A stretch of 53,524 bases of DNA from a virus. Its lineage: Duplodnaviria; Caudoviricetes. The translations under genes were made by a program, and so were the position numbers. Positions 1 to 53,524 of this stretch are shown here, one piece after another (positions within the stretch are counted from its first letter, which is position 1; the number at the start of each line of letters is the position of its first letter). The notes below the pieces were generated by a model, which worked only from the letters and a program-made list of their open reading frames with translations, ran no database searches and was not told the DNA's origin. The stretch spans positions 1 to 53,524 of the IMG/VR virus record IMGVR_UViG_3300027770_002684; one strand, given 5' to 3'.

Positions 1-1
1 A

Positions 2-3000
2 CGGATTGTTCACTGTAAAATTAACTCTAACCTGATTGTTAGGTAAACTGACTTTATCTGAACTGTTTATAACGCAAATTGGCAAGGATGGCACAAGGCC
101 AGGGTAGGCTGTAGTCTGTACAGTGGTATCTGGGAATGTTAATCCACCATCTGTGCCAAAGGTCCAGGTGCTGGTAGTTCCGTTGTTGATTTTCAATTCA
201 ATGTCATTATCAGATGTTATTGCTGTTTGGCCAAGCTCTGCGAATATCACACCAGTAAAGTCGGTAGTGGTAGATTGTCCTTGATTGTTACTCCAACTAA
301 AAACCATCGATCCGGGGCCCGAAGCGTTATTCCATTGTAATCTTATAGGATAAAACTCATCTGCTGTTAACGATGTTGTAGTACTGCCCTCGTCATACAT
401 GGGTATACTTATATTAGCATTTCCGGCAGTGTATCCTGTTAGTGCGTTTGGTCCAATCCAGAATCTTCCACTATCATCGGCAAACATTGTAAATGTGTAA
501 GTACCTGTGGCCGGTGCCTTGAAGTATCCCGCATATTGGAAACTATAATCAGCACCACCTACCAAGGTATCATCGTAGCTTTCACTCATTGTTGTTGCGA
601 TACCCGTTTCAATTACTGTGGCAGTTGAATACCAGTTTACATCATATGCCGCTGAACCCGTGTATTTTGTTCTTGTTATACCCGGTGTTGGTACAGTGTC
701 AAGAATAGTGCCACCGTGTGGTAGTGTTAGTGTACCATCTGTGCCAAAGGTCCAGGTAGATGTTGAACTGCTGATATCAGTCTTTAATATAACAGTAGCA
801 GTCGACATTATTAAAGGAGTTTCTATTGCTCCAACTGTAACACCTTTGGTGCTATCTAATGGTTTCTGATATGTAATATCAAAGTTAACACCATAATCTC
901 CAGTGAATGCTGTATACTCAATATCTAAATTGTATTGGTTGGTGAAATTACCGGTATTGAAATTATTTGAAGCGGTGTCATTACTGGACAAACTACTAGA
1001 ACCACCACCGAGCCATGCTGTAGTCTGGGTCGAAGTATCCGGGAATGTTAGTGTACCATCTGCGCCAAATACCCAAGTTGCTGGATTAGTTCCTGTACTG
1101 GCCACAATAGAAACATCAGTGCCTGTGCCACCGCCTTTGATAATAGGAGTAGCCGCCGGTAGTGTTAGTATACCATCAGTGCCAAATGTCCAAGTGCTGG
1201 TTGTAGCAGTTGTGGCAGTTTCAATGTAGACATTAGGATCTGTGCCGCTTCCCAGGATTGTACTTGCTGTGCTTAATGTTAAGACACCATCTGTGCCAAA
1301 TGTCCAGGTACTAGTACCTGTTGTTATACTATCAATAGTGGTAATGTTCACAGAATCTGTTAATTTAACAATGCTACTCAAAACACCATCGCCGCCCGAT
1401 ATAACAGTTTGAGTAGTATCGGCAAAAATACCATTAACTGTGTAGTAAGCGTTAAGCGTTCCTAATACAGTAATCCAATCTTTTGATACTGATGTTCCAC
1501 CATCCTGTGTAAATCCAATACTGATCAGTCCAGTAGTTGTACTGACAGAAATAGTATACATACTATCTATATGAGGAGTTTGACTAACCATACCGCTGAA
1601 GTTAACATCTCCATACTGGGCATAATTAAATCCTTCTACACCAGCGTAGGTTAATCCAGATTCAATTTCACCTACCTTGTTGTATATGCTACGGAATTCA
1701 CCGTAGCCGGATTCCATATAGATTTCACTATTAACAACAGTTGATGTTGATACCGTAACTGATGTACCAAACTCTGCACTATTAGCAACGCCAACACCGC
1801 CTGAATTTAATTTAGACTCAAGTGGCATGTTTAAGTTGTCATTATCAAATGTATAGTTGCCAATATTAGCAGCACCGCCACCTAAACCATCTAAAATGTT
1901 AGTTCCGGTGCTGTTTTTAATAACACCACCTTCAGGCAATGTTAAACTACCATCTTTATCAAACACCCATTGTCTGCTTGGGTTAGGTCCACCGTCATTG
2001 TATGCTGTGATATAAAGTTGACCACCTGTATTGGCAGTAACACAGGAAGAATAATTTCCAGTAGAGTAAAAACTGGTTACGCTTACATTACTTCCGAGAC
2101 CGCCATCCAGCATGGTTCCACCTTTGGGATCTATAGCACCTAAACGACCATTGGTTGGTAGTGTTAGTTCTCCATCTGTGCCAAATGTCCAAGTGCTGTT
2201 CGAAACAGTTGAATAAGTCCCAACAACAATATTGCCAATTTCAGTATCCCCGGGGTAAGCCGCATCTTTACGTTGAATCTTCACATACTGTTCATCATCG
2301 CCCAAGAATAAGTCAACTGTGGCAACATTGCCTGCGGTGATGTGTATGTGATCGTCATCGTTGAATGTTGGATATATTTTCACCGCCATATCGGGATTAG
2401 TTCCTGGATCAGCATATGGTGTTAGTAAAATGCCAACTGTAGGATCCCTAATGCCGTCGTCAACAGTCACTTCGCTGATAGTGCCACCTTGTGGTAATGT
2501 CAGTGTGCCGGTTGAACCAAACACCCACTCATGTGAGGTTCCAGTTGTAGCATTCCTTATTTGTAAACCATTGGGACCGACAAATGCCCAATTATATACA
2601 TCAGGACCGTCTGCGATGTCGTTGATGGTTACTACACTGGTATCAGGAACCCACATCAATTGTGCATAAGTTTCGCTGGTTAAACTTACACCTGTATTTA
2701 GATCATGTTTTCCTGTGATAGAAGTTACACCTCCTGCACCGGGTCCATCAAAGAGGCCTTCTTGTAATGTAGAATATTCAAAACTAGCACCTACCCCAAT
2801 GCGTTCCACAGGTTCCCTCAATCTCTGTATGTTTAAAAAATTATCAGGATCTGGACCAGATGGAACATCAATACTAATCACATTCATTACCCTGGTATCA
2901 GTAGCAAGGGTTCCTGTATTGACGGTTAAGGTAGTATTACCAACATCAAAGTATGTATTAAACAATTCCCATTCGCCGCGAGCAAATACATCCCCATCTG

Positions 3001-5956
3001 TAGTTGTTTGTAAAATATAACCAAGAGCGGTATTAATATCAGGATTTGGTCCATCTCCACCGGCTAAGTTTACGCTGCCACCACCGATAGCAATCTTGCC
3101 GTCTCTAACTGATAATGATGATCCATTAATCGAAGTACCAAATGTATCAATTACAGCACCTGGCCATACAACGGTGGCTGATGATGTAGATTGATCAGTG
3201 ATCTGTCTCCTTAATCCTCTTTGCCATCTTATAGAACCCGAACTGCTGACGGAAGATACAAAAGTGTTATAGACTATATTAACACCATTAGTATCAACAG
3301 TGGTAGAATTCAAATAAACATTACCATCGGTATCTATATCTAATGCCGCCGTGTATTGGTCAACACATTCAGCACTAAGTGTTAAATTCCAGTCAACAGT
3401 TTCGCCATTGGGTGACATCTTTATCAAGATTGCAGATGCTCCAAAGTCAGAATCTTGACTAAACAACACATATATATTTCCAGACGGATCAACTACAGCA
3501 TCTGCACCGTTAGCATTCCATCCACTCCAGTTACTATCATAGATTTCTTTTTGCCATTGTAATATACCACTTACATCGTATTTGGCAACTAACAATAAGT
3601 TGCTACCGCTGCCTCCATCATGGTTAGTAGTTCCTACAACGATAATTTCATTATCCGGACCAACGGCCATACCCCATGCATCGTCATCATATACTGAATC
3701 ACCAAGTTGATGTTGCCATAGAATTGTACCTGTGCTGGAGAATTTGGCCACAAACATATCGTGATTAGTGTACGAATCTACTCCCACAATTACAGGGCAA
3801 TCATCACTTCCAACATCTACCACATAACCTTCAAATCCATCTAATCCTGTTTGCCATATATTTTCACCTGTGCTACTGTCTAACTTAGACAACCATACAC
3901 CTGATCCGTACACATGACCTGCTACATAAATGTCATCATTACTATCTACAGCCACACCCCATCCGTCAACACTGGTACTGGTAGAGTAGATTCTTTCCCA
4001 TACTGTAGCACCTGCAGAATCGAATTTAACGATTCCTGTATAATTAGGTCCATACGCCTCATGATGAACAGATGCTACGATATTATTTTGACTATCATGC
4101 TGTACCGATGATACGCCAAGAACATAGGAGTATCCCTCTGTATTGGCCTGCATGTAGTCTAACCATCTGTTATTATCAACACCCAAATAGGCTGTGGTCT
4201 GTACACTGCTATCTGGGAATGTCATGCTACCATCTGTGCCAAAACGCCAGTTCTTTGAATTGCCACCATCTCTATCGTGTGCGTTAATCTCTACACCGTA
4301 ATCGTATTGTCCCAATGTACCAGGTAATTTAACATAGTTGTAATCGTCGCCTAGGAACAGGTCACTATCTGGTGGATAAACATTACTTTCGTCAAAGGCA
4401 ATATGGAAGTGTCCTGCCACTCCTGGACCTTCCATATTATTACCAAGAGCAAGAGTTCCTCTATCGGTTTCAATTAGCATTCCCGAAGTAATTGCAATCT
4501 TACCGCCGTCTGGTAGTGTTAATGCTCCATCAGAACCTAATATTACACTGTAACTACCTGTGGTTAATCTATCACCTGCGTTAGCAGCAGCGATGATTGG
4601 CATACCATCAACTAACAATGTACCATTAGCACTAACACTCAATGGTGTTCCACCAATGTAGATAGTACCGGTACTGACATACAAGGACTTCCACTGTCTT
4701 TCAGCAGAGCCAAGATCATACAAGTTATTGTATTCAGGTAGTAGATCGCCGCCCATATACATAGTCGCTGTGGAATCTACGGTGCTGATGGTCGTGCCAT
4801 CTACTATCAATCCATCTAAGTATGTGCTAACAGGTGGAACTAACGGTGGACTTAAATCAACCCAGTTGTTTTCATATTTGATATAAGCACGACCATCTTC
4901 GGCATTGAACCACAATAGTCCATCTACTCTGGTAGGTGCTGTGCTGGTTGTCGCTACAAATATAAGAGAACCATTGGCATCTTGTATATCACCTGGGATA
5001 TTCAAGTTACCATCTGCGCCAAATTCCCAAATGTAGTCTGCTGTAGGCCCAGAGGATAATCCCGTTAATATTTGTACGGTGCCAGTAGTTGATGAGAATG
5101 GACTATTGACAATTACTGCCGCAAGTTGTGTACTTGTTGTTCCTAAATTTTCAAAGTTGTCTACCCATTGTAAAGCACCTGCACCGCCTGCGCCTTGAGT
5201 AACAACACCTAACAAAGTACCGGTACTGCCTATAATAAAATCCTGCATACCTCCGCCACCAATATCTCCAATACGAGTATTGCCGCTAGGTAATGTTAGT
5301 ACACCATCTTTACCAAAACTCCAAAGATTTGTCACATCTGTACCAATCTGTACACCCACGTTGGTCAAAGTTGAATCATAGGGTAACTTGACATAGTTAA
5401 GGTCATCACCAAAGAATAGATCTACAGTGGTAGGGTCATCACGCATTATGTGGAAATGTGATGCGGCGGTAGGAACACATTGTTCAGGAGTATTACCAAA
5501 CAATACTGTGCCACGGTCAGTGGTCAATGCTATACCATTACCACCTGAAGTGTCGCCGGTTATATAAGTCTCGTTAACATAACTACCAATATCCCAAGAT
5601 CCATCATCGTTAAAGAATAAATGATTTCTTGGTACTTGTACATCAAATGTAGTTGTAGTCAATGTAACATCGATTGGACAACCATTACCTTGTGATGTTA
5701 AATTCCAACTCGTTGAGGTACTGGCGGATCCTGTATAACCTATACTACCTGCGGATCCTGTATAACCTATACTACCGGTGTATCCAATACTACCTGTATA
5801 CCCAATATCACCTTGACTACCAGCATATCCAAATCCGGCAATCTCACCAGTGGCAACTGCTCTAAAGTTGTGATTAACCTTATTAAATGCTGATCTTAAA
5901 CTATCACCATCTCCTGAGTTGGCATTTGAACCGGTGTTGATATATAATATTGTCAT
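2..5956 (-). CDS. Giant tail fibre/adhesin, 3'-truncated (>1985 aa)
   Basis: ATG at 5956 gives MTILYINTGSNANSGDGDSLRSAFNKVNHNF (T4 gp9/gp10-like N-terminal motif), then GYTGS repeats and many WxFGxDGxLTxP repeats. The frame still reads sensibly at the left edge. It is absent from the ORF track, consistent with no stop codon in the window. Confidence 0.9.
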   Translation of the reverse strand, partial: MTILYINTGSNANSGDGDSLRSAFNKVNHNFRAVATGEIAGFGYAGSQGDIGYTGSIGYTGSIGYTGSAGSIGYTGSASTSTSWNLTSQGNGCPIDVTLTTTTFDVQVPRNHLFFNDDGSWDIGSYVNETYITGDTSGGNGIALTTDRGTVLFGNTPEQCVPTAASHFHIMRDDPTTVDLFFGDDLNYVKLPYDSTLTNVGVQIGTDVTNLWSFGKDGVLTLPSGNTRIGDIGGGGMQDFIIGSTGTLLGVVTQGAGGAGALQWVDNFENLGTTSTQLAAVIVNSPFSSTTGTVQILTGLSSGPTADYIWEFGADGNLNIPGDIQDANGSLIFVATTSTAPTRVDGLLWFNAEDGRAYIKYENNWVDLSPPLVPPVSTYLDGLIVDGTTISTVDSTATMYMGGDLLPEYNNLYDLGSAERQWKSLYVSTGTIYIGGTPLSVSANGTLLVDGMPIIAAANAGDRLTTGSYSVILGSDGALTLPDGGKIAITSGMLIETDRGTLALGNNMEGPGVAGHFHIAFDESNVYPPDSDLFLGDDYNYVKLPGTLGQYDYGVEINAHDRDGGNSKNWRFGTDGSMTFPDSSVQTTAYLGVDNNRWLDYMQANTEGYSYVLGVSSVQHDSQNNIVASVHHEAYGPNYTGIVKFDSAGATVWERIYSTSTSVDGWGVAVDSNDDIYVAGHVYGSGVWLSKLDSSTGENIWQTGLDGFEGYVVDVGSDDCPVIVGVDSYTNHDMFVAKFSSTGTILWQHQLGDSVYDDDAWGMAVGPDNEIIVVGTTNHDGGSGSNLLLVAKYDVSGILQWQKEIYDSNWSGWNANGADAVVDPSGNIYVLFSQDSDFGASAILIKMSPNGETVDWNLTLSAECVDQYTAALDIDTDGNVYLNSTTVDTNGVNIVYNTFVSSVSSSGSIRWQRGLRRQITDQSTSSATVVWPGAVIDTFGTSINGSSLSVRDGKIAIGGGSVNLAGGDGPNPDINTALGYILQTTTDGDVFARGEWELFNTYFDVGNTTLTVNTGTLATDTRVMNVISIDVPSGPDPDNFLNIQRLREPVERIGVGASFEYSTLQEGLFDGPGAGGVTSITGKHDLNTGVSLTSETYAQLMWVPDTSVVTINDIADGPDVYNWAFVGPNGLQIRNATTGTSHEWVFGSTGTLTLPQGGTISEVTVDDGIRDPTVGILLTPYADPGTNPDMAVKIYPTFNDDDHIHITAGNVATVDLFLGDDEQYVKIQRKDAAYPGDTEIGNIVVGTYSTVSNSTWTFGTDGELTLPTNGRLGAIDPKGGTMLDGGLGSNVSVTSFYSTGNYSSCVTANTGGQLYITAYNDGGPNPSRQWVFDKDGSLTLPEGGVIKNSTGTNILDGLGGGAANIGNYTFDNDNLNMPLESKLNSGGVGVANSAEFGTSVTVSTSTVVNSEIYMESGYGEFRSIYNKVGEIESGLTYAGVEGFNYAQYGDVNFSGMVSQTPHIDSMYTISVSTTTGLISIGFTQDGGTSVSKDWITVLGTLNAYYTVNGIFADTTQTVISGGDGVLSSIVKLTDSVNITTIDSITTGTSTWTFGTDGVLTLSTASTILGSGTDPNVYIETATTATTSTWTFGTDGILTLPAATPIIKGGGTGTDVSIVASTGTNPATWVFGADGTLTFPDTSTQTTAWLGGGSSSLSSNDTASNNFNTGNFTNQYNLDIEYTAFTGDYGVNFDITYQKPLDSTKGVTVGAIETPLIMSTATVILKTDISSSTSTWTFGTDGTLTLPHGGTILDTVPTPGITRTKYTGSAAYDVNWYSTATVIETGIATTMSESYDDTLVGGADYSFQYAGYFKAPATGTYTFTMFADDSGRFWIGPNALTGYTAGNANISIPMYDEGSTTTSLTADEFYPIRLQWNNASGPGSMVFSWSNNQGQSTTTDFTGVIFAELGQTAITSDNDIELKINNGTTSTWTFGTDGGLTFPDTTVQTTAYPGLVPSLPICVINSSDKVSLPNNQVRVNFTVNNP

Positions 5957-6030
5957 GTTGAATTCCTGATTAGACTGATGTCGTTATGGGTATTTAGTTT
6001 GGATTTTTGTAATCCGAATGTAAATAACTC

Positions 6031-6309
6031 ATGTTGATAGAAATTAAAAAAATCACCACCACACATACCAGAAACAGTAAACTAAAAAATGCACACCCTT
6101 ATAGTAGAGTCAAGACAGTGGCTGTACTACAATGCGACAACTGCAAGTCCTTGTTTGAAAGAGAGCAAGGACAAATGGATCATCGTAGAGTCAGTACACA
6201 ATACTATCATGTTTGTCCTAATTGTAATCCAAAACAATTTGCCCAGAAGAAGGGTGTAGAACGTAGACAGTTTTGGAATACACCGGTGGACAGCGATATT
6301 AAAATTTAG
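6031..6309 (+). CDS. Small Zn-ribbon protein
   Basis: CDNC...CPNC; TAAATA just upstream. Confidence 0.7.
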   Translation: MLIEIKKITTTHTRNSKLKNAHPYSRVKTVAVLQCDNCKSLFEREQGQMDHRRVSTQYYHVCPNCNPKQFAQKKGVERRQFWNTPVDSDIKI

Positions 6310-6310
6310 G

Positions 6311-6339
6311 TTGCTACTTTTACCTTTTCATGTTATAAT
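6311..6339 (+). promoter_or_regulatory. sigma70-like promoter
   Basis: TTGCTA-17-TATAAT; TATAAATA also at 6357-6364. Confidence 0.55.
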
Positions 6340-6371
6340 ATGTGATAGTTTAACCATATAAATACACTATT

Positions 6372-6884
6372 ATGTCAGCCACACTTATACTTAACGCAGA
6401 CGCTGCACCAATCTCCGTGCTTCCACTGAGTGTGATCACTTGGGAAGTTGCTATTCAATACATGGTATTAGATAAAGCCACGGTTCTGGAATGGTATGAC
6501 GATTGGATCGTACATAGTGCAACATGGGAAACTCCTGTGCCTGCTGTTATGATCTTAAAGGAATACCAAAAGAAGAAAGTTTCTGTTCGCTTTAGCAAAC
6601 AGAATGTATTCCTGCGTGACTTGTTCAAATGCCAATACTGCGGTGACGATGTCAGTCGTAAAACTGCCACATTGGATCATGTATTGCCGACCAGCCACGG
6701 TGGTAAGACCACTTACGAAAACTGTGTTTGCGCCTGTGCTCGTTGCAATGCTAACAAGGGTAACGACAAGCGGATCGTTCCAAAGGTCAAGCCATTCAAG
6801 CCAACATACTTCCAATTAGTCGACAAGCGGAAGAAGATGAAGTTTGATGTGCGTCACCCAAGTTGGGCGGCATACTTAGAATAA
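6372..6884 (+). CDS. HNH endonuclease (McrA-like)
   Basis: RD..CQYC...TLDHVLP..GG...N..CAC..CN..K. Confidence 0.9.
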   Translation: MSATLILNADAAPISVLPLSVITWEVAIQYMVLDKATVLEWYDDWIVHSATWETPVPAVMILKEYQKKKVSVRFSKQNVFLRDLFKCQYCGDDVSRKTATLDHVLPTSHGGKTTYENCVCACARCNANKGNDKRIVPKVKPFKPTYFQLVDKRKKMKFDVRHPSWAAYLE

Positions 6885-6885
6885 G

Positions 6886-6908
6886 AAAGCCCCGGAAGGG
6901 GCTTTTTT
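6886..6908 (+). terminator. Intrinsic terminator between convergent genes
   Basis: AAAGCCCC-GGAA-GGGGCTTT followed by T run. Confidence 0.85.
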
Positions 6909-6909
6909 A

Positions 6910-7158
6910 TTATCCGAACTTTAATAGAAACATTAGGTATTTTTTGTCATCGACTATATAGTAGTCATCTGATATCATACCATGTTCCATAATGGGTTTT
7001 ATTCCCCACTGTTGTTCTAACCAGCGGTGTGGCTTTATGCCCCCGGGAAGGTCTCGGCATGCTGCGCGAATCCTACGCCAATATTCATTACGCTTACGAT
7101 GAAAATCCAGCGTTCCGGCCGTACTGTCCATGCCATCGTACACAGTAAATCTGGTCAT
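6910..7158 (-). CDS. Hypothetical protein
   Basis: Coupled to infA; C-terminal IVDDKKYLMFLLKFG. Confidence 0.7.
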   Translation of the reverse strand: MTRFTVYDGMDSTAGTLDFHRKRNEYWRRIRAACRDLPGGIKPHRWLEQQWGIKPIMEHGMISDDYYIVDDKKYLMFLLKFG

Positions 7159-7379
7159 TAGCGTTCTCTATAGGTAATCCGGCACTTTGATAAATCGTAA
7201 GGACTTAGTTCGCATCGAACTCGATCGCCCAATAGTATTTGGATCTTGTTCTTTCTCATACGACCGCTGATATGACCCAATACCAATGCGGTGTTTTCTA
7301 ATCTAATTCGAAACATTGCGCCCGGTAAAACTTCTTCTACCGCGCCATCCATTTCAATCGTGTCGTCCTGTTTAGCCAC
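7158..7379 (-). CDS. infA: Translation initiation factor IF-1
   Basis: IEMDG.VEEVLP.AMFRI.LEN...[25 protein letters not shown]...RITYR. Confidence 0.96.
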
Positions 7380-7380
7380 T

Positions 7381-7623
7381 TTAAACCTTCTCTCCTTTTA
7401 AACCTTTGATTACCAATTCTTTGGCACGTTTGTCTAACGCATTGTCTTCTACTGTATGCATCTGCCGGGTCATTGACTTTACAAAATCAATCATAACCAG
7501 TGTGCCTTTTTCAGTCCAATGACTGTAGTCAGCACCAACACTACTACGATAATAAAAATCTTTATTATTCATCAGTTCGTTAATACCTCCGTACATGAGA
7601 TCTTTTATTACAACTTTTTCCAT
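7381..7623 (-). CDS. Hypothetical protein
   Basis: Start moved to ATG 7623 (MEKVV) directly after the ligase stop. Confidence 0.7.
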
Positions 7624-7624
7624 A

Positions 7625-8938
7625 TTAAATCTTCTCGCCAGCCGCAAACCCACGGAATCGGAGAAAACGCGGGAAACGCAACGAATAAGTCCCATCTTGA
7701 TTTTGTGTAATAGCATCTGCTCTTACTTCCACAATTTGGCCAGTAAGATTATCACGGTTAGCCCAAAACTCACTTCGATCATCGTCGCTAAGACCGCTAC
7801 CAACATTGACTGTAATCTGTCTTCCGTCGTCGACCCCTGAACACACAAGGGCGCCCAGTCGTCCCGCATTTTTGCCAGTACCTTCTTCAACATCTGTGAT
7901 CTCCAAACTTACTTCAATAAATGGTTTCATCTTGAGCCAACTAACGGTACGCTTAGATTCGTAAGGTGCGTCCACGCTTTTGATCATGATGCCCTCAAAC
8001 CCTGCTTCAATGGCTTCTTTGTTGTATTCTTTGAATTCCAACTCACCAACATAGCTGTCCAAATCTACTTCCTTTTGCGGAATGATATCCAGATAGCCAA
8101 CCTTGTCAAATACAGGTTTCATTGTGCGGAGTAAATTGCTACGGCGTTTCTGACCCATGCTGCTTTCACCACGTTGGAACTCACTGAGAGGCAACATGTC
8201 AAACACCATCAAACGTGCATCTTCACTGTTGACATCACTCTTGCGATGCACCTGCTTCATCAATGCTTGGAAACTTGAACTAACCATTTCGCCATCAATG
8301 ACGCAACTACGATCAAACAACTCAATGTTGGCTTCGATAGCCTGTGTGATGTGGCTGAAGTTTTCCAGTAGTGTGCCATTGCGGCTGTACATTACTGCTG
8401 TTTTGTTTTCAGCATTGACTACAGTAATAACACGGACACCGTCCAGTTTGGGTTCCAGCAGTTTCTTACCTGTGATCTTCTTCTCATGTTTAGCACCATC
8501 ATGTGCCAACATGCATTCAAATACAGGAATAGTGAATTGTGGATAGGTTTTCTTGCAAACTCGATTTACTGTACCTTCAGTAAAGCCTGCTCGCATGTCT
8601 TTGATTAGAATACGACGATACCAATCGTTCCATTGGTTTTGTTTACTTGTAGTCAATGCAAGTTCGATTGCATCACGGGCGTCGTGTCCTGTAAGTTGTC
8701 TTGTTGCCAGCAGATGGGCAAGTTCTTTAAAGGCTACCCACGGTAGTCCTTGTCCATCTGGACCGCTATGTGAGGGCACTTTCTTTACACCAAATGTGAT
8801 AAGAGGATCATAGCACATACGCAACCCTTCAAACAATTCAGTATTGTTTGATTTGGCTTCGGCTTCAATGATACCTTCTTTGTTTAGTCGGCTGGGATGA
8901 TCTTCCAAAATCCGGATAATGCTATCGCAATCGCTCAT
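7625..8938 (-). CDS. ATP-dependent DNA ligase
   Basis: EPKLDGVR, IDGEM, VFDML, EGIMIK, WLKMK, C-terminal OB fold SLRFPRF. Confidence 0.96.
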   Translation of the reverse strand: MSDCDSIIRILEDHPSRLNKEGIIEAEAKSNNTELFEGLRMCYDPLITFGVKKVPSHSGPDGQGLPWVAFKELAHLLATRQLTGHDARDAIELALTTSKQNQWNDWYRRILIKDMRAGFTEGTVNRVCKKTYPQFTIPVFECMLAHDGAKHEKKITGKKLLEPKLDGVRVITVVNAENKTAVMYSRNGTLLENFSHITQAIEANIELFDRSCVIDGEMVSSSFQALMKQVHRKSDVNSEDARLMVFDMLPLSEFQRGESSMGQKRRSNLLRTMKPVFDKVGYLDIIPQKEVDLDSYVGELEFKEYNKEAIEAGFEGIMIKSVDAPYESKRTVSWLKMKPFIEVSLEITDVEEGTGKNAGRLGALVCSGVDDGRQITVNVGSGLSDDDRSEFWANRDNLTGQIVEVRADAITQNQDGTYSLRFPRFLRFRGFAAGEKI

Positions 8939-8971
8939 ATATTCATCATGTGAAGTGGTTGTAATGCGTTA

Positions 8972-9000
8972 ATTATACAGTGTTTTACCAATGGTGTCAA
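8972..9000 (-). promoter_or_regulatory. Early-type sigma70 promoter of ligase operon
   Basis: Minus strand GGTTGACA-ccattggtaaaacactg-TATAAT; same TGGTAAAAC spacer family as the 45-53 kb promoters. Confidence 0.85.
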
Positions 9001-9006
9001 CCTCGT

Positions 9007-9330
9007 TTAGACCGAAAAACTGCTACCACATCCACAGGTAGTTTGAGCATTTGGATTATTCACTACAAAATTACTACCGGTTAAATCTTCTTTGTAATCA
9101 ACGGTGGATCCAGATAGATATTGCATACTCATAGCGTCGATTAATACCAACCCATCTGTTCCATCTATTATGAAGTCATCTTCGTTTTGTTCGTCGTCCA
9201 AAGTAAATCCATAACTCATACCAGAGCAGCCACCTCCCTGTACAAATGCACGAACTCTGGTGCCCGGGTTGTTTTCCTCTGCTATGATATCTTTGATCTT
9301 GTATATTGCGTTTGGAGTTAATGTAATCAT
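9007..9330 (-). CDS. erpA: A-type Fe-S carrier (ErpA/IscA)
   Basis: GGGCSG.SYGF...[12 protein letters not shown]; start taken at MITLT. Confidence 0.92.
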
Positions 9331-9356
9331 ATTGTTATTTACACATTTAAGCACCC

Positions 9357-9364
9357 TATAAATA
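9357..9364 (+). promoter_or_regulatory. T4-type late promoter motif
   Basis: TATAAATA 9 nt before ATG 9374. Confidence 0.6.
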
Positions 9365-9373
9365 GATTTAAAT

Positions 9374-9910
9374 ATGCATATGATTGTTCACAACATCAAA
9401 GATCTCTCCAATTCTCATGTAATCAAACTCTTAGAAGACGGATTACGAAATGTCTCAAAAGATCATCTTTTGGAGAATTATCATCCAAATAATAAACACA
9501 ACTCCGCCAATCTTTTTTATTTACTAGAAAATAGACGTTTTCTAAATGGCAACTATTATGTGTTAGAGGATAAAAATGGAGAGTATGCAGGTAGTGCAGG
9601 GTGGAATCAGTTCAATGATGAAATTGCCCTAGGATTGGTTCGTACATACATCATTCCCAAGTATAGAGCACAATATCTCATGGTTCAACATTTTCTTCCT
9701 GCTATATTAGAAGAAACCAAAAATTTTAAAAAAGTTTGGCTAACATTTAATGAATACAATAAAAAAATTTATGATATTATTGTACTTATGAATCAGGGAA
9801 AATCTATTTCCTGGCCTAATGAATATAAGAAATTTTCTCCTATCGGCACAAAATTAGTATATAACACGTTGCAATATGTAGTAGAATATCAGCATGCCAA
9901 CAAAAAATAA
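9374..9910 (+). CDS. GNAT-fold-like protein
   Basis: [14 protein letters not shown]...[11 protein letters not shown]...N pattern resembles GNAT motif A. Confidence 0.55.
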
Positions 9911-10748
9911 AATAAACACATTTCTATATTACGTGCTATATCCAGTCCACATAACAGTATGGCTTGGGGTAGCATCTTGGTGGTATTTTTTTGATTTTTC
10001 TCTGTTTAACTTGTTGTGTTTAATATTTGGGTGGATTTTAATTGAAGGTATTGGAGTAGCCGTAGTTCTTCATAGATATGTCAGTCACAAAGCATTTATA
10101 GAGCACAGGGGTATTAAACCCATACTGCTGTGGCTAGCTTCTATTAGTCTACAAGGCAGTCCTTTGGGATGGGCTGCAATTCACAGAGGCTCTCATCACA
10201 AATATGCTGACACTGACAAGGATGCACATACTCCTACTAAAGGTTGGTTTTATTCTTGGCACATGTGGTTACACGACTGGGATCAATACTTTAATCCCAA
10301 ATTTGTTATTGACTTGCTTAGGGATCCTATGCATATTTGGTTTGCAAAATATTATATCCACATCATAGTAGTAACATATATAATTGTTGGAGTAGTCAGT
10401 TGGGAATTGTTATTTTGGGGATTTATGGTTCCGGCTGTTATTAGTCTGTATCAAGAAAGTAACATTAACCTATTTTGTCATTCAAGTAAATTTAAATTTG
10501 GCTATAGAAATTTTAACACCAAAGACAACAGTCGAAATATTACTGCATTGGCTTGGATTACATGGGGCCAAGGGTGGCATAACAACCACCACGAAAAAGC
10601 TAGTTCATACGATTTTGGAACAACTGTTAGTGGAAAGACAACCGAGTTTGATACTTCCTTAATTCTTTTACCATTAGTTGCAACAAAAGCCAGTAGGGAA
10701 AAAATTTACAAAGAAAGAAATATTACATCAAATGATGTCATTTCCTAA
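9894..10748 (+). CDS. Membrane fatty-acid desaturase (delta-9-like)
   Basis: His boxes HRYVSH, HRGSHH, HNNHH; hydrophobic segments. Confidence 0.92.
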   Translation: MPTKNKINTFLYYVLYPVHITVWLGVASWWYFFDFSLFNLLCLIFGWILIEGIGVAVVLHRYVSHKAFIEHRGIKPILLWLASISLQGSPLGWAAIHRGSHHKYADTDKDAHTPTKGWFYSWHMWLHDWDQYFNPKFVIDLLRDPMHIWFAKYYIHIIVVTYIIVGVVSWELLFWGFMVPAVISLYQESNINLFCHSSKFKFGYRNFNTKDNSRNITALAWITWGQGWHNNHHEKASSYDFGTTVSGKTTEFDTSLILLPLVATKASREKIYKERNITSNDVIS

Positions 10749-11316
10749 ATTCTTTTGGTAACCAATGATTTACAACTACAGTGTCTATTGGTTTTGTGCT
10801 GTTTTCATATAACCATTCCCAAAATAAATCATTAATTGGCCGTTGCTTTGCAGGAATATGTTCGTCTACGGCTGTTAGATAATTTGTTTTCATTTTTAAT
10901 TTAAACAATCTGTCATGTGATTCTGCACGATCTTTTTCTACAACTGTATAGTATTGATAATATCCTCGAAATTCTGCATGTTTCATAACTTCTTTGATCA
11001 ATTCAAAAGATGCATGTGCGCCAGCTGAAGAATTATAATTTGAAATTACATAGCTGATATTCCAGGCAGGTATCACATGACTAAATGTTGCACATATAAT
11101 TGCTCGTAATTTATCATTTTCAAATTTTCCAAATGCTATAGAATAAGGATTATCAACTCTTGTAAAAAAATTTATAATACTGTCAGTTAATAATGTTTTT
11201 CTAGAGTCTAAAGTATTTTCTATAATGTCTTCTAAACTTAGACTCATGAGAGTTTCTTTAGAGGCAATAAGTTCTGCAATTTGAGTTGAATGAGCGTTGG
11301 TTAAAATTGTAATCAT
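10738..11316 (-). CDS. Hypothetical, possibly GNAT-like
   Basis: FGKFENDKLRA...PAWNI; resembles 16542-17135. Confidence 0.5.
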   Translation of the reverse strand: MITILTNAHSTQIAELIASKETLMSLSLEDIIENTLDSRKTLLTDSIINFFTRVDNPYSIAFGKFENDKLRAIICATFSHVIPAWNISYVISNYNSSAGAHASFELIKEVMKHAEFRGYYQYYTVVEKDRAESHDRLFKLKMKTNYLTAVDEHIPAKQRPINDLFWEWLYENSTKPIDTVVVNHWLPKEFRK

Positions 11317-12263
11317 GGCATTAATAGGTCAACAAATTTGTGGTAGTCCATTAACCATTCACGTGTATAATCTCGATACTTGGGTAATAAAATATTTTTT
11401 CGAATCATATCACATAGTCCTGAGATTTTTTCTCCGCCGTGATACTTTTGTCTGCTTTTTAAATCAGGCCAATATTTATTATAAACTAGATATTTTGTGG
11501 ACCTACTGCTCATTTTATAAGGATTCTTATCTGTACAAACAAGTTTAATTTTTTCTTCCAACGCCATTGCTAAAGTTATTTCTGCGTTGTGCTGGAAAAA
11601 TCCCAATCCGCCTAGTATGTTATTCTGAATAGCAAATCTAAACCACGCAAGTATATATTCGTATTCAATATATTGCCATGTATATTTAGGAGCATTATAA
11701 TCAAGTAATCTCCATTTGGGATTAATATCCCGAACTACGTAAAAATCCCCGTTGCCTAATATTGGCATGCCGCCTTGGTCCCAAATATATTTTATCAATT
11801 TCATAGTGGGAAGCATTTGAGGATACACACATAATGATTGCTCGGCCATATACATTGCTTCGTTGCTCATCAACCATGTTTCTGTATCAATATCTAAATA
11901 TTCGTGACTAAAATTAAGTTGATGTTTCAATTGCTCTACATAGATAAGTTCGTGTTCATTAAACTGTTTTGCAAATCTAGTTGTAGCTGTATGAAAAGTA
12001 GTTCCTATTTCTGCAAATGCCTTAACAACAACATGACTATCTAGCCCACCGCTTAACAATATAACAGGAGTCCGACCTAGATTACTAGCAGAGTTTGATA
12101 AATCTTGAGCAGTCTTGATACATTCGTCTTTAAATGAAGTGGGTACGTAATTTGCTTTTGAATAACTGCAAGAAAAAACTTTAGTTGGGCTGGCATCTTG
12201 TAAATTGAATACTCCAGAATTGTATCCAAATGTAAAATGATTATCTAATGTATAAGGTAACAT
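11313..12263 (-). CDS. PP-loop adenine-nucleotide alpha-hydrolase (Asn synthetase C-domain-like)
   Basis: ILLSGGLDS; ILGNGD. Confidence 0.8.
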   Translation of the reverse strand: MLPYTLDNHFTFGYNSGVFNLQDASPTKVFSCSYSKANYVPTSFKDECIKTAQDLSNSASNLGRTPVILLSGGLDSHVVVKAFAEIGTTFHTATTRFAKQFNEHELIYVEQLKHQLNFSHEYLDIDTETWLMSNEAMYMAEQSLCVYPQMLPTMKLIKYIWDQGGMPILGNGDFYVVRDINPKWRLLDYNAPKYTWQYIEYEYILAWFRFAIQNNILGGLGFFQHNAEITLAMALEEKIKLVCTDKNPYKMSSRSTKYLVYNKYWPDLKSRQKYHGGEKISGLCDMIRKNILLPKYRDYTREWLMDYHKFVDLLMP

Positions 12264-12316
12264 ATTTTTTTGTGTATATATTTAATTATCATAAATATTC
12301 ATGAGGGTAAAAATAT

Positions 12317-12847
12317 ATGGATCCATTTTTCTACAAATTACCTTTTAGATTGTTAGACGACAAAACAGAAAATCTTATCGTTGAAAAAGCAATGGAAAAC
12401 CCGTCTGAATTTTTTGCCTACAAAGGACAGATCAGTGGAAAAGAAGATGGTAATTATATATTTGTTCGAGGCTTTTTAAGAGAACTAGAAAGTGTGCAAA
12501 AATTAATGAAGTCTTGTACAGTAGAATGTTATCCGTTAGTTATGAGACAATATCCGAATACTCTTGGCCCAATCCATATTGACAATCCCAATGGCAGGAA
12601 TTGTGTTATTATTAGCCCATTAATCCCTAAGGTAAATTATGTTCCTACTCACTTTTGGGAAAGTTTTGATTCAACTGTTCCGATAGCCGCTGCTGATTTT
12701 TCAGATAGGATGCCTGCGTTGATCAACACTCAAAGATTACATAATATAACTAACAACAGTAGTCTTAGAATGAACTTTCAACTATGTTTTGAAAAATCGT
12801 TTAACGAAATACAAAATTTATTAATAGACAAAAAATTGTTTAAATGA
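12317..12847 (+). CDS. Fe/2OG oxygenase-like (DSBH)
   Basis: IHID...INT..LHNI.N....R. Confidence 0.7.
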   Translation: MDPFFYKLPFRLLDDKTENLIVEKAMENPSEFFAYKGQISGKEDGNYIFVRGFLRELESVQKLMKSCTVECYPLVMRQYPNTLGPIHIDNPNGRNCVIISPLIPKVNYVPTHFWESFDSTVPIAAADFSDRMPALINTQRLHNITNNSSLRMNFQLCFEKSFNEIQNLLIDKKLFK

Positions 12848-13359
12848 ATCAAGACAACTATTATTATCAATTAAATACAAAATGTGAAATATGTGATCAA
12901 TTGATAGATTACGCTAATCAAATTAAGATCTATTCTGTAGTCACTTTTATGCAGAAAATTGTTCCTCTTGAAATTATCAAACAAGATCCTGTAATGTTGT
13001 ATTTTTATGATACTGGATGGACTATAAAGATACTCAAAATGGAGCCTTTTACTTTTTACGACTGGCATAGAGATTCCCGTGTAAGAGGCTGTGCAGTTAA
13101 TTTATTACTAGATGCTGAAAGATGCACTACTCTATTTCGAGCAGATACGTATGATCTTCCTCGACAAAAACGTTTTGTTGAATTGAGTTATCTACCAAAT
13201 ACTTATTATATGTTTAATACAGCAGCCGAGCATTGCGTTGCAAATTTTAAATCTATTAGATATTCAGTTTCGATGTTCCCTCCACATAATTCTAATTTTG
13301 AGGAAGAAACAAAAGATTATTTTAAATATACAAATGAAATAAAAGAAATAGGTTTATAA
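12844..13359 (+). CDS. Fe/2OG oxygenase-like
   Basis: WHRD...FNT..EHCV.N....R. Confidence 0.72.
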   Translation: MNQDNYYYQLNTKCEICDQLIDYANQIKIYSVVTFMQKIVPLEIIKQDPVMLYFYDTGWTIKILKMEPFTFYDWHRDSRVRGCAVNLLLDAERCTTLFRADTYDLPRQKRFVELSYLPNTYYMFNTAAEHCVANFKSIRYSVSMFPPHNSNFEEETKDYFKYTNEIKEIGL

Positions 13360-13896
13360 AAATTTTTCTAATGTTTCTACAAATGCAAAAGTAAAAGCAG
13401 TTCGTGGAAAATCTTTAGGATCACTGCTGGTTCTCTCTACTGCATGAGGTTCTTCCACCCTAATAACTGTTGGGCCAACAATACATGTCCTTGCTATCTC
13501 TTTACAATCTTGCAATCGATAGGAAACATACGGAACTCCATTAGGTAGTATTTCAGTTATTTTGTCTTTAGGGTCAGCCTCATACCAAACAGTTTCTACA
13601 CTTTGTGGATTAATAAGAGGCCACTGTAATCTACACGGGTGCGGCGAATTATCTATATGAATGTTTCTGTTGGTGTCGTGTACAACTCCAATCATAAAGA
13701 TACCCTTAAAGTGCAACCCTAGTTTTTCAAATCCGTTAAGAACAGTGGGGCACATCTCGATGAATTTATCTTTAGATGGAAAACTAAAGAAGTTCTTAAT
13801 ATTGGTTTTATTGGGATACAGATAATTAAAATATATTTGTATCTCGTTATTGGATTGTTCAAAGTTTGGAAAGTCAATCTTTTGAAAGTATTTCAT
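13354..13896 (-). CDS. Fe/2OG oxygenase-like
   Basis: IHID...PHAV...R. Confidence 0.7.
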   Translation of the reverse strand: MKYFQKIDFPNFEQSNNEIQIYFNYLYPNKTNIKNFFSFPSKDKFIEMCPTVLNGFEKLGLHFKGIFMIGVVHDTNRNIHIDNSPHPCRLQWPLINPQSVETVWYEADPKDKITEILPNGVPYVSYRLQDCKEIARTCIVGPTVIRVEEPHAVERTSSDPKDFPRTAFTFAFVETLEKFL

Positions 13897-14536
13897 TTAG
13901 TTTAGTCTCATCTACAATTCCGTTAATCCTTAATTGCATTCTTTGGGAAGTTACCAATCCAACCCCATGCCAGCAGTCATCTCTAAACAAAAAACAGTCG
14001 TCATTAAATTCTACAAGATTACTGTCTATCATAGCAACCAACGATTGTCCGCCGTCTGCAATGTTTAAAGTGACACTAACATGATTATCGTAGTAAGTTG
14101 AATCTGGCGGTACATCATTGTGTACTGGTCCAAATCCTGGGGGATCTAACAACATAGATCTAACATTTTGTACGCTAGTAAATCCTAGATCTGATACAAT
14201 TTCTTTAATATAAGGGCAGTTAGCATTGTCTTTCCATGCCCAGTTCTCGTAATTAATTCTTAATAAGTTGCCACCATAGCCGGACATTATATCTCCTGGT
14301 ACATGAGTGAAGCTATACCCTTTCCAAGAAGGAAGAGAACCCGGGATAATACCGTGTTCAGTTAGCACTGTTACTTTATCATATAATGATTTTTCTACAA
14401 TATCAAATGGTCTTAAACTAAGGAATTTTTTAATTGCAGGTATTTCGGTAAACTTGTGCTGTAATATTTCCTCAGCAACTTTTTTTTTATTATAAGAAAA
14501 ATTTAATCTAGCGTATCGAATGTTAAATATTGACAT
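13874..14536 (-). CDS. Fe/2OG oxygenase-like
   Basis: VHND...WHGV......R; start taken at MSIF. Confidence 0.7.
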   Translation of the reverse strand: MSIFNIRYARLNFSYNKKKVAEEILQHKFTEIPAIKKFLSLRPFDIVEKSLYDKVTVLTEHGIIPGSLPSWKGYSFTHVPGDIMSGYGGNLLRINYENWAWKDNANCPYIKEIVSDLGFTSVQNVRSMLLDPPGFGPVHNDVPPDSTYYDNHVSVTLNIADGGQSLVAMIDSNLVEFNDDCFLFRDDCWHGVGLVTSQRMQLRINGIVDETKLNEILSKD

Positions 14537-14564
14537 ACACATATTTATTAAAGAGATTTACACC

Positions 14565-15200
14565 ATGCCATTTTATGACCCATCCAGTTGGAAACTTGTA
14601 CAAGTTATTCAAGAAAACAAAGAAGCAATTATAGATGAATTTAATAGGGCCGTTGATCTTAAATTAATTCAAGAAAAATTTAACGCAACAACAAGTTTTG
14701 ATGAAAAATTATATAAAGGGTATGTTGGGTTTCTTGGTGTTACTATGGATGTTGACCTTTGGTCGCCGGAAGAAAAGAAAGTTTACACCCAAGACCTACA
14801 GAAGCAATTTGATACAAATAGAAAATTGTGCCCAGTGGCTAGTTCTATCATTGATCAGTTTCCCTACATTAGGCAATTATTTTGGAATACATTACCCAGT
14901 AAAGGTCAAATAAGACCGCATTACGGAGTTAACGGGAAGGCATGGGGTAAAATACCCGATCATGCACGATTACAGTTTTGTTGGGAGCCCGGAGAAAAAT
15001 GTACATTCTTTTTAGAAAACGAATGTATCGAATATGTTGAAGATTTATGTTTCGGCTTTCACGACGGAATGGATTTGCACTGGGTTAAGAATAACGGAGA
15101 TAAAATTAGATCTGTTTTAATATTAGATCTTTGGGAAAATCAATGCGAACCAATTCCGTGGGGCAATATGAATACCATTAAAGGAACTTTTACTTTTTAA
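14565..15200 (+). CDS. Asp/Asn beta-hydroxylase (AspH/LpxO) family
   Basis: ENKEAIIDEF, CP, IRPHYG, HWVKNNG...R.VLILD; start MPFYD. Confidence 0.8.
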   Translation: MPFYDPSSWKLVQVIQENKEAIIDEFNRAVDLKLIQEKFNATTSFDEKLYKGYVGFLGVTMDVDLWSPEEKKVYTQDLQKQFDTNRKLCPVASSIIDQFPYIRQLFWNTLPSKGQIRPHYGVNGKAWGKIPDHARLQFCWEPGEKCTFFLENECIEYVEDLCFGFHDGMDLHWVKNNGDKIRSVLILDLWENQCEPIPWGNMNTIKGTFTF

Positions 15201-15873
15201 AAAGGTCTATTACTATATGATATCGCCATGTATCCCCGTCATTGATATTTTTGTGACTAATATCAGTATTGAACCAATATCCTCTGCCGTCTGCTGGCAA
15301 ATGAAAATAGAGATCGTTATCATTTTTAGGAGACAACTCATACCATTTTTTAGGTCCCTCGTTCCAAACTATATAACATTCTTCGTTAGTTACAAGAGGG
15401 ATATGGTATCTTAAATTGTTCCCCCATCTACCAGGATAGCTATCAATATGCCATCCTCCTCTATGAGTTGGACCACATTCCATTATCCTTCCTCTATAGG
15501 TATGATACCCTAGGTCTTCTAAATAGTCAAGTATCCTGCCTAATTCTCCAGTGCATAGTTCTTTATGCCTAACAGATATAGGTAATAGTTTTTCTAAATG
15601 CCTTCCTAAGTTTTCAACTCCGATCGGTTTAACAGAGTTATCCGTTGTATCTAAAAACATTATTCCTTGCTTAGGGCCTGTTGTATAGTCGGCATCATCT
15701 AACCCCTGAAATCCAATGCCTCCGTATCTTGATTCAGATTTAAATTCTTGACTAAATTTTTTGTATTTTGAAAAGGAAGAAAAATATAAATCTTTTAACT
15801 CTTCTAGATTAAAAGTTATATTTGTATCGGGCCAACACAAGTGATTCCAGTTACTTAGATCTATTTTGCTCAT
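15190..15873 (-). CDS. AspH-like Fe/2OG oxygenase
   Basis: WHID, RYHIPL.TN, H..IN.G...R.HIV.D. Confidence 0.8.
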   Translation of the reverse strand: MSKIDLSNWNHLCWPDTNITFNLEELKDLYFSSFSKYKKFSQEFKSESRYGGIGFQGLDDADYTTGPKQGIMFLDTTDNSVKPIGVENLGRHLEKLLPISVRHKELCTGELGRILDYLEDLGYHTYRGRIMECGPTHRGGWHIDSYPGRWGNNLRYHIPLVTNEECYIVWNEGPKKWYELSPKNDNDLYFHLPADGRGYWFNTDISHKNINDGDTWRYHIVIDLFKK

Positions 15874-16579
15874 AATTTTTATTTAGTAGAGTTGATAACG
15901 TCTCTGTTACCTTCTTAGAATAGTCCATCATATGCGGAAGGTTATGATGAAAGTAATTAATTTTAGATTTGTTTAAAATATTTAGAATATCTTGATCAAT
16001 AAAATCTATAATAATATGGGTACGAGATGCTGCTCCTAGGTTAACGCTCCTGTGCAGAATCAAGTTATTGATATTCCAAATGCCACCTTCAGTCATATGA
16101 TTTTTTTGATACGTTGTATCTTCTAAAAATATTTCATAGGTTGCTTGGTCGTTTGTCTGTAAAGGAATGTGAATTTTATTACTAAATTGTTGATACAGAT
16201 AGGTATCGACGTGCCACTTTAATTTTTGTCCAGGTAATATTGTTGCTATTTGTAAAAGCGTTGGATCTGAATTGGGCAGATATTTTTGTACTTCTTCTAT
16301 TAAGGGTCTGCAAATTTCTAACAGTTCCTGATCAAAGTCCAGTGAAGAATACAACTGTTTAGATGTCATCATGTGAGGAGTTTTTACAACTATTCTCCTT
16401 GTTTCATAAAATACAAATTCTTTGGTAGAATAGATATCATCCTCTAGGTCATACTTGTTAAAGATAACAGATTTAACTTTATTAAAAACATCTAATGGAA
16501 TATCTGCAATCTTTACAACTGAAATAGGATTTCCTAGCTTGTTACATTTGTTCTCTAATATTAATTGGTCTATGTTCAT
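15851..16579 (-). CDS. AspH-like Fe/2OG oxygenase
   Basis: WHVD, KIHIPL.TN, HRSVN.G...R.HIIID. Confidence 0.82.
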   Translation of the reverse strand: MNIDQLILENKCNKLGNPISVVKIADIPLDVFNKVKSVIFNKYDLEDDIYSTKEFVFYETRRIVVKTPHMMTSKQLYSSLDFDQELLEICRPLIEEVQKYLPNSDPTLLQIATILPGQKLKWHVDTYLYQQFSNKIHIPLQTNDQATYEIFLEDTTYQKNHMTEGGIWNINNLILHRSVNLGAASRTHIIIDFIDQDILNILNKSKINYFHHNLPHMMDYSKKVTETLSTLLNKNYEQNRSK

Positions 16580-17135
16580 TTTTTAATATTGCTGATTTGA
16601 TGAGAACATCGTGTTCTTTAATAAAGGTTCCAAACACATTTTTGTGCTCAGGCCATTCTGGCATTGTTCCTGCCGGTATAATACAGTCATAAAATATTTC
16701 ATACCTATACCAAACATCTGTAGTCTTATAAGTTCTGCGTTGTGTTCTTGCCCAGGCCAGTGGCATGGACCAAACTATTTTATAAATCCCTGCTTCTTCT
16801 GCTCTGTTCATGGCATATTTCCAACAATGTTCTAGCCCATTTAATTTATAGTTCCATCGACAGCTACTATTGGTTCCTAACATTATCATGTACCACATAG
16901 GTCCGCGGCCGGTAAATTGTTGCATCAAAAATGATCTAAGTTCGTTATTTTCAAAATACCCTATAACCCTACCAAGATCTTTATTTGGGTATGGCTCAAG
17001 AAATTTTGCAACACCATTTCTAAAATAATCTAAATCGTAGTTCTTTATATTAATTCCGGTAATTTTATTTTTAGGTTCGATGATATGCATGATCGAATCT
17101 AAATCATCGATGGTTAAATCTCTTACGTTGTCCAT
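16542..17135 (-). CDS. Hypothetical, possibly GNAT-like
   Basis: VRDLTIDDLDSI N-terminus; IGYFENNELRS. Confidence 0.5.
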   Translation of the reverse strand: MDNVRDLTIDDLDSIMHIIEPKNKITGINIKNYDLDYFRNGVAKFLEPYPNKDLGRVIGYFENNELRSFLMQQFTGRGPMWYMIMLGTNSSCRWNYKLNGLEHCWKYAMNRAEEAGIYKIVWSMPLAWARTQRRTYKTTDVWYRYEIFYDCIIPAGTMPEWPEHKNVFGTFIKEHDVLIKSAILKNEHRPINIREQM

Positions 17136-17845
17136 GAATTTAATCCTGTTCGGTTTAAAAAATCTTCTGAAAATTTTCCGTCGAATCGAATACTAAAACA
17201 AGAAGTATCAGATGGGTCACTTCCGTGTACATTTGCCGAGTCAAAGAATGCAACTTTTGATTCTACATAATGTTTAGTATCGTTATCTTTAACATAAAAT
17301 CTTTTCCTCATCAAAGGATTAATCCATATAAAATTATCTTTTCTGCTGATACCGTCCGGGTAATCTCTATGCTCTATTGTTTTAGAAAAAGGATCATTTA
17401 AAAAAATAATTATTCTGCCTACTTCTTCAAAAACATTTTGAGAATCGACCCAATCTATTAATGGTTTGAAATTTTTTATTGCTGGAAAATCTATACTATC
17501 TTTTGCACTATTTTTAGTGTCGTAACTAGATCCTACCCTTAATAGAATACAATGCCCTAGAACATGGCTAGGCCATTTGTATTGTATGAAAGTTTGAGGT
17601 TCCCAATCTTTTAGAGAAGTTAATAGATTATAGTACGGATGAGACGGGTCTGTAGATATTTCCCTATAAATCTCTGGAACAGATTTTTTTGTTTTATCAA
17701 CATATCCTGGACCTGAATTTGTCGGTCCAGCAGTTGTTCTAGATTTAGCAATCCCTAGAATAATGTCGTCGATTATTGCATCCAAAGAGGGAATGTCTAA
17801 AAATTCATCTAGTGATAGATAGGGGTTGTCAAACACAAAGTACAT
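17123..17845 (-). CDS. Fe/2OG oxygenase-like
   Basis: VGRIIIF, EHRD, FIWIN, HGS......SIR.DG; paralog of 19181-19963. Confidence 0.7.
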   Translation of the reverse strand: MYFVFDNPYLSLDEFLDIPSLDAIIDDIILGIAKSRTTAGPTNSGPGYVDKTKKSVPEIYREISTDPSHPYYNLLTSLKDWEPQTFIQYKWPSHVLGHCILLRVGSSYDTKNSAKDSIDFPAIKNFKPLIDWVDSQNVFEEVGRIIIFLNDPFSKTIEHRDYPDGISRKDNFIWINPLMRKRFYVKDNDTKHYVESKVAFFDSANVHGSDPSDTSCFSIRFDGKFSEDFLNRTGLNSWTT

Positions 17846-17870
17846 TTTATTTTTCAAATTTTTGTTATTC

Positions 17871-17882
17871 ATAAATATTTAT
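17871..17882. promoter_or_regulatory. Palindromic, possibly bidirectional late promoter
   Basis: ATAAATATTTAT has TAAATA on both strands, between divergent genes. Confidence 0.55.
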
Positions 17883-17885
17883 ACT

Positions 17886-18461
17886 ATGTTTTTTGATGCC
17901 AATTTAAAAGAGATAACTAATATTCCATCTAGTGTTTTGAAAAATCTTACGAACAAAGTTAAATTTATCAACTGGAATCTTCCGGACTTTGACAGGAAAG
18001 AAGTAACTCTGGTAGAGGGACGGCTTTGCCTCTTACCATTTTTAATATCTAAATCGGATCAATTAACCGATACAGCCAGTAGGAAAAAGATTTGGTCTGC
18101 AGCATCTCCAATTATTGAATTTATCAAGGATACAATGCCAGATGAAAAAATTATTAGGGGTGAAGTTGTTAATCTAATTCCAAATCGATCGTTGACTCCG
18201 CACATTGATATATATTGGTTTCATCGAGAGTCGAGAAGAATACATATTCCAATTATTACAAATGATCAATGTTTTTTAACTTTTGAAGATAGACAGTATC
18301 ATTTAGCAGTTGGGTCAATATATGAAATGAACAATAGAATACTTCATTCTGCAGTTAATAACGGTTTAACTAACAGAGTACATGTTATTTTAGATGTCAT
18401 GAATTTAAATATGTATAACCATGCACTATTGACCAAACAAAATTTTATGGAAGTAGTGTAA
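17886..18461 (+). CDS. AspH-like Fe/2OG oxygenase
   Basis: PHID, RIHIPIITN, HSAVN.G...R.HVILD; start MFFDA. Confidence 0.85.
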   Translation: MFFDANLKEITNIPSSVLKNLTNKVKFINWNLPDFDRKEVTLVEGRLCLLPFLISKSDQLTDTASRKKIWSAASPIIEFIKDTMPDEKIIRGEVVNLIPNRSLTPHIDIYWFHRESRRIHIPIITNDQCFLTFEDRQYHLAVGSIYEMNNRILHSAVNNGLTNRVHVILDVMNLNMYNHALLTKQNFMEVV

Positions 18462-18462
18462 A

Positions 18463-19188
18463 ATGAAACTAACGCAGCCCATTGTAGAATTACAACAATG
18501 TCCAGATGAATTATTTCAATATCTTAAAGAAACATTCATCAACAATACTAACTGGAACAGTTCTGACCTATTAACTAAGGAAGAAGCATTTTACGACCAG
18601 TCATTTAGATACGAAGCTATTACAAAATACTTTAACGCAAAATCTTTTTTCTTTAGTAAACTGCCACCTACTCAAGAAACTACTGATAAGATTAAACCGT
18701 ATACTGATTACTTAATGAATACATTGTTTCCCGAACACGCATTATTTCGTTGTCAGATAGTGTGTTTAAAACCTGGACAAAATGTTTATCCACATACTGA
18801 TCCTAGATATTATCACATTTATGGTAAGAGAATTCATTTACCCTTGTTAATTAACGATGAGTCATTTCATATACATTTTCCACCCGAGCAAGATTACGAT
18901 ATGAAATTTTCTAAAATGCATGAAGGTATAATTACTGACTTTGATAATATCACTCCCCATGCTGCCTTTAACTATGGAACAACTAATCGTATACATATCA
19001 TATGCGATGTTGTTAAAAAAGATACCGTATTAAAAATAGAAGCGGCCGCTGGAGGAAATTCTAATGCAACTAGTCAGCAAGTAGTTGATGAATATTATGT
19101 GCATCTAAGTAAGATAGAAGAACGGTATAACTGTAAGTATACCGAACTAAAAGATTACTACTTAGAAAGTATGCCAAAGAATGAATAA
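18463..19188 (+). CDS. AspH-like Fe/2OG oxygenase
   Basis: PHTD, RIHLPL..N, HAAFNYG...RIHII.D. Confidence 0.82.
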   Translation: MKLTQPIVELQQCPDELFQYLKETFINNTNWNSSDLLTKEEAFYDQSFRYEAITKYFNAKSFFFSKLPPTQETTDKIKPYTDYLMNTLFPEHALFRCQIVCLKPGQNVYPHTDPRYYHIYGKRIHLPLLINDESFHIHFPPEQDYDMKFSKMHEGIITDFDNITPHAAFNYGTTNRIHIICDVVKKDTVLKIEAAAGGNSNATSQQVVDEYYVHLSKIEERYNCKYTELKDYYLESMPKNE

Positions 19189-19963
19189 TCAAAATTATAA
19201 AATAAATGATCAATACTCTATCTGCTTAGATGAGTATTTTGATATTGGTAGATTACACAATATTTTTCCTGATATTGTTAAAGGTTTAGTACAGTCAAAA
19301 CAATATTTTGAGCCAATTGAAATTGGAAACCAACAGGCTATTTTTAATAAAGAACATATAGAACCTAAGTTATATATTAAAGATGTGTTCTCTCAAACTG
19401 AGGAATACGCTAATTTAGTAGAAGCAGGATTTACTGAAGGACAAATATACGATTATGTATTACTCAGGTCTCCTGTTAAAACACTAGGAACAAAGTTATT
19501 ATTAAGAACTTACCCTAATTACAGTAAGGCATTTGGCGCAAAGCACCATGCTAGATTAAACAAAGATCAGCCTGCTTACGAACATTTTCCTAAATTAAAA
19601 GAATGGATTGCAAATTGCGGCGCTTTTAAGAGCGTAGGTCGTATACTATTTTTTATAAACGAACTAGGATCTTATACTCCTACGCATTGTGATTATGCAA
19701 ACTTAACTTCATTAAAAGATCAATTTATTTGGATTAACCTATACCAGAAGAAATCTTTCTTTGTTCTTAACAAGGACTGGGGAAAACACTACTTAACTGG
19801 CGAGATAAATACATTTGATAACGCAACATGGCACGGTTCCGAACCAGCCAAATACAGTTGTTTTACCATAAGAATTGACGGATTATTCAGTGACAATTTT
19901 TTAATTAAAACAGGACTAGACAAACATTATGCAACTTCCAAAACTGCTCAAGAGAGTAATTAA
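19181..19963 (+). CDS. Fe/2OG oxygenase-like
   Basis: VGRILFF, THCD, FIWIN, HGS......TIR.DG. Confidence 0.7.
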   Translation: MNNQNYKINDQYSICLDEYFDIGRLHNIFPDIVKGLVQSKQYFEPIEIGNQQAIFNKEHIEPKLYIKDVFSQTEEYANLVEAGFTEGQIYDYVLLRSPVKTLGTKLLLRTYPNYSKAFGAKHHARLNKDQPAYEHFPKLKEWIANCGAFKSVGRILFFINELGSYTPTHCDYANLTSLKDQFIWINLYQKKSFFVLNKDWGKHYLTGEINTFDNATWHGSEPAKYSCFTIRIDGLFSDNFLIKTGLDKHYATSKTAQESN

Positions 19964-20753
19964 GGGTAACAACCCTACTACGTTACTTGTCTTTAATCTA
20001 TACTTGTTTGCAGTATTAATTGCCGGCGCATTTGTTGTACCGTTTAGTGTTGGGTGGTTATCTGTATCATTGTTCATGTATTTCTTAATGATATGTTGTG
20101 GTATTAGTATAACTTATCATAGGGCATTGACACATAAAGCACTGGTAATGCCTAAGTGGTTAGAGCGAACATTTTCTACTTTTGCCTGTATGGCAGGCAC
20201 AGGAAGTCCTATAATGTGGGTTATGACGCATCGTCAACATCACAGGCATGCAGACAAAGATGGAGATCCTCATCCACCATCAGCAGTTTACAAAACAATA
20301 TTTGGAATTTATCCAAGGGTAAATGGACATATTAGAGATATTGTAGCAGACAAATATTATAGAATTTGGCATAGGAACTATTTTGGTATCTTATCTGTCT
20401 ATGCCGCATTGGTATATCTTGTATTCGGATTTACTGCTTTGTATTTTATTGTAGTACTGCCTATGGTTGCTAGCGTTTTCATTAGTAATGCTTTAAACTG
20501 GTACGGACATAAATCATCGTTGGTAGGTTATAGAAATTATGATTTAAAGGATCATAGCCAAAATAATGTAGTTATGGCGTTACTTGCATTTGGAGAAGGA
20601 TGGCATAACAATCATCATCGTCACCCGGGAAGCGCAAAATTTGGAATAACGGCATCTGAAATTGATATATCGTTTGTTGTTATCAATCTGTTAGAAAAGT
20701 TAGGGTTAGTAAATAATATTAGACTACCTAATGAAAAATTTAAAAGGATTTAA
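19929..20753 (+). CDS. Membrane fatty-acid desaturase (delta-9-like), second copy
   Basis: HRALTH, HRQHH, FGEGWHNNHH. Confidence 0.93.
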   Translation: MQLPKLLKRVIKGNNPTTLLVFNLYLFAVLIAGAFVVPFSVGWLSVSLFMYFLMICCGISITYHRALTHKALVMPKWLERTFSTFACMAGTGSPIMWVMTHRQHHRHADKDGDPHPPSAVYKTIFGIYPRVNGHIRDIVADKYYRIWHRNYFGILSVYAALVYLVFGFTALYFIVVLPMVASVFISNALNWYGHKSSLVGYRNYDLKDHSQNNVVMALLAFGEGWHNNHHRHPGSAKFGITASEIDISFVVINLLEKLGLVNNIRLPNEKFKRI

Positions 20754-20755
20754 CT

Positions 20756-21061
20756 ATGTACAAAGTAACAACGATTTTTGAAAGACCAAATGACAGTATT
20801 CCGTACTACATTGGAACTCAGCCTGAATTAATAGATAGATTTGCAGAATTCACTTCAAATGCATCTGAACTATTATACGTAGATATGTTAGATGAAACTT
20901 CTACTAGACAGGTAACTCAAGCATTCTATGCAAATGAAGCGGCCTTTAATATTTTTATTGAAAAATATAACACCGAATTTCTTAATTTCTTTGAGGAAAG
21001 AGATGCATACCATGCAAGTGTAGGTATTACTACATCTCGTACAGTAACCGTTGAGGAATAA
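20756..21061 (+). CDS. Hypothetical protein
   Basis: 101-aa ORF tightly packed after the desaturase. Confidence 0.7.
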   Translation: MYKVTTIFERPNDSIPYYIGTQPELIDRFAEFTSNASELLYVDMLDETSTRQVTQAFYANEAAFNIFIEKYNTEFLNFFEERDAYHASVGITTSRTVTVEE

Positions 21062-22069
21062 CTATAAGGGCTGGAATTTAAATTTAGGCTCTTGTAAATC
21101 CATAAGACATGTACACCATTGAGATGTACATGTCACATCATCATTAACAAATCCAAAATCATCGTCGTTAATGTTTCCAATAATACCCCCAACTCTACAT
21201 ACTCCTCGATAGATTAATTCGTGCTGTATTGTAATAAGATCGCGCCCGATTGAACATTTCCAGCCCTTATAGTTATTCCTCTTGTGTTCTACAATCTCAT
21301 AAACACTTTCAGTATTAGCACTGCCGTCGTCGTATTCAACATTCATCTTGGTTCCATATTGTGAAGACATTGGTATAAATGCCATCTTTTTTGTTGATCG
21401 AAGTTTACCAGGTCTAGAAATGTTTTCTAATAACAACTTGGTTTGTTCAGGTGTGTATTGTGCAATCTCTCTAGGACTAAACGAACCGTTGGTATAGTAG
21501 AATATTGCCTTTAAACTAGAGATAGCCCCTGTATTTTCTAAGAACAGTTGATGTCGTCTGTTGCCTTCTTCAAGTAATGTTATGGGAGCAGTGACTTGAA
21601 TGCGAACATCTGTGGCAGTATCATGAAACATATTGGCTACATCTATTGTATGCTGTTCGTCTTTATCTTGTTCTGTATGATGCGTTAGGAATAAAATGTC
21701 TAACACATTCATTTCTGCTAATTCTTTCCACCATCTCAGTGTTCTACTACCGTTGCTAATTATAGCAACCTTATGACCGTTCTCTCTAATAAATGCAAGT
21801 AATTCAGGAAGCCTTGGATATAGTGTTGGCTCTCCGCCAGTAATTTGAAACCAAATGAACTTATTTTCTTTTTCTGCCTGCACCATTAATTTTTTAGATA
21901 CTTGTTTATACTTGTCAATTGAATGCCATCTTTCGGTACCTATTTTGTTTTCATCTCCACAAAATGAGCAATCGAAATTACATACATTATGAATCTTCCA
22001 TTCTACTGTTTTGTATTTTCTTGGAATCGCTCTTTTTATTTTAATTGGGATTACTTTTTTATTGGTCAT
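21062..22069 (-). CDS. Radical SAM protein with C-terminal Cys-rich (twitch/SPASM-like) domain
   Basis: CNFDCSFC, ITGGEP, SNG; WKCSIG...YRGVC...C....CTC. Confidence 0.9.
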   Translation of the reverse strand: MTNKKVIPIKIKRAIPRKYKTVEWKIHNVCNFDCSFCGDENKIGTERWHSIDKYKQVSKKLMVQAEKENKFIWFQITGGEPTLYPRLPELLAFIRENGHKVAIISNGSRTLRWWKELAEMNVLDILFLTHHTEQDKDEQHTIDVANMFHDTATDVRIQVTAPITLLEEGNRRHQLFLENTGAISSLKAIFYYTNGSFSPREIAQYTPEQTKLLLENISRPGKLRSTKKMAFIPMSSQYGTKMNVEYDDGSANTESVYEIVEHKRNNYKGWKCSIGRDLITIQHELIYRGVCRVGGIIGNINDDDFGFVNDDVTCTSQWCTCLMDLQEPKFKFQPL

Positions 22070-22143
22070 CAATCATTCCTATTATGTAGGTATTTATTAT
22101 ATGGATAAGACACGTTAATAAATATTTACGGAGAAACAGATAC

Positions 22144-22767
22144 ATGTTATATCAATTGAATTTGCCCCCGTTACCTGACAATATTATTAATGAAGTTCTA
22201 GAATATTCAAAACAAACTCTACGTGCCCTTGACTTATTTTCTAAAAATCATTATGCATCTAACATAGGGTATAAAGGTCTTTACGATTCTGAAAATATTG
22301 TTTCGAGACATTTAACTAACACCCACTTTAAGAGTATTGGATTGCAAAAATGGTTTCAAGAGTTATTGCCTATAGTCTGGTACGAAGAACTTTTTATTAT
22401 GAAAAATGAAGGAAATGGTCCGGCAATATTCCCACCTCATACTAATAAGGAAAGAAGAGTTGCAATAAACTATGTGTTTGCCACTGGCGGAGACAAAGTA
22501 ATTACATCAACATTTATGGGCCCCGAAGATGCCAATATTAGTAGGTCAAGATATTATCACGAAGACGATTTAGAAATTGATAGTGAAAATATCCTACCTG
22601 TTAATAGCTGGTATATTTTTAACGCTCAGAAACCGCATTCTGTTAAGAACATAGAATCTATTAGAATATTATTAGTGCTAAGTACTAAAGATAATTTAAC
22701 TCTTGAAAATTTTATCAAAAAATATCCAGAATTATTAAAATTAGATATTAATAATCATTCCTGTTAA
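22144..22767 (+). CDS. Fe/2OG oxygenase-like
   Basis: PPHTN, AINY, PHSV.N....R. Confidence 0.65.
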   Translation: MLYQLNLPPLPDNIINEVLEYSKQTLRALDLFSKNHYASNIGYKGLYDSENIVSRHLTNTHFKSIGLQKWFQELLPIVWYEELFIMKNEGNGPAIFPPHTNKERRVAINYVFATGGDKVITSTFMGPEDANISRSRYYHEDDLEIDSENILPVNSWYIFNAQKPHSVKNIESIRILLVLSTKDNLTLENFIKKYPELLKLDINNHSC

Positions 22768-22788
22768 ATACGCAACCATAAATATACG

Positions 22789-23313
22789 ATGCCAAAATTC
22801 TATCAACCTTTAGATCTTATAAAATTTCCATTTGCTGATTATAGAAAAGAAAAACAATATTATTCAAGTCCAGTAAGTAACTTGGGGGAAGAGTTTATAA
22901 ATTTCCTTGCTACGAAAGAATTAATAGTAAATTATATTTTAGTAATATGGAGACCTCCAGGTGGCGTCTTACTTGTTCACAGCGATGGACAAGACTATAA
23001 TCCAAATTGGGCAAGGCTTAATTATATCCATGGCGGTCCAGGAACAGTGTCTTGGTGGCTCCCAAATGATGAAAGATACGTTCCAGAAATGAGCGGCATA
23101 TACCACCATGCTAAACGGTGGCCTATGGATAAAATCTATAAAGCAGAAGAAACAGACTTACAAGGTTTTAATATTATGAATGTAGGAACTCCTCATGGTG
23201 TTAATAATGTGCAGAATGATAGGTGGGCAGTTAGTTTGAGTTTGATTTATAATAATACAGAATATACATCTTTCTCTCAGTTATCTAATATTTTTTCAGA
23301 CCATGCAAGATAA
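22789..23313 (+). CDS. Fe/2OG oxygenase-like
   Basis: VHSD, RLNY, PHGV.N....R. Confidence 0.7.
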   Translation: MPKFYQPLDLIKFPFADYRKEKQYYSSPVSNLGEEFINFLATKELIVNYILVIWRPPGGVLLVHSDGQDYNPNWARLNYIHGGPGTVSWWLPNDERYVPEMSGIYHHAKRWPMDKIYKAEETDLQGFNIMNVGTPHGVNNVQNDRWAVSLSLIYNNTEYTSFSQLSNIFSDHAR

Positions 23314-23328
23314 AATTACTCTAACCTA

Positions 23329-23886
23329 ATGGTACCATCTACATATTATTGCAAATCTGTTACTATTAAGACACACTCTAGTGTTATTGATTATATTTTT
23401 AATCAGTATAGCCGTATCATTGAACATAAGGAAGATAGCTTCCCTATAAATTTAAGTAATAATGATATAGAAGAATTAAATACACTTTTAAAAGAAAACA
23501 CGTCGGTCTGGTTTCAAGATCCTTCAATTAAATTAATAAGCGGACTACTGTTCTTTTTACAACCGTATGAAAATCAACCAATTCATATAGATGCCCAAAC
23601 TAAACACAGTATGCATACCTCATTAAATATTCCGCTAGTAAACTGCGAAAGAGGCGTAATGAGTTGGTACTCTGGTAATTATTTTGAAGAAGAAATAATA
23701 TTAGATAGCGGCATCCGTTACTTTAAATTAAAAATTGAAGACCAAAAAATTTTATATAATCAGATAATTGATTCTCCTTATGTTGTTAGAACTAACATAC
23801 CACATAATGTGCAAAACAATTTAGATAAAAAAAGAATCATGTTGGCACTCCGATATAATAAAAACATACCAGAATTAGTAATATAA
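23329..23886 (+). CDS. Fe/2OG oxygenase-like
   Basis: IHID, LNIPL, PHNV.N.....R. Confidence 0.7.
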   Translation: MVPSTYYCKSVTIKTHSSVIDYIFNQYSRIIEHKEDSFPINLSNNDIEELNTLLKENTSVWFQDPSIKLISGLLFFLQPYENQPIHIDAQTKHSMHTSLNIPLVNCERGVMSWYSGNYFEEEIILDSGIRYFKLKIEDQKILYNQIIDSPYVVRTNIPHNVQNNLDKKRIMLALRYNKNIPELVI

Positions 23887-23972
23887 TATGAACGATATAA
23901 AAAAAGTATATCAAAATATAAAGATCAATCTTTCATAGATGATTCTTATACTACTAACAACTACTGCTACTT

Positions 23973-25406
23973 ATGAACGTTATTTTTCTTAACAGTATTA
24001 TCATTAAAGAAATTCCTATGCGACCTTACGGACCGTATCTGCTAAGGCATCATCTAGAAAAGAGAGGATACACTGCACAAGTAATTGATTTTTGTTATTA
24101 TTTTTCTGAAGATGAGATTGTATCGTTTGTTACAAAATTTGTAAATGATAATACAATTTGCTTAGGTGTATCTACTACATTCTTAATGGCTAAAAATTTA
24201 CAAGAAAAAATCTGTAAGGTAGTTGCAAGGATAAAAGAAAAATTTCCATACTTAAAAATATTACTCGGTGGCCCTAATGCTCATAGAGTTACTGGAGATA
24301 TTCCTAGTGCAGAATATGTATGTATAGGAGATTGCGAAGATCTTCTTCCTGATTTATTAGATCATTGGATAAAAGGCACCCCGGAACCCTTTGGACAGTA
24401 TGATATTTCAACTAAAAGAAAATTTTATAAGGCTCCACTTAATAAAACTTTTAATATTGAACAATCAAACTTTACATGGAGCTATCGAGATTGTATTGTT
24501 CCTGGAGAATCTTTGCCATTAGAAACATCAAGAGGTTGTATCTTTAAATGTAAGTTTTGTGCATACCCGCTGTTAGGAAAAAAGAAATTTGATTATTTAA
24601 GAAGTGTCGAAATGATACGCCAGGAAATGATTAAAAACTTTGAAGAATTTGGTGTAAACAGTTATTACATGTTAGATGACACATTTAATGATAGTGAATT
24701 TAAAATAGATGCATTCTGCGAAATGGTCAAGACCTTACCGTTTGCCATTAACTTTACTGCATATATACGCATGGATTTATTAGCACGATTTGAAGGACAA
24801 GCAGAAAAATTAAAAAATGCAGGAATGCGAGCTGCTTTTTTTGGAATAGAAACATTTCATATTGAGGCAAGCAATGCAATTGGCAAAGGATGGCATGGTA
24901 AAAATGCCAAAGCATACTTAGAAGATCTTTTAAATAAGATCTGGAAAGATGATGTTTATATCACTGCTAGTTTTATTGCAGGATTGCCATTTGAAGATAA
25001 AGATAGTATAGAAAACACCCTAGAATATCTTCGCAGAGAAAAAAGAATTAACGCCCTTATGTGGCCTCTACAGATACATAAAACATCTGATCAGTGGGCC
25101 TATCATAGCGAATTTGAAAAAAATATTGATCAATATGGTTATACAATTAACAACGACGGTACATGGTATAACAACTTATGGACATCATCAGAAGTAACCA
25201 AAATATCGAGAGATTGGTTTCAAAGTGATCACAGAGGTAGTAGTTGGGATTTTAGTTGTTGGGACTATATAGGTCTGTTAGGTTTAGGATACACTCAACA
25301 ACAGATTGAGTCTGCTAAAATTAATAAATCAGTATTAATTGATTTTGTCGAACGGAAATCTAAATTTCTAATGTTTTATAAAGAAAAATTAATCAATTTG
25401 TCGTAA
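23973..25406 (+). CDS. B12-binding-domain radical SAM protein
   Basis: N-terminal Rossmann-like part (LGVSTTF, LLGGP, GDCE); ETSRGCIFKCKFC; DDTF; GIET; FIAGLP. Confidence 0.88.
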   Translation: MNVIFLNSIIIKEIPMRPYGPYLLRHHLEKRGYTAQVIDFCYYFSEDEIVSFVTKFVNDNTICLGVSTTFLMAKNLQEKICKVVARIKEKFPYLKILLGGPNAHRVTGDIPSAEYVCIGDCEDLLPDLLDHWIKGTPEPFGQYDISTKRKFYKAPLNKTFNIEQSNFTWSYRDCIVPGESLPLETSRGCIFKCKFCAYPLLGKKKFDYLRSVEMIRQEMIKNFEEFGVNSYYMLDDTFNDSEFKIDAFCEMVKTLPFAINFTAYIRMDLLARFEGQAEKLKNAGMRAAFFGIETFHIEASNAIGKGWHGKNAKAYLEDLLNKIWKDDVYITASFIAGLPFEDKDSIENTLEYLRREKRINALMWPLQIHKTSDQWAYHSEFEKNIDQYGYTINNDGTWYNNLWTSSEVTKISRDWFQSDHRGSSWDFSCWDYIGLLGLGYTQQQIESAKINKSVLIDFVERKSKFLMFYKEKLINLS

Positions 25407-25433
25407 GATGTTTCTCTTAAAGAAGCATTTAAA

Positions 25434-26018
25434 TTATAATTTTCCTAAAATCACTGCAACTAAATGAATCCTTGAATTCTTACTGCCATTGAATGCTGTA
25501 TGTTTTTTTGTGGTATCGGTCATGTACCATTTATTATATTCTAAATGCATCACTTCATCCTCAATTACCATAAAACAGCCACTATGCGTTGATAATGGAT
25601 AATGTAATCTGCCACTATTATCATTATGCCAACTTAAACAAGTATTCGGATCTGATTTCATTATTCTAACTCTACCTAATATGTATTGTTGATTCAGCAT
25701 ATTATATATAGTTTCAAAAACAGTTCCTTTAAATTGATCGCATAGTACTGTAAATTCTGATTCAGTTAATTGATTTATTTTTTTGGAAACTTTAATTTTA
25801 GTAATGGTGTTACTAACTGACTGAGTATTACTATTTTCCCAATCAAGTGTTAAACTACCTGCTCCTAACAAGAAGTTGTCACCGTGCTCAGGTAATGAAT
25901 TTAAACAAATTTGATTACGAGTACCCCAATTTAGTTTGTTTAAACTTAATAATTTACTAAGTTCTACTAAAGGCTCGTAATTATATCTAGGTAAATCTAA
26001 CTCAATAAAATTTTTCAT
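25434..26018 (-). CDS. AspH-like Fe/2OG oxygenase
   Basis: GRVRIM, WHND, RLHYPL, HTAFN.S...RIHLV. Confidence 0.8.
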   Translation of the reverse strand: MKNFIELDLPRYNYEPLVELSKLLSLNKLNWGTRNQICLNSLPEHGDNFLLGAGSLTLDWENSNTQSVSNTITKIKVSKKINQLTESEFTVLCDQFKGTVFETIYNMLNQQYILGRVRIMKSDPNTCLSWHNDNSGRLHYPLSTHSGCFMVIEDEVMHLEYNKWYMTDTTKKHTAFNGSKNSRIHLVAVILGKL

Positions 26019-26854
26019 TATATATAATTTAAATCTAAATCATTTTGAATACTATCTTTTAAAAAATCAGTTATACAAATTTTATCATTGTTTTTATCAA
26101 AAGCCCACATCCATATGTCGGCAGGAGTAAGATTATTTTTTAAACAATACTCAAGTTGATGTTTTTTTGCATATTGAGTAATATAGGTTGGTTTAAATTT
26201 AGATAGTATTGTTGTTGCACATCTAACTGCCGGGAGATTGAAATAATTGTAATTATAATGAGTACTGATGGGCACAGTAAGAGTTTTTGCAAGGTCGTCT
26301 CCAAATACTATTCCCGACCTCCAACCTGCTAGGAGAAAGTTCTTACTTAAACTAAATGCCACTGCATCAAACACTGAGTCTGATGTATCTAATGTATCGA
26401 ATGTTGTTCCATAAAACGCACAGTCTAAGAAAATTTTGGTATTGTTTTTTCTACAATGTGATTTTAGACTTTCAAACCAAGGAGTGATATTGCCTTCGTG
26501 ATTTGGTTGACTCACTATCACGTAACTGTTACTTTTTATGCTGTCTATGTCGCTTGGCGATATAATTTTATAATTATATGATTGTAACATTGTAGGGTAA
26601 AATTTGTAATCAGTGTCAAATATATAAAATGTGTCAATATACTTAGATTTGTAAGATATCTGATTTATAATTGCATCATGTATTCCATTACAAACTGCCC
26701 ACTCTTTTTTAGTTTCACACCCTTTGAAATCTTTTATCCAATTTTTCCACAGAATCCTGTATTCTATTAAATCAGAAATGTCGCCTTTGTTTCTAATTTT
26801 TATTTTTGATAATTCTTTTTGAATTTGTGTTGGGCAAAAGCTCCATACGGACAT
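26018..26854 (-). CDS. PLP-dependent fold-type I enzyme (aminotransferase-like)
   Basis: SQPN, FLDCAF, FSLSKNF...GWRSG. Confidence 0.75.
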   Translation of the reverse strand: MSVWSFCPTQIQKELSKIKIRNKGDISDLIEYRILWKNWIKDFKGCETKKEWAVCNGIHDAIINQISYKSKYIDTFYIFDTDYKFYPTMLQSYNYKIISPSDIDSIKSNSYVIVSQPNHEGNITPWFESLKSHCRKNNTKIFLDCAFYGTTFDTLDTSDSVFDAVAFSLSKNFLLAGWRSGIVFGDDLAKTLTVPISTHYNYNYFNLPAVRCATTILSKFKPTYITQYAKKHQLEYCLKNNLTPADIWMWAFDKNNDKICITDFLKDSIQNDLDLNYI

Positions 26855-26925
26855 AATATTTTACATTCCTAATGAACTATTTATGTTCATTAACCACTAA
26901 TATAAATATATAAAAGGAAACATTC

Positions 26926-27486
26926 ATGTTTGAATTACATCAGTCTACTAATTCCGAAGGTAGTTTAGCCGAAGTATGGATAGATAAAAAATCTAAAATT
27001 TGTAAAAAATATTACAAACCTAATGGTATAACTGTTAGTGGCAAGTCTAATGAATATGATTCAATGAGAATAGTTACTAAATTATTTAATAATGAAATAT
27101 ATTGGACAACTAAATTAAAATCTGATCTCATATTAGAAACTTATGAATATGGGAAATTAGATAACAATGAAGGCTTTTATATATTACAAGAATATGTAGG
27201 GACTGACTTATTAACTTATTACAAAAATGAAACTCTACATCAATTGTTTCCTAACATAATTGAACAAGTAGAGGAAATTTTTAAATTATTTCAAATAAAC
27301 GGAATCTACAAAATAAATAATGCTCTAAGTAATATGACAGGTATGAATGGTAAAATTAAAGCCTTTGATTTTAAATATGCAGAACATCGCACTTATAAAA
27401 ACAAAGATAAAGAGATTAACAGTATTGAACAATGGCTTTCTAAAATAGATCCTACAATGAAACATAGACTAATGAAATATCTTTAG
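26926..27486 (+). CDS. Protein-kinase-like fold protein, atypical catalytic loop
   Basis: GSLAEVW, CKKYY, NEI, ILQEYVG, SNM, IKAFDF. Confidence 0.65.
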   Translation: MFELHQSTNSEGSLAEVWIDKKSKICKKYYKPNGITVSGKSNEYDSMRIVTKLFNNEIYWTTKLKSDLILETYEYGKLDNNEGFYILQEYVGTDLLTYYKNETLHQLFPNIIEQVEEIFKLFQINGIYKINNALSNMTGMNGKIKAFDFKYAEHRTYKNKDKEINSIEQWLSKIDPTMKHRLMKYL

Positions 27487-27487
27487 T

Positions 27488-28066
27488 TTATTTTATTCCA
27501 ATTAACATAAATCTTGTAAATTTCCAGTCAGGATATACAAATTCAAGTTCTCCCTTGTACAAAGTTTTATTTGTTTGATACATGTGGCAGAAATCATCTA
27601 ATGATTCGGAATATACAACATGATCATCGTGCTTCATATTATTACCTTGAATTGCAACATATGTACCTTTAGGAATATTATGCCACCAATCCATTGAATC
27701 AAAATGCTCTGTACTAGTATTAATTATTAAATCCGGTTTACCTAGAATAGGATTTAAAGTAGAGCAGTCAGCGGTGTGGGCCTTAAACTGCCACTCCTGA
27801 TAAACCCAATTTTCATTAATCATATCAGCGACTGATTCACATTCGAGATCTACATCATAACTCCGTATGGTTGATATATTAATATTGCCACGAGATTTTA
27901 ATAAGAATGCAGTAGTGGCGTACCAACCACCGTATATCCATATGGAATCAATTTTATCAAACAGGTTTTCTAATTGTTCGCATAACCAAATTTTGCTACC
28001 AATTTGTCCGCTACTAAATGCATCTTTTAAATTATTGTTAAGTTGATTCACAATATTATAATTCAC
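27488..28066 (-). CDS. SAM-dependent methyltransferase-like
   Basis: SKIWL, IYGGWY, SYDVD, INTSTEH, RFMLIG. Confidence 0.72.
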   Translation of the reverse strand: MNYNIVNQLNNNLKDAFSSGQIGSKIWLCEQLENLFDKIDSIWIYGGWYATTAFLLKSRGNINISTIRSYDVDLECESVADMINENWVYQEWQFKAHTADCSTLNPILGKPDLIINTSTEHFDSMDWWHNIPKGTYVAIQGNNMKHDDHVVYSESLDDFCHMYQTNKTLYKGELEFVYPDWKFTRFMLIGIK

Positions 28067-29312
28067 TAATTGCTTTTCTTATACATTTCATTTCTGGAAT
28101 AACAGCAAATGTATCTTCATTACGCAACTCATCTAATTGTTTGGTTGTATTTAAGAAACGTTTAGCAGAATTGATATCCCAGGGCTTGGTTAGTTCGTGT
28201 AAAATGTGTTTGAATATATTATCAAGATTAGTGTTATATTTTTCATTGTATGCAGTAATGAACCTTGTTAATTTTTCAATAGTTTCTTTTCTATAATCAT
28301 CGGGTAATATACTTACATGATACATTGCAGGTTGTTCTAATAAATTAATAAAAAAGTTATTATAATTTAACAGGTAATATTTATTATGCCTAATGACTCC
28401 AACACTGACCAGATGTTCAATAATTTCTGGTAATCTATTAACATTCCAGGCTCCGATAGTCATACCGGGTCTTAAAATAATATTGTTATGTTTTGATAGT
28501 TCTTTTAGGTTTTCCTCGACTTTACTCCATACTGTTCCGCTACGAATCAATTCTGCTCTAGGTCCTATTTCATCAATACTAGGCCAAACTTCAAGTTTTC
28601 CAAAATTCCACTGTTTCCAATAATCAATAATATTTTTCTTTCCATATGTTAACACACTACAGTTTGTATTGTAACTAAGTTTAACATCAAATCGTTTATT
28701 TTCTACTAGCATATTGAGAATTTGCCAATGCTCGGGCATCAATAACGGTTCTCCACCTGCAAAATAAATTCGTTTCACGGAATTAATCTGCTCTTTTAGA
28801 AAGTCGAAATTAGTTTGATCACCTACTGATTCAATATTCCATACTTTCTCTTGATCAGTATATCCTAATTTTTTAGCGTCAGGTACCCATGTAGAACTAT
28901 AATCAGGTCCACAACTTCTACATTTAAAATTACAAAGATTACTAAATCGAAAGTCCCAATACTTTAATTTCATTTCTGTACAGGTTCCATCCTCGAGCGT
29001 TATCTCGGGTATTTTTTTAATAACATCTATAAAATCTCTGTTATGATAGGTACGGCCGCTTTCTCCTGTGATTTTTTCTCTATTAAAACATTTATTACAT
29101 ATCTTTGGCTCGATACCGTTAATCATGTCCTTACGTAACTGTTTCATTTTATCACTGTTCCAAATTTCAATCACGGTCTCTGTTTTTAGGTCGCCAACAT
29201 AATGATTGTGAGTCGAAGTTAAGCAGCATGGGATTACTTTACCATTGGGCTCAAAAGCCAGATGTGTCCATGGCAACGCACATATGGTATCTGTATTTTT
29301 TAATTTCGTCAT
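28056..29312 (-). CDS. Radical SAM protein with N-terminal twitch/SPASM-like domain
   Basis: CALPW...PCC...C..C; CNFKCRSC; FAGGEP. Confidence 0.9.
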   Translation of the reverse strand: MTKLKNTDTICALPWTHLAFEPNGKVIPCCLTSTHNHYVGDLKTETVIEIWNSDKMKQLRKDMINGIEPKICNKCFNREKITGESGRTYHNRDFIDVIKKIPEITLEDGTCTEMKLKYWDFRFSNLCNFKCRSCGPDYSSTWVPDAKKLGYTDQEKVWNIESVGDQTNFDFLKEQINSVKRIYFAGGEPLLMPEHWQILNMLVENKRFDVKLSYNTNCSVLTYGKKNIIDYWKQWNFGKLEVWPSIDEIGPRAELIRSGTVWSKVEENLKELSKHNNIILRPGMTIGAWNVNRLPEIIEHLVSVGVIRHNKYYLLNYNNFFINLLEQPAMYHVSILPDDYRKETIEKLTRFITAYNEKYNTNLDNIFKHILHELTKPWDINSAKRFLNTTKQLDELRNEDTFAVIPEMKCIRKAISEL

Positions 29313-29318
29313 ATTATT

Positions 29319-30362
29319 TTAATCTAATTGTGTATTGTTATTGACTTCTAACATCCAGTCAATTTCTTCTTGGGTATAGATCATTATTTTGTTTGTTTTA
29401 ATATCATGGAGAAGATCTGCTGTGACGTTTTTAGTTATGTTTCTGCAATCATTATATAGACGTTTAGCAAAATCCAGTTTACCTGGTTGCATCATAATTT
29501 TGACACTTAACCAGTTGATTTTATCAGAGTTACCGGCATAAGCACTTGCCAGATTTTTTATAAATTTGTTGTACATCGTGGAATTTTCTAAATAAGTCAG
29601 ATGTGCTGAAAATCCAATGTCACTTACCTGTGCGAGTTCGTGATAATAGGTTTCGTTATGTGTTCCGTTGGTTGTTGTATGAACAATATGGAATAAATCA
29701 TTACGTAAATGTTTTACAAACTCCAGGTAATTAGGATTAAAAGTAGGTTCGCCACCTGTAAACACAAACTTCATTTTTTGTCCATTACTCCAGTATCTTG
29801 TTAAACTGTATAATCCATGCATTAAAGAGCCCAATGATTTATGAGACTCGTAGTTATTATGGCTCGATGGAGCACAATACCAACATTCGTAATTACATCG
29901 TCTACCAAGTTCCCATATCACTAATTTATAATGTTTCACCACTCCACAAAATATAGTATCATGATCGGTTATATTTTCTACCAGATTATGATTTGAATAG
30001 TCTATCTCCTTCATAGAATTTAACGTGACAATATCTGTTTGTTCTAAATTCTTCACTTTAGGAGTTTGCATATCAGATGCACATAGACAAGAATTCTTTT
30101 TACATTGAATCCAATCTCTCGGTCCTCCGTTGTCTGAAAAATAAGAAGCATATATACTACCGATAATACCGCCTTCTCGACAGGTTCCTCGATAAACTAA
30201 TCCATCATGCTGTATGTATAAAGATCTAAGCCCAACTGAACACCACCAATCTTTCCAATTATTAAGATGTAAGGAATGTAATTTATCTGCATCGTAAACT
30301 GCGATTTCTTTTTTATTTAAAAAAAGTATTTTTTGTTCATCTATTTTTGTTAAGTCGGCCAT
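29319..30362 (-). CDS. Radical SAM protein with N-terminal Cys-rich domain
   Basis: WWCSVG...YRGTC...C....CLC; CNYECWYC; FTGGEP; TTNG. Confidence 0.9.
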   Translation of the reverse strand: MADLTKIDEQKILFLNKKEIAVYDADKLHSLHLNNWKDWWCSVGLRSLYIQHDGLVYRGTCREGGIIGSIYASYFSDNGGPRDWIQCKKNSCLCASDMQTPKVKNLEQTDIVTLNSMKEIDYSNHNLVENITDHDTIFCGVVKHYKLVIWELGRRCNYECWYCAPSSHNNYESHKSLGSLMHGLYSLTRYWSNGQKMKFVFTGGEPTFNPNYLEFVKHLRNDLFHIVHTTTNGTHNETYYHELAQVSDIGFSAHLTYLENSTMYNKFIKNLASAYAGNSDKINWLSVKIMMQPGKLDFAKRLYNDCRNITKNVTADLLHDIKTNKIMIYTQEEIDWMLEVNNNTQLD

Positions 30363-30375
30363 TGGTATATTTTCC

Positions 30376-31542
30376 TTAACAATTATTAAATTTCTCTTTT
30401 AACCAATCTCTATTGTTAATAAGATTAATTGTATCTGGATCATTGATATGTTGCCTTACCCATTTTTCGGCAATATGTGCTGCATCTATAGCATATTGTG
30501 CAAATGGTTGATCGCTTGATTTCATCCATCCTTCTAATCGATCTTGATTTTCTTTATTATCCGGATCTTGATGTATATTGTAACATAACTTCGCACACTC
30601 TCTGAATGCACTTCTCCATGTAGAATACTCATCTGTGTTGAATGCTGTGATATTACTAATCGTATTGACTACTTTGAGATTACTTCCAATTGTGGTCGAC
30701 ATATCTAAAGTTGTCCAACTGGTCGCATCCTCTATTACCTGTTTAGAAAATAACTTGACTCCACCATACCCATAAACTAATCCATTGATAGGATTTTGTG
30801 CTCTCCATATATGTGTACAGTCTCTATCAAATATGCCCGGCTGGTAATCAAAATTAAAATCATCTACTAACCATGCGTCGCCATCTACTACATAGAACAT
30901 GTCTGTGGTAGATAATTTGGCTGCTGCTTGGTGTGCATTGAATATGCCCGCGACTCCGTCTACCCGCTTGGCCCACGGTGCTTTCTCTAATACTCGTTGC
31001 CAATTTTCTTCCGCATTGGATTCGTGATAACTGATGAATACTACATCGAGATGTTGGGGCAATGCAGGAGTTAACTCTCCCATATCCTTTACACCTTTAG
31101 ATACCTTATTCTCTGCTGAACATTTGAATGCCCAAACATCTTGATCCTTGACATACCATACTAATTCGTAAAATGTATCCCAAAGGTCAGGAACAAATGT
31201 CAATGTGGGATCATTCTCAAACTCAACAGATAGGGATATGTTTGGATTCCTCTCCCATTTTAATATTGGTATATCGATATTGTAATAGGATCCAATCTCC
31301 CAATTTTTAGGAAATAGTTTGGCTACCCATTTGTTTTTGTAATTCCAAACAATACAACAGGTTGTTTCTTCATCGTAATCTGAATAATTAAAAAGATTAA
31401 TATCTTCTTCGGAAAAATTAAAATTTATTGCTAAGAATTGATCATGCTGGCCTCTATCCAGAGCATGTAAGGCCCAATCATATCCAATGGAATCACCTTT
31501 CCATTTTACTCGTTTAACTTGTTCGTAAGGTATTGTATGCAT
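30376..31542 (-). CDS. Glycosyltransferase-like (GT-A fold C-terminal domain)
   Basis: DVVFISY.E, AH.AAA, FYVVDGD (DxD). Confidence 0.65.
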   Translation of the reverse strand: MHTIPYEQVKRVKWKGDSIGYDWALHALDRGQHDQFLAINFNFSEEDINLFNYSDYDEETTCCIVWNYKNKWVAKLFPKNWEIGSYYNIDIPILKWERNPNISLSVEFENDPTLTFVPDLWDTFYELVWYVKDQDVWAFKCSAENKVSKGVKDMGELTPALPQHLDVVFISYHESNAEENWQRVLEKAPWAKRVDGVAGIFNAHQAAAKLSTTDMFYVVDGDAWLVDDFNFDYQPGIFDRDCTHIWRAQNPINGLVYGYGGVKLFSKQVIEDATSWTTLDMSTTIGSNLKVVNTISNITAFNTDEYSTWRSAFRECAKLCYNIHQDPDNKENQDRLEGWMKSSDQPFAQYAIDAAHIAEKWVRQHINDPDTINLINNRDWLKEKFNNC

Positions 31543-31588
31543 AATACAGTAATTATGCTACAATTACAACAATAAATCAAGTCTTGAG

Positions 31589-33952
31589 TTAACTGGGGAT
31601 TTTTACTATAGAGGTAGCGGTAGTTGCTGTCTTGTCACGAGTATTGTAATTGAATCCTATGAATAAGTAGGTAGTTGTAGGATCTTTTAGTAACGGCAAG
31701 GGAGATGCATAAAAAGTTAAAGGCCATGCTATAGTAAGTGCGCTTGCAAATCCAATACCCCATCCGTTAAACAGAACATTGTGTCCCGAACTGTTAACGG
31801 TATATCTAGCACCGGTAGCATCCTGCATAATCCATCCGGGTTGTATCTGCATTGTATCTGAATTTTCGGGTAACACCCAACCCGATCCATTGGGAGGTGT
31901 GCTGCCATTTACATCAACAGTAACTAAAATTTGATTATATCTACCACCAATATCAATGCCAGAATAATAATGGAATGCTCTGGTTAAATTATTAATAGTG
32001 TTATAGGTGCTGGTGGTAATAGTAGAAGTATTGAATACGGTTAGATTATTCAATTCGACTTTTATTGTTCCGTATCCGTCATCTGTCACAACAAACATAG
32101 ATCCAATAGATCCAAATTCACCAAAGTAACTACTATAATCCGAAGTAGTGGTAGTTTTTATTACATAATCTTTACTGTAATATGTAGCAGCATCACCTGT
32201 AAACGGAATCCTATATACCTTGGACCAATTGCCATAATCTGAATACTGATGACCTAATCCGAGGTCTTCGACAGATATATTAGGATTTACAGGCCCTGCA
32301 TGAGAGGAGAAAACAGTTTGTAATGATGTGGCAACAGAACCATTATTTGTAATAGAACGAATATATGATGAATTATCTATCACTGTACTATTCTGTAAAG
32401 TTAATACTATTGTTTCATTTCCTGATATCGTATTACTTGGATAACCATTGATATCTGGCATCTGTGTAGAAGTTAAATTATTAGTAGGCGGATCAAAACT
32501 TGCCTGTGTTTGATAAAGAGCAATACCACGAACATATCTGAAGTTGCTGATATATCCTGAAAAATATGATCCTCCCGCTAAATCGGCACCTATAATTAAA
32601 TCACCAACATAATTCCAATCAGTAGTTAATGTGGTTTGATTTACAATAGATCCATTAATATATATAGTGACTAAATTTGAATCATCGCGTTGAACAGCCA
32701 CATGTGTCCATTGATTTATAGGATTAGTGATAGATTGTTGTATTAATAGAGATGATCCGTTCCAAACTTGTATATCCGGTGTATCAGTGCTTAAGAATAA
32801 CCTAAATGCGCCACCGGCACCACCCCAAGAAGCAATAGTTCCTATGCCAACTGCGGCGTCGGGATAAACCCATGCTTCTATTGTAAACGCTAATATATGT
32901 ATAGGTGGAGTTGAAGGTATACTTAGATATTGAGTACTTCCATTAAAACTACCTGCGTATAATTGAGATGGAACAAAGGTAGTAGTTGTAACTACCAATA
33001 CACCTGAGCTCGTACCTACACCTATAGTCATAACTCTGTGATCGTCTTCGAGGTCATAGCTAACACCAACGATACTGTTGTCATGACTTACTGGACTTAA
33101 CCAACTGCTGAGATTTTTATTAATAGCGTGATCTATGAATACTGTAGCAGTATTGGTTACAATGTGTGTTGCCCCATTTGCAGATATAGTCAAGTCAGCA
33201 GTATAAGTTCCATTGGCATTATCAATAATATCAGGATCAAATTTTGCTGTTATAGAATTAGTGCCGGTACTCAATATAGTCCAAGCTGGACTTCCTGAAA
33301 TAGTTCCACTTACATCTATAATGGTATCAGGTGATTCAATAGTATTAAAAATTGGTATGATGGTATATTTTTGTATCTCGGGTTTACCATATAGTGTTGT
33401 ACTGGTTGTAAATCCTGTAGGGGTTGGTCTAAAATTTTGAGTATCTAATACTAACTGATGAGTTCGATATTTAACAGATCCGTTGACACTATTCGATTTG
33501 AAAATAAACCAATTTATATATTCCCCTGCGTAGTAGGCGATATATGCGCCTGAAACCAATACCTGATCACCGGGTTGTATAGTAATAGGCAAATTATTGT
33601 TGTTGACATTCATTATTGGCTCTATAACACCCGGATAGACAGTTGTTAGAACTTCTGTGATTGTTAATACTGCGTTCCCTTTGTTACTTAAATATAGCGT
33701 TTGAAAGGTGCTCGTTGAATAAGGATTCATTATAAAGTCAGGGGCTATAACATTCTCTGTTGTAGCAGAAGATGATACCGATAATAAAGGATATGAGTTA
33801 AGGGTATATTCACCTGTATATGGAATTTCAACTCCGTCGAGAGTCAATGTTGTTTTTACATCTGGTAGATACCCGGTTAATTTTGAATTAAGCGGTATGG
33901 TATGACCAATTTGGCTACCAATCTGTATATTAGCATCAAATGATGTAGCCAT
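31589..33952 (-). CDS. Virion/tail protein with LamG (ConA-like) domain
   Basis: SFNGS.QYL, FTIEAWVY, NQWTHVAV.R, YINGS, FSGYISNFR; start MATSF. Confidence 0.82.
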   Translation of the reverse strand: MATSFDANIQIGSQIGHTIPLNSKLTGYLPDVKTTLTLDGVEIPYTGEYTLNSYPLLSVSSSATTENVIAPDFIMNPYSTSTFQTLYLSNKGNAVLTITEVLTTVYPGVIEPIMNVNNNNLPITIQPGDQVLVSGAYIAYYAGEYINWFIFKSNSVNGSVKYRTHQLVLDTQNFRPTPTGFTTSTTLYGKPEIQKYTIIPIFNTIESPDTIIDVSGTISGSPAWTILSTGTNSITAKFDPDIIDNANGTYTADLTISANGATHIVTNTATVFIDHAINKNLSSWLSPVSHDNSIVGVSYDLEDDHRVMTIGVGTSSGVLVVTTTTFVPSQLYAGSFNGSTQYLSIPSTPPIHILAFTIEAWVYPDAAVGIGTIASWGGAGGAFRLFLSTDTPDIQVWNGSSLLIQQSITNPINQWTHVAVQRDDSNLVTIYINGSIVNQTTLTTDWNYVGDLIIGADLAGGSYFSGYISNFRYVRGIALYQTQASFDPPTNNLTSTQMPDINGYPSNTISGNETIVLTLQNSTVIDNSSYIRSITNNGSVATSLQTVFSSHAGPVNPNISVEDLGLGHQYSDYGNWSKVYRIPFTGDAATYYSKDYVIKTTTTSDYSSYFGEFGSIGSMFVVTDDGYGTIKVELNNLTVFNTSTITTSTYNTINNLTRAFHYYSGIDIGGRYNQILVTVDVNGSTPPNGSGWVLPENSDTMQIQPGWIMQDATGARYTVNSSGHNVLFNGWGIGFASALTIAWPLTFYASPLPLLKDPTTTYLFIGFNYNTRDKTATTATSIVKIPS

Positions 33953-33953
33953 T

Positions 33954-35537
33954 TTATATTTTCCTATCCGATGTTGTATTCCATAGAGAGTTAAAGTCTT
34001 GCTCTTTAACGCACACACCTATTAAAAAACAAACCGGTTCACCAAAGAATCTTAAAAATTTTCCTAACCAATTTCCTTTTTCCAACACTCCCATCTTGTA
34101 AGCCAGTTCTTCTGCCCTGGCCATCATTAATGGATATATTATTTTTTCTGCTAATGGAGACCTACGCATAAGTCTTACGTAGGGAATAGCCCAGTATTGA
34201 TATCCTCTAACAGTTGCTGGTGAAAGATAGGTAAATGTATACTCCATGTCCGCTCTCCATACATCCTTAGGCATCATACCTTTACGATAAAAATAAGTGC
34301 AGATAACACGGCTGCTGTTGCCGCCGCCAGGCGAGCTTTGTTGAGTGGTGTTAACACTGGTTGTTCCAGCATCGCTACTACCTTCTGATCCCGGTGATGC
34401 ATCTGTTTTACTGAAGGATGTGTCTCCAGTTTGATTGTTAACGGAAATTGTATTTGTGGATCCATCACTGTAACTGAATGTAGTGACAGTATATGACGGT
34501 CGACCACCACCCCCTCCGCTTGAGGTTACTGTTACTGTGTAGTCTGGTGTTGCAGGAGGAGGTGGATTGTTTATTGTTATATAATTGTGAATGTAGGCCA
34601 CTATAGGAGTAGAAGGCAACTGTGTAGCATATATGGTCACAGTTGATGCATAATTTGATCCGGCAGATGCACTGCCACTTGGATTATAATTGATAATAAA
34701 TGTAGCCTGTGATCCTACAGGTATGTTAACCAAACTCTTGTTAGATGTAAATGTAATCTCATTGTTAGATACAGGGGTGCTACCTGGTTGATCACTCATC
34801 TGTACTGTTTGACCATCACCTAATACGGCTATAATTGATTGCGAATTGTTATAACCATTGTAATTGGCAGTGAACCCTATATCAAGATTATTGGTGCTAT
34901 TCATCGTCAAATAATTGGTAGATGTAAAGAACAACATTGGATTACTAACAACAACTGTGGATTGATTTGGTAATTTATTAACAGTTAGAGTTGTACCATT
35001 TATTGCTGTAATTACAGCATTATCGGCTAACTCATAACCATTTTGAATTATCTGCCAACCTATACCTAAATGGTCGGAATTAGCTACTGTTATTTTATCA
35101 GTGCTGGTAGAGAATGTAACAGTTCCTCCGATAACAGGAGTACCCGAATATGTACCACTCATGGTTAATATTGTTGGGGAAAGCACATTCACCACTGATC
35201 TACCAGTTAGTCCATTACCCGATGCGACCCAGCCGGATTGTATTCCTGTGGTATTATTAACTGTTAGCGTTACTCCGGTCATTGTGGTGTAGGTCGGAAG
35301 CCTATCACGTGTATCAGATAGGAAATCCTTTTCTAAATAATCACCATATAGATATCTTTTGTTGTATGTTTCTCTTGTATTGTTTCTGCTGTCCGACGTG
35401 TATCCTCCCCATCCGGAGTAATCGGCCACGTGGACTGTATTATTATTGTCTTCATAAACAATATAATTTATGTCAATATCGTGTGTACCCTTATTGGATA
35501 GGTTGAATACAATTGGTGTTGCTGCTGTGGTTGGCAT
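33954..35537 (-). CDS. Virion/tail protein with distinct C-terminal VICT domain
   Basis: Thr/Asn-rich beta repeats, Ser/Gly linker, then RVICT...GYQYWA...GEPVC. Confidence 0.78.
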   Translation of the reverse strand: MPTTAATPIVFNLSNKGTHDIDINYIVYEDNNNTVHVADYSGWGGYTSDSRNNTRETYNKRYLYGDYLEKDFLSDTRDRLPTYTTMTGVTLTVNNTTGIQSGWVASGNGLTGRSVVNVLSPTILTMSGTYSGTPVIGGTVTFSTSTDKITVANSDHLGIGWQIIQNGYELADNAVITAINGTTLTVNKLPNQSTVVVSNPMLFFTSTNYLTMNSTNNLDIGFTANYNGYNNSQSIIAVLGDGQTVQMSDQPGSTPVSNNEITFTSNKSLVNIPVGSQATFIINYNPSGSASAGSNYASTVTIYATQLPSTPIVAYIHNYITINNPPPPATPDYTVTVTSSGGGGGRPSYTVTTFSYSDGSTNTISVNNQTGDTSFSKTDASPGSEGSSDAGTTSVNTTQQSSPGGGNSSRVICTYFYRKGMMPKDVWRADMEYTFTYLSPATVRGYQYWAIPYVRLMRRSPLAEKIIYPLMMARAEELAYKMGVLEKGNWLGKFLRFFGEPVCFLIGVCVKEQDFNSLWNTTSDRKI

Positions 35538-35538
35538 A

Positions 35539-36348
35539 TTATAAAACTATATTGTAAGTTCCCACGGCTGGACTGATCAGCAAGTTTGGACTTGCACTAT
35601 TGCCGTATTCTATGGTAAAATCTACTCTGGATTGATCATTTGATCGGTTGGCAATCACATTGACATATAGTGTACCGCTGGTATAATATGTGGATGTATC
35701 ACCAATTAGATATTCGTCTCTTCTATACTTATATTGATTACTGTTTACAAGGTAGTTGATAAAATTAGACCATTCGCCGTCGAGATCGTTTATTAATCCG
35801 GTGCTGGTATTGTAGTAAGGAATCCAAGTTAGATAGTTACCTTGATTGAAATAGTATCTGGCTGCTAATCTATTACGAAATGCACATGTTACCCGATGCG
35901 TTATCTGTGTAATATCATTCGCTCCCCAGACTAATGTCCTTGTACTGGTTCCGCCGTTAGGAAGAATATTAGAACTGGTTCCGCCTCCTACTAAATTTAC
36001 ACGAAAATATTGATCAGGGTGACTGGTATATCTCCTATTATTATTATTCAACCAATTGGCTACATCAGTAAGCGAATTAGTAAATCCTGCGGCCACGATC
36101 GTGGTCCCAGTAACTACATAAGATATGCTGGTGTTGGCGTTGGTTATGTGGCTATGCGCTACATTTATATCATCAAGGAGTCTATTATATTCTCTGGCAT
36201 TTACTACAGTGGTTACGGCAGTTGCAGGATTGGACGACAATAAGGGTAATCCCCAACCATTCTCATTTAATCCTAATATATCTTCTATAAGATAATGTAC
36301 CGTATTATAATCGGCGGCGGCAATGGGTGTATTGGTAGTTACGGTCAT
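35539..36348 (-). CDS. Putative virion structural protein
   Basis: Thr/Asn-rich; IAAADYN N-terminus; heads the tail operon after TAAATA. Confidence 0.65.
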   Translation of the reverse strand: MTVTTNTPIAAADYNTVHYLIEDILGLNENGWGLPLLSSNPATAVTTVVNAREYNRLLDDINVAHSHITNANTSISYVVTGTTIVAAGFTNSLTDVANWLNNNNRRYTSHPDQYFRVNLVGGGTSSNILPNGGTSTRTLVWGANDITQITHRVTCAFRNRLAARYYFNQGNYLTWIPYYNTSTGLINDLDGEWSNFINYLVNSNQYKYRRDEYLIGDTSTYYTSGTLYVNVIANRSNDQSRVDFTIEYGNSASPNLLISPAVGTYNIVL

Positions 36349-36396
36349 GTTGGTTTTATCTAATACAATATTTAGCCAATATTATTTTCTCCGGTA

Positions 36397-36425
36397 TTGA
36401 CTTAACAATTAAATACGCTTATAAT
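36397..36425 (+). promoter_or_regulatory. sigma70-like promoter
   Basis: TTGACT-17-TATAAT, 10 nt before ATG 36436. Confidence 0.7.
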
Positions 36426-36435
36426 AAACAAATAT

Positions 36436-37209
36436 ATGAACTCTTTTAAACATTCGGGTACACTGGGCGATATCGTCTATGGCTTATCCATAATGAAACA
36501 CTACGGTGGTGGCGAATTCTACTTACATCTCAATCAGGTAGACTGGATCGGACAACATTACTACGGCAATAAACCAGATCCTTTCCACCAAGGACGTATG
36601 ACCGAAAAAGATTACGAGTTCATGCGAGACTTCATGCTGGCCCAGGATTATATCACAGACTTTAAAATGCTGAATCCGGATCAGGACGCTATCACACATA
36701 ATTTAGATAGGTTCCGCCCTCTGTTTGTGGGACATCCTGCTAACTATATCCTAACATACTGTATGGCATTTGGTATCAAAGATCCTAAACAACAGGAAAC
36801 AATGATAGAAGTCCCATGGATAACTGTTCCAGAACCTACTATCATTCCAGGTAAACCATATGTGGTTAATAGATCTCCACGTGGATTCACTGCACCTGGA
36901 TGTAACCCTGCTTGGCGATACTGGCTTGAAGATGGTACAGATCAACATGCGGTATTTGTGGGACTACCTAACGAATACGAAGAATTTAAAAAACTAACAG
37001 GTTGGAACTTGGATTACTATCCTACTCGAACTATGTTAGAATTGGCACAGGTCATAGCAGGTGCTGAACACTTTTTAGGTAATCAAAGCGTGGCACTTAG
37101 CATTGCACAAGGACTTAGAGTACCTTATGCTTTTGAGGCCAGACATGACTTACCAATCGAACGTAATGAAAGCTATTTCAAACAACATACTAACGGAGAT
37201 GTATTTTAA
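36436..37209 (+). CDS. GT9 (heptosyltransferase)-like glycosyltransferase
   Basis: GTLGDIV...ELAQVIAGA..FLGNQS....IA.GL.VP. Confidence 0.72.
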   Translation: MNSFKHSGTLGDIVYGLSIMKHYGGGEFYLHLNQVDWIGQHYYGNKPDPFHQGRMTEKDYEFMRDFMLAQDYITDFKMLNPDQDAITHNLDRFRPLFVGHPANYILTYCMAFGIKDPKQQETMIEVPWITVPEPTIIPGKPYVVNRSPRGFTAPGCNPAWRYWLEDGTDQHAVFVGLPNEYEEFKKLTGWNLDYYPTRTMLELAQVIAGAEHFLGNQSVALSIAQGLRVPYAFEARHDLPIERNESYFKQHTNGDVF

Positions 37210-37211
37210 TC

Positions 37212-37967
37212 ATGAGTAAGAAATTAGGTATTATACAATCAAGAGGATTAGGTGATATCGTCATCGCCCTTCCTATCGCTAAACATTATCAACGCGAAGG
37301 ATGGGAAGTACTTTGGCCTATCGCTGATCAGTGGGTGGAGACGATGAACCGGGCCGCACCTTGGGTAAAATGGATTCCTATCACAGTTGACCCGGGTCCA
37401 TTCTTCTATGATGTTCCTATGCAGCGTCTAAAGAACTTCAAGTGCGATGAGATTGTTTGCTTATATCAAGCATTAACTGGACAGGATTTCCATAACGAAG
37501 TCTACTTCCAACATACTAAATTTGATCAATACAAATATATCAAGGCAGGTGTTCCTTTTCGAGAAAAATGGAATCTAAGCGAATGCTTGGTACGTGATAC
37601 TCAACGTGAACAAGCATTGTATGATCGTTTAGTTACTAATCCTAACTATGTGGTAGTTCATCTAACAGGTAGTGATCATCGTGCAGACTTTGATCGCAGT
37701 ATTATTCCTGCAGACTGGCAAACTATTGAAATATTTGATAACATGGCATCCAGTATATTCGATTGGCTGATGGTATTAGAAAAAGCACAGTCACTGATAT
37801 TAGTAGACTCTGTGTTCTCTAACATAGTTGATCAAATGAACATCGGTGATGATAGATACTTTATACCAAGAAGCCATATTGGGTTGACTCCTGTACAAGG
37901 TAATGATTGGACTTGGATTCCTAACAGAAACTTAGATCCACGGTCCAGGACCATTGGGATGAATTAG
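37212..37967 (+). CDS. GT9-like glycosyltransferase
   Basis: RGLGDIVIALP; YVVVH; A..LILVDS. Confidence 0.7.
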   Translation: MSKKLGIIQSRGLGDIVIALPIAKHYQREGWEVLWPIADQWVETMNRAAPWVKWIPITVDPGPFFYDVPMQRLKNFKCDEIVCLYQALTGQDFHNEVYFQHTKFDQYKYIKAGVPFREKWNLSECLVRDTQREQALYDRLVTNPNYVVVHLTGSDHRADFDRSIIPADWQTIEIFDNMASSIFDWLMVLEKAQSLILVDSVFSNIVDQMNIGDDRYFIPRSHIGLTPVQGNDWTWIPNRNLDPRSRTIGMN

Positions 37968-38635
37968 TATTCGATTAAAACACAACCTTGTGTGCCGGGG
38001 GTTCTGCCACCACCGCCTCCGCCACTATTGGTACCGCTACCGCCCATTCCAAGACCAAACATATATCTTCCTAATCCGGCGAACGAATAACCAGCTGAAC
38101 CGTTTGCTGCATTGGTTACTCCTGTAGCAGTACCTGCTGAACCGTTTGCGCCACCATTATTACCGCCCACACCGCCACCACCACCGCCGCCTTGCACTGT
38201 AGTAATTGTCTGGGTTCCGGATGCAACACTACTATTTCCACCTGCTCCAGCATTGCCGGCAGTACCACCTCCTGCATTATACCCCATGGTGCCGCCAGCG
38301 CCAACATTGACAGTTAAAGTAAGACCGGGTGTTAACCCAGTAATATACTTGACCGCGCCGCCACCCTCGCCACCACTACCACCACCTGCGCCACCACCAT
38401 TTGCTTGATCGGCTCCACCACCACCGCCACCAATAGCTGTAACTTTGATCGAGGTAACATCTGTGGGTATTGTAAAAGTAAACCCAGTACCCACTGTTGA
38501 ATAGTATGCAGAACGAATACCCGACACGGCGCCGCCTGCTGATCTTGTCCAAGAGGAATTGGCAGTACTGTAGGTATACACTATACCGCCGATAGTAGCA
38601 GTTTGACCATTAACGGGACTTACTGGAAAACTCAT
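37964..38635 (-). CDS. Glycine-rich virion/tail protein
   Basis: FP.SP.NGQ head; FTIP..VT.IKV..IGGGGGG...G.VLIEY. Confidence 0.8.
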   Translation of the reverse strand: MSFPVSPVNGQTATIGGIVYTYSTANSSWTRSAGGAVSGIRSAYYSTVGTGFTFTIPTDVTSIKVTAIGGGGGGADQANGGGAGGGSGGEGGGAVKYITGLTPGLTLTVNVGAGGTMGYNAGGGTAGNAGAGGNSSVASGTQTITTVQGGGGGGGVGGNNGGANGSAGTATGVTNAANGSAGYSFAGLGRYMFGLGMGGSGTNSGGGGGGRTPGTQGCVLIEY

Positions 38636-38645
38636 TTTTTATCCT

Positions 38646-39782
38646 TTATGAATAAACTATATTCACATAACCGCCGTTGAATGTTTGAGCAGTGGTAACA
38701 GTTGGAATATTTATTTGAAGTTGAGTTAATACTCCACTAAGTGTCACTGATCCAGCGGCCAGTCCCCATCCAGTACCATTTAGAGTAGTAGGAAAATAAA
38801 AACTACCAGTTCCTGTCCAAATATTATTTCCAATATGAGTCAAAATATATTGACCATTCATAGGATTTCCACCACCGTGGGTTATACCAAATGTCGGAAA
38901 TCGAGTAGTGTCGGACACCAGTGAATACGAACTTACCCTAATTGCATAAGCATTATATCCCGATATGGCGTATGATCCAGATCCAACTCTTATGTCTATT
39001 ATTCCGCTGCCATTGGTTACAGTTACTTGACTAAAACCAACAGTAATTTGACTGACTCCGGATGGAATTCCGGTAAAGGGAACTGTATTGCTGCCAATTG
39101 ATGCCAATGATTGTATAGTTCCTGATCGGAGAGATCCACTACTGCCTGCTGCTCCAGTAGGTCCAGTGGGTCCTGTTGGTCCTGCAACACCAGCACTACC
39201 TGTATATCCAATCGCTGTGCTGGCCGAACCGGTATATCCACGACTACCGGTATAGGACGCACTGCCGGTGTATCCAATCACCGAACTGGCCGATCCAGTG
39301 AATCCAATACTACCTGTGAATCCAATACTACCTGTGAATCCAATGCTACCAGTATAGGACGCACTACCGGTAAACCCACGACTACCTGTGAATCCACTAC
39401 CGGTATATCCATAACTACCAGTATATGCTTGACTACCCGAATACCCTAATGCATATACATTGTTTGATGCATACCATGTGGTGTTATTTGAATTGTATAC
39501 ATATGTCAATGTTTGATTTGCAGAAAGTGATGTTGCAGGATTAGCAATAGTCTTACCGTTACCATTTAAAGTTAATGTAGTAATGGCCTGTGTGGTAGAT
39601 ATTTTAATAGTCATCCCACCTGCTGGAGTTAATGGAAATATTATAGTGCCTGTTGCCAATGATCCAGAAGGATCTAACAGTAGAGTTTGATAATTGGCAA
39701 AGGTATAAGAAAACCCTGAAGGCAATACTTGATAATCATAATTATCAATCAATCCGTATGTACCGTCAAGTGAGAATGGCAT
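38646..39782 (-). CDS. Tail-fibre protein with collagen-like GYTGS repeats
   Basis: G[YF]TGS repeats followed by GPTGPTGPT. Confidence 0.8.
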   Translation of the reverse strand: MPFSLDGTYGLIDNYDYQVLPSGFSYTFANYQTLLLDPSGSLATGTIIFPLTPAGGMTIKISTTQAITTLTLNGNGKTIANPATSLSANQTLTYVYNSNNTTWYASNNVYALGYSGSQAYTGSYGYTGSGFTGSRGFTGSASYTGSIGFTGSIGFTGSIGFTGSASSVIGYTGSASYTGSRGYTGSASTAIGYTGSAGVAGPTGPTGPTGAAGSSGSLRSGTIQSLASIGSNTVPFTGIPSGVSQITVGFSQVTVTNGSGIIDIRVGSGSYAISGYNAYAIRVSSYSLVSDTTRFPTFGITHGGGNPMNGQYILTHIGNNIWTGTGSFYFPTTLNGTGWGLAAGSVTLSGVLTQLQINIPTVTTAQTFNGGYVNIVYS

Positions 39783-39822
39783 ATGTTATTTTTCCAGGTT
39801 TTTAGTATTTATTGTTTAAATT

Positions 39823-40587
39823 TTATGGTCCTACTTTTGCCTCTAAGGTATCTAATCTGTCAAGGATTTCAATAATAGCAGGAAACGCTAAAATTCCTAA
39901 CTTTTCGTAATCCACTGCAAGAGTTCCGTCAGGACGAGTTCGTACAGCCTTTGGAAATACTCGTTGTACTTTTTGTGCAATTACACCAAAATCTTCTTTT
40001 TGTAGAAAGTAGCCGTCGACGCCACCAAATTTAGCAATGTACTCATCGGTCCAGTTAAAGTAGTCGCCTCCAATGGCTCGAATAGTTTCACATGCACCTG
40101 TGATCGGCTGTATATTTTCTTTAAATTTAGCGTCTGAAGAATAGAATGCAGTAATGTTGCCTGTTGCATAAATTGCGCCTGCACCAGGGTCAGTCGTGGT
40201 TCCAAGTCCTAAACCGCCTGCAGCAGTGATACGCATACGCTCAACACTGCCTATTAAAAAAGTCATGGTGTTCACAGCGGACACACCTATAGCACCATAT
40301 TGAATAGTGCTGGTATTATTGGTCCACTGCAACCAAGTTGTTGCTGTGTTTGTAGTATTTGATTGTAATACGACCGCACCTGTCGTTCCGTATACAGGAT
40401 TAATAAAATAACCTTTTCCTCCTGTATTCAAGTCGCCACTAATACTAACATTGCCGCTAACATCTGAAGAAACCATCGTTCCATTGATCTGTGGTAATGT
40501 TAAGGTGTAACTACTGGCCGTGTTGGGGGCAGCAATGGTTAATATACCTGCTCCAAGAAGATTACCTGCAATGGCGACTTGACTCAT
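39823..40587 (-). CDS. Tail fibre with C-terminal intramolecular chaperone (peptidase S74)
   Basis: GNITAFYSSDAKFKENI...GVIAQ.V..VFP.AV...VDYEKL plus coiled coil. Confidence 0.88.
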   Translation of the reverse strand: MSQVAIAGNLLGAGILTIAAPNTASSYTLTLPQINGTMVSSDVSGNVSISGDLNTGGKGYFINPVYGTTGAVVLQSNTTNTATTWLQWTNNTSTIQYGAIGVSAVNTMTFLIGSVERMRITAAGGLGLGTTTDPGAGAIYATGNITAFYSSDAKFKENIQPITGACETIRAIGGDYFNWTDEYIAKFGGVDGYFLQKEDFGVIAQKVQRVFPKAVRTRPDGTLAVDYEKLGILAFPAIIEILDRLDTLEAKVGP

Positions 40588-40625
40588 TTTTTATCCTTTT
40601 GGAAAACTCATTTTAAATACTTTTT

Positions 40626-41963
40626 TTAATACTCAATTAACACACATCCTCGGGTTCCAACAGCACCAACAGTATTGCTAAATGCGGCTCCGACACCGGA
40701 AGCAAATAAAATCCCCCCGGTGTTAGAACTTCCACTTATATTTATTGCACCACCACTACCTGTGCCAGCAGCACCGGCAGTACCATTTGCACCAGCAACA
40801 GTTCCGCCGCCGCCACCACTGGCAGACACCGTGGCAATCGTATTGTTAGTACCTGATGCCACACTACTACTACCTCCAGAACCAGCACTTCCATTACCAG
40901 ATCCAGCCGATTTCGCGCTGCCGCCGCCGCCCACTGTTACAGATAAATTACCAGTTGTTAATCCTGTAAACCACTGAACAGCATAACCACCATTGCCTCC
41001 GGTTGCAGCGGCAGCCCCTGCTGCTGAGCCGCCCCCAGCACCAACTACACTGACCTTGATCGCTGTAACTCCTGTGGGTATGGTGAATGTGTTAGATCCT
41101 GCTGTGGAGAAAAATTGTGACCGGGGACCAGGATAACCACTGGCACCAACACTACCAGTGTATCCAGCCGCTGTGCTGGCCGAACCTGTATATCCAATTA
41201 CCAAACTGGCGGATCCAGTATATCCAACACCCTGACTACCTGTATATCCAGCACCCTGACTACCTGTATATCCCCGACTACCGGAATACCCAATTACCGA
41301 ACTGGCGGATCCAGTATATCCCAAACTACCTGTATATCCTAAACTACCTGTATATCCCTGACTACCGGAATACCCAATTACCGAACTGGCGGATCCAGTA
41401 TATCCCAAACTACCTGTATATCCTAAACTACCTGTATATCCTAAACTACCTGTGAACCCTGTGACTCCTACTGCTCCCGATATATCTAACCAGAAACTGC
41501 TTATTCCATCTGTCGAATAACGATACAATATATCTGTGGTGGTGTTATACCAAAAATCCCCTAATGTGGGACCGGCAGGTGCTGTGGCAGAAGAAGTATA
41601 TTTAGAACCAGAGCCTGCACTACCTGTATATTGCATTACATTGTTTGATGCATACCATCTGTTGGTACTTAATACATACATGTATGTTAATGTTTGATTG
41701 GCCGATAATGTGGTAGCAGGATTGATGACGGTGGCACCATTACCATTTAATGTTAATGCACCAACTGCCTGTGTGGTGGATATCCTAACACCCATTCCAT
41801 CAACCGGATTTAACGGAAATGTTATACTACCCGATGCTAATGACCCAGAAGGAGTCAATAACAGTGATTGATATGTGCTGAATGTATATGAGAAACCAGA
41901 TGGCACTACTTGCAAATCATAGTTGTCTATGAATCCCCACGTTCCGTCAAGTTTAAATGTCAT
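40626..41963 (-). CDS. Tail-fibre protein with GYTGS repeats and Gly-rich C-domain
   Basis: N-terminus paralogous to 38646-39782; C-terminus paralogous to 37964-38635. Confidence 0.82.
   Translation of the reverse strand: MTFKLDGTWGFIDNYDLQVVPSGFSYTFSTYQSLLLTPSGSLASGSITFPLNPVDGMGVRISTTQAVGALTLNGNGATVINPATTLSANQTLTYMYVLSTNRWYASNNVMQYTGSAGSGSKYTSSATAPAGPTLGDFWYNTTTDILYRYSTDGISSFWLDISGAVGVTGFTGSLGYTGSLGYTGSLGYTGSASSVIGYSGSQGYTGSLGYTGSLGYTGSASSVIGYSGSRGYTGSQGAGYTGSQGVGYTGSASLVIGYTGSASTAAGYTGSVGASGYPGPRSQFFSTAGSNTFTIPTGVTAIKVSVVGAGGGSAAGAAAATGGNGGYAVQWFTGLTTGNLSVTVGGGGSAKSAGSGNGSAGSGGSSSVASGTNNTIATVSASGGGGGTVAGANGTAGAAGTGSGGAINISGSSNTGGILFASGVGAAFSNTVGAVGTRGCVLIEY
41150..41460. repeat. Coding tandem repeats (18-nt units, 84-nt duplication)
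   Basis: ACTACCTGTATATCC units; CCGGAATACCCAATTACCGAACTGGCGGATCC starts at both 41281 and 41365. Confidence 0.85.
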
Positions 41964-42015
41964 CTGCTAATTTTCCAGGTTTTTAATATTTATTGTCGGC
42001 CAATATCAAGAGATA

Positions 42016-42369
42016 TCATATCCGAGCATCTAATCCGTTAGATAACTCAGCAATCTGTTCCTTGAGTTCGGATATTTTGAATAACTGATTTCGAAGAGCA
42101 GATACTTGATCTTGAAGTATCCCTACTTGTCTTTTTAGACTTTCTATTTCATCATCTCTGGGACTGGCATTGACGGTTTGCTCGGGCAATGACTCAAATG
42201 TCCAACGATGATTGACCCAACGAGCACACTTACCTTGGGGCACTACAGGCGCAGCAACATCTACTGTGCCTGCTGGCATTAGATATACTCCGGGCTCTAA
42301 TGGACTTTGATCTGCGTGAGTTGTACCCACATAATAACCTTGATGATCGAGTTGTACTACAGTTTTCAT
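42016..42369 (-). CDS. Tail fibre assembly-like protein
   Basis: G.YVG...AD.SPLEPGVYLMPA......P..P.G. Confidence 0.7.
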   Translation of the reverse strand: MKTVVQLDHQGYYVGTTHADQSPLEPGVYLMPAGTVDVAAPVVPQGKCARWVNHRWTFESLPEQTVNASPRDDEIESLKRQVGILQDQVSALRNQLFKISELKEQIAELSNGLDARI

Positions 42370-42381
42370 GTTTGATATGTC

Positions 42382-42906
42382 TTAGTATTTGATGCAGGCC
42401 AATAGGGCTAAATTCATAGGACGAGTTTCAGCAGCGGTGCGTGGAGTACCATTAGTAGCATCGGCTACAGGGCCGCTAGATTGGGCACTATTGGTATTAC
42501 CAGGTTTCGCCGGGTTAGAAACACCGCCTGTACCAAAAGGAACTTGTTGTGATGCGCCAATATCATGAACGTGCCCTTGCATGGCGTCAGTTTGTGTTGT
42601 TCCAAATACCCTACCACTATCTCTGGTGGTCACTCCATCTGCCCATCCACGTAGAAAATATCCACGGGCATCCGGTAGGTTGAACGTGGTGGTACCATCT
42701 CCCGATCCAAATGTTACACCTATTGCTGCATATAATGTGCCATACGTGGTCCTACTAATGGCAGCACCGTTGGCCTTGAGATATCCTGTGGGTGCTGTAC
42801 TGGCACAGAAATAAATTAATGTTCCTGGTAATATGGACGAGGCCGATTCCTGAACTGATAAATCCGGAAATGTTACTCCAGTTGTTCCACTTATTGATAC
42901 TGACAT
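42382..42906 (-). CDS. Tail collar domain protein
   Basis: P.GYLKANGAAISRTTY..L...IG..FG.GDG.TTFNLPD.RG.FLRG; ETRP.NLALLACIKY. Confidence 0.93.
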   Translation of the reverse strand: MSVSISGTTGVTFPDLSVQESASSILPGTLIYFCASTAPTGYLKANGAAISRTTYGTLYAAIGVTFGSGDGTTTFNLPDARGYFLRGWADGVTTRDSGRVFGTTQTDAMQGHVHDIGASQQVPFGTGGVSNPAKPGNTNSAQSSGPVADATNGTPRTAAETRPMNLALLACIKY

Positions 42907-42943
42907 GTTGGTAATATCCTTTTAGATATTTACCTTAATTAAA

Positions 42944-43954
42944 TCATGGAGTATAATTGCCCGAACTATAGAAATAATGATACGTGTTTCCACCAATAAT
43001 GCTGACAGTACCTCCTATACCTTTTTGTACTATTCCTGAATAATAGATAAAGGCTACACCACTGCCGCCAGCGCCGGCAGTCCCACCGTGCCCTATTCCA
43101 CCACCACCGCCCCCTCGGTTAGCAGTACCCGAAGTAGGGTTTGAACTAAAAGATTCATTAGCACCATTTCCACCGCCTCCGGATCCACCGGTACCACCCG
43201 TTGTAGCACCAGAACCACCACCCCCTCCTGCATAGATAACTCCATCTGCTGCAAGACGCCCGGATCCACCCGCTCCTCCTCTTGAATTATTAATGTTGGG
43301 TGCATTGGGTGCAGTGGCGTTGCCTCCCGCTGAGCCAGCACCACCACCACCACCACCTATGCTGTATGTTGGTCCAGCACCACCACTATTACCCTGTCCC
43401 GCTACTCCTGTGCCGCCGTTATTGCCGCCTGGAGCATCTGCTGCACCACCCCCTCCACTGCCACCATTTCCAACGGCAAAAGAATTTTGAGGCCAAACAC
43501 CACCATGTGGACTACCGGCACCATGACCCCCACCTATGGCTGTGTTGCCATTGAATGTGGTATTGGAACCATTGGTAGAGCGTACACTTGTACCATAACC
43601 TCCACCTACTCCACCCCCTCCGATATTGACTGCATACGTAGAACCCACTGTTAAGGTGGCATTACCACTTAAAAAACCCCCTGCTCCACCTCCACCAGAG
43701 GGTTGTCCACCCCCACCCCCAGCAATTAATACAAAATTAACCACCCGGACAGCGGCTGCTCCATGAAAATTACCCAAACTCAACTGCCCACTACTGGGTA
43801 TGGCGGTGCTAACTGCTGAGGGAAATCCATTTGTGCCTGCTCCAACGTAACTATCTCCAGCATAATACTCATTTAAACTGATGGGATTACTGCCTCCAAA
43901 TTCAGTCTGCAAATTGGCGAATGATATGGCGTTGGGGGATACGGGTAAAGTCAT
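42944..43954 (-). CDS. Glycine-rich virion/tail protein
   Basis: EFGGSNPISLNEYY...SGQLSL.NFHG head; Gly-rich body. Confidence 0.8.
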   Translation of the reverse strand: MTLPVSPNAISFANLQTEFGGSNPISLNEYYAGDSYVGAGTNGFPSAVSTAIPSSGQLSLGNFHGAAAVRVVNFVLIAGGGGGQPSGGGGAGGFLSGNATLTVGSTYAVNIGGGGVGGGYGTSVRSTNGSNTTFNGNTAIGGGHGAGSPHGGVWPQNSFAVGNGGSGGGGAADAPGGNNGGTGVAGQGNSGGAGPTYSIGGGGGGAGSAGGNATAPNAPNINNSRGGAGGSGRLAADGVIYAGGGGGSGATTGGTGGSGGGGNGANESFSSNPTSGTANRGGGGGGIGHGGTAGAGGSGVAFIYYSGIVQKGIGGTVSIIGGNTYHYFYSSGNYTP

Positions 43955-43981
43955 AGTTTAGGTATTTACCTTAAATTACTC

Positions 43982-44010
43982 TTGACATTGACGGGTTTTT
44001 CCTGTATAAT
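43982..44010 (+). promoter_or_regulatory. Consensus sigma70 promoter
   Basis: TTGACA-17-TATAAT, followed by ACACAC leader. Confidence 0.88.
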
Positions 44011-44042
44011 TATACTCATACACACACACAGAAAGGTTAGTT

Positions 44043-44465
44043 ATGCCAGGAATAGCACTAGAAGGTAGCATTACCTCTTGGGAAAATCGCCCACAATGCC
44101 AAATAGCAGGATGTTGTAATCCTGCTATGTACAACTATCAATATGCTGATGGAGATTGGAAATGGCGAGTAAGACACGGTAAAATTATTTGTGGGGCCCA
44201 TCAGCGTAAAAGTTGGCATCCTACGCTTAAACATCGTAAAGATTACTGCGAAAATGTTTCTGGTTTTTTAGGGTTTAAATGTACTACTAACTTGGTCTGG
44301 AATGGTATGTTAGATGTAGATCATAAAAACGGCAATCCTGGTGATAATAGACCTGCTAATCTACAAACTCTGTGTAAGTGCTGTCATATGTATAAAACAC
44401 ATAAGAACAAAGACTACCTAACAGATGGGCGTAAGACTTTGGGATTTACTAATAGTTACAAGTAA
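44043..44465 (+). CDS. HNH endonuclease
   Basis: LDVDHKNGN..DN...NLQTLC.CCH..KT. Confidence 0.85.
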   Translation: MPGIALEGSITSWENRPQCQIAGCCNPAMYNYQYADGDWKWRVRHGKIICGAHQRKSWHPTLKHRKDYCENVSGFLGFKCTTNLVWNGMLDVDHKNGNPGDNRPANLQTLCKCCHMYKTHKNKDYLTDGRKTLGFTNSYK

Positions 44466-44550
44466 ATACCCCGCTGTAGCACTATACAGATATAGTCTTA
44501 CAGCGTATATACAAATACCCCGCTATACAGGCCACACCAAATACCCCGCT
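44464..44550. repeat. Three direct repeats AAATACCCCGCT
   Basis: Copies start at 44464, 44513, 44539. Confidence 0.8.
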
Positions 44551-45185
44551 ATAGCACCCTTGCCCAGAACCCATAATACACTACATCGAAGTCGATCCTA
44601 CGTAGTGAAAGGTTGAGACCAAAGAATATCCTGACTACAGTGTGATTTCCTTTGGTCGAATGGTAGACCATTTTACGATAGCCTCTCATCCCCACCGTGC
44701 TCCAATCTAAATCCACTATAGATCTAACAGAAATCTACGGCGAAAAAGGATCAATCTACGGTGGATTCGACGCATTTTGGAGCGTTTTTCCACCGTGAAT
44801 CCCAGATTTCTGACCCAAAACTGCCCCAAAATAGTATCACATTACTCAGTGTAGAGTAACATATTCTACTGTGTAATCACTATGCATGTTGTAGATCTAC
44901 TACAGTGTGAGTTGTCCATAGTTGGGATCTGTGTTATACTATGCGTATATACACCGAGACTTGTCTATGAGTAGTGTATATGTAAACCGTAAGCAGCAGG
45001 ATAGACATACAGATTTGATTAGGGGCCGGAAGCCTGGGCGATCGATTGGGTATGTTGAGTCTGATTGTAGATCTTCGTTACTGTTGCTGAACTCGCGACC
45101 AGCCCTTCCGGTGGTTGAGGACCCTCTTTGTAGATGAACAGGCGAGATGGGCGGCGATACTGGGAAACGCAGAGATCGCTGACTG

Positions 45186-45225
45186 AGATAACCCTATAGT
45201 TGAGTAAGCTATAGGGTTATCTTTT
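45186..45225 (+). terminator. 14-bp hairpin with short T run
   Basis: AGATAACCCTATAG-9 nt-CTATAGGGTTATCT-TTT. Confidence 0.6.
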
Positions 45226-45297
45226 GAGTAGATACAATCTATATTATGTTAACCGGGGTCGGAGTGCCGGCTGTGTGGCGGTTATACAACGGATTCA

Positions 45298-45336
45298 CTT
45301 TACATTGGCTTTACATTGGCTTTACATATCTTTACA
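45298..45336. repeat. Tandem CTTTACA(TTGG) x4
   Basis: Units at 45298, 45309, 45320, 45330. Confidence 0.85.
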
Positions 45337-45346
45337 AAGAAATGAG

Positions 45347-45375
45347 TTGACAAAATGGTAAAACCATTGTATAAT
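45347..45375 (+). promoter_or_regulatory. Repeated early promoter
   Basis: TTGACA-17-TATAAT; spacer AATGGT-AAA-ACCATT. Confidence 0.9.
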
Positions 45376-45402
45376 TGACACTTACACACACTGGAGCACA
45401 CT

Positions 45403-45645
45403 ATGCTGACAAACGAAAGCGAAATTATAAACAATGCTACTATTACACACGACTACGAAGCAGAAGCCATGCAGTCGTTTGAAGCCACGGGCGACGACAT
45501 GATGGACGAACTAACTGAGCGATTTGAGAGTGAGTTTACCAACTTTGATCTTGCAGATGATGTTGGGGGGCTGGTGCTCTACAGACGAGCAGGCGTTTTA
45601 GTAGCGTTCTACGACTACGAGCAGTTCCACGGCGCTGTATTGTAA
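45403..45645 (+). CDS. Acidic early protein
   Basis: GGAG SD; D/E-rich. Confidence 0.8.
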   Translation: MLTNESEIINNATITHDYEAEAMQSFEATGDDMMDELTERFESEFTNFDLADDVGGLVLYRRAGVLVAFYDYEQFHGAVL

Positions 45646-45682
45646 AGTGCCAGAGTGTTGTAGAAATACAGCACTCTTCAGG

Positions 45683-45711
45683 TTGACAAAGTGGTAAAAC
45701 CATTGTATAAT
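45683..45711 (+). promoter_or_regulatory. Repeated early promoter
   Basis: TTGACA-17-TATAAT; upstream hairpin GAGTGTTGTA-GAAA-TACAGCACTC. Confidence 0.9.
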
Positions 45712-45717
45712 ACACAC

Positions 45718-46068
45718 ATGAACAAAGAAACAGTCACCCGCAAGAAACGTGTAGATCGCAATCACATCATCTACGAACTCGTAGTCAATGGGTTGAACTA
45801 CATAGGTGTCACTGCTAAGACTGAGACTACTGTGCAGAAGTCAGTTCGTGTTCGTGCTAACAAGCATTTCTACCGTGCTAAGACTGAGAACAAAGACTGG
45901 GCCCTGTGCGTGGCTCTACGTGAGTTGTCAGACAAGAGCGAGATAGAGATACGCATACACGAGATCATCCGTGGCAAGGCTGCTGCACATCGGCGGGAAG
46001 TTGAGATCCGTCGTGCTATTAACCCTGCGCTGAATACGGACATTCGCGGCGACTTGACAGCGGGCTAA
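45718..46068 (+). CDS. GIY-YIG-like nuclease-domain protein, probably leaderless
   Basis: HIIYEL...NYIGVT...R...H...E...LN; ATG 6 nt after the -10 box with no SD. Confidence 0.65.
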   Translation: MNKETVTRKKRVDRNHIIYELVVNGLNYIGVTAKTETTVQKSVRVRANKHFYRAKTENKDWALCVALRELSDKSEIEIRIHEIIRGKAAAHRREVEIRRAINPALNTDIRGDLTAG

Positions 46069-46082
46069 GAACCTGCTATAAT
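46054..46082 (+). promoter_or_regulatory. Repeated early promoter
   Basis: TTGACA-17-TATAAT plus ACACACTTACACACTAAGGAGC. Confidence 0.9.
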
Positions 46083-46108
46083 ACACACTTACACACTAAG
46101 GAGCTACC

Positions 46109-46336
46109 ATGTTTGATTCGTTTACTCGTATACGCCCGGCCACTTGCCGCCTGATGGACATGATGGATGCAGGTGAGATCGATACCCGTATAGTAGCAGA
46201 GATGGCCCTGATGTGGCTGTCGGAGAGTTCCGTTGCCGAGATGATGCAGGCCAACGACATCTTGCAAGAAGAAGCGGCGGATGACGGCCAGCCCGATGAA
46301 GCACAAGAGTGGGAATCTTTTGATCCTGACTGCTGA
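46109..46336 (+). CDS. Acidic early protein
   Basis: AAGGAG SD; tail DGQPDEAQEWESFDPDC. Confidence 0.8.
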   Translation: MFDSFTRIRPATCRLMDMMDAGEIDTRIVAEMALMWLSESSVAEMMQANDILQEEAADDGQPDEAQEWESFDPDC

Positions 46337-46342
46337 AAACGG

Positions 46343-46371
46343 TTGACACATTGGTAAAACCATTGTATAAT
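46343..46371 (+). promoter_or_regulatory. Repeated early promoter
   Basis: Identical to 51883-51911. Confidence 0.9.
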
Positions 46372-46398
46372 TGACACTTACACACTAAGGAGCACGAC

Positions 46399-46638
46399 AT
46401 GCAAGTATTTCAACTAATCGAGCGTTTGATGGACTTGGACCCTAACGCCGAAGTCCACTTGAGTTATAACTATGGCGACCACTGGAGCACCCAAGTGGCC
46501 CCTACTGTGGACACGGTAGACGAGGGACTGGTGAAGTATAGCGACTATCACCGCATGGACACGTTGATGGATGAGGACGAGATGATCGAAGATGAAGGCG
46601 ACTTCGAAGGTACTCGCCGTGTGGTAGTCTTAGGTTGA
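46399..46638 (+). CDS. Acidic early protein
   Basis: SD; stop TGA lies inside the next TTGACA. Confidence 0.8.
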   Translation: MQVFQLIERLMDLDPNAEVHLSYNYGDHWSTQVAPTVDTVDEGLVKYSDYHRMDTLMDEDEMIEDEGDFEGTRRVVVLG

Positions 46639-46663
46639 CAAGACTGGTAAGACCAGTTATAAT
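46635..46663 (+). promoter_or_regulatory. Repeated early promoter
   Basis: Spacer ACTGGT-AAG-ACCAGT. Confidence 0.9.
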
Positions 46664-46690
46664 ATACACTTACACACAAAGGAGCTAGAG

Positions 46691-46978
46691 ATGCTTTCAA
46701 TCGCAGATATCAACACCGCTATCATCAGCCAAACATGGACCAACGATCAACTGACATCTATGATTGATGCTGTCAAGTTCGCTCGTTCGCGTTTAGCGAA
46801 ACAGACCATGCGTCAACTGCACATCGGTGATCCTGTGGTGTTCAATGCCAAGGACGGACGTGCTGTCAACGGCATGGTGACTAAGATTGCTATCAAGTTC
46901 GTCACAGTGAAGACCAACATTGGCTCTTGGCGAGTGCCTGCTAGCATGTTGCGTATCGTAGAACGCGAACTGGCATAA
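46691..46978 (+). CDS. Early protein, SH3/KOW-like C-terminus
   Basis: IGDPVVF...G.VTKI..K.V.V.....WRVP. Confidence 0.75.
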   Translation: MLSIADINTAIISQTWTNDQLTSMIDAVKFARSRLAKQTMRQLHIGDPVVFNAKDGRAVNGMVTKIAIKFVTVKTNIGSWRVPASMLRIVERELA

Positions 46979-46983
46979 AGAGG

Positions 46984-47012
46984 TTGACACGGGAGCGATC
47001 CCGTGTTATAAT
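46984..47012 (+). promoter_or_regulatory. Repeated early promoter
   Basis: Hairpin ACACGGGA-GCGA-TCCCGTGT. Confidence 0.9.
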
Positions 47013-47038
47013 ACACGCTTACACACACTGGAGCACCT

Positions 47039-47416
47039 ATGCAATATTACGATGAACTTGCGCAGTACGAGCGCGAAGGCTTTTCAATCATTGTGGACAA
47101 GACCTATGAAGACATGCATCCCCGGGACACGTTCGACGACAGCTGCCACAACATTGACGAGATCTGTGAGAAGATTGACAACGGGACCTACGAATGGTTT
47201 ATGTTGCGAGTACGTGTACTCGTCGAAGGGCTCGAACTATCACGCGAGCATGTGGGCGGATGCCTATACTATGACGTCCGCGAAGTCCTTACTGACGGGA
47301 CTGCCGAAGACCTCATTGACAGTGCGATGACTGATGCCAAGAAGCAGGTCTATCGACTAAGCCGGGTGTTCGCTGGCCTAAGCGAGCAGGTGGATCGGGA
47401 GGGTGCCTGTGCTTGA
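47039..47416 (+). CDS. Hypothetical early protein
   Basis: GGAG SD; acidic. Confidence 0.8.
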   Translation: MQYYDELAQYEREGFSIIVDKTYEDMHPRDTFDDSCHNIDEICEKIDNGTYEWFMLRVRVLVEGLELSREHVGGCLYYDVREVLTDGTAEDLIDSAMTDAKKQVYRLSRVFAGLSEQVDREGACA

Positions 47417-47633
47417 TAACGTTTTAAAATGGAGTGGCATGGCATTGGTCATCGCCGGTGCCCTATGCACTAGTTTGCGCATTGACCCTTTGAACATCTT
47501 GTTGCTCAATGCGGGTGCTCTTGTCTACATGATATGGGCATTGCGAATTCAAGAAATGAACTTGGTGATCGTCAATGCAGTGCTTTTGGCTATCTATGCA
47601 GTAGGATTAATGCAAGTGCCAAAACCGTTGTAG
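47403..47633 (+). CDS. Small membrane protein (about 3 TM)
   Basis: Three hydrophobic stretches; start may be GTG 47409. Confidence 0.7.
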   Translation: MPVLDNVLKWSGMALVIAGALCTSLRIDPLNILLLNAGALVYMIWALRIQEMNLVIVNAVLLAIYAVGLMQVPKPL

Positions 47634-47652
47634 AAATACAACAACAAAGAGG

Positions 47653-47681
47653 TTGACATATTGGTAAAACCGTTGTATAAT
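47653..47681 (+). promoter_or_regulatory. Repeated early promoter
   Basis: TTGACA-17-TATAAT; upstream GTTGTA-GAAA-TACAAC. Confidence 0.9.
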
Positions 47682-47707
47682 TAACGCTTACACACTAAGG
47701 AGCACAG

Positions 47708-47992
47708 ATGTTCACTACAGACAACCAAACCGCACTCAAAGACGAACTGAACCTCATGTTCAAAGAGCAGGGTGCCGCGTTCACCGCAGGCTACTCCAAC
47801 ATGATGGTGCAGGAGATGCTGATGTTCTTGCCCAAACGCAAGCAGAAAGAGTTCATCCAGCAGGTTGCTGCCTTCAACGGTCGCCAACTAGTCACTGTGA
47901 AGAACTGCTTGACTGGTCAGGAAGTTGAGATCCGCCGTGAAGATGTGGGCACCTGCAACGATCCGAGTCGCGAACTGTTCCATACAATGTGA
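47708..47992 (+). CDS. Hypothetical early protein
   Basis: SD; C-terminal VKNCLTG.EVEI.......DPS.E.FH.M. Confidence 0.8.
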   Translation: MFTTDNQTALKDELNLMFKEQGAAFTAGYSNMMVQEMLMFLPKRKQKEFIQQVAAFNGRQLVTVKNCLTGQEVEIRREDVGTCNDPSRELFHTM

Positions 47993-47994
47993 GG

Positions 47995-48023
47995 TTGACA
48001 GAGGAGCAATCCTCTGTTATAAT
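47995..48023 (+). promoter_or_regulatory. Repeated early promoter, no SD/ORF downstream
   Basis: Hairpin ACAGAGGA-GCAA-TCCTCTGT. Confidence 0.9.
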
Positions 48024-48029
48024 ACACGC

Positions 48030-48143
48030 ATAGACAGATTTGTTTAGTAAGTGCCTCTAGACTGAAGTCGGTCGAGATCTATGAATGCTCAGGCAGATGT
48101 ATAGGAGTGAAGGCAAGCAGATAAGAGCACTTACTAAACAAAG
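48030..48143 (+). ncRNA. Candidate small structured RNA
   Basis: Own promoter; perfect 16-bp closing stem 48039-48054/48127-48142; no SD-led ORF. Confidence 0.6.
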
Positions 48144-48146
48144 TGG

Positions 48147-48175
48147 TTGACAAGTTGGTAGAAGAGTGTTATAAT
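48147..48175 (+). promoter_or_regulatory. Repeated early promoter
   Basis: TTGACA-17-TATAAT-ACACGCATAG. Confidence 0.9.
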
Positions 48176-48181
48176 ACACGC

Positions 48182-48322
48182 ATAGGGAAACAAGTTTAGG
48201 GTTACTCCAGAACGCAACGCAGGACGCATTAAATAGACCTTGAAGGTCAGCCCGCAAGGGATGCATGTCAAAACGCTGAGCAGGGAGGATTAAATCAGTC
48301 TGTGACTGAGCCCATCTTTTTT
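48182..48322 (+). ncRNA. Candidate structured RNA or 5' leader
   Basis: Hairpins GACCT-TGA-AGGTC, CCC-GCAA-GGG, TCAGTC-TGT-GACTGA, then T6. Confidence 0.5.
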
Positions 48323-48333
48323 AGGAGCATAGT

Positions 48334-48492
48334 ATGGGACATTGGGAATTTGGAGAGTTCCGCATTGGACGCTTATTCCACTGCAACGGTAACGACTACA
48401 TCAAACAATCAACACGCACTGCACGGTTGCTCAGCAACGGACGCATCTTCTACTTCGGTAAGAACGAAGTCATTCACGCTATCGCATACTAA
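48334..48492 (+). CDS. Small early protein (52 aa), not in ORF track
   Basis: AGGAG SD; MGHWEFGEFRIGRLFHCNGNDYIK. Confidence 0.75.
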   Translation: MGHWEFGEFRIGRLFHCNGNDYIKQSTRTARLLSNGRIFYFGKNEVIHAIAY

Positions 48493-48502
48493 GGAGCACA
48501 CA

Positions 48503-48664
48503 ATGAAAGAGCAACTACTGGCCTTGGCCTACGAGCAGGAAGATGATGTGTTTGGCTCCAGTGAGCGTGATGAGTTCGATTGTTTGATCGCCCTGATCGA
48601 AGATGGCACCATCAACACCTTTGAAGAACTTGCCCGTTACGGAGTTGAACGATCCGGTGAATAA
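48503..48664 (+). CDS. Small acidic protein (53 aa)
   Basis: AAGGAG SD before MKEQLL. Confidence 0.75.
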   Translation: MKEQLLALAYEQEDDVFGSSERDEFDCLIALIEDGTINTFEELARYGVERSGE

Positions 48665-48673
48665 CCCTGCAGG

Positions 48674-48702
48674 TTGACAGGTCATTCAAACGGTGCTATA
48701 AT
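48674..48702 (+). promoter_or_regulatory. Repeated early promoter
   Basis: TTGACA-17-TATAAT plus conserved leader. Confidence 0.9.
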
Positions 48703-48729
48703 ACACACATACACACTAAGGAGCACAAG

Positions 48730-48831
48730 ATGAAGTTCACAGCAGAACAACTGGCCGCATACATGAAGGGCATGACCATTGCACAGGCAGCAGCCATGTG
48801 GCAAGTGTTGGTTGACAAAGGCATTGTTTGA
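48730..48831 (+). CDS. 33-aa peptide, not in ORF track
   Basis: Own promoter and SD; MKFTAEQLAAYMKGMTIAQAAAMWQVLVDKGIV. Confidence 0.7.
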   Translation: MKFTAEQLAAYMKGMTIAQAAAMWQVLVDKGIV

Positions 48832-48840
48832 AGTTATAAT
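48812..48840 (+). promoter_or_regulatory. Repeated early promoter
   Basis: TTGACA-17-TATAAT plus conserved leader. Confidence 0.9.
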
Positions 48841-48866
48841 ACACACATACACACTAAGGAGCACTC

Positions 48867-49109
48867 ATGTTTACACTGGCAAATGTTCAAAAAGTATATA
48901 CCGGCCGTTTGGGATGTATGTGCGGATGCAGGGGACGATACAGTTATGCCCAGGGCTGTGATGAAGGCTACGACGATCAAGTTAATGAGCGGAGTGTCAA
49001 ACTCATCTTCAACAAGGTAATGAACCACCCTGATCGCAAAATGGACGGCAATGATATTGCTTATGTTATGACTGACACACGCAATCTCGTTGTGTATTTT
49101 AAAGATTGA
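48867..49109 (+). CDS. Hypothetical early protein
   Basis: SD; YTGR.GCMCGCRG.Y motif. Confidence 0.8.
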   Translation: MFTLANVQKVYTGRLGCMCGCRGRYSYAQGCDEGYDDQVNERSVKLIFNKVMNHPDRKMDGNDIAYVMTDTRNLVVYFKD

Positions 49110-49111
49110 GG

Positions 49112-49140
49112 TTGACAGGTCTGGTAAAACCTGTTACAAT
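49112..49140 (+). promoter_or_regulatory. Repeated early promoter
   Basis: TTGACA-17-TACAAT; ACAGGT...ACCTGT. Confidence 0.88.
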
Positions 49141-49169
49141 ATACGCTTACACACTAAGGAGCACAGCAA

Positions 49170-49646
49170 ATGGGAACACGCAGTCGAATTGGAGTCATGC
49201 ACGGAGACAAGTGCAAAAGCATCTACTGTCATTGGGATGGCTATCTGTCGCACAATGGCAAGATCCTGCAAGAGCACTACGATAGTGCCAAGGCCAATCA
49301 TCTCGTGGCAATGGGCGACATGAGCAGCCTGGATAACCATATCGGTGAGAAGCATCCCTTCAGCGGCTACTCGGGCGAAGAAGATAAAGCCTTGTATGAA
49401 CAAGCCCGCGAGAAGCATTGGTCTACATTCTACGCTCGCGATCGCGGTGAGACAGGTGTAGAGTTCAAAGTAGCACAAGACTTCGCAGAGTTCCTGGAGC
49501 AATGCGATAGCTGCGGTGCTGAATACTACTACATCATGAAGGACGGTGTTTGGTATTGTGGTACCACATACGAGAACACACACCCCTTGAGCAAGACTTT
49601 AACGGTGTTGACTGAAGCATTGGCAAACGAAAAGGAAACTGTATGA
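49170..49646 (+). CDS. Phage early protein
   Basis: MGTRSRIG...SIYCHWDGY....G..L..HY; EYYY. Confidence 0.85.
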   Translation: MGTRSRIGVMHGDKCKSIYCHWDGYLSHNGKILQEHYDSAKANHLVAMGDMSSLDNHIGEKHPFSGYSGEEDKALYEQAREKHWSTFYARDRGETGVEFKVAQDFAEFLEQCDSCGAEYYYIMKDGVWYCGTTYENTHPLSKTLTVLTEALANEKETV

Positions 49647-49816
49647 GCAAGATGAGTGATATGGCTTACGACATTGAGCAACTCTACATTGAAGGCTATA
49701 GTGCCCGAACGATCGCGATCATGTTGGAGTGCCCGATCGATCTGGTCTACAATTGGATCGATGGCAACGGTGTGGCAGATATCCCACAAGGGGAGGATGA
49801 ACATTCGGCAAATTAA
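49643..49816 (+). CDS. Small HTH-like protein (57 aa), not in ORF track
   Basis: ATGA overlap; LYIEGYSARTIAIMLECPIDLVYNWI. Confidence 0.7.
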   Translation: MSKMSDMAYDIEQLYIEGYSARTIAIMLECPIDLVYNWIDGNGVADIPQGEDEHSAN

Positions 49817-49828
49817 TCCAGAAAACGG

Positions 49829-49857
49829 TTGACAACGAACCTAATCCGTTGTATAAT
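49829..49857 (+). promoter_or_regulatory. Repeated early promoter
   Basis: TTGACA-17-TATAAT; ACAACG...CGTTGT. Confidence 0.88.
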
Positions 49858-49914
49858 TAAGGTATGGAAAGTAATTATGCAATCCATATTTCACACACAC
49901 AGAAGAGGTATTTT

Positions 49915-50331
49915 ATGACTGACAAGACTTTTAAATTCGCAGGTGTTTCTACTCGTAATGGTGTTTGCAAGGCTCGCTTTGCCAATGACCAAATGCGTGT
50001 CAAGGTGCTGGCCAAGACCGGCAGCAAGGACATCGATCTGATTGAACTCAAAGAGCCCATGACCAAAGCGGCTGCTATCGCGTTCCTGATCTTCATCAAC
50101 TTCGACAACGGCAATGCCACTGTGCGGGCTGCTCTTGAGGAAGGCTTGGAGAAGCGTACCGTAGTTGCCCGGGCACCTAAAGCTGTTAAAGCCAAAGCGG
50201 CTCCTAAGGCCAAGGCTGTGAAGTCCAAGCCCACTATGGACGCTATCAAGGCCAAGGTTGCGGCTGCTACCAAGCCTAAGAAGGCAGACATCGTTGCCCA
50301 GATGGCAGACATGGAAGAAGCACCCTACTGA
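49915..50331 (+). CDS. Protein with Lys/Ala/Pro-rich histone-like tail
   Basis: GAGG SD before MTDKTF; APKAVKAKAAPKAKAVKSKP. Confidence 0.8.
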   Translation: MTDKTFKFAGVSTRNGVCKARFANDQMRVKVLAKTGSKDIDLIELKEPMTKAAAIAFLIFINFDNGNATVRAALEEGLEKRTVVARAPKAVKAKAAPKAKAVKSKPTMDAIKAKVAAATKPKKADIVAQMADMEEAPY

Positions 50332-50406
50332 TAGCGGGGTATTGGGGCCCAGTGTGCCCCATTTAGTAAAATACATTGGGTAGTGTGTTTTACCAAAGGA
50401 AACAAT

Positions 50407-50652
50407 ATGAGTAAACTGGCATATCTGGGTAGACCGTGGACTGTGTTCGAAGCAAAGAACAAGCAGCATCGAGCATGGTTCGCAGAGTTCCAACACAAGC
50501 GGACATGGAGCAATTGTCCTGTGAGATTTGTAGTAGCAGATGATCAAGGTGATCTGGTTACTATGATCCAGCAACGCTTGATTGAATACTACACAACACG
50601 AGAATTCGGTAAAGTTGAAGACCAAAAGTACTTGACCTTGGTCAAGCGATAG
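50407..50652 (+). CDS. Hypothetical protein
   Basis: AAGGA SD before MSKLAY; RPW.VF...N..HR...W..CPVRF. Confidence 0.78.
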   Translation: MSKLAYLGRPWTVFEAKNKQHRAWFAEFQHKRTWSNCPVRFVVADDQGDLVTMIQQRLIEYYTTREFGKVEDQKYLTLVKR

Positions 50653-50700
50653 TGTAATATTAGTGTAACTGTGTGAACAGTATAACATTAAGGAAAACAA

Positions 50701-50976
50701 ATGACAACATATAATATCAACCAAGGGACCAAGACCCACAAGCTATTCACCGCATTGAAGTCGGGTGAGGCAGTCAGTGCCAGCCAAGCAGAGAAGCGTT
50801 TCGGTATCAAGAACATCAGTGCCGAAGTTAGCCGTATCCGTGCAGCAGGTTTCGCAGTGTACGGTAACACCCGTGTCGCTGGCAACCATGTTGAAGTGAA
50901 AGAATATGTAATCGGACAGCCATCACGCAAGTTGATCGCAGCCGGTTACAAGGCAATGGCATTGGGCCTTGTCTAA
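50701..50976 (+). CDS. Winged-HTH DNA-binding protein
   Basis: L..ALKSGE.VSA.QA..RFGI.N.SA.VS.IR..GF.VY. Confidence 0.75.
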   Translation: MTTYNINQGTKTHKLFTALKSGEAVSASQAEKRFGIKNISAEVSRIRAAGFAVYGNTRVAGNHVEVKEYVIGQPSRKLIAAGYKAMALGLV

Positions 50977-51118
50977 AGAACGCTCCAAAGTCTGAAGTCG
51001 CGTATCAGACACAAGTCCCAGGGGGTAGTGTCCCTGGGCAAACCCCCGAACCCCGTATGCCGCAAAGTATATGGGGTTCATCTATTGTGGTCAACCTCTC
51101 TCCGAAAGACCCGCCAGG

Positions 51119-51147
51119 TTGACAGGGTATTCAGATCCTGCTATAAT
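51119..51147 (+). promoter_or_regulatory. Repeated early promoter
   Basis: CAGGGT...ATCCTG spacer. Confidence 0.9.
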
Positions 51148-51171
51148 ACACACATAGACAGCAAGGAGCAC

Positions 51172-51372
51172 ATGATGATCAAAGTAGCAAAGATGACAGA
51201 CGGCAAGGTAGTCGAGGTCGTTCGGGTTGCGGACACTGTAGGCTTCAGCACCGAGCGGGGGTGGGTCATGGTCTGCTTCGACTTTGAGAAGATCAGTCGC
51301 AAGCGTGAGCAATTCAAGTGGGTGCCGGCCACTACTCGATTTGAGTGGGTTAGAGAATACACTTTCGGTTGA
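51172..51372 (+). CDS. Hypothetical early protein
   Basis: SD before MMIKVAK; stop inside next TTGACA. Confidence 0.78.
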   Translation: MMIKVAKMTDGKVVEVVRVADTVGFSTERGWVMVCFDFEKISRKREQFKWVPATTRFEWVREYTFG

Positions 51373-51397
51373 CAGGGTCTTAGGATCCTGCTATAAT
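51369..51397 (+). promoter_or_regulatory. Repeated early promoter
   Basis: CAGGGTC-TTAG-GATCCTG. Confidence 0.9.
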
Positions 51398-51424
51398 ACA
51401 CACATGAACACAAAGGAGCACAAA

Positions 51425-51634
51425 ATGACAGCGATTACAGTAGCAGAGATGATAGAGGCATTGAGCCAGTTGCCAGGGGACGCAGAGTTGGTAGTGACCG
51501 AAAGCGGTTATTACTCTTATGGCGAGTTTGCCAACATCATGTTGCCAGAAGCCTACACCGTAGAAGGTGTGGACAATGATGCAGATGTGGGCAAGGTAGT
51601 CTACCGCATTGGTCACTCACACCAATCTTACTAA
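51425..51634 (+). CDS. Hypothetical early protein
   Basis: SD; TVAEMIEALSQLP.DAE resembles the N-terminus of 46399-46638. Confidence 0.78.
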   Translation: MTAITVAEMIEALSQLPGDAELVVTESGYYSYGEFANIMLPEAYTVEGVDNDADVGKVVYRIGHSHQSY

Positions 51635-51641
51635 GGAGCAT

Positions 51642-51875
51642 ATGATGCAAGCAGAAGCAACCCGGTCCGCATATTACGACACACGCCACGGTGGACCATT
51701 CGATCGTGGCAGTGCCGACTTCTACTATGGTCGTTCGTTCAATCCTCACTACTTCGTCGGTGACACCTACTCCACTCCTAAGATCGAGTTGGCCCAGATG
51801 ACTGCGGCAGAGATCGCAGGTTACACCGCAGGCTACCGCTATGGTGAAGAACTGGGCGATCGTAAAGAGTGGTAG
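51642..51875 (+). CDS. Hypothetical early protein
   Basis: SD; RHGGPFDRGSAD.YYGR. Confidence 0.8.
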   Translation: MMQAEATRSAYYDTRHGGPFDRGSADFYYGRSFNPHYFVGDTYSTPKIELAQMTAAEIAGYTAGYRYGEELGDRKEW

Positions 51876-51882
51876 AAAGAGG

Positions 51883-51911
51883 TTGACACATTGGTAAAAC
51901 CATTGTATAAT
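51883..51911 (+). promoter_or_regulatory. Repeated early promoter
   Basis: Identical to 46343-46371. Confidence 0.9.
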
Positions 51912-51938
51912 TAACACTTACACACACTGGAGCACACG

Positions 51939-52205
51939 ATGAAAGCACTACAGACATACATCGACAACAAGAACCGTTGGAACGCTATCTTCAAAGGTGA
52001 GCAGTTCGAAATCCAAAGTGCCAAGGGTCGACAGCGAGTCGCTGACAGCCTGGACGCAGACCTGAGCCCAGAGAACTTGACCTGTGATGGCGAACTGTCG
52101 CGTCAAGAGATACGGATGCGTTACGATTTCCTGCAACAGGCGGCTGTGCAGTTGACAGCATTGGATCCGCAGGTTAAGATGTATGAGTTCTACACTGGAG
52201 AATAA
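51939..52205 (+). CDS. Hypothetical early protein
   Basis: SD; LSPENLTCDGEL motif. Confidence 0.82.
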   Translation: MKALQTYIDNKNRWNAIFKGEQFEIQSAKGRQRVADSLDADLSPENLTCDGELSRQEIRMRYDFLQQAAVQLTALDPQVKMYEFYTGE

Positions 52206-52206
52206 G

Positions 52207-52356
52207 ATGGACAGAGACGAACTGCTGGCAAAGGTCTATGAACAGATGGAACGCGATATCCGCAACGAAGATTTAACAGCCATTGAAGAACTGTTGAGCA
52301 CAGTGTCTGATGCGGCTTTACTTGGTTTTTTACCCGAAGGAGATTTCAATGCCTAA
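52207..52356 (+). CDS. Small acidic protein (49 aa), not in ORF track
   Basis: GGAG SD; MDRDELLAKVYEQMERD. Confidence 0.72.
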   Translation: MDRDELLAKVYEQMERDIRNEDLTAIEELLSTVSDAALLGFLPEGDFNA

Positions 52357-52870
52357 TTGGTGCAATAACACGCTGAACATCCGCCACGAAGATCCTGCTA
52401 TGATTGAGCGGGCCCGTAAGGCTTTTACCGACGGCAGGTTCCTGGAGGAGTTCATTCCGTTCCCTAATGGTGAGTGGGATTGGAACTTCTGTGTAGCCAA
52501 CTGGGGTACCAAGTGGGATATCGGTGGTGGGGATGGTCACACCGTAGAGCAAGATGCCAATGGTGTCGTGTTCAACTTCGACAGTGCCTGGGCACCACCC
52601 CTTGCTGCCTATGAGCGGTTGATGGGCATGGGCTTTGAGATCCTGGCCTACTACTTTGAACCCGGCATGGCGTTCGCAGGCAAGTGGGAAGATGGTTGCG
52701 ATGACTACTACGAATATGGTGGCATGACCAGTGAGCAGATCGCTGATGAGTTGCCCGATGACCTGGATGAGACCTTTGACATCAGCGGCCAGGTTGCTGA
52801 GTGGGAAGCCGAGGACGAGGAGAACATTGAGATCGACCTTGATGGAGGTGCGAGTTCCACTAACGAATAA
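52349..52870 (+). CDS. DUF1281/YubB-like protein
   Basis: MPNWC.N, NWGTKWD, FDSAWAPP, Y.EPGM.FAG. Confidence 0.8.
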   Translation: MPNWCNNTLNIRHEDPAMIERARKAFTDGRFLEEFIPFPNGEWDWNFCVANWGTKWDIGGGDGHTVEQDANGVVFNFDSAWAPPLAAYERLMGMGFEILAYYFEPGMAFAGKWEDGCDDYYEYGGMTSEQIADELPDDLDETFDISGQVAEWEAEDEENIEIDLDGGASSTNE

Positions 52871-52901
52871 CCCTACACACTGTAGGGTCTTTACAGCACA
52901 C

Positions 52902-52930
52902 TTGACAGGTGTGCTGTTCTGCGTTATAAT
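52902..52930 (+). promoter_or_regulatory. Repeated early promoter with -35 box at hairpin tip
   Basis: ACAGCACACTT-GAC-AGGTGTGCTGT; TATAAT at 17-nt spacing. Confidence 0.88.
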
Positions 52931-52955
52931 ACACACATAAACACTAAGGAACACG

Positions 52956-53123
52956 ATGAAGAAAATATGTGCTAACGGAATGACACGCTGGGCAATGATG
53001 TACCAAATTAAGTTGCAATGCGACACTAACAGTGCTTGCTACAAAATGACAGACGAAGAACTTGTTGCAACTTATAATGCGATTTTTAATATTGCACAAA
53101 AAGACTTGACAACGGCAGACTGA
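52956..53123 (+). CDS. Small early protein (55 aa), not in ORF track
   Basis: AAGGA SD; MKKICANGMTRWAMM. Confidence 0.7.
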   Translation: MKKICANGMTRWAMMYQIKLQCDTNSACYKMTDEELVATYNAIFNIAQKDLTTAD

Positions 53124-53134
53124 ACTGCTATAAT
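53106..53134 (+). promoter_or_regulatory. Repeated early promoter
   Basis: TTGACA-17-TATAAT plus leader. Confidence 0.9.
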
Positions 53135-53163
53135 ACACACTTAAACACTAAACGGAGCACAAC

Positions 53164-53523
53164 ATGCAAACAGCACTGACAACACAATTTGCTAAAGTTA
53201 GCGACAAACTGACACTGGAACACACTGGTGTTGAAGACGACGACACACTGCACACGGAATACAAGTGCAACGTAGAAGTGCAACTGGCAGGTGACAGCAT
53301 ATGGGACTGCGAACTGCAAGCGGTTACTATTACGGGCGTACACATTAGCGAAACGTTTGACGAAGACGACGGGGACGTTTACGCACACATTGGGGTGACT
53401 TACGAAGTAGACGGCGAAGACGGTGCTGAAGTAGAAGGCAGCTGGCGGCTGTACACAGACAACGGCTTTAGCGATGCTGTGAGCGAGTTGCTGGGAACAG
53501 ATGTAGACTTTACAGAGCAAGGT
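53164..53523 (+). CDS. Acidic early protein, 3'-truncated
   Basis: GGAG SD; MQTALTTQ...LYTDNGF...VDFTEQG, open to the window end. Confidence 0.8.
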   Translation, partial: MQTALTTQFAKVSDKLTLEHTGVEDDDTLHTEYKCNVEVQLAGDSIWDCELQAVTITGVHISETFDEDDGDVYAHIGVTYEVDGEDGAEVEGSWRLYTDNGFSDAVSELLGTDVDFTEQG

Positions 53524-53524
53524 A

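Follow-up and report, generated by a model that had tools for sequence, protein, structure and literature searches.

PeSLs (promoter-early stem-loops) are defined by a sigma-70 promoter of consensus type that has a stem-loop, mostly in the stretch separating the -35 box from the -10 box, followed by a Shine-Dalgarno sequence and an ATG (PMC2839356). In RB49 and phi1, near-perfect TTGACA-N17-TATAAT copies lie densely among small ORFans (Arbiol et al. 2010; PMC2839356). In PST/T4 and nt-1/KVP40, PeSLs and PmSLs cluster in hyperplastic regions, adjacent to places where related phages differ by indels, by replacements or by ORFs that have been displaced (Comeau et al. 2014; PMC4122927). The combination of promoter, hairpin and leader is thus a kind of element already known from T4-like phages. 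Integron arrays hold small, mostly unknown genes and short, imperfectly conserved attC hairpins, and their cassettes are gained, lost and reordered; these cassettes are promoterless, are expressed from a single Pc and are moved by the tyrosine recombinase IntI. The early genes of T5 and T7 have near-consensus promoters for the host RNA polymerase, few in number and located at a genome end, which to our knowledge have not been implicated in cassette exchange.

The DNA analyzed here (the window, 53,524 nt) represents part of the genome, roughly 350 kb in size, of an uncultured myovirus from freshwater. The capsid protein encoded in a related 353-kb contig is nearest to those of PA5oct-type jumbo phages, not T4. 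About 19 near-identical host-type promoters divide the presumed early region of the window into small gene cassettes. We consider it likely that these elements are PeSL-type composite expression units that also serve as homology patches for cassette exchange.

Anatomy of the promoter elements

The window contains 20 matches to TTGACA-N17-TAYAAT on its two strands, against 0.14 expected, and none of 100 dinucleotide shuffles of the window holds more than one. On the + strand, 18 copies are found within 45347-53134, exactly the number given for the array in the earlier note, and another at 43982; the single - strand copy, at 8972, lies ahead of a DNA ligase gene (Table 1). Tolerating one mismatch yields 22 sites in the whole window (1.1 expected), and with merely two extra sites there are essentially no decayed copies. 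The consensus is matched at 12 of 12 positions in 18 of the 19 + strand copies and at 11 of 12 in P49112, and TG precedes the -10 box in nine of the 19.

The leader is C/A-rich (ACACAC-T/A-TACACAC-TAAGGAGCAC), and in 14 of the 19 copies on the + strand the -10 box and the start codon are 24-29 nt apart. As stated earlier, leader and ATG follow most of the promoters; exceptions are P47995 and P48147, with 310 and 158 nt before the next start codon, and the leaderless P45683. Each element heads one to three short genes with products of 33-173 aa, in keeping with the one to few previously described. The 32-nt identity reported between 46341-46372 and 51881-51912 is exact, and the remark that P51883 is a mosaic is correct, since its spacer matches P46343 at 17/17 positions and its leader P45347 at 23/24.

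Genes and elements overlap at several points. The stop codon of 45718-46068 falls in the spacer loop of P46054, the TGA stops of 46399-46638 and 51172-51372 sit within the -35 boxes of P46635 and P51369, respectively, and the -35 box and spacer of P48812 overlap ORF 48730-48831. The ATG of 45718-46068 is only 6 nt past the -10 box of P45683, which indicates a leaderless mRNA. No Pfam match was found for its product, and the top Foldseek match is the I-TevI catalytic domain (probability 0.97, E 0.09); the GIY-YIG assignment suggested by this structural comparison is weak, and an equally good model is T4 endonuclease II, which belongs to the GIY-YIG enzymes, is small and degrades the DNA of the host. 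Homologues of the gene are present in 34 of 80 loci, are leaderless in 19 of 22 distinct cases and head the array in the relatives compared below. Pfam searches left 18 of 20 scanned cassette proteins without a match, and the label "anti-host genes" given to them earlier has no basis; the other two have one curated winged-helix match and one sub-threshold HTH match. The gene starting at 53164 extends past the end of the contig, where the array is probably truncated.

Table 1 Coordinates of the promoter elements and associated features in the window
Feature	Position	Strand	Remarks
P43982, spacer hairpin -5.5 kcal/mol, 32-nt CA-rich leader	43980-44042	+	heads HNH endonuclease gene 44043-44465
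P45347, TGGTAAAACCA-type spacer hairpin, ACACACTGGAGCAC leader	45345-45402	+	heads 45403-45645 (80 aa)
P45683, spacer hairpin, no leader	45681-45717	+	heads 45718-46068
Leaderless gene, 116-aa protein, GIY-YIG-like fold (weak assignment)	45718-46068	+	Foldseek
P46054, hairpin -7.7 kcal/mol	46052-46108	+	heads 46109-46336 (75 aa)
P46343, 32 nt identical to P51883	46341-46398	+	heads 46399-46638 (79 aa)
P46635, hairpin ACTGGT-AAG-ACCAGT, -7.8 kcal/mol	46633-46690	+	heads 46691-46978 (95 aa)
P46984, 8-bp hairpin ACACGGGA-GCGA-TCCCGTGT, -13.1 kcal/mol	46982-47038	+	heads 47039-47416, 47409-47633
P47653, weak spacer hairpin -2.5 kcal/mol	47651-47707	+	heads 47708-47992 (94 aa)
P47995, 8-bp hairpin ACAGAGGA-GCAA-TCCTCTGT, -11.8 kcal/mol	47993-48029	+	next start codon 310 nt on
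ncRNA1, non-coding cassette, long imperfect hairpin RNA	48030-48146	+	MFE -36.2 kcal/mol, z -3.9
P48147, no hairpin, 158-nt untranslated leader	48145-48333	+	heads 48334-48492, 48503-48664
P48674, no significant hairpin	48672-48729	+	heads 33-aa ORF 48730-48831
P48812, no hairpin	48810-48866	+	heads 48867-49109
P49112, -10 TACAAT, hairpin -6.2 kcal/mol	49110-49169	+	heads 49170-49646 (phrog_1987), 49643-49816
P49829, hairpin -5.1 kcal/mol, atypical 57-nt leader	49827-49914	+	heads conserved three-gene unit
Three-gene unit of P49829	49915-50331, 50407-50652, 50701-50976	+	last gene winged helix, PF14090
Two strong hairpins past gene 50701-50976	51017-51079	+	terminator scan
P51119, hairpin -6.6 kcal/mol	51117-51171	+	heads 51172-51372
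P51369, hairpin -9.3 kcal/mol	51367-51424	+	heads 51425-51634, 51645-51875
P51883, mosaic	51881-51938	+	heads 51939-52205, 52207-52356, 52349-52870
Hairpin CCCTACA...TGTAGGG then TCTTT, 3' of gene 52349-52870; next P52902	52870-52955	+	
P52902, 9-bp stem around -35 box (CAGCACAC-TTGACA-GGTGTGCTG)	within 52870-52955	+	heads 52956-53123
P53106, hairpin -5.7 kcal/mol	53104-53163	+	heads gene 53164 onward
Solitary element, TGGTAAAAC spacer, no stable hairpin	8939-9002	-	precedes ATP-dependent DNA ligase gene 7625-8938

Cassette order and breakpoints in related phages

Relatives possess arrays of the same kind, and cassette orders differ among the five compared. The P51883 block is located upstream of the 48867 or 49170 homologues in these five and after the 51645 homologue in no relative. 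Orders and junctions alike are qualified by the nature of the data, as all relatives are metagenome assemblies in which repeats of 20-32 nt could create false joins, and the window order around P51883 is itself provisional. Promoterless junctions are still adjacent in 41 of 57 locus-pair observations and promoter-bearing ones in 16 of 48, counts for which the loci are phylogenetically non-independent and selection for co-expression would yield the same trend.

Several breakpoints map inside elements. Between the window and L126, homology extends through gene 47708 and the promoter to TATAATAC, with divergence beyond; the P51369 29-mer is also the promoter ahead of the homologous gene in L126. 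Junctions were read from contigs of the run X3 strains, which skip 48485-48833 (a 347-nt indel). The right end of this indel, 48833, is the border between the spacer and the -10 box of P48812, and run X3 contigs have a different -35 box and spacer joined at that border. In L198, two elements flank a 225-nt cassette, and L200 has instead one chimeric element with a crossover in a shared 19-nt block, TATAATACACACATGGACA. The ncRNA1 cassette is 98% identical to its copy in L127, a phage otherwise just 44-78% identical in protein, and this identity ends at the -10 box on the left and at the next -35 box on the right. Nearly all of the DNA shared with relatives at a nucleotide identity of at least 88% belongs to the elements and ncRNA1, short coding stretches accounting for 2 of 42 matches. 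Within the window, the spacer and leader halves of the elements have discordant nearest neighbours.

The chimera, the sharply bounded ncRNA1 tract, the near restriction of high identity to elements and the discordant halves all argue against a reading that we regard as unlikely, namely that the elements are optimised expression signals only, alike through selection, and that shuffling reflects general or illegitimate recombination, occurring anywhere and then filtered by selection for intact transcription units, and not preferred sites. Such a reading would account for the breakpoints between close relatives that lie outside elements, which comprise events 4, 7 and 8 of L198/L200, about half of the breaks in that pair, and the L176/L187 break. 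It also draws on junction 49643/49915, which bears a promoter and yet is adjacent in 7 of 13 loci, and on the elements filling most intergenic gaps in the array, so that intergenic breaks tend to hit one.

The earlier note had envisaged an integrase-free system that reorders cassettes by recombination between elements, an interpretation that is partly supported; the RNA polymerase sink also suggested there is a hypothetical role. The order is indeed not fixed, and a combination of fixed order, element-unrelated breakpoints and missing junction sequences is not what we find; recombination between elements agrees with several breakpoints and disagrees with those outside elements in close relatives. 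As expected for an integrase-free system, no tyrosine or serine recombinase (PF00589, PF00239) was found in the window and four relatives, two of which are at least 98% complete. RecA (PF00154) is present in three of these five records, including both near-complete relatives.

The spacer stem-loop

The earlier note had overlooked an inverted repeat inside the spacer. In 14 of the 20 copies a stem-loop lies within the 17-nt spacer, by the criterion that, among 200 shuffled versions of the spacer, no more than 2.5% reach the same folding stability; the hairpin is absent or weak in five of the 20, with P52902 and its stem around the -35 box counted as having one. The mean spacer MFE in the window is -5.46 kcal/mol, against -2.07 +/- 0.43 kcal/mol in a permutation control that keeps position-specific composition, and none of 300 permutations reaches the observed value. 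With the same control, the relatives show a mean of -2.87 against -1.52 +/- 0.09, and only 72 of their 277 distinct elements reach a 5% shuffle threshold. The pairing goes beyond what base composition gives, and the presence of the stem-loop makes the elements PeSL-like and not plain promoters.

The stem sequences differ widely and the pairing is kept (GAGGA/TCCTC, CGGGA/TCCCG, ACTGGT/ACCAGT, CAGGGT/ATCCTG), a pattern that suits a structure better than a single site recognized by its sequence. At the P47995 position, after the 47708 gene, the stem is compensatory, reading GAGGA/TCCTC in the window and GGGGA/TCCCC in L126. Together with the G-T pairs among the window stems (7 of 83 pairs), this variation makes it very improbable that a phage protein, binding DNA as a dimer, uses the spacer palindromes as operators and shuts off the early promoters when later transcription takes over. 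Candidates for such a protein would be the winged-helix product of 50701-50976 (PF14090, E 1.2e-6; conserved in 208 contigs) or the HTH product of 49643-49816; spacers of the TGGTAAAACCA type are found repeatedly in the window and its relatives, and the region between -35 and -10 is the classical position of a repressor operator.

Sense stems are only slightly stabler than antisense ones (10 versus 3 in the window, 70 versus 47 in relatives, p about 0.1), a difference that does not establish an RNA-level function of the hairpin. None of the spacer hairpins is scored as a terminator by the terminator scan, since their tail, TATAAT, is too poor in T. Its sole terminator-like + strand site is 51048-51079; the hairpin upstream of that site (51017-51038) is picked up only on the - strand.

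There is scarcely any likelihood that the hairpins are attC-like, structure-specific recombination signals cut by an array-head nuclease or recombinase (the leaderless GIY-YIG-like 45718-46068 or HNH 44043-44465) to excise or insert cassettes: conservation by pairing and not sequence, the distribution of the GIY-YIG-like gene and the clustering of crossovers just 3' of the hairpin would suit such signals, but searches of the window and four relatives revealed neither an integrase nor a resolvase, many elements are missing the hairpin, the enzyme assignment is weak, and the crossovers lie where the identical block is longest, which is what plain homologous recombination would give.

Proposed model

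In the reading that we favor, composite expression units that double as homology patches, each unit of about 55-60 bp would comprise a promoter-early stem-loop and then a translation-initiation leader. The perfect sigma-70 promoter (TTGACA and TATAAT 17 nt apart, in many copies with TG ahead of the -10 box) would, we infer, be used by unmodified host RNA polymerase right after infection. The stem-loop, placed in the spacer or in one copy around the -35 box, may form the 3' end of the upstream cassette transcript, where it most likely attenuates read-through or stabilises the 3' end, such that each cassette would be expressed separately. The C/A-rich leader, 24-29 nt long and unstructured, contains AAGGAG and leads to a start codon; it would provide uniform, strong translation starts. 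Hardly any DNA other than the elements keeps an identity of about 90% from one related phage to the next, and so they could act as portable homology patches. Recombination of element with element, in one genome or between co-infecting relatives, would delete, insert, swap or move cassettes and leave expression intact, probably by means of a phage RecA/UvsX-like system and not an integrase.

Comparison with known systems

The PeSL likeness proposed in the earlier note is borne out, in that the anatomy agrees with PeSLs as described in the two published accounts (PMC2839356; PMC4122927). As in RB49 and phi1, the upstream gene has its stop codon at the 5' end of the element, and crossovers fall between the -10 box and the ATG (PMC2839356). 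RB49 carries TTGACAGGGGAGGATAACTCCCCTACAAT, of the same design as TTGACAGAGGAGCAATCCTCTGTTATAAT in the window, and has 9 exact consensus copies in its 164-kb genome, against 18 in 7.8 kb here. In contrast to RB49 and phi1, the host phage is roughly 350 kb in size, the capsid protein of its relatives is closest to PA5oct-type jumbo phages and not to Straboviridae, and an AT-rich tract upstream of the window promoters is not clearly present. Stem sequences vary and loops are rich in A, unlike the G4/C4 stems of those phages, the leader is much more uniform, and some elements drive a leaderless gene or a non-coding RNA. For RB49, both terminator activity and mini-circles were demonstrated (PMC2839356), whereas the window elements are described from sequence.

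The degraded "half" elements of PST/T4 and nt-1/KVP40 have a counterpart in the leader-only copies at 48485 and 51627 (repeat family D7). In those phages the promoter is immediately preceded by the stem-loop and has degenerate hexamers (TTTACW / TAYWAT; TTGYVH / TAWWAT) (PMC4122927), whereas the window has exact hexamers and a stem-loop within the spacer.

Like an integron, the array consists of small, mostly unknown genes between short hairpin-forming sites; unlike in integrons, each cassette has its own promoter, and PF00589 and PF00239 proteins were not found in the window and four relatives. With T5 and T7 the window shares host-type, near-consensus promoters before early genes, and it differs from them in having about 19 repeated promoter-hairpin-leader modules, each heading a cassette.

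Organization of the promoter array

The window holds 20 exact copies of TTGACA-N17-TAYAAT in 53,524 nt, against 0.14 expected, and no shuffle gave more than one; the promoter array is far from chance. Eighteen copies lie on the + strand at 45347-53134, the number given in an earlier note on this DNA. Two extra copies precede an HNH endonuclease gene (43982, + strand) and an ATP-dependent DNA ligase gene (8972, - strand). Allowing one mismatch adds just two more sites in the whole window (1.1 expected), so that copies are either perfect or absent, and none is decayed. The full consensus is matched at 12 of 12 positions in 18 copies and at 11 of 12 in one, and a TG precedes the -10 box in 9 of the 19 + strand copies.

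The repeat families span from about 2 nt before the -35 box through the start codon. In 14 of the 19 + strand copies, 24-29 nt separate the -10 box from the start codon. The leader reads ACACAC-(T/A)-TACACAC-TAAGGAGCAC or a near variant. A Shine-Dalgarno site and a start codon follow 16 of the 19; of the other three, one is leaderless and two precede long untranslated stretches. On the other side, in 14 of 19 copies, the end of the upstream gene falls in the range from 38 nt before to 19 nt after the start of the -35 box; in several, its stop codon is the TGA within TTGACA or lies inside the spacer. Leader-only copies, which resemble the "half PeSLs" described for T4-like phages (PeSL, promoter-early stem-loop), are also present.

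The earlier note had described 46341-46372 and 51881-51912 as identical, and they are indeed exact over 32 nt. Its mosaic element also stands: P51883 (elements are named by the start of the -35 box) has the spacer of P46343 (17/17) and the leader of P45347 (23/24).

Features of the window discussed in the text
Feature	Position	Detail
Radical-SAM protein	21062-22072	
Radical-SAM protein	23973-25406	
Radical-SAM protein	28056-29312	with SPASM domain
GIY-YIG-like gene after P45683	45681-46068	span includes the element; 116 aa
TGA stop within TTGACA of next promoter	46636-46638	
ncRNA1	48030-48146	RNA of roughly 115 nt, no ORF; predicted to be driven by P47995
158-nt untranslated stretch	48182-48333	between P48147 and gene 48334-48492
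Leader-only copy, CATACTAAGGAGCAC...ATG, without promoter	48485-48502	precedes gene 48503-48664
33-aa ORF	48730-48831	coding sequence includes -35 box and spacer of P48812
TGA stop within TTGACA of next promoter	51370-51372	
Leader-only copy, CATACTAAGGAGCAC...ATG, without promoter	51627-51644	precedes gene 51645-51875

A stretch of about 880 nt (44466-45346) that separates the HNH gene from the first array element contains no convincing ORF. Three copies of AAATACCCCGCT(A/G)TA are found at 44466-44560 and four CTTTACA repeats at 45300-45335, and parts of this stretch are 69-90% identical in several relatives. Its possible functions include those of an origin, a packaging site and a regulatory region.

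Hairpins in the promoter spacers

The 17-nt spacer contains an inverted repeat that the earlier note had overlooked. When ACA, spacer and TA are folded together, 14 of the 20 copies form hairpins of -4.3 to -13.1 kcal/mol, and in those copies at most 2.5% of 200 spacer shuffles fold as stably. In P52902, a 9-bp stem encloses the -35 box; the hairpin is absent or weak in 5 of the 20. The stem sequences vary (ACACGGGA/TCCCGTGT, ACAGAGGA/TCCTCTGT, ACTGGT/ACCAGT, CAGGGTC/GATCCTG and TGGT/ACCA), the TGGTAAAACCA type being one recurring class of spacer. A compensatory pair is observed after gene 47708, where the window has GAGGA/TCCTC and the closest relative GGGGA/TCCCC.

Since spacer composition is position-specific, G-rich at the 5' side with a central A tract and C/T towards the 3' side, columns were permuted among elements as a control that keeps composition. 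The window mean of -5.46 kcal/mol compares with -2.07 ± 0.43 under permutation and was reached by none of 300 permutations. For 278 distinct elements of relatives, the mean is -2.87 against -1.52 ± 0.09 kcal/mol, and just 72 of 277 distinct elements pass a 5% shuffle threshold.

A consensus terminator scan flagged none of the spacer hairpins, which are not called terminators because the tail, TATAAT, is poor in T; comparison of sense and antisense folding gave at most a weak bias towards the sense strand. Because the genes run into the next promoter, only in the spacer could the upstream transcript have a 3'-end structure, and we infer that the hairpins have this role.

The source phage and its relatives

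The window is a linear IMG/VR virus record in its entirety; CheckV puts its completeness at 15%, and the genome would therefore be about 350 kb. No near match of the array was found among cultured phages by megablast. A scan of viral contigs for the promoter and leader returned at least 117 loci, and relatives of the winged-helix protein (50701-50976) occur on 208 viral contigs, some of 331-364 kb. The sequencing runs holding the window stretch are labelled freshwater, lake or aquatic metagenomes.

The ligase is 82% identical to that of the related contig G001 and 52-68% identical to those of contigs G003, G006, G007 and G008, the last two at 63-64%. Both G007, a 353-kb contig that is 98% complete, and G008 have a gene for a capsid protein of the Gp23 family (PF07068, 320 bits); the window itself contains no capsid gene. 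The best cultured matches of these capsid proteins, at 68-73%, are Sinorhizobium phage Phosso, Vibrio phage 2.275.O and Pseudomonas phage PA5oct (Arenbergviridae). Phosso and 2.275.O have no exact-consensus promoters, and PA5oct has 8, dispersed. A tail-fibre-like ORF of the window (33954-35537) was of no use for classification.

Of 80 loci fetched around the winged-helix gene, 28 hold 8-23 exact copies and the remainder 0-6. Over all 80, 488 exact copies lie on the gene strand and one on the opposite strand. L141, the locus of a distant winged-helix relative, shows no repeated element. Given this locus and the many with 0-6 copies, the arrays belong to a subclade.

Cassette order and breakpoints

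Searches with the window's cassette proteins (tblastn) revealed that cassette orders differ among the refetched relatives. The unit formed by 49170-49643, a promoter and 49915-50407-50701 (genes are given by start or span) is kept in four relatives. The block 51939-(52207)-52349 follows 51645 in the window and lies upstream of the 48867 or 49170 homologues in five refetched relatives; 51645 and 51939 are never adjacent in the 7 loci having both. The neighbours of genes 46399, 46109, 47039 and 48334 change too. The window junction 51849-51889 has no exact match in the viral contigs searched, from which the window's own record was possibly left out.

Among 115 loci, after leaving out seven that duplicate refetched contigs, and with junctions taken as in the window, promoterless junctions stay adjacent in 41 of 57 cases and junctions with a promoter in 16 of 48 (the pair 52956/53164 is not in the count); the observations are not independent of one another, and the trend would be the same under selection for co-expression.

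Several breakpoints fall inside elements. The related locus L126 aligns with the window through gene 47708 and the promoter up to TATAATAC; past that joint the window continues into a non-coding cassette and L126 into a 51939 homologue. Two contigs of X3, a sequencing run matching the window, follow it as far as 48485 and rejoin it at 48833, and 32 other nucleotides lie in between. This insert carries a different -35 box and spacer, and its right joint is the spacer/-10 border of P48812. In the loci L198 and L200, which are 92-95% identical, two elements of L198 enclose a 225-nt cassette that contains a 57-aa ORF. In L200 there is one element, whose -35 box and spacer correspond to the first element of L198 and whose leader corresponds to the second; the crossover lies in the shared TATAATACACACATGGACA. 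A second indel of this pair is flanked by the repeat TAAGGAAACAArATGAC, and in a third event the -35 box and spacer alone are replaced.

The 42 matches of at least 88% nucleotide identity between the array and the fetched loci comprise 39 elements, one ncRNA1 cassette and 2 short coding stretches, and the element matches extend from about -2 to +51/+58 relative to the -35 start. Other breaks are not at elements, namely 3 of the 8 L198/L200 events and the break between loci L176 and L187. The relatives are all metagenome assemblies, and short repeats could therefore cause false joins; against this, 100% identity over 11-20 kb is seen between contigs of different samples. Contigs of X3 also contain joints that go back, such as 47702 to 46691 (depth 38), for which other cassette orders in related strains fit as well as mini-circles. 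RNA contigs of a further run, X24, fall on the array, with DNA carry-over possible.

The reordering of cassettes proposed in the earlier note is supported, and so is the absence of an integrase: neither a tyrosine integrase (PF00589) nor a serine recombinase was detected in the window or four relatives, and both searches matched the control genomes. A RecA/UvsX-family gene is present in G001, G006 and G007. The crossovers lie in the longest identical block of the element, which fits the homologous recombination on short patches put forward in passages of Arbiol et al. (PMC2839356). It is very improbable that the hairpins are structure-specific recombination signals in an integron-like, integrase-free system, with the leaderless GIY-YIG-like nuclease cutting folded elements and hairpin-bounded cassettes, ncRNA1 included, passing between co-infecting jumbo phages. 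The sequence comparisons support the elements as likely preferred, not exclusive, joints of cassette exchange without an integrase.

Non-coding cassettes and cassette genes

The non-coding cassette ncRNA1 folds into a long hairpin, imperfectly paired, whose terminal stem is 16 bp (MFE -36.2 kcal/mol, z -3.9, matched in stability by none of 200 shuffles). Phages of the G002 type (loci L026, L127 and L215), whose proteins are just 44-78% identical, have a copy with 98% identity over 113 nt. The identity begins after the -10 box and stops at the next -35 box, and the flanking spacers are unrelated. No Rfam family was detected in 43500-53524, ncRNA1 included, at permissive thresholds, and ARAGORN found no tRNA. 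A reciprocal swap of the ncRNA cassette in L126 was considered and dropped, as just the ATAGACAG leader type, not the RNA, is in common. For the 158-nt stretch after P48147, no structure signal was obtained (z +0.65), and none of the fetched loci contains a homologue of it; homologues of gene 48334 in relatives have an ordinary 26-nt leader.

Pfam gave no match for 18 of 20 cassette proteins; the others are one winged-helix protein (PF14090, curated) and one sub-threshold HTH. A lax rerun on four proteins added nothing usable, and two cassette proteins belong to PHROG families of unknown function. With its start codon 6 nt past the -10 box, the P45683 gene has a leaderless mRNA, an arrangement kept in 19 of 22 distinct homologues. 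The related contig G005 has two copies of this gene in opposite orientation. The AlphaFold model of the 116-aa protein (pLDDT 83) is closest to the GIY-YIG catalytic domain of I-TevI, with a probability of 0.97, a TM of 0.60-0.67 and an E of only 0.09.

The 49915-50331 gene heads the most conserved three-gene unit of the array. By eye, its product, without a Pfam match, has a lysine/alanine-rich tail (AKAAPKAKAVKSKP...) that recalls histone-H1-like DNA-binding tails. Outside the array, a block of 29-35% GC at 10000-30000 (flanks 38-49%) holds the three radical-SAM genes and, on both strands, many others encoding about 200 aa each. At the contig start, an ORF on the - strand (2-5956) is cut off after at least 1985 aa and has no PHROG match.

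Comparison with known systems

PeSLs as described by Arbiol et al. 2010 (PMC2839356) have an AT-rich stretch in which the upstream gene has its stop codon; the promoter is identical to the sigma-70 consensus, the stem-loop is mostly between -35 and -10 or overlaps -10, and the 3' end is the Shine-Dalgarno site and ATG of the downstream gene. Promoter activity was very strong and one stem-loop had terminator activity; indels between RB49 and phi1 lie at PeSLs, and mini-circles have crossovers between -10 and ATG. Comeau et al. 2014 (PMC4122927), in the passages concerned, extend the same to PST/T4 and nt-1/KVP40.

The window elements agree with these PeSLs in promoter, stem-loop, Shine-Dalgarno/ATG end and location, and the likeness to the PeSL cassettes of RB49-like phages drawn in the earlier note is upheld. 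They are PeSL-type promoter-hairpin-leader modules. Unlike published PeSLs, they have no clear AT-rich upstream tract: AT content in the 25 nt upstream is 36-76% with a mean of about 56%, and the array has 52%. RB49 has 9 exact pattern matches in 164 kb, 4 of them with GGGG...CCCC spacer stems; the design is the same, and the window is far denser and more exact.

The array reveals no new principle. It extends the PeSL design to a clade of uncultured jumbo phages that is widespread in freshwater, adds data from natural populations on chimeric elements and on a cassette exchanged between diverged phages, and carries non-coding and leaderless cassettes. On this evidence, promoter-hairpin-leader modules may be a general means by which large lytic phages swap a fast-changing set of early genes and keep it expressed, and the elements provide a simple signature by which early accessory genes can be located in jumbo phages from metagenomes.

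A full-text literature search for PeSLs found the two founding papers and a few that cite them, all on T4-type phages, and the PeSLs so far described are from cultured T4-like phages; where a cyanophage paper takes them up it weighs them and then sets them aside, and a jumbo-phage review, at the point concerned, cites the 2014 PeSL paper and nothing more. An integron array has promoterless cassettes adjoining an IntI-type tyrosine recombinase, whereas each cassette of the window has its own promoter and PF00589 is absent from the window and four relatives. The array is denser and more exact than any described PeSL set, and PeSL-type elements were previously undescribed in this jumbo-phage lineage.

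Follow-up and report, generated by a model that had tools for sequence, protein, structure and literature searches.

The hairpins in and around the early promoters of the phage described here are probably 3'-end RNA stem-loops of the gene that precedes each promoter, and promoter and stem-loop together would make up a composite promoter-terminator of the PeSL (promoter-early stem-loop) type. Hairpin location tracks the stop codon of the upstream gene: stems lie before the -35 box where this gene ends early, and around the -35 box or in the spacer where it ends at the promoter. The hairpin is no constant element of the promoter, and its position in the spacer is optional. Our inference is that the stems work at the RNA level and either end transcripts or stabilise them.

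Results

An array of promoter cassettes in a T4-like phage

The window, i.e., the whole stretch of 53,524 nt that was analysed, contains 20 copies of the promoter TTGACA-N17-TAYAAT, each member of the family being followed by a conserved CA-rich leader (Table 1). The pattern search (TTGAC-N18-TANAAT) returned 21 matches, of which the one at 36397 was dropped, as it reads TTGACT and has no conserved leader. Whereas the strict promoter pattern would be expected 0.01 times by chance, 19 copies were found within 9.2 kb, and 18 of these 19 match the two hexamers in 12/12 bases and one copy in 11/12. An AAGGAG leader and an ATG follow 16 of the 20 copies, and for most copies the upstream stop codon falls between 12 nt before the -35 box and +17 inside the promoter. 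By its appearance the stretch 43982-53134 looks like an early, hyperplastic region. The spacers of the 20 copies fall into 13 unrelated classes with at least three stem registers, and TGGTAAAACCA-type spacers account for 8 of the 20, close variants included. Across the family, A/T bias upstream of the -35 box is confined to positions -5 to -3 (0.1-0.4 bits). The window copies are A-rich before the -35 box (e.g., aaagaGG).

The source is an uncultured T4-like phage, probably with a size of about 350 kb. The window itself has no capsid gene and is tied to large relatives by a ligase identity of 51-66% and by the common promoter module; a Gp23 capsid gene (PF07068) is present in all five of the large related records (280-356 kb), and the relatives come from freshwater metagenomes. 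A nucleotide search of a phage collection in near and distant modes gave no match, and a search of the collection with the ligase protein returned just relatives below 35% identity. The array gave no hits in Rfam and tRNA scans.

Table 1. Promoters of the family, the array that they form and the solo module, with their predicted stems. Energies are in kcal/mol; the last column gives the number of 200 dinucleotide shuffles that folded as well.
Feature	Position	Strand	Stem or organisation	Energy	Shuffles
Promoter of the ATP-dependent DNA ligase gene (8938-7625), sole family copy outside the array	8972-9000	-	no spacer stem		
Cassette array, 19 copies	43982-53134	+	TTGACA-N17-TAYAAT, CA-rich leader, AAGGAG and ATG, leading into short ORFs		
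Promoter, first of array	43982-44010	+	weak 5-pair stem (one G.T), 43991-44005		13
Promoter	45347-45375	+	weak stem AATGGT-AAA-ACCATT, 45354-45368, TGGTAAAACCA class	-4.3	24
Promoter	45683-45711	+	weak spacer stem (one G.T), 45690-45704		
Promoter	46054-46082	+	6-pair stem (one G.T), 46059-46077	-7.7	6
Promoter	46343-46371	+	7-pair stem with one T.T mismatch, 46348-46366		
Promoter	46635-46663	+	ACTGGT-AAG-ACCAGT, 46642-46658	-7.8	1
Promoter-hairpin-leader module, 60 nt	46979-47038	+	exactly between stop TAA (46976-46978) and ATG (47039)		
Promoter	46984-47012	+	8-bp stem ACACGGGA-GCGA-TCCCGTGT, 46987-47006	-13.1	0
Promoter	47653-47681	+	marginal spacer stem	-2.5	
Promoter	47995-48023	+	8-bp stem ACAGAGGA-GCAA-TCCTCTGT, 47998-48017	-11.8	1
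Promoter	48147-48175	+	no spacer stem	0	
Promoter	48674-48702	+	no spacer stem	-0.6	
Promoter	48812-48840	+	no stem	-0.1	
Promoter (TACAAT)	49112-49140	+	6-bp stem ACAGGT..ACCTGT, 49115-49134	-6.2	10
Promoter	49829-49857	+	6-bp stem ACAACG..CGTTGT, 49832-49852	-5.1	0
Promoter	51119-51147	+	6-pair stem (one G.T), 51123-51140		10
Promoter	51369-51397	+	7-pair stem CAGGGTC..GATCCTG (one G.T), TTAG loop, 51373-51390	-10.4	0
Promoter	51883-51911	+	stem 51888-51906; spacer identical to that of 46343		
Promoter	52902-52930	+	9-bp stem ACAGCACAC..GTGTGCTGT, 52893-52917, -35 box in loop		
Promoter	53106-53134	+	5-pair stem (terminal G.T), 53114-53129		1

Excess of spacer stems and compensatory changes

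Over the 20 copies, the segment consisting of ACA, spacer and TAT had a mean MFE of -5.24 kcal/mol. The initial annotation of the sequence had called for a null of shuffled spacers, and the stems far exceed it: shuffled spacers gave -1.59 ± 0.34 kcal/mol (2000 rounds, best -2.73), random 17-mers of the same region -1.40 ± 0.39 kcal/mol, and shuffles that left the three final bases of the spacer (TGn of the extended -10) in place -1.85 ± 0.36 kcal/mol (best -3.16). Likewise, the inner 14 nt alone folded at -1.35 versus -0.35 ± 0.16. An energy of -4 kcal/mol or lower was reached by 14 of the 20 copies, compared to 2.2-2.6 expected, and when one copy was counted per spacer class, by 8 of 13 classes (binomial P = 1.5e-5). 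When each copy was shuffled by dinucleotides, nine of the 20 were matched by at most 10 of 200 shuffles. The TGGTAAAACCA class by itself is weak as a hairpin, with z about -1. Spacer stems are missing from six of the 20 window copies, among them 48147, 48674 and 48812, which had been described as lacking a clear stem (Table 1), and from most copies in the relatives, in which 23% of 475 distinct spacers folded at -4 kcal/mol or lower versus 8.5% of shuffled ones. The earlier statement that structure appears selected is borne out in the window, whereas across the relatives the spacer hairpin is optional. Promoter 48147 comes after the stem that closes a structured stretch of non-coding sequence; a second non-coding stretch, at 48182-48325, folded no better than its shuffles (z = -0.06).

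The two stems with GCGA and GCAA loops are present as the initial annotation had quoted them, and they differ in two stem pairs, both of which are compensated (C-G to G-C and G-C to A-T). The stems that it had quoted for promoters 45347, 46635, 49112, 49829 and 51369 were found as well, the last with one G.T pair. Compensated changes were also seen at orthologous promoters. At the promoter that follows gene 47708-47992 and its orthologs, the window has the stem GAGGA/TCCTC, the related genome G003 has GGGAG/CTCCC and the relatives L171 and L173 have GGGGA/TCCCC, with the GCAA loop kept, three pairs changed on both sides and none broken; only the outermost A-T pair is lost in L171 and L173. The cassette downstream of this promoter differs in four of five genomes. 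In G003, the ortholog of promoter 49112 has another stem (AGCAC-TTCG-GTGCT), that of 49829 a stem of 7 bp and that of 51119 no stem, and the ortholog of 52902 retains the stem around the -35 box. When one structure was imposed in two registers on 69 promoter copies (window, G003 and G005), paired cells amounted to 46.9% versus 45.5% in shuffled copies (101 of 500 shuffles as high) for one register and 48.7% versus 44.7% (7 of 500) for the other, and slid registers scored as well as the fixed one. A single aligned, position-fixed structural element was dropped as a candidate because neither register exceeded the shuffled and slid controls.

Hairpin position relative to the upstream stop codon

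We compared 507 promoter contexts from the window and from IMG/VR loci of related phages; in 455 of them the upstream ORF has 50 codons or more. Where the stop codon lies more than 25 nt before the -35 box, 43-62% of contexts have an upstream hairpin and 2-9% a spacer hairpin. With the stop codon at -25 to -12, the hairpin is upstream in 33%, encloses the -35 box in 24% and lies in the spacer in 13%, and with the stop codon at -12 to 0 spacer hairpins (25%) are more frequent than upstream ones (16%). Where the gene ends within the spacer, a hairpin of any kind is found in 16%. Family-wide, hairpin centres have one peak between -25 and -15 and another between +10 and +15. The link between stop codon and hairpin could partly reflect where non-coding room exists, because a hairpin is also found at 37% of the 52 promoters without a nearby ORF. 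In these contexts upstream and spacer hairpins showed no mutual exclusion, with both present in 12 versus 14.2 expected.

Individual promoters of the window illustrate these arrangements. Promoter 47995 begins 2 nt past the stop codon TGA (47990-47992), and the ORFs before promoters 46635 and 51369 stop at a TGA within TTGACA (46636-46638 in the former), with an alternative stem, AGTCTT..AAGACT, surrounding the -35 box of 46635. At promoters 46054 and 53106 the upstream stop codon lies in the loop of the stem itself (TAA at 46066-46068 and TGA at 53121-53123, respectively). Upstream hairpins are found before promoter 45683 (10 bp with a GAAA loop, 45653-45676) and before promoter 47653, where GTTGTA-GAAA-TACAAC at 47627-47642 covers the stop codon. 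The spacer of the stemless promoter 48812 is coding, as a 33-codon upstream ORF ends at 48829-48831.

Loops, T-runs and G.T pairs

Among 35 distinct promoter-zone hairpins whose loop measures 4 nt and whose stem has 6 bp or more, 17 have GNRA and two UNCG loops, and the reverse-complement types number 0, i.e., these loops are confined to the sense strand; in spacers alone eight GNRA and one UNCG were counted among 11. T-runs (at least five T in the next 8 nt) follow 31 of 133 upstream hairpins versus 11 of 507 background 8-mers, and part of the upstream hairpins thus have the form of canonical terminators. No canonical T-run follows the spacer hairpins of the window, which have just 3-4 T in the next 8 nt, and a terminator scan of 43.5-53.5 kb returned seven sites versus 8.0 expected, with 0 at spacers. 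The earlier argument that G-T pairs favour a single-stranded fold is weakly borne out: in one-mismatch stems G.T exceeds A.C in spacers (8 versus 4), upstream (19 versus 13) and in overlapping zones (12 versus 5), whereas a looser count gave 9 versus 9 and no bias. The sequencing runs covered were three DNA runs and a single RNA run with related sequence, a metatranscriptome in the form of contigs (0.08 share of words). The latter was not used as evidence of expression because its contigs show no transcript ends and the run may contain DNA.

Cassette exchange at the modules

Cassettes have been gained, lost or replaced among the relatives, with the joints at the modules. The window and G003 share blocks of homology that stop at the -10 box or leader or shortly past it (46104, 48036, 51150, 52952 and 53158), and by a hand count eight of the 18 block ends lie within modules, which make up about 14% of the region. 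In related strains, too, it is at these modules that contigs join or diverge. Four relatives have the gene pair that flanks the solo module 46979-47038, and in these the two genes abut as TAATG without a module.

Discussion

The array consists of about 19 one-gene cassettes, each combining a consensus sigma70 promoter with a CA-rich leader, a Shine-Dalgarno sequence and a short ORF, and the stem-loop would serve as an attenuator, terminator or 3'-end protector for transcripts from earlier promoters. Genes here stop no more than about 12 nt from the next -35 box, or even on a TGA inside TTGACA, which leaves no separate intergenic room, and the stem-loop would therefore be placed in the one stretch left free, the 17-nt spacer. 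The stem often makes use of the ACA of the -35 box and the TGT of the extended -10, the -10 box would supply the U/A-rich tail, and the repeated sequence of about 60-75 bp may double as a joint for cassette exchange between related phages. Among the readings offered by the initial annotation, that of a 3' RNA stem for the upstream transcript is the one favoured by the stop-codon link, the sense-strand GNRA/UNCG loops and the T-runs in a subset of hairpins, while an operator and an N4-type promoter are not supported. The lack of T-runs behind the spacer hairpins, the weak G.T bias, the fixed-register result, the copies with no spacer stem and the hairpins at promoters with no nearby ORF weigh against the RNA reading.

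The joints and the solo module might also suggest that the stems act in DNA, with a folded single strand or cruciform at the cassette border forming a preferred crossover or template-switch point, loosely comparable to an attC mobility signal, although we consider this unlikely. The mosaic joints sit at the modules, the solo module lies between genes that otherwise abut, the G.T bias is weak, and GNRA-type loops are stable also in single-stranded DNA. In RB49 one crossover was mapped inside a loop, according to the main text of the report on these phages (PMC2839356). However, the stems have just 5-9 bp within about 20 nt and no conserved core, most block ends lie after the -10 box and not in loops, and the T-runs behind part of the upstream hairpins are an RNA-level feature. 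Moreover, the 60-75 bp of module homology alone can explain the joints, and a solo module can arise by ordinary exchange between two genomes at common modules. attC sites are about 57-141 bp long, carry conserved core sites and extrahelical bases and require the IntI integrase. The elements found here resemble them as imperfect palindromes at the 3' border of small cassettes whose symmetry is kept while the sequence varies, but the stems are confined to about 20 nt and have no core in common, and each cassette has its own promoter; in size and core they are unlike the integron attC sites to which they were compared at the outset. Quite unlikely, too, is an extension of this idea in which the module would be a mobile unit whose hairpin, in single-stranded DNA during recombination-dependent replication, marks the crossover or template switch, and of which 46979-47038 would be a fresh insertion; if true, T4-like jumbo phages would exchange cassettes in an integron-like manner without an integrase.

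The TGGTAAAACCA-type spacers could serve a dimeric regulator of phage or host origin, for example the winged-helix protein encoded at 50701-50976, as operators and mediate a joint early shut-off. Conservation of this class extends to the sequence, beyond symmetry, and it is found again in G003, G005 and further loci; as hairpins its stems are weak, and the neighbourhood encodes a winged-HTH domain (HTH_39, E = 1.2e-6). Nevertheless, such a role appears improbable. Over 515 copies the left half and centre of the motif are conserved (TTGG..AAA) while the right half is not ACCA, and the motif therefore looks like a promoter spacer preference and not a two-fold site. The strongest stems are unrelated in sequence, and the match of the 57-aa protein at 49643 is below the Pfam cut-off. 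The dimeric-repressor operator initially considered for the hairpins as a whole is, likewise, at odds with 13 spacer classes, at least three registers, differing stem centres and a fixed register that does not rise above controls.

It is very improbable that the stems tune their own promoter, be it by way of the spacer's stiffness or G+C content, by a cruciform extruded on supercoiled DNA just after injection or as a single-strand signal similar to that of N4. Spacer sequence is known to modulate promoter strength, and many of the stems sit there; in addition, the first promoter (43982), which has no co-directional gene upstream, still has a weak stem, an observation that also speaks against an RNA role. 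However, stem position relative to the boxes is not fixed but may be upstream, around the -35 box or in the spacer, fixed-register covariation is absent, and a loop bias toward the sense strand would not be expected of a duplex property. N4 hairpins have a fixed place relative to the start site and contain conserved bases, and it is a giant virion polymerase that reads them. The short stems of 5-8 bp with a small loop in the promoter region are similar to those of N4 early promoters. In contrast to N4, the boxes here are a perfect host sigma70 consensus and the stem position floats; the only giant ORF in the window (2-5956) encodes a PA14/GLEYA/collagen protein and not a virion RNA polymerase, although such a gene may lie elsewhere, the window being a fragment of the genome. 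The N4-type hairpin promoter proposed initially is not supported.

That the stems are functionless, being inherited from a few founder modules or by-products of the -35 ACA and the extended -10 TGT, is highly implausible: although several copies are near-duplicates (46343 and 51883 share one spacer), ACA and TGT provide three outer pairs for free and spacer stems are optional in the relatives, the excess persists with one copy per class, with TGn fixed and in the inner 14 nt, and orthologs retain stems via compensated changes.

Reading the hairpins as 3'-end RNA stem-loops of the upstream gene would extend PeSL-type promoter-terminator cassettes, known in cultured T4-type phages, to an abundant uncultured freshwater T4-like lineage of about 350 kb. 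It would also provide a simple rule for spacer hairpins, in that it is the upstream gene's stop codon that sets where the stem-loop comes to lie, and this rule, together with the sense-strand GNRA/UNCG loops, is testable by 3'-end mapping. For annotation it suggests that such hairpins should not be taken for operators or exotic promoters, and the modules, which mark sites of cassette exchange, may be useful to trace gene flow in phage hyperplastic regions.

Similar to intrinsic terminators, the stem-loops often come right after a stop codon, and some upstream hairpins in the relatives are G+C-rich with a T-run. The spacer hairpins differ from these, having no T-run but just T(T)ATAAT, and were rejected as canonical intrinsic terminators, since none passed the terminator scan and their tails hold 3-4 T in 8 nt.

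PeSLs have been described in RB49/phi1 (Arbiol et al., 2010; PMC2839356) and in T4/PST and KVP40/nt-1 (Comeau et al., 2014; PMC4122927). According to the main text of the former study, their stem-loops lie in the interval separating the -35 box from the -10 box, overlap either box or are located upstream, one cloned PeSL stem-loop had a terminator-like effect, and crossovers occur within PeSLs (PMC2839356). The stop-codon link and the loop bias are not among the PeSL features in the passages of the two papers considered here (PMC2839356, PMC4122927), whose supplements may already hold such statistics. Unlike the known PeSLs, the units analysed here belong to an uncultured freshwater lineage whose relatives measure 280-356 kb, and they have a conserved CA-rich leader and varied stems, often with GNRA/UNCG loops, instead of polyG/polyC tracts; the A/T-rich upstream tract appears weak. 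As in PeSLs, stems are located in the spacer (14 of 20 window copies), around the -35 box (52893-52917) or upstream (45653-45676 and 47627-47642), and the unit extends from the preceding gene's stop codon as far as the Shine-Dalgarno sequence and ATG of the next gene. Here and in PeSLs alike, consensus sigma70 early promoters are repeated in a variable region of short ORFs in a T4-like lineage, stem-loop placement varies, stems contain G-T pairs and cassettes are swapped at the units.

Hairpins in the promoter spacers

The promoter module is present in 20 copies, 19 on the plus strand between 43982 and 53134 (the array) and one on the minus strand at 9000, where it precedes an ATP-dependent DNA ligase gene; the search for TTGAC-N18-TANAAT gave 21 matches, from which 36397 (TTGACT, without the leader) was excluded. 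The module consists of (G)GTTGACA, a 17-nt spacer, TAYAAT, a CA-rich leader (ACACNCWTACACAC), AAGGAGCAC and ATG. All 12 hexamer bases are matched in 18 copies, and the chance expectation of the strict promoter pattern is 0.01 occurrences. The genes between the modules (33-190 codons, the majority without a Pfam family) are packed very closely against the next promoter.

Every spacer stem quoted in the initial annotation was found at its position, and the two 8-bp stems for which it had claimed compensatory changes differ in two pairs, both of them compensated. The mean folding energy of ACA plus spacer plus TAT was -5.24 kcal/mol (n = 20 copies), compared with -1.59 ± 0.34 for shuffled spacers, -1.40 ± 0.39 for random local 17-mers and -1.85 ± 0.36 when the extended -10 TGn was kept fixed. 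An energy of -4 kcal/mol or lower was reached by 14 of the 20 copies, against 2.2-2.6 expected, and by 8 of 13 when one copy per spacer class was counted (P = 1.5e-5). The stem excess that the initial annotation had proposed to check against shuffled spacers was thereby confirmed. Individually, 9/20 copies were equalled by at most 10 of 200 dinucleotide shuffles; the TGGTAAAACCA spacer class forms a weak stem when taken alone, and the spacer stem is missing from six copies.

A scan of viral contigs with both boxes and part of the leader fixed and the spacer free found at least 119 loci, and 39 more were added by way of the ligase, which together with the window gave at least 594 copies and at least 475 distinct spacers. 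Among the 475 distinct spacers in the matches listed, 23.4% reach a folding energy of -4 kcal/mol or below (8.5% shuffled) and 11.8% one of -6 kcal/mol or below (1.4% shuffled), although these copies are not independent, because redundancy was removed by sequence only. The stem excess is thus real across the relatives, but the stem is an optional rather than a constant part of the promoter. Family-wide (515 copies), the spacers also share a weak consensus, GnTTGGyAAAAyGRTGn, at positions 3-11 after TTGACA; its centre is A-rich and its extended -10 position holds TG, a pattern that suggests either contacts to the spacer or a preferred composition, independent of the hairpins.

Features of the window
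Feature	Position	Observation
Stop codon 5-12 nt 5' of -35 box	promoters 46343, 46984, 47995, 48674, 49112, 51883	
Stop codon as TGA within TTGACA	46636-46638, 51370-51372	promoters 46635, 51369
Stop codon within spacer	promoters 46054, 48812, 53106	
Stop codon in spacer-hairpin loop	46066-46068, 53121-53123	promoters 46054, 53106
8-bp spacer stem	46987-47006	-13.1 kcal/mol; equalled by 0/200 dinucleotide shuffles
8-bp spacer stem	47998-48017	-11.8 kcal/mol; equalled by 1/200 dinucleotide shuffles
Homology block ends at or just past -10 box or leader	46104, 48036, 51150, 52952, 53158	
Recurrent upstream hairpins	45653-45676, 47627-47642, 52872-52886	common to distant relatives
13-pair hairpin	51048-51079 (+)	GAACCCCGTATGC-CGCAAA-GTATATGGGGTTC; about 40 nt 5' of promoter 51119; no T-run; inside an ORF or just past its end
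First array gene	44043-44465 (+)	HNH endonuclease motif (HNH_3, E = 4e-6)
Gene-free stretch, 117 nt	48030-48146 (+)	follows promoter 47995, ends at next promoter; long irregular hairpin, 16-bp closing stem, -36.2 kcal/mol, z = -3.94, 0/200 shuffles
ORF-free stretch, about 155 nt	48176-48333 (+)	between promoter 48147 and ATG at 48334; small hairpins GACCTTGAAGGTC and CCCGCAAGGG; T-run at end
Low-G+C island	about 10000-31500	29-36% vs 42-49% elsewhere; about 25 ORFs on alternating strands
Long ORF	2-5956 (-)	at least 1985 codons, runs past window edge; PA14/GLEYA, collagen-like, NHL-like matches

Hairpin position and the upstream stop codon

Perfect stems of at least 6 bp form two clusters, one centred 15-25 nt 5' of the -35 box and one within the spacer, with a minor third group holding the -35 box in the loop; all three kinds are represented in the window. 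Across 507 promoter contexts, the kind of hairpin varied with the stop position of the upstream ORF. When the stop lay over 25 nt ahead of the -35 box, upstream hairpins predominated (43-62%; -35-enclosing 0-4%, spacer 2-9%), while the respective values were 33, 24 and 13% for stops at -25 to -12 and 16, 8 and 25% for stops at -12 to 0; with the stop inside the spacer, a hairpin of any kind was present in 16%. Calculated back from the fractions, a spacer stem is present in about 33/167 contexts with a stop no more than 25 nt from the -35 box and in about 5/141 with an earlier stop. The hairpin therefore trails the stop codon, the behaviour expected of an element at the 3' end of the upstream gene. 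However, promoters without a nearby ORF still have a hairpin in 37% of 52 cases, so that some of the association with the stop codon may mirror no more than where non-coding room exists.

Of 35 distinct hairpins that combine a 4-nt loop with a stem of 6 bp or more, 17 have GNRA and 2 UNCG loops, and none has the reverse complement of either; for spacer hairpins with 4-nt loops, 9 of 11 are GNRA or UNCG. At least five T in the next 8 nt follow 31/133 upstream hairpins vs 11/507 background 8-mers. Loop bias and T-runs together indicate the sense strand, and therefore RNA. No canonical T-run was found after the spacer hairpins, and a terminator scan gave no excess. The excess of G.T over A.C pairs, on which the argument for a single-stranded fold relied, is weak.

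Orthologous promoters and cassette joints

The syntenic array of the related contig G003 is 70-83% identical to the window. The promoter behind gene 47708-47992 and its orthologs carries the stem ACAGAGGA-GCAA-TCCTCTGT in the window, ACAGGGAG-GCAA-CTCCCTGT in G003, (A)CAGGGGA-GCAA-TCCCCTG(C) in loci L171 and L173, where only the outermost A-T pair is lost, and ACAGGG, an 8-nt loop and CCCTGT in L172. Three pairs are altered on both sides and none is broken, and past the -10 box and leader four different cassettes follow in the five genomes. Stems are likewise kept with very different sequences at promoters 46635 (ACTGGT/ACCAGT vs GCC/GGC plus wobble pairs) and 49112 (ACAGGT/ACCTGT vs AGCAC-TTCG-GTGCT). 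At promoter 51119, G003 lacks the stem that the window shows. Covariation was seen only at such orthologous sites or in free-register tests; a single consensus structure forced on 69 copies from three phages was not above controls, and a position-fixed structural element was rejected.

By hand count, 8 of 18 ends of the homology blocks shared with G003 lie inside modules, which make up about 14% of the region. Module 46979-47038 fills the exact gap between TAA and ATG of two genes that abut as TAATG in L176, L177, L180 and L183. In L174 and L182, which have a different upstream neighbour and the promoter, the spacer differs too; it thus moves together with the gene upstream of it. In three DNA runs, contigs from related strains meet or part at these modules, a weak hint, since repeats can create such joints in metagenome contigs at 85% likeness.

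Counting against a 3'-end origin, the first promoter of the array has no upstream gene and still carries a weak stem. Of the three readings offered initially, a DNA or cruciform signal, an operator for a dimeric repressor and a 3' RNA stem, the last is best supported, by stop-codon tracking, loop bias and upstream T-runs. On these sequence features the hairpin is best taken as a putative RNA 3' stem of the upstream gene; located 5' of its promoter's start site, it must be transcribed from a promoter further upstream.

Other features of the window

The recurrent upstream hairpins, also found in L005, L016, L055, L060 and other loci, include TGTTGTA-(G/A)AAA-TACAACA and (GA)CCCTA..TAGGG(TC)TTT, and their stems are sequence-conserved, not covarying. 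The stretch 48030-48146, without Rfam or tRNA match, is a candidate phage small RNA. In L173 the promoter equivalent to 47995 stands immediately before the ortholog of the gene that starts at 48334, which makes the stretch an inserted cassette. The overall fold of 48176-48333 was not above shuffles (z = -0.06). The low-G+C island encodes four radical-SAM proteins and fatty-acid-desaturase-like, Asn-synthase/QueC-like, Asp/Asn beta-hydroxylase-like and aminotransferase-like proteins, and resembles an acquired cluster for biosynthesis or modification. The long ORF at the window edge, without PHROG match, probably encodes a giant fibre or adhesin.

Lineage and comparison with known cassettes

The window spans the entire virus record (53.5 kb), and public runs containing it are labelled freshwater, lake or aquatic metagenomes. 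Nucleotide and ligase protein searches of a phage collection found no close cultured phage. All five large records of relatives, 280-356 kb long and with a CheckV-estimated completeness of 79-99%, encode a Gp23-family capsid protein, and the lineage is therefore T4-like; on the basis of 51-66% ligase identity and the common module, we infer that the window would belong to it.

The accessible text on RB49/phi1 describes promoter-early stem-loops (PeSLs), composite promoter-terminator cassettes, as repeated sigma70-consensus early promoters within hyperplastic regions, where one cloned stem-loop cut read-through like a strong terminator and crossovers between units exchange ORFan cassettes (PMC2839356); T4/PST and KVP40/nt-1 were subsequently added to the type (PMC4122927). 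Literature searches for the term found only these two papers and a handful of works citing them; in one jumbo-phage review it occurs in the reference list only. Relative to the accessible portions of these descriptions, the lineage, the dependence of stem position on the stop codon and the preference for GNRA/UNCG loops are apparently new. The arrangement in the window is the one described there as PeSLs in RB49/phi1 (PMC2839356), and its modules belong to this already known kind.

Follow-up and report, generated by a model that had tools for sequence, protein, structure and literature searches.

A stem-closed hairpin behind a consensus early promoter, conserved across shuffled cassettes of uncultured jumbo phages, is a candidate small RNA gene

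The element described here lies in an IMG/VR virus record that was analysed over its full length of 53,524 bp (hereafter the window) and whose completeness is estimated at 15% (CheckV). Since relatives found via a gene neighbouring the element include complete genomes of 330–364 kb, two of them with terminal repeats, the window is a fragment of an uncultured jumbo phage of about 350 kb. Its left 44 kb encodes a DNA ligase, radical-SAM proteins and tail-fibre-like proteins and includes a block of low GC content, while the right 9.5 kb forms an early-type region. Perfect TTGACA-N17-TATAAT promoters occur 19 times in the window, where 0.06 would be expected; 18 of the 19 are on the + strand, all within positions 43982–53134. 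Nearly every promoter heads a typical cassette in which a small ORF comes after a stereotyped leader (ACACAC-TTACACAC-TAAGGAGCAC), and the Shine-Dalgarno sequence (SD) AAGGAGCAC is present in every ordinary cassette of the early region. None of the six early ORFs tested belongs to a Pfam family. Five of the 19 promoters have a stem of 5 bp or more in their −35/spacer part (shuffled mean 0.97, shuffled maximum 5).

One of these promoters, P1, is followed by a different kind of cargo (Table 1). As stated in the initial annotation, this consensus promoter (12 of 12 positions) has neither an SD nor an SD-led ORF behind it, the sole reading frame being one of 21 aa that lacks an SD. Fifteen bases after P1 begins a perfect 16-bp inverted repeat that encloses 72 nt and gives a 104-nt element (48039–48142). 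The element ends right at the next promoter, as also noted at the outset: the −35 hexamer of P2 begins at 48147, 4 nt past the 3′ arm. The leader variant CATAGACAG is also found in ordinary cassettes, for example behind the promoter at 51119. P2 in turn is followed by a long leader without an ORF of its own, which has a homologue in contig L099 and is absent from L004. The anatomy of the element, together with the lack of an SD-led ORF, bears out the first description of an early consensus promoter with a non-coding cargo.

Table 1 Features at and around the hairpin element (positions refer to the window)
Feature	Position	Strand	Remarks
94-aa ORFan in a promoter-leader-SD-ORF cassette	47708..47992	+	No Pfam family; homologues in L002–L004 with 79–87% aa identity
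Promoter P1, TTGACA-N17-TATAAT	47995..48023	+	Consensus match, 12/12
Stem in −35/spacer of P1, 8 bp, PeSL-like	47998-48005 / 48010-48017	+	
Short leader ACACGCATAGACAGA	48024..48038	+	Transcription start near 48030 predicted from distance to the −10 hexamer
5′ arm TTTGTTTAGTAAGTGC of the perfect 16-bp closing helix	48039..48054	+	Invariant in all copies (partly forced by the search pattern)
Interior, 72 nt, 64% purine	48055..48126	+	Holds all 5 variable sites
3′ arm GCACTTACTAAACAAA	48127..48142	+	100% complementary to the 5′ arm
21-aa ORF without SD	48085..48150	+	Stop inside the −35 hexamer of P2; judged an unlikely gene
Promoter P2	48147..48175	+	Consensus match, 12/12; no spacer stem (2 bp)
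Second non-coding cargo, leader of ~150 nt before the 52-aa gene	48176..48333	+	Fold z = 0.23; contains direct repeat D3
52-aa ORFan (MGHWEF...), first gene downstream	48334..48492	+	No Pfam family; homologues in L004, L093, L097 and L005

The pairing of the segments at 48039 and 48127 recorded in the initial annotation is complete over all 16 positions. Its proposed extension by TCT/AGA also reappeared: both the minimum free energy (MFE) and the centroid fold add UCU/AGA (48056–48058 with 48124–48126), 3 bp that follow a 1-nt bulge. The interior is purine-rich as first described, its length being 72 rather than about 65 nt. The full hairpin RNA folds at −36.2 kcal/mol (z = −3.41), and the + strand folds better than the − strand (−28.2 kcal/mol). 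On its own, the 72-nt interior folds no better than its shuffles (z = +0.47), which places the source of the structural signal in the closing helix. The window contains a single perfect 16-bp inverted repeat whose arms lie within 150 nt of each other, and a repeat of such quality arose in two of 200 windows simulated with a first-order Markov model; the G+C content of the arms is 31%. In the modelled fold, the 16 bp, the 1-nt bulge and the additional 3 bp amount to about two turns of nearly uninterrupted double-stranded RNA, which would give the geometry of an RNase III substrate. By eye, three TGAA(G/T)(G/T)C motifs are discernible in the interior at a spacing of about 21–25 bp.

We searched the locus for known RNA families and signals. 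Rfam 15 returned no match at the gathering score in the whole window, the models including small ribozymes, CRISPR-DR, ToxI, SRP, 6S and Y-RNA-like families; at E ≤ 10, the sole match in 47900–48400 was a chance snoU25 hit outside the element. ARAGORN found no tRNA or tmRNA gene in the window. These scans, of which the Rfam search had been suggested as a check, agree with the earlier statement that no known family could be assigned. The terminator scan listed no intrinsic terminator at the hairpin, which has a 72-nt loop and no U-tract and whose stem is followed by GTGGTTGACA. No tandem-repeat array was detected in 47900–48400 (TRF, minimum score 30). A complementarity search of the interior, likewise suggested at the outset and carried out within the 53.5-kb window, gave nothing beyond chance, as the longest perfect complement measured 11 nt and was equalled by 143 of 200 shuffled queries. 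The more specific roles first offered for the RNA (decoy, antitoxin mimic or guide) thus found no backing in the form of tandem repeats at the locus, an Rfam match of CRISPR-repeat or ToxI type, or a complementary target in the 53.5 kb. Likenesses to a type I-F CRISPR repeat, 4.5S/SRP RNA, CsrA sites and a hammerhead core were dropped, as the Rfam scans gave them no support.

Exact-pattern scans located the element in two viral contigs (L005 and L006) and in seven further metagenome records. L005 and L006 represent the same phage type from two metagenomes, L096 is identical to L006 and L098 to L005, and the flanks of L097 are the same as those of L095. Deduplication accordingly left seven distinct contexts: the window, L005 (with L006, L096 and L098), L093, L094, L095 (with L097), L099 and L101. 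Two further hits were excluded. L100, from the metagenome scan, is an unrelated palindromic contig, and L102, from an Ekhidna metagenome-assembled genome and the one hit of a bacterial-genome scan, is an unrelated perfect palindrome; neither enters any of the counts. The bacterial-genome scan covered gaps of 40–70 nt and hence only elements with an interior shorter than the 72 nt found here.

Across the seven contexts there are four sequence variants that differ at five of the 104 positions, with identities of 97–100%, so that the collection of homologs proposed as a check turned out as a functional RNA predicts. Other segments of at least 100 nt that align with the window in the same contigs are 65–91% identical, and the conservation of the hairpin exceeds that of all its protein-coding neighbours. 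The variable sites (48069, 48082, 48090, 48100 and 48106) all fall in the apical half (48069–48106), and positions 48107–48126 are invariant in all copies; the invariance of the stem is partly forced, as the search pattern required 11 nt of each arm. Immediately outside, the flanking positions 48038 and 48143 vary among the copies, which delimits the conserved unit precisely to the hairpin. In all seven contexts the hairpin points the same way with respect to the downstream promoter and genes. One substitution, C>U at 48069 in L093, converts a C-G into a U-G pair, which can form only in the + strand RNA. None of the 37 pairs of the hairpin is changed on both sides, the copies being nearly identical, and two of the five substitutions (48082 and 48100) break predicted interior pairs. 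The sequence conservation appears unusually strong, as expected for a functional RNA; recent lateral spread could also give high identity.

The distribution of the element is patchy. It is absent from the contigs of the closest relatives as judged by the upstream 94-aa gene, such as L002 and L004. GenBank phages gave no match to positions 47600–48700 (blastn, distant setting), and interior-based exact scans of viral contigs returned L005 and L006 only. Searches of 1.25–1.32 Mb of early regions from 80 relatives with blastn, with nhmmer and with R1, a covariance model derived from the sequence variants, yielded only the known copies, all of which R1 recovers in this search. R1 detected no copy in any of five complete relatives (330–364 kb, 95–100% complete), a search that had no positive control of its own. 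Because it is missing from close relatives, from the early regions and from all five complete relatives, the element appears to be accessory and restricted to a narrow subclade. It is present once in the window and once in each holder contig, these being fragments that are 8–15% complete where estimated.

Sampled words of positions 44000–53500 were partly present in 24 runs from 14 studies, with at least half of them in two runs only; two runs labelled freshwater held 96% and 59%, and the former may represent the sample from which the window derives. An RNA library among the 24 shared a 0.07 fraction of the sampled words, and contigs of relatives in this run extend across 24 of 30 bins, including two bins around the hairpin element. 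The four runs compared (X24, X1, X2 and X3) were all available as assembled contigs, from which RNA ends and levels cannot be read and in which DNA carry-over is possible.

Gene order around the element is different in every contig, and homologous genes stand in differing order across L002–L005, L093–L101 and the window. The right junction always reads (G/T)(T/A)GG followed by TTGACA. On the left, four forms occur: a promoter with CATAGACAG(A), a promoter with CATAGACAGCAACAA(A), a weak promoter ending in AAAATGC, and a truncated TTGACACGCATC. Compared with “empty” relatives, the extra DNA comprises a whole promoter-plus-cargo unit, with the cargo lying between two promoters as direct repeats. 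This insertion footprint matches the one that homologous recombination at repeated promoters, rather than transposition, would be expected to leave. The same plasticity qualifies the initial view that the hairpin has a promoter of its own. P1 fully matches the consensus, but its position is partly a by-product of recombination: in L004 the homologue of P1 directly drives the 52-aa gene (in L002, another ORF), and L093 and L094 lack a consensus promoter directly upstream of the hairpin.

Arrangements of this kind are known as PeSL cassettes in T4-type phages, where strong sigma-70 promoters with stem-loops precede ORFans, recombine and shuffle their cargo, as described by Arbiol et al. 2010 (PMC2839356) and Comeau et al. 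2014 (PMC4122927). The early region studied here resembles those descriptions in its dense arrays of sigma-70-consensus promoters before small ORFans and its general plasticity, in possible stem-loops in or beside promoters (stems of at least 5 bp in the five promoters mentioned above, against about 1.0 expected), and in a gene order shuffled at repeats with insertions of the form promoter-cargo-promoter. It departs from the cassettes of these accounts in three respects. The cargo is a 104-nt non-coding hairpin instead of an ORF; the stem spans 16 bp around 72 nt and has no G/C tract or U-run, unlike the PeSL stem-loops; and the carrier is an uncultured jumbo phage of about 350 kb. Overall, the array looks PeSL-like, and the hairpin appears to be one cargo among shuffled promoter cassettes, not a transposon.

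The hairpin is not the only RNA found in such a position. Relatives place tRNAs directly behind the same kind of promoter, and a non-coding RNA of about 200–250 nt follows this promoter kind in L074 (7447–7652), L075, L018, L010 and L083. The latter RNA is closed by a stem of about 19 bp with compensatory changes in eight of 25 predicted pairs (five sequences), so that closing stems in these phages are under selection as RNA structures. It shares with the hairpin the CATAGACAG leader, the long closing stem and the lack of a terminator, the SD of the next gene or a tRNA coming directly after it. It differs in having twice the length and in its covariation support, which the hairpin lacks, and nhmmer detected no homology between the two. 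By eye, the 5′ words CATAGACAG and GTTTAG are common to both. The two RNAs adjoin in L094, and an identical 29-nt promoter precedes the ~200-nt RNA in L010 and the hairpin in L005. It thus seems usual for this phage family to embed stem-closed RNAs in early read-through transcripts.

Judged from these comparisons, the hairpin most likely represents a new family of small functional RNAs. In the version we prefer, to which we give somewhat less than an even chance, it would be an early trans-acting RNA, carried as the non-coding cargo of a promoter cassette and excised by host RNase III. Host polymerase, proposed to be the sigma-70 enzyme that the phage uses for its early promoters, would start near 48030 at P1. 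The ends of the RNA would pair in the 16(+3)-bp helix and, with no terminator present, transcription would continue through P2. Because no terminator follows the stem, a discrete RNA would need processing. The closing helix could serve as a processing stalk of the sort known from rRNA precursors and the early transcripts of T7; cleavage by host RNase III would release and protect a hairpin RNA of about 100 nt. None of the five complete relatives (95–100% complete) encodes an RNase III domain; any processing would therefore use the host enzyme. The released RNA would then act in trans through its invariant, largely unpaired interior, above all through the purine-rich stretch 48107–48126. Its target would probably be a host factor, because the neighbours of the element are never the same and the 53.5 kb hold no complement beyond chance, which would suit an accessory function in host takeover or anti-defence. 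Like the ORF cassettes, the hairpin cassette would spread among related phages by recombination at the repeated promoters.

RNase III stalks, represented by the stems of rRNA precursors and the R sites of the T7 early region, are helices of about two turns that flank a functional RNA or lie between early cistrons. By analogy, the hairpin may belong with them, as a two-turn helix within a predicted read-through transcript that issues from strong early promoters and whose ends are formed without a terminator. The T7 R sites are local hairpins of about 60 nt with an internal loop, whereas here a long-range stem surrounds a conserved interior of 72 nt and RNase III cleavage is a prediction. An RNA function is favoured by the fixed orientation, the better fold of the + strand, the G-U-compatible change, the apical location of the variation and the conservation above that of the neighbours. 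Against an RNA gene stands the fact that the element is dispensable, being missing from the closest and from the complete relatives.

The same hairpin could alternatively belong to the downstream promoter module. It would then be an oversized PeSL-type stem-loop that acts in cis, either attenuating upstream transcription or being cut by RNase III to uncouple the downstream gene or to give stable mRNA ends, and it would yield no trans product. In T4-type phages a PeSL stem-loop can be located 5′ of the −35 box and terminate or attenuate transcription, as described in PMC2839356, and a promoter follows the hairpin directly on its 3′ side in all seven contexts. In four of them (the window, L101, L094 and L095/L097), hairpin and P2 move as one block. 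P2 also lacks a spacer stem of its own (2 bp, against 8 bp in P1), the outer AACAAA(G) of the 3′ arm overlaps an AAAG(A/T)GG motif that precedes several −35 hexamers (promoters 46984, 47653 and 51883), and a hairpin with no terminator of its own would lie inside longer transcripts. We nevertheless consider a purely cis-acting role unlikely. A structural signal leaves the 97–100% conservation of 72 interior bases with no predicted structure unexplained, and without a U-tract the stem is not an intrinsic terminator. In L005, L093 and L099 a different type of promoter lies downstream, so that the hairpin, and not the pair of hairpin and P2, is the conserved unit; moreover, the other 17 + strand cassettes do without such an element.

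We regard it as rather improbable that the element is selfish or neutral DNA, that is, a MITE-like palindrome or a by-product of inverted duplication that hitch-hikes between co-infecting phages and whose near-identity reflects recent spread. Its shape is the expected one: 104 nt (<300 bp) without coding capacity, bounded by perfect terminal inverted repeats at which identity drops sharply, present or absent among close relatives, and found with four forms of left junction in a gene order that differs in every contig. Precedent exists in the Correia elements (CREE) of Neisseria, which are small, carry inverted repeats, give rise to promoters and serve as binding or cleavage sites of RNase III, as outlined in PMC2649163. 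With these and other bacterial MITEs, as presented in PMC2649163 and PMC2229807, the hairpin has in common a size of about 100–150 bp, inverted-repeat bounds, a promoter at one end, an RNA hairpin and presence/absence variation. The junctions argue otherwise. No target-site duplication was found at any of the seven junction pairs, the flanks being A/C on the left and G/T plus (T/A)GG on the right, and the inserted unit is a promoter plus cargo between direct promoter repeats, a footprint of recombination. Since there is no target duplication, never more than one copy per contig (fragments, as noted above) and only one orientation, always directly upstream of a promoter, the hairpin is probably not a MITE. 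In addition, substitutions avoid the arms and positions 48107–48126, there is no known transposase partner, and the setting is one of phage early cassettes and not, as for the Correia elements of that account, a bacterial chromosome. The resemblance to Correia-type elements is one of shape only.

A function at the DNA level is very unlikely in our view. Origins of the T4 ori and ColE1 type are primed by transcription through an R-loop, with a strong promoter feeding a purine-rich transcript. The element could be such a replication origin, or a place where an early phage protein binds, in that a promoter precedes non-coding sequence whose transcript strand is 64% purine, the arms are AT-rich, and the spaced TGAA(G/T)(G/T)C motifs might serve as sites. 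One would expect a main origin to belong to the core genome and to keep its synteny, but the element is patchy, accessory and shuffled in position; TRF detects no repeats; and both the constant orientation and the G-U-compatible change speak for RNA. That the 21-aa frame encodes a micro-protein is barely credible: it stays open in all four variants and the shared C>T at 48090 (L095 and L099) is synonymous, but an SD such as the AAGGAGCAC of ordinary cassettes is missing, its 3′ half lies inside the 16-bp helix with the stop within the next −35 hexamer, two of three substitutions are non-synonymous (both in L095), and the 46 nt upstream of the ATG are equally conserved.

The preferred reading, an RNase III-excised early RNA, has a possible counterpart in the jumbo phage PA5oct, from which ORF-less ncRNAs of 236–619 nt and unknown function, defined by RNA-seq, are reported to be strongly transcribed from early infection (PMC7318152). 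The hairpin, predicted from sequence, resembles the ncRNAs of that report in occupying an ORF-less region of a jumbo phage that would depend on host RNA polymerase. It stands outside the RNA families described in Rfam and, if processed, would be comparable to an RNase III-excised RNA. The new aspect would be a promoter cassette that trades a non-coding RNA more constant than the neighbouring proteins. A bolder extension, which we think unlikely, would see the hairpin as a self-contained, horizontally exchanged RNA “moron”: a decoy or sponge for a host factor (such as a defence nuclease or an RNA-binding regulator), excised by host RNase III and moved between co-infecting freshwater jumbo phages through recombination from promoter to promoter. 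It would constitute the first PeSL-type shuffling of non-coding RNA genes and be one of a set of stem-closed early RNAs that includes the ~200-nt RNA and the leader at 48176–48333.

If the hairpin were merely a recombination by-product or a cis-acting structure, it would be an ordinary trait of a plastic early region. If the RNA-gene reading is true, the swappable cassettes in which giant lake phages keep their accessory protein genes also hold small RNA genes, and selection holds such an RNA far more constant than the surrounding proteins. The RNA would then join the accessory toolkit of the early region, the usual hunting ground for functions in host takeover and counter-defence. A consensus promoter, no SD and a long closing stem would together provide a search rule for RNAs in uncultured phages, and the PeSL shuffling model would reach beyond T4-type phages and beyond ORFs.

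Several related phages carry a non-coding RNA of ~200–250 nt that seems to represent an as yet undescribed family of phage RNAs. A ~19-bp stem closes the molecule, which shows compensatory changes at 8 of 25 pairs (five sequences) and contains a conserved hairpin, GGTTACCT..TAGG, together with a AGGCAGTAATGACG motif. Its structural support is better than that of the 104-nt hairpin, and no match to it was found in Rfam. A consensus promoter and the leader CATAGACAG lie directly 5′ of this RNA in the relatives, and a tRNA directly follows it in contig L074.

One recurrent promoter variant, TTGACAAG(G/A)CTGTCTATGTGCGTTATAAT, precedes the 104-nt hairpin in some phages and the ~200-nt RNA in another. 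Its spacer, CTGTCTATG, and the transcript leader CATAGACAG are reverse complements of each other, so that they form a 9-bp inverted repeat with the −10 hexamer in its loop.

Two further non-coding cargos were found behind consensus promoters. The second cargo, which forms the leader of the 52-aa gene behind promoter P2, contains a 27-nt direct repeat (48208–48234/48269–48295); its fold is unremarkable (z = 0.23), and it is absent from the related contig L004. A shorter homologue in L099 precedes a gene encoding MMAIVHN..., occupying the same place as the ~200-nt RNA found before the same gene in L010. The third cargo, which is ORF-less, is common to L005 and L006 and partly shared by L093, where it lies immediately 5′ of the hairpin.

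Features of the window and of related contigs (L numbers), with their coordinates
Feature	Location	Remarks
Promoter TTGACAAG(G/A)CTGTCTATGTGCGTTATAAT	L005 7801; L010 13377; L095/L097; L099; L101	
~200–250-nt non-coding RNA	L074 7447–7652; L075 7551–7756; L018 7200–7451; L010 13411–13632; L083 ~1655–1870	
Second non-coding cargo	window 48176–48333	~150-nt leader of 52-aa gene, behind P2
Third ORF-less cargo	L005 2915–3100; also L093, upstream of hairpin	~150 nt, behind consensus promoter
Conserved early gene (MNKETVTRKKRVDRNHIIYEL..NYIGVTAKTE)	window 45683–46068	
Perfect 14-bp hairpin (AGATAACCCTATAG ... CTATAGGGTTATCT)	window 45186–45222	9-nt loop; early region
Perfect 24-bp inverted repeat	window 21053–21076/21258–21281	encloses 181 nt; low-GC block
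Low-GC block	window ~10000–34000	GC 29–36% vs 41–49% elsewhere
tRNA-like cargo/tmRNA in relatives	L008 1514; L051 417, 2358; L059 2374; L067 7797; L081 7795; L018 12346–12670	

The conserved early gene also occurs in many related contigs (e.g., L002 814, L004 1352, L005 1754, L017 769 and L060 8589). Its ATG lies only 6 nt past the −10 hexamer and no SD is present, which points to a leaderless mRNA, an arrangement that the relatives share. The encoded protein matched no Pfam family at E ≤ 0.01; its YIG-containing motif was spotted by eye only.

Other perfect inverted repeats occur in the window. The 14-bp hairpin of the promoter-dense early region is located upstream of a promoter at 45347, and the 24-bp repeat, the longest of its kind in the window, overlaps the end of an ORF (21062–22072). 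The surrounding low-GC block is dense with ORFs of ~170–280 aa on both strands and encodes several radical-SAM proteins.

Reading the sequences of relatives by eye also revealed tRNA-like cargo immediately 3′ of consensus early promoters, and the tRNA in L059 was confirmed with Rfam. The tmRNA in L018 scored best with the betaproteobacterial model, a preference that gives a weak hint as to the host group.

What the first reader, a model, noticed from the sequence alone, without database searches (positions are those of the whole stretch)
52920..53524. Coding strand almost free of pyrimidine-C dinucleotides (no TC, one CC in 605 nt)
Seen: reading the + strand from 52920 to the end, I find no TC and one CC (53003-53004). 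C, T, CT, TT, GA and GG are all common, so the bias is strand-specific; random expectation would be tens of each. It covers two genes, a promoter and leaders. Neither protein has Pro and Ser uses AGY. It begins abruptly at a promoter boundary, and the gene just upstream is rich in TC/CC. Inference, three alternatives: (a) these mRNAs are immune to a UC/CC-directed RNase, from a host toxin or the phage's own shut-off enzyme; (b) escape from, or a scar of, an ssDNA-acting enzyme (APOBEC3 enzymes prefer TC/CC, DarT modifies TNTC); (c) broad anti-restriction, since losing YC on one strand removes every palindrome containing GA/TC or GG/CC (GATC, CCGG, GGCC, GANTC, CCNGG) from early-injected DNA.
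Basis: partly seen in the sequence, partly recalled or inferred. Interest (0 to 1): 0.9.

Follow-up and report, generated by a model that had tools for sequence, protein, structure and literature searches.

The report
Phage early messages without pyrimidine-C

Summary
Window 52920-53524 has 0 TC and 1 CC where about 24 and 25 are expected, while GA and GG are normal. It is real and selected. A 98%-complete 353-kb relative has a single such tract, 921 nt against a next-longest gap of 159 nt. Thirty-one distinct orthologs (median protein identity 47%) have zero YC despite at least 610 nucleotide changes. Synonymous resampling never reaches zero (0 of 5000).

The tract matches a transcription unit. 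It starts at the first promoter's -10 and ends in the paired stem of a terminator, and internal cassette remnants are purged of YC.

New here:
- C content is unchanged, so this is a dinucleotide rule, not purine bias.
- The same protein domain is coded with normal YC and prolines when fused in the late head/terminase module.
- The last 60 nt before terminators are also purged.
- Six cultured phages lack such tracts.

Restriction avoidance is rejected. The scan has reported this phenomenon before on other DNA.

The parts
52871..52892 (+). Stem-loop terminator of the upstream gene (CCCTAC...GTAGGG, then TC and TTT). This is the last YC-bearing element before the tract and the stem-loop half of a promoter-plus-stem-loop early cassette.
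   Evidence: Sequence read. The same hairpin type closes the islands of relatives.
52893..52930 (+). Promoter P1: -35 TTGACA at 52902-52907, 17-nt spacer, -10 TATAAT at 52925-52930. A 9-bp inverted repeat (52893-52901 / 52909-52917) puts the -35 in a loop. The last TC (52918-52919) sits in the spacer, which is not transcribed from P1.
   Evidence: This is a consensus match only; the start site (about 52937) is inferred.
52920..53524 (+). YC-free tract (0 TC, 1 CC at 53003-53004), cut by the end of the contig. In the 94% relative L007 it ends about 60 nt further on, in the 3' arm of a terminator stem.
52956..53123 (+). Gene A, 55 aa, no Pro, 1 YC. SD AAGGAA at 52946-52951. No family match. Its only ortholog among the loci is in L007 (2 YC).
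53106..53134 (+). Promoter P2 (TTGACA-17-TATAAT) inside the tract. It is YC-free, as expected if it is read through from P1.
53164..53524 (+). Gene B, the first 120 of about 136 codons (contig end). SD GGAG at 53154-53157. This is the core cargo of the YC-free islands. It is an acidic, beta-rich member of an undescribed domain family with motifs LAGDSIWD, W.IYTDSGF and FTEQGMQ.DG.ASME.

Best explanation
SHOWN: natural selection keeps the transcription unit carrying gene B, with a variable set of co-transcribed small early genes, free of 5'-YC-3' wherever the RNA would be single-stranded. This is done by recoding, not by lowering C content. Each of Rho's six primary RNA-binding clefts binds one 5'-YC dinucleotide. 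An RNA with no single-stranded YC offers Rho no loading site. These messages, made by unmodified host RNA polymerase from consensus sigma-70 promoters at the start of infection, would then be completed even when transcription outruns translation. Other phages encode the same domain, with ordinary YC, inside large proteins of the late head/packaging module, from which it could be supplied ready-made with the virion. I hold the Rho identity at about 0.4. The general claim of RNA-level evasion of a YC reader I hold at about 0.8.
For: Specificity: both TC and CC are banned, while AC, GC, CT and TT are not (o/e 1.69, 1.62, 1.00, 1.47 over 11.5 kb of pooled islands). That is exactly the 5'-YC (Y = U or C) specificity of Rho's primary binding clefts (passages in PMC12360218). 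PMC13323073 states that E. coli Rho recognises up to six CC or UC dinucleotides. Transcript limits: the tract starts at P1's -10. The untranscribed P1 spacer keeps a TC, while the read-through P2 does not. The tract ends in terminator stems where every YC is paired. Inside islands, hairpin remnants are purged (CCCTAC to cACTAC, GGGTCttt to GGGTTatt), and an internal promoter spacer reads aaaaACtg where the next promoter outside reads aaaaCCtg. Selection: 31 distinct CDS have 0 YC over at least 610 changes, where at least 63-141 YC-creating changes are expected. Resampling gives 0 of 5000. There is one tract per 353-kb genome. Expression mode, not protein constraint: fused late-module paralogs carry 4-6 YC per 100 nt and 5-41 Pro. 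Plausible hosts have Rho: the nearest cultured terminases are from phages of Pseudomonas, Sinorhizobium, Agrobacterium and enterobacteria, and the Rho RNA-binding family rings in 9 of 14 control genomes. Precedents: synonymous recoding switches Rho termination on and off in B. subtilis, and Rho is described as a barrier to phages (PMC13323073, section 7 and passages). T4 prereplicative expression depends on the host rho allele (PMC12152347, passages).
Against: Rho recognition is cooperative and degenerate, so one isolated YC should cost almost nothing. Yet 31 distinct CDS sit at exactly zero instead of near a tolerance threshold. In 14 of 14 loci where a terminator directly follows gene B, the last 60 nt of the CDS still have 0 YC against 29 expected. 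Rho loaded there could no longer affect the gene. Cassette shuffling could blur this test. C content (0.19-0.20 against 0.21-0.22) and C-G skew equal the flanks, whereas published Rho avoidance works through C/G and purine content. Within the window, the 13 other cassettes with the same consensus promoter and a following ORF of at least 33 aa carry 3.7-11.6 YC per 100 nt. Short ORFs with strong ribosome-binding sites are poor Rho targets. Some lineages relax the ban: L082 and L084 are standalone in early-type cassettes with 5.3-5.7 YC per 100 nt, and six others hold 2-8 YC. That is easier to explain with a patchily distributed reader than with a near-universal one. P4 psu, a known anti-Rho gene, is not YC-depleted (9.6 per 100 nt). 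Gene B resembles no known Rho inhibitor. The host is unknown.
Confidence: 0.4

Rival explanations
1. Single-hit RNA reader. An endoribonuclease, or an RNA-modifying enzyme, attacks single-stranded RNA at YC. It could be a host defence nuclease such as a HEPN-type collateral RNase, or the phage's own shut-off enzyme. Messages with any exposed YC are destroyed. Gene B and its partners must be made while that enzyme is active, and gene B may be its inhibitor, so their messages carry no site.
For: The ban is all-or-none and independent of position, as expected when one site is enough. There are 0 YC in 31 distinct CDS, in leaders, in intergenic remnants and in 3' UTRs, and in the last 60 nt before terminators (14 of 14 loci, 29 expected). 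YC is tolerated only in paired stems. There is a sharp split between purged and unpurged cassettes with the same promoter. Some lineages relax the ban, as expected for a patchy defence. C content is kept and only the context is changed. C-directed HEPN RNases exist: SyCsx1 is strictly C-specific on ssRNA, and SisCsx1 prefers 5'-C-C-3' (passages in PMC9676260). The 353-kb relative carries 32 tRNA genes and a tmRNA. That fits heavy RNA damage in infected cells, but this point is weak because Rho-truncated messages also lack stop codons. Motif-free messages escaping MazF (ACA-less mRNAs) are a known principle (recalled, not read here).
Against: My searches found no enzyme with exactly YC specificity (UC and CC, but not AC, GC, CU or UU). 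The phage records hold no recognisable PemK/MazF or HEPN gene (0 of 4 records each). The RegB search was uninformative because its control did not ring either. A nuclease dense enough to force a total ban would also hit host and phage RNAs needed for translation. The host is unknown.
Confidence: 0.37
2. DNA-level escape. An enzyme acting on single-stranded DNA at YC (an APOBEC/DddA-like deaminase, a dC-specific ssDNA nuclease, or DarT-like ADP-ribosylation) attacks the non-template strand exposed in this very heavily transcribed unit.
For: The non-template strand has the same limits as the transcript, so the anatomy does not by itself exclude this reading. A preference for pyrimidine at -1 is typical of cytosine deaminases (recalled).
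Against: Other cassettes with the same consensus promoters are not purged. Damage anywhere else in the 353-kb genome would be just as harmful. The terminator stems that close the islands keep YC, although YC-free stems are clearly possible and are used inside islands. That fits protection by RNA pairing, not exposure in a DNA bubble. It is not a mutational scar: the ORFs are conserved, AC and GC are enriched, and CT is at 1.00.
Confidence: 0.07
3. Structure or translation tuning. Without YC an RNA cannot pair with GA/GG steps, including the GGAG of its own ribosome-binding site, so the messages stay open and are translated maximally.
For: Island RNA folds somewhat less stably: -30 to -34 against -34 to -40 kcal/mol per 150 nt in 4 loci.
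Against: The difference is small, partly reflects lower GC, and is absent in one of the four comparisons (L025 upstream). YC-free stems (GCACAC/GTGTGC) are kept inside islands. Nothing in this model requires a total ban over 0.4-2 kb or the loss of every proline.
Confidence: 0.05
4. Broad anti-restriction by removing palindromes that contain GA/TC or GG/CC.
For: Such palindromes are necessarily absent from the tract (this follows).
Against: The tract is about 0.3% of the genome, and the rest has normal YC on both strands. The bias is strand-specific and limited to the transcript. In relatives the tract is internal to 280-353 kb contigs.
Confidence: 0.01

Closest known systems
Rho utilisation (rut) sites and the 5'-YC-specific primary binding clefts of Rho (review PMC12360218; prediction model PMC6144790; passages read)
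   Same: Exactly the same dinucleotide definition (pyrimidine, then C), read on single-stranded nascent RNA.
   Different: Known biology concerns the presence and spacing of YC dimers in C>G-rich stretches. A natural transcript with a complete YC ban at normal C content is not described in what I read.
Rho avoidance by coding-strand purine bias (Dierksheide et al., Nat Microbiol 2026, PMC13323073; abstract, section 7 and passages read)
   Same: Sequence composition of genes is shaped to escape Rho. Synonymous recoding switches termination. Phages are named as facing this barrier.
   Different: That effect is genome-wide, graded and compositional (excess C, T-richness). Here there is one unit per 353-kb genome, the ban is absolute and dinucleotide-specific, and purine content rises only from 0.55 to 0.60 with unchanged C-G skew.
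Cleavage-site-free messages that escape sequence-specific mRNA interferases
   Same: Total absence of a short motif makes a message immune while other RNAs are destroyed.
   Different: That case is best known from an engineered system with a three-letter motif and a known enzyme. Here it is natural, the motif is two letters, it forces the loss of all prolines, and no cognate enzyme is known.
C-directed HEPN RNases of type III CRISPR systems (SyCsx1, SisCsx1; PMC9676260, passages read)
   Same: They are ssRNA-specific and cytosine-directed; CC preference is reported for SisCsx1.
   Different: No reported preference for UC together with CC while sparing AC and GC. No link to these phages or their unknown hosts.
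PeSL (promoter-early stem-loop) cassettes of T4-type phages (Arbiol et al. 2010, PMC2839356; abstract and outline only)
   Same: Strong sigma-70-like promoter joined to a stem-loop terminator, flanking small ORFan early genes. The window has 21 near-consensus promoters between 43.9 and 53.1 kb.
   Different: PeSLs explain the modular architecture, not the YC ban. RB49, where PeSLs were defined, has no YC-free tract (longest gaps 133 and 127 nt).
P4 Psu, a capsid decoration protein that also inhibits Rho (PMC11718236, passages read)
   Same: It is a precedent for a virion-associated late protein that acts on Rho. This parallels the late head-module forms of the gene B domain.
   Different: No sequence or fold similarity to gene B. 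psu has normal YC. An anti-Rho activity of gene B is only an inference.

Membership tests
Rho-blind (rut-free) transcript | No single-stranded 5'-YC-3' available to the Rho primary binding clefts | tested here: met
   0 TC and 1 CC in 605 nt. 0 YC in 11.5 kb of pooled islands. YC occurs only in terminator stems.
Rho-blind (rut-free) transcript | G over C and purine-rich composition beyond that of neighbouring genes | tested here: not met
   C-G skew is -0.11 to -0.12 in the islands and -0.08 to -0.12 in the flanks. C is 0.19-0.20 against 0.21-0.22. Purine is 0.60 against 0.55-0.56.
Rho-blind (rut-free) transcript | Expression depends on Rho activity when YC is restored | not testable with these tools
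   Needs in vitro termination or bicyclomycin assays.
Rho-blind (rut-free) transcript | The host encodes Rho | tested here: inconclusive
   The host is unknown. The nearest cultured relatives by terminase infect Proteobacteria.
Cleavage-site-free message escaping a sequence-specific RNase | Complete absence of the motif from the whole message, untranslated parts included | tested here: met
Cleavage-site-free message escaping a sequence-specific RNase | A cognate RNase of that specificity in the host or phage | tested here: inconclusive
   No PemK/MazF or HEPN domain in 4 phage records. The RegB control failed. The host is unknown. No YC-specific enzyme was found in the paper searches.
PeSL-type early cassette | Strong sigma-70-like promoter joined to a stem-loop terminator, flanking small early ORFs in a T4-type genome | tested here: met
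   TTGACA-17-TATAAT promoters and CCCTAC...GTAGGGTCTTT hairpins. T4-type terminase domains. Function is assumed from consensus only.
Restriction-site avoidance | Site depletion over the DNA exposed to restriction, on both strands | tested here: not met
   One strand, one tract of 0.4-2 kb per genome.
Deaminase hypermutation scar | YC converted to YT with damaged or drifting genes | tested here: not met
   CT o/e is 1.00, while AC and GC are 1.69 and 1.62. The protein is conserved, with 45 invariant columns.
Known Rho inhibitors (Psu, Rof/YaeO) as a family for gene B | Sequence or fold similarity | tested here: not met
   No Pfam or PHROG family. Best PDB Foldseek E is 0.37. Best BFVD match has TM 0.52 and is unnamed.

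The most novel reading that the evidence does not exclude
The gene B domain family is the antidote to the factor that reads YC, that is, a new family of anti-Rho or anti-RNase proteins. Phages would supply it at time zero in one of two ways. Either it is ready-made, as part of large proteins encoded in the late head/packaging module and carried in the virion, or it is made from the first transcripts, which must then be invisible to the very factor they neutralise. The YC-free island would be a natural self-protecting antidote message and would define a true immediate-early class in these giant phages.
Probability: 0.25. Interest if true: 0.9.

Novelty: new variant of a known kind. Interest (0 to 1): 0.8.

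Why it matters
A total two-letter ban that even removes proline from proteins is an unusually clean natural footprint of a single molecular reader acting on phage RNA in the first minutes of infection. They would give a sequence-level definition of immediate-early expression, show that Rho is a front-line barrier to giant phages, and provide a simple design rule for termination-proof transcripts. That inhibitor family has at least 214 clusters at 50% identity and no known relatives. Either way, the contrast between YC-free early copies and YC-normal late copies of one domain gives a direct, cheap experiment.

Tried and rejected
Function of gene B:
- No Pfam or PHROG family for gene B, gene A, four other island ORFs or 20 fused relatives. 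The only marginal sub-threshold hits were PipA, EGF_MSP1_1, UPF0184 and Sigma70_r3.
- The AlphaFold2 model (pLDDT 76.8, pTM 0.76) has no PDB match at E <= 0.001 and only unnamed BFVD matches.
- The ESM Atlas gave no usable hit.
- tblastn against 50,697 cultured phage records found nothing with either the window's gene B or a fused-type domain. blastn of the tract also found nothing.

Binding to Rho: complex prediction of RHO_ECOLI with the gene B alignment returned 'no answer' (score 0.00). This is neither for nor against binding.

Polarity test: gene B is not consistently at the 3' end of islands. The upstream YC-free stretch is longer in 19 of 29 loci, and those loci are related to each other. 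Inconclusive.

RNA evidence: one lake metatranscriptome (X1), stored as contigs, holds contigs 88-95% identical over parts of both the flanking genes and gene B. There are no read ends and no ranking is possible, and presence in an RNA library does not show transcription. Not used as evidence.

Cultured models: PA5oct, T4, RB49, GAP32, Phosso and Atu_ph07 have no tract beyond chance. The PA5oct gaps of 243-310 nt lack both YC and GR and were not looked at further. None of these genomes holds the gene B domain (one E = 0.03 hit in GAP32 was ignored).

Candidate readers encoded by the phage: RegB, PemK, HEPN and Rho_RNA_bind were all absent from 4 records. Only known families were tested.

Rows dropped:
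- L029 (6 YC) and L031 (broken copy, 6 YC) were left out of the 31-sequence test.
- L101 (an 11-aa fragment at a locus edge) counts among the 23 zero-YC rows but not among the 31.
- Identical CDS were collapsed (26 to 18; 80 to 68).

Prior publication: nothing was found in searches. Supplementary files were not consulted. The YC-motif tables of PMC6144790 and the supplementary methods of PMC13323073 might bear on how much a single YC matters.

Full report
WHAT IS THERE. The window is a complete IMG/VR virus record of 53,524 b, estimated 15% complete. Its last 605 bases (52920-53524) contain no TC and one CC (53003-53004) on the + strand, where base composition predicts 24.4 and 25.0. GA (52) and GG (31) are ordinary, and AC and GC are enriched. 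Across the window, 300-nt windows hold 30 +/- 9.9 YC. The longest YC-free gap is 522 nt, running to the contig end, against 117 nt for the next. The tract holds:
- promoter P1 (TTGACA 52902-52907, 17-nt spacer, TATAAT 52925-52930);
- gene A (52956-53123, 55 aa);
- promoter P2 (53106-53134);
- gene B (53164 onward, cut by the contig end after 120 codons).
The last TC (52918-52919) lies in the P1 spacer, upstream of the -10.

IT IS REAL AND SELECTED.
- Gene B found 26 related loci in viral contigs. The matched stretch has 0 YC in 25 of 26. Of 18 distinct CDS, 16 intact ones have 0 YC. The most divergent (L029) has 6, and a broken copy (L031) has 6.
- In a 353-kb, 98%-complete relative there is exactly one such tract, 921 nt, against a next-longest gap of 159 nt on either strand at a mean gap of 9-11 nt.
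- With the protein held fixed, genome codon usage gives 15-22 YC per gene B, and 0 of 5000 resamples reach zero. Shuffling codon order gives 5.6-9.8 YC.
- A profile scan added 80 loci, out of 207 relatives found. In all, 31 distinct YC-free CDS are known, with pairwise protein identity down to 36% (median 47%). They differ by at least 610 nucleotide changes and 261 synonymous codon switches. About 24% of point mutations would create a YC, so at least 63-141 such changes are expected, and none is retained. There are 0 prolines in 3,700 residues, and all 282 serines use AGY.
- Six cultured phages (T4, RB49, GAP32, Phosso, Atu_ph07, PA5oct) have longest gaps of 76-310 nt, near the 86-143 nt that chance gives. 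The uncultured relative has 921 nt against about 99 expected.

THE TRACT IS A TRANSCRIPT.
- In the 94% relative L007 the first YC after gene B is the CCCC of the descending arm of a terminator hairpin.
- In 14 loci gene B is followed within 7-44 nt by a predicted hairpin whose stem carries the first YCs, all of them paired.
- At the 5' side, the untranscribed spacer of the first promoter keeps a YC (window and L007). Promoters inside islands, which are read through from upstream, do not.
- Inside islands the usual cassette hairpin (gaCCCtac...gtagggTCttt) survives only as YC-purged remnants (cACTAC...tagggTTatt). An internal promoter spacer reads aaaaACtg where the next promoter outside reads aaaaCCtg.
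- The smallest islands are gene B alone (434 and 598 nt) and the largest reaches 2,041 nt. Neighbouring island genes hold 0-5 YC, against 8-12 per 100 nt outside.
- In the window, the 13 other cassettes with a near-consensus promoter and a following ORF of at least 33 aa carry 3.7-11.6 YC per 100 nt. The promoter type therefore does not explain the ban.

IT IS A DINUCLEOTIDE RULE. C content (0.19-0.20 against 0.21-0.22 in the flanks) and C-G skew are unchanged, and purines rise only from 0.55 to 0.60. The Cs have been moved behind purines: AC o/e 1.69, GC 1.62, TC and CC 0.00 in 11.5 kb of pooled islands. Predicted folding is only slightly weaker.

THE CARGO.
- Gene B has no Pfam or PHROG family, no PDB fold match and no Atlas neighbour. 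The model is mostly beta with one helix (pLDDT 76.8).
- A profile search finds 214 clusters at 50% identity, many of them inside proteins of 225-1,494 aa.
- Among 68 distinct CDS from the second scan, the small standalone forms are YC-free or YC-poor. There are 23 rows at zero (one of them an 11-aa fragment), six with 2-8 YC, and two exceptions with normal density, L082 and L084.
- All 35 forms of 200 aa or more have 3.3-6.2 YC per 100 nt and 6-41 prolines.
- The fused forms lie in the late structural module: tail tube, head closure, an internal-head-protein-like gene, the fused gene, large terminase, virion protein. The terminase is in the same short locus in 25 of 35, and at least one module gene in 29 of 35. 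For six (L087, L099, L100, L115, L120, L136) no such neighbour was found.
- No YC-free standalone form has such neighbours. The two short forms next to a terminase (L133, L134) are YC-normal.
- The protein therefore tolerates proline and TCN serine. The ban follows early-cassette expression.
- L082 and L084 do sit behind sigma-70-like promoters and are not purged, so some lineages lack the constraint.

WHO READS YC? The one documented reader of exactly 5'-YC on single-stranded RNA is the primary binding cleft of Rho (PMC12360218, passages). PMC13323073 states that Rho recognises up to six CC or UC dinucleotides. It shows that recoding switches Rho termination in B. subtilis, and it names phages among the elements facing this barrier (section 7 and passages). 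The nearest cultured relatives infect Proteobacteria.

Several results fit a single-hit reader better than a cooperative one:
- the counts sit at exactly zero;
- the last 60 nt before terminators are purged (14 of 14 loci, 29 YC expected);
- C content is unchanged;
- the split between purged and unpurged cassettes is sharp;
- some lineages relax the ban.

C-directed HEPN RNases exist (PMC9676260, passages). However, I found none with YC specificity, and no candidate in four phage records. I therefore give Rho about 0.40, a YC-directed RNase or RNA modifier about 0.37, a DNA-level reader about 0.07, structure or translation tuning about 0.05, restriction avoidance about 0.01, and leave the rest open. 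That selection acts on the transcript I hold at about 0.8.

COMPARISON AND NOVELTY. The principle of sequence avoidance to escape an RNA-reading factor is known, both from Rho-avoiding purine bias and from motif-free messages. An absolute, transcript-delimited dinucleotide ban in natural phage genes was not found in five literature searches. The points added here are:
- the late-module, YC-normal paralogs;
- the unchanged C content;
- the 3'-end test;
- the uniqueness of the tract in a near-complete genome;
- the negative survey of cultured phages and of P4 psu.

Noticed in passing
window 43982-53134: A dense array of 19 near-consensus sigma-70 promoters (at most one mismatch to TTGACA-17-TATAAT) on the + strand, most of them followed by a small ORF. 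Two more lie at 11673 and 36397. Several share the same spacer (..TGGTAAAACCATTG..).
   Followed up: partly
window 52893-52917: A perfect 9-bp inverted repeat (ACAGCACAC / GTGTGCTGT) brackets the -35 hexamer of P1, so the -35 would sit in a hairpin loop. The same arrangement (GCACAC..TTGACA..GTGTGC) recurs at promoters in relatives, and it is built without YC.
   Followed up: partly
window 45403-45645 and YC-free gaps 45365-45467, 48090-48206: Another early cassette gene (80 aa, no Pro) is partly YC-depleted (3.7 per 100 nt). Short YC-free stretches cover leaders elsewhere in the array.
   Followed up: no
window 52349-52870: The gene just upstream (173 aa from the internal ATG, very acidic C-terminus) matches phrog_20518 (E 1.6e-14, unknown function) and has normal YC.
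   Followed up: no
L033-L050 (353-kb relative G001): It carries 32 tRNA genes in two clusters and a tmRNA-like gene with a long tag. It also has an Hsp70, a ClpB/ClpA-like AAA+ protein and a CHASE2-nucleotide cyclase.
   Followed up: partly
L007, L010, L018, L021, L024, L032 and the window itself: Many contigs of relatives end within a few hundred bases of the island, as the window does. This may be because the repeated promoter cassettes break assemblies.
   Followed up: no
L077, L078, L087, L110, L124 and other fused forms: The large fused proteins are very acidic and carry a recurring short motif of the type D..R...LAG(I/V/M) near their ends and between segments. Some have Cys-rich CxC stretches. 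L115, L120 and L136 begin with a GRFQP..HH motif that looks like a nucleotidyltransferase (recalled resemblance, not tested).
   Followed up: no
L025 10973-11134: A second, separate YC-free ORF (53 aa) lies about 600 nt downstream of the main island, beyond YC-rich genes.
   Followed up: no
L031 9914-10261: A broken copy of gene B. The reading frame departs after about 75 residues, and the ORF as called holds 6 YC.
   Followed up: no
upstream of gene B in L009, L011, L013, L015, L016, L020, L025, L032: A fixed extended ribosome-binding site (AGGAGCGAA) precedes gene B in many relatives. The window has ACGGAGCAC instead.
   Followed up: no
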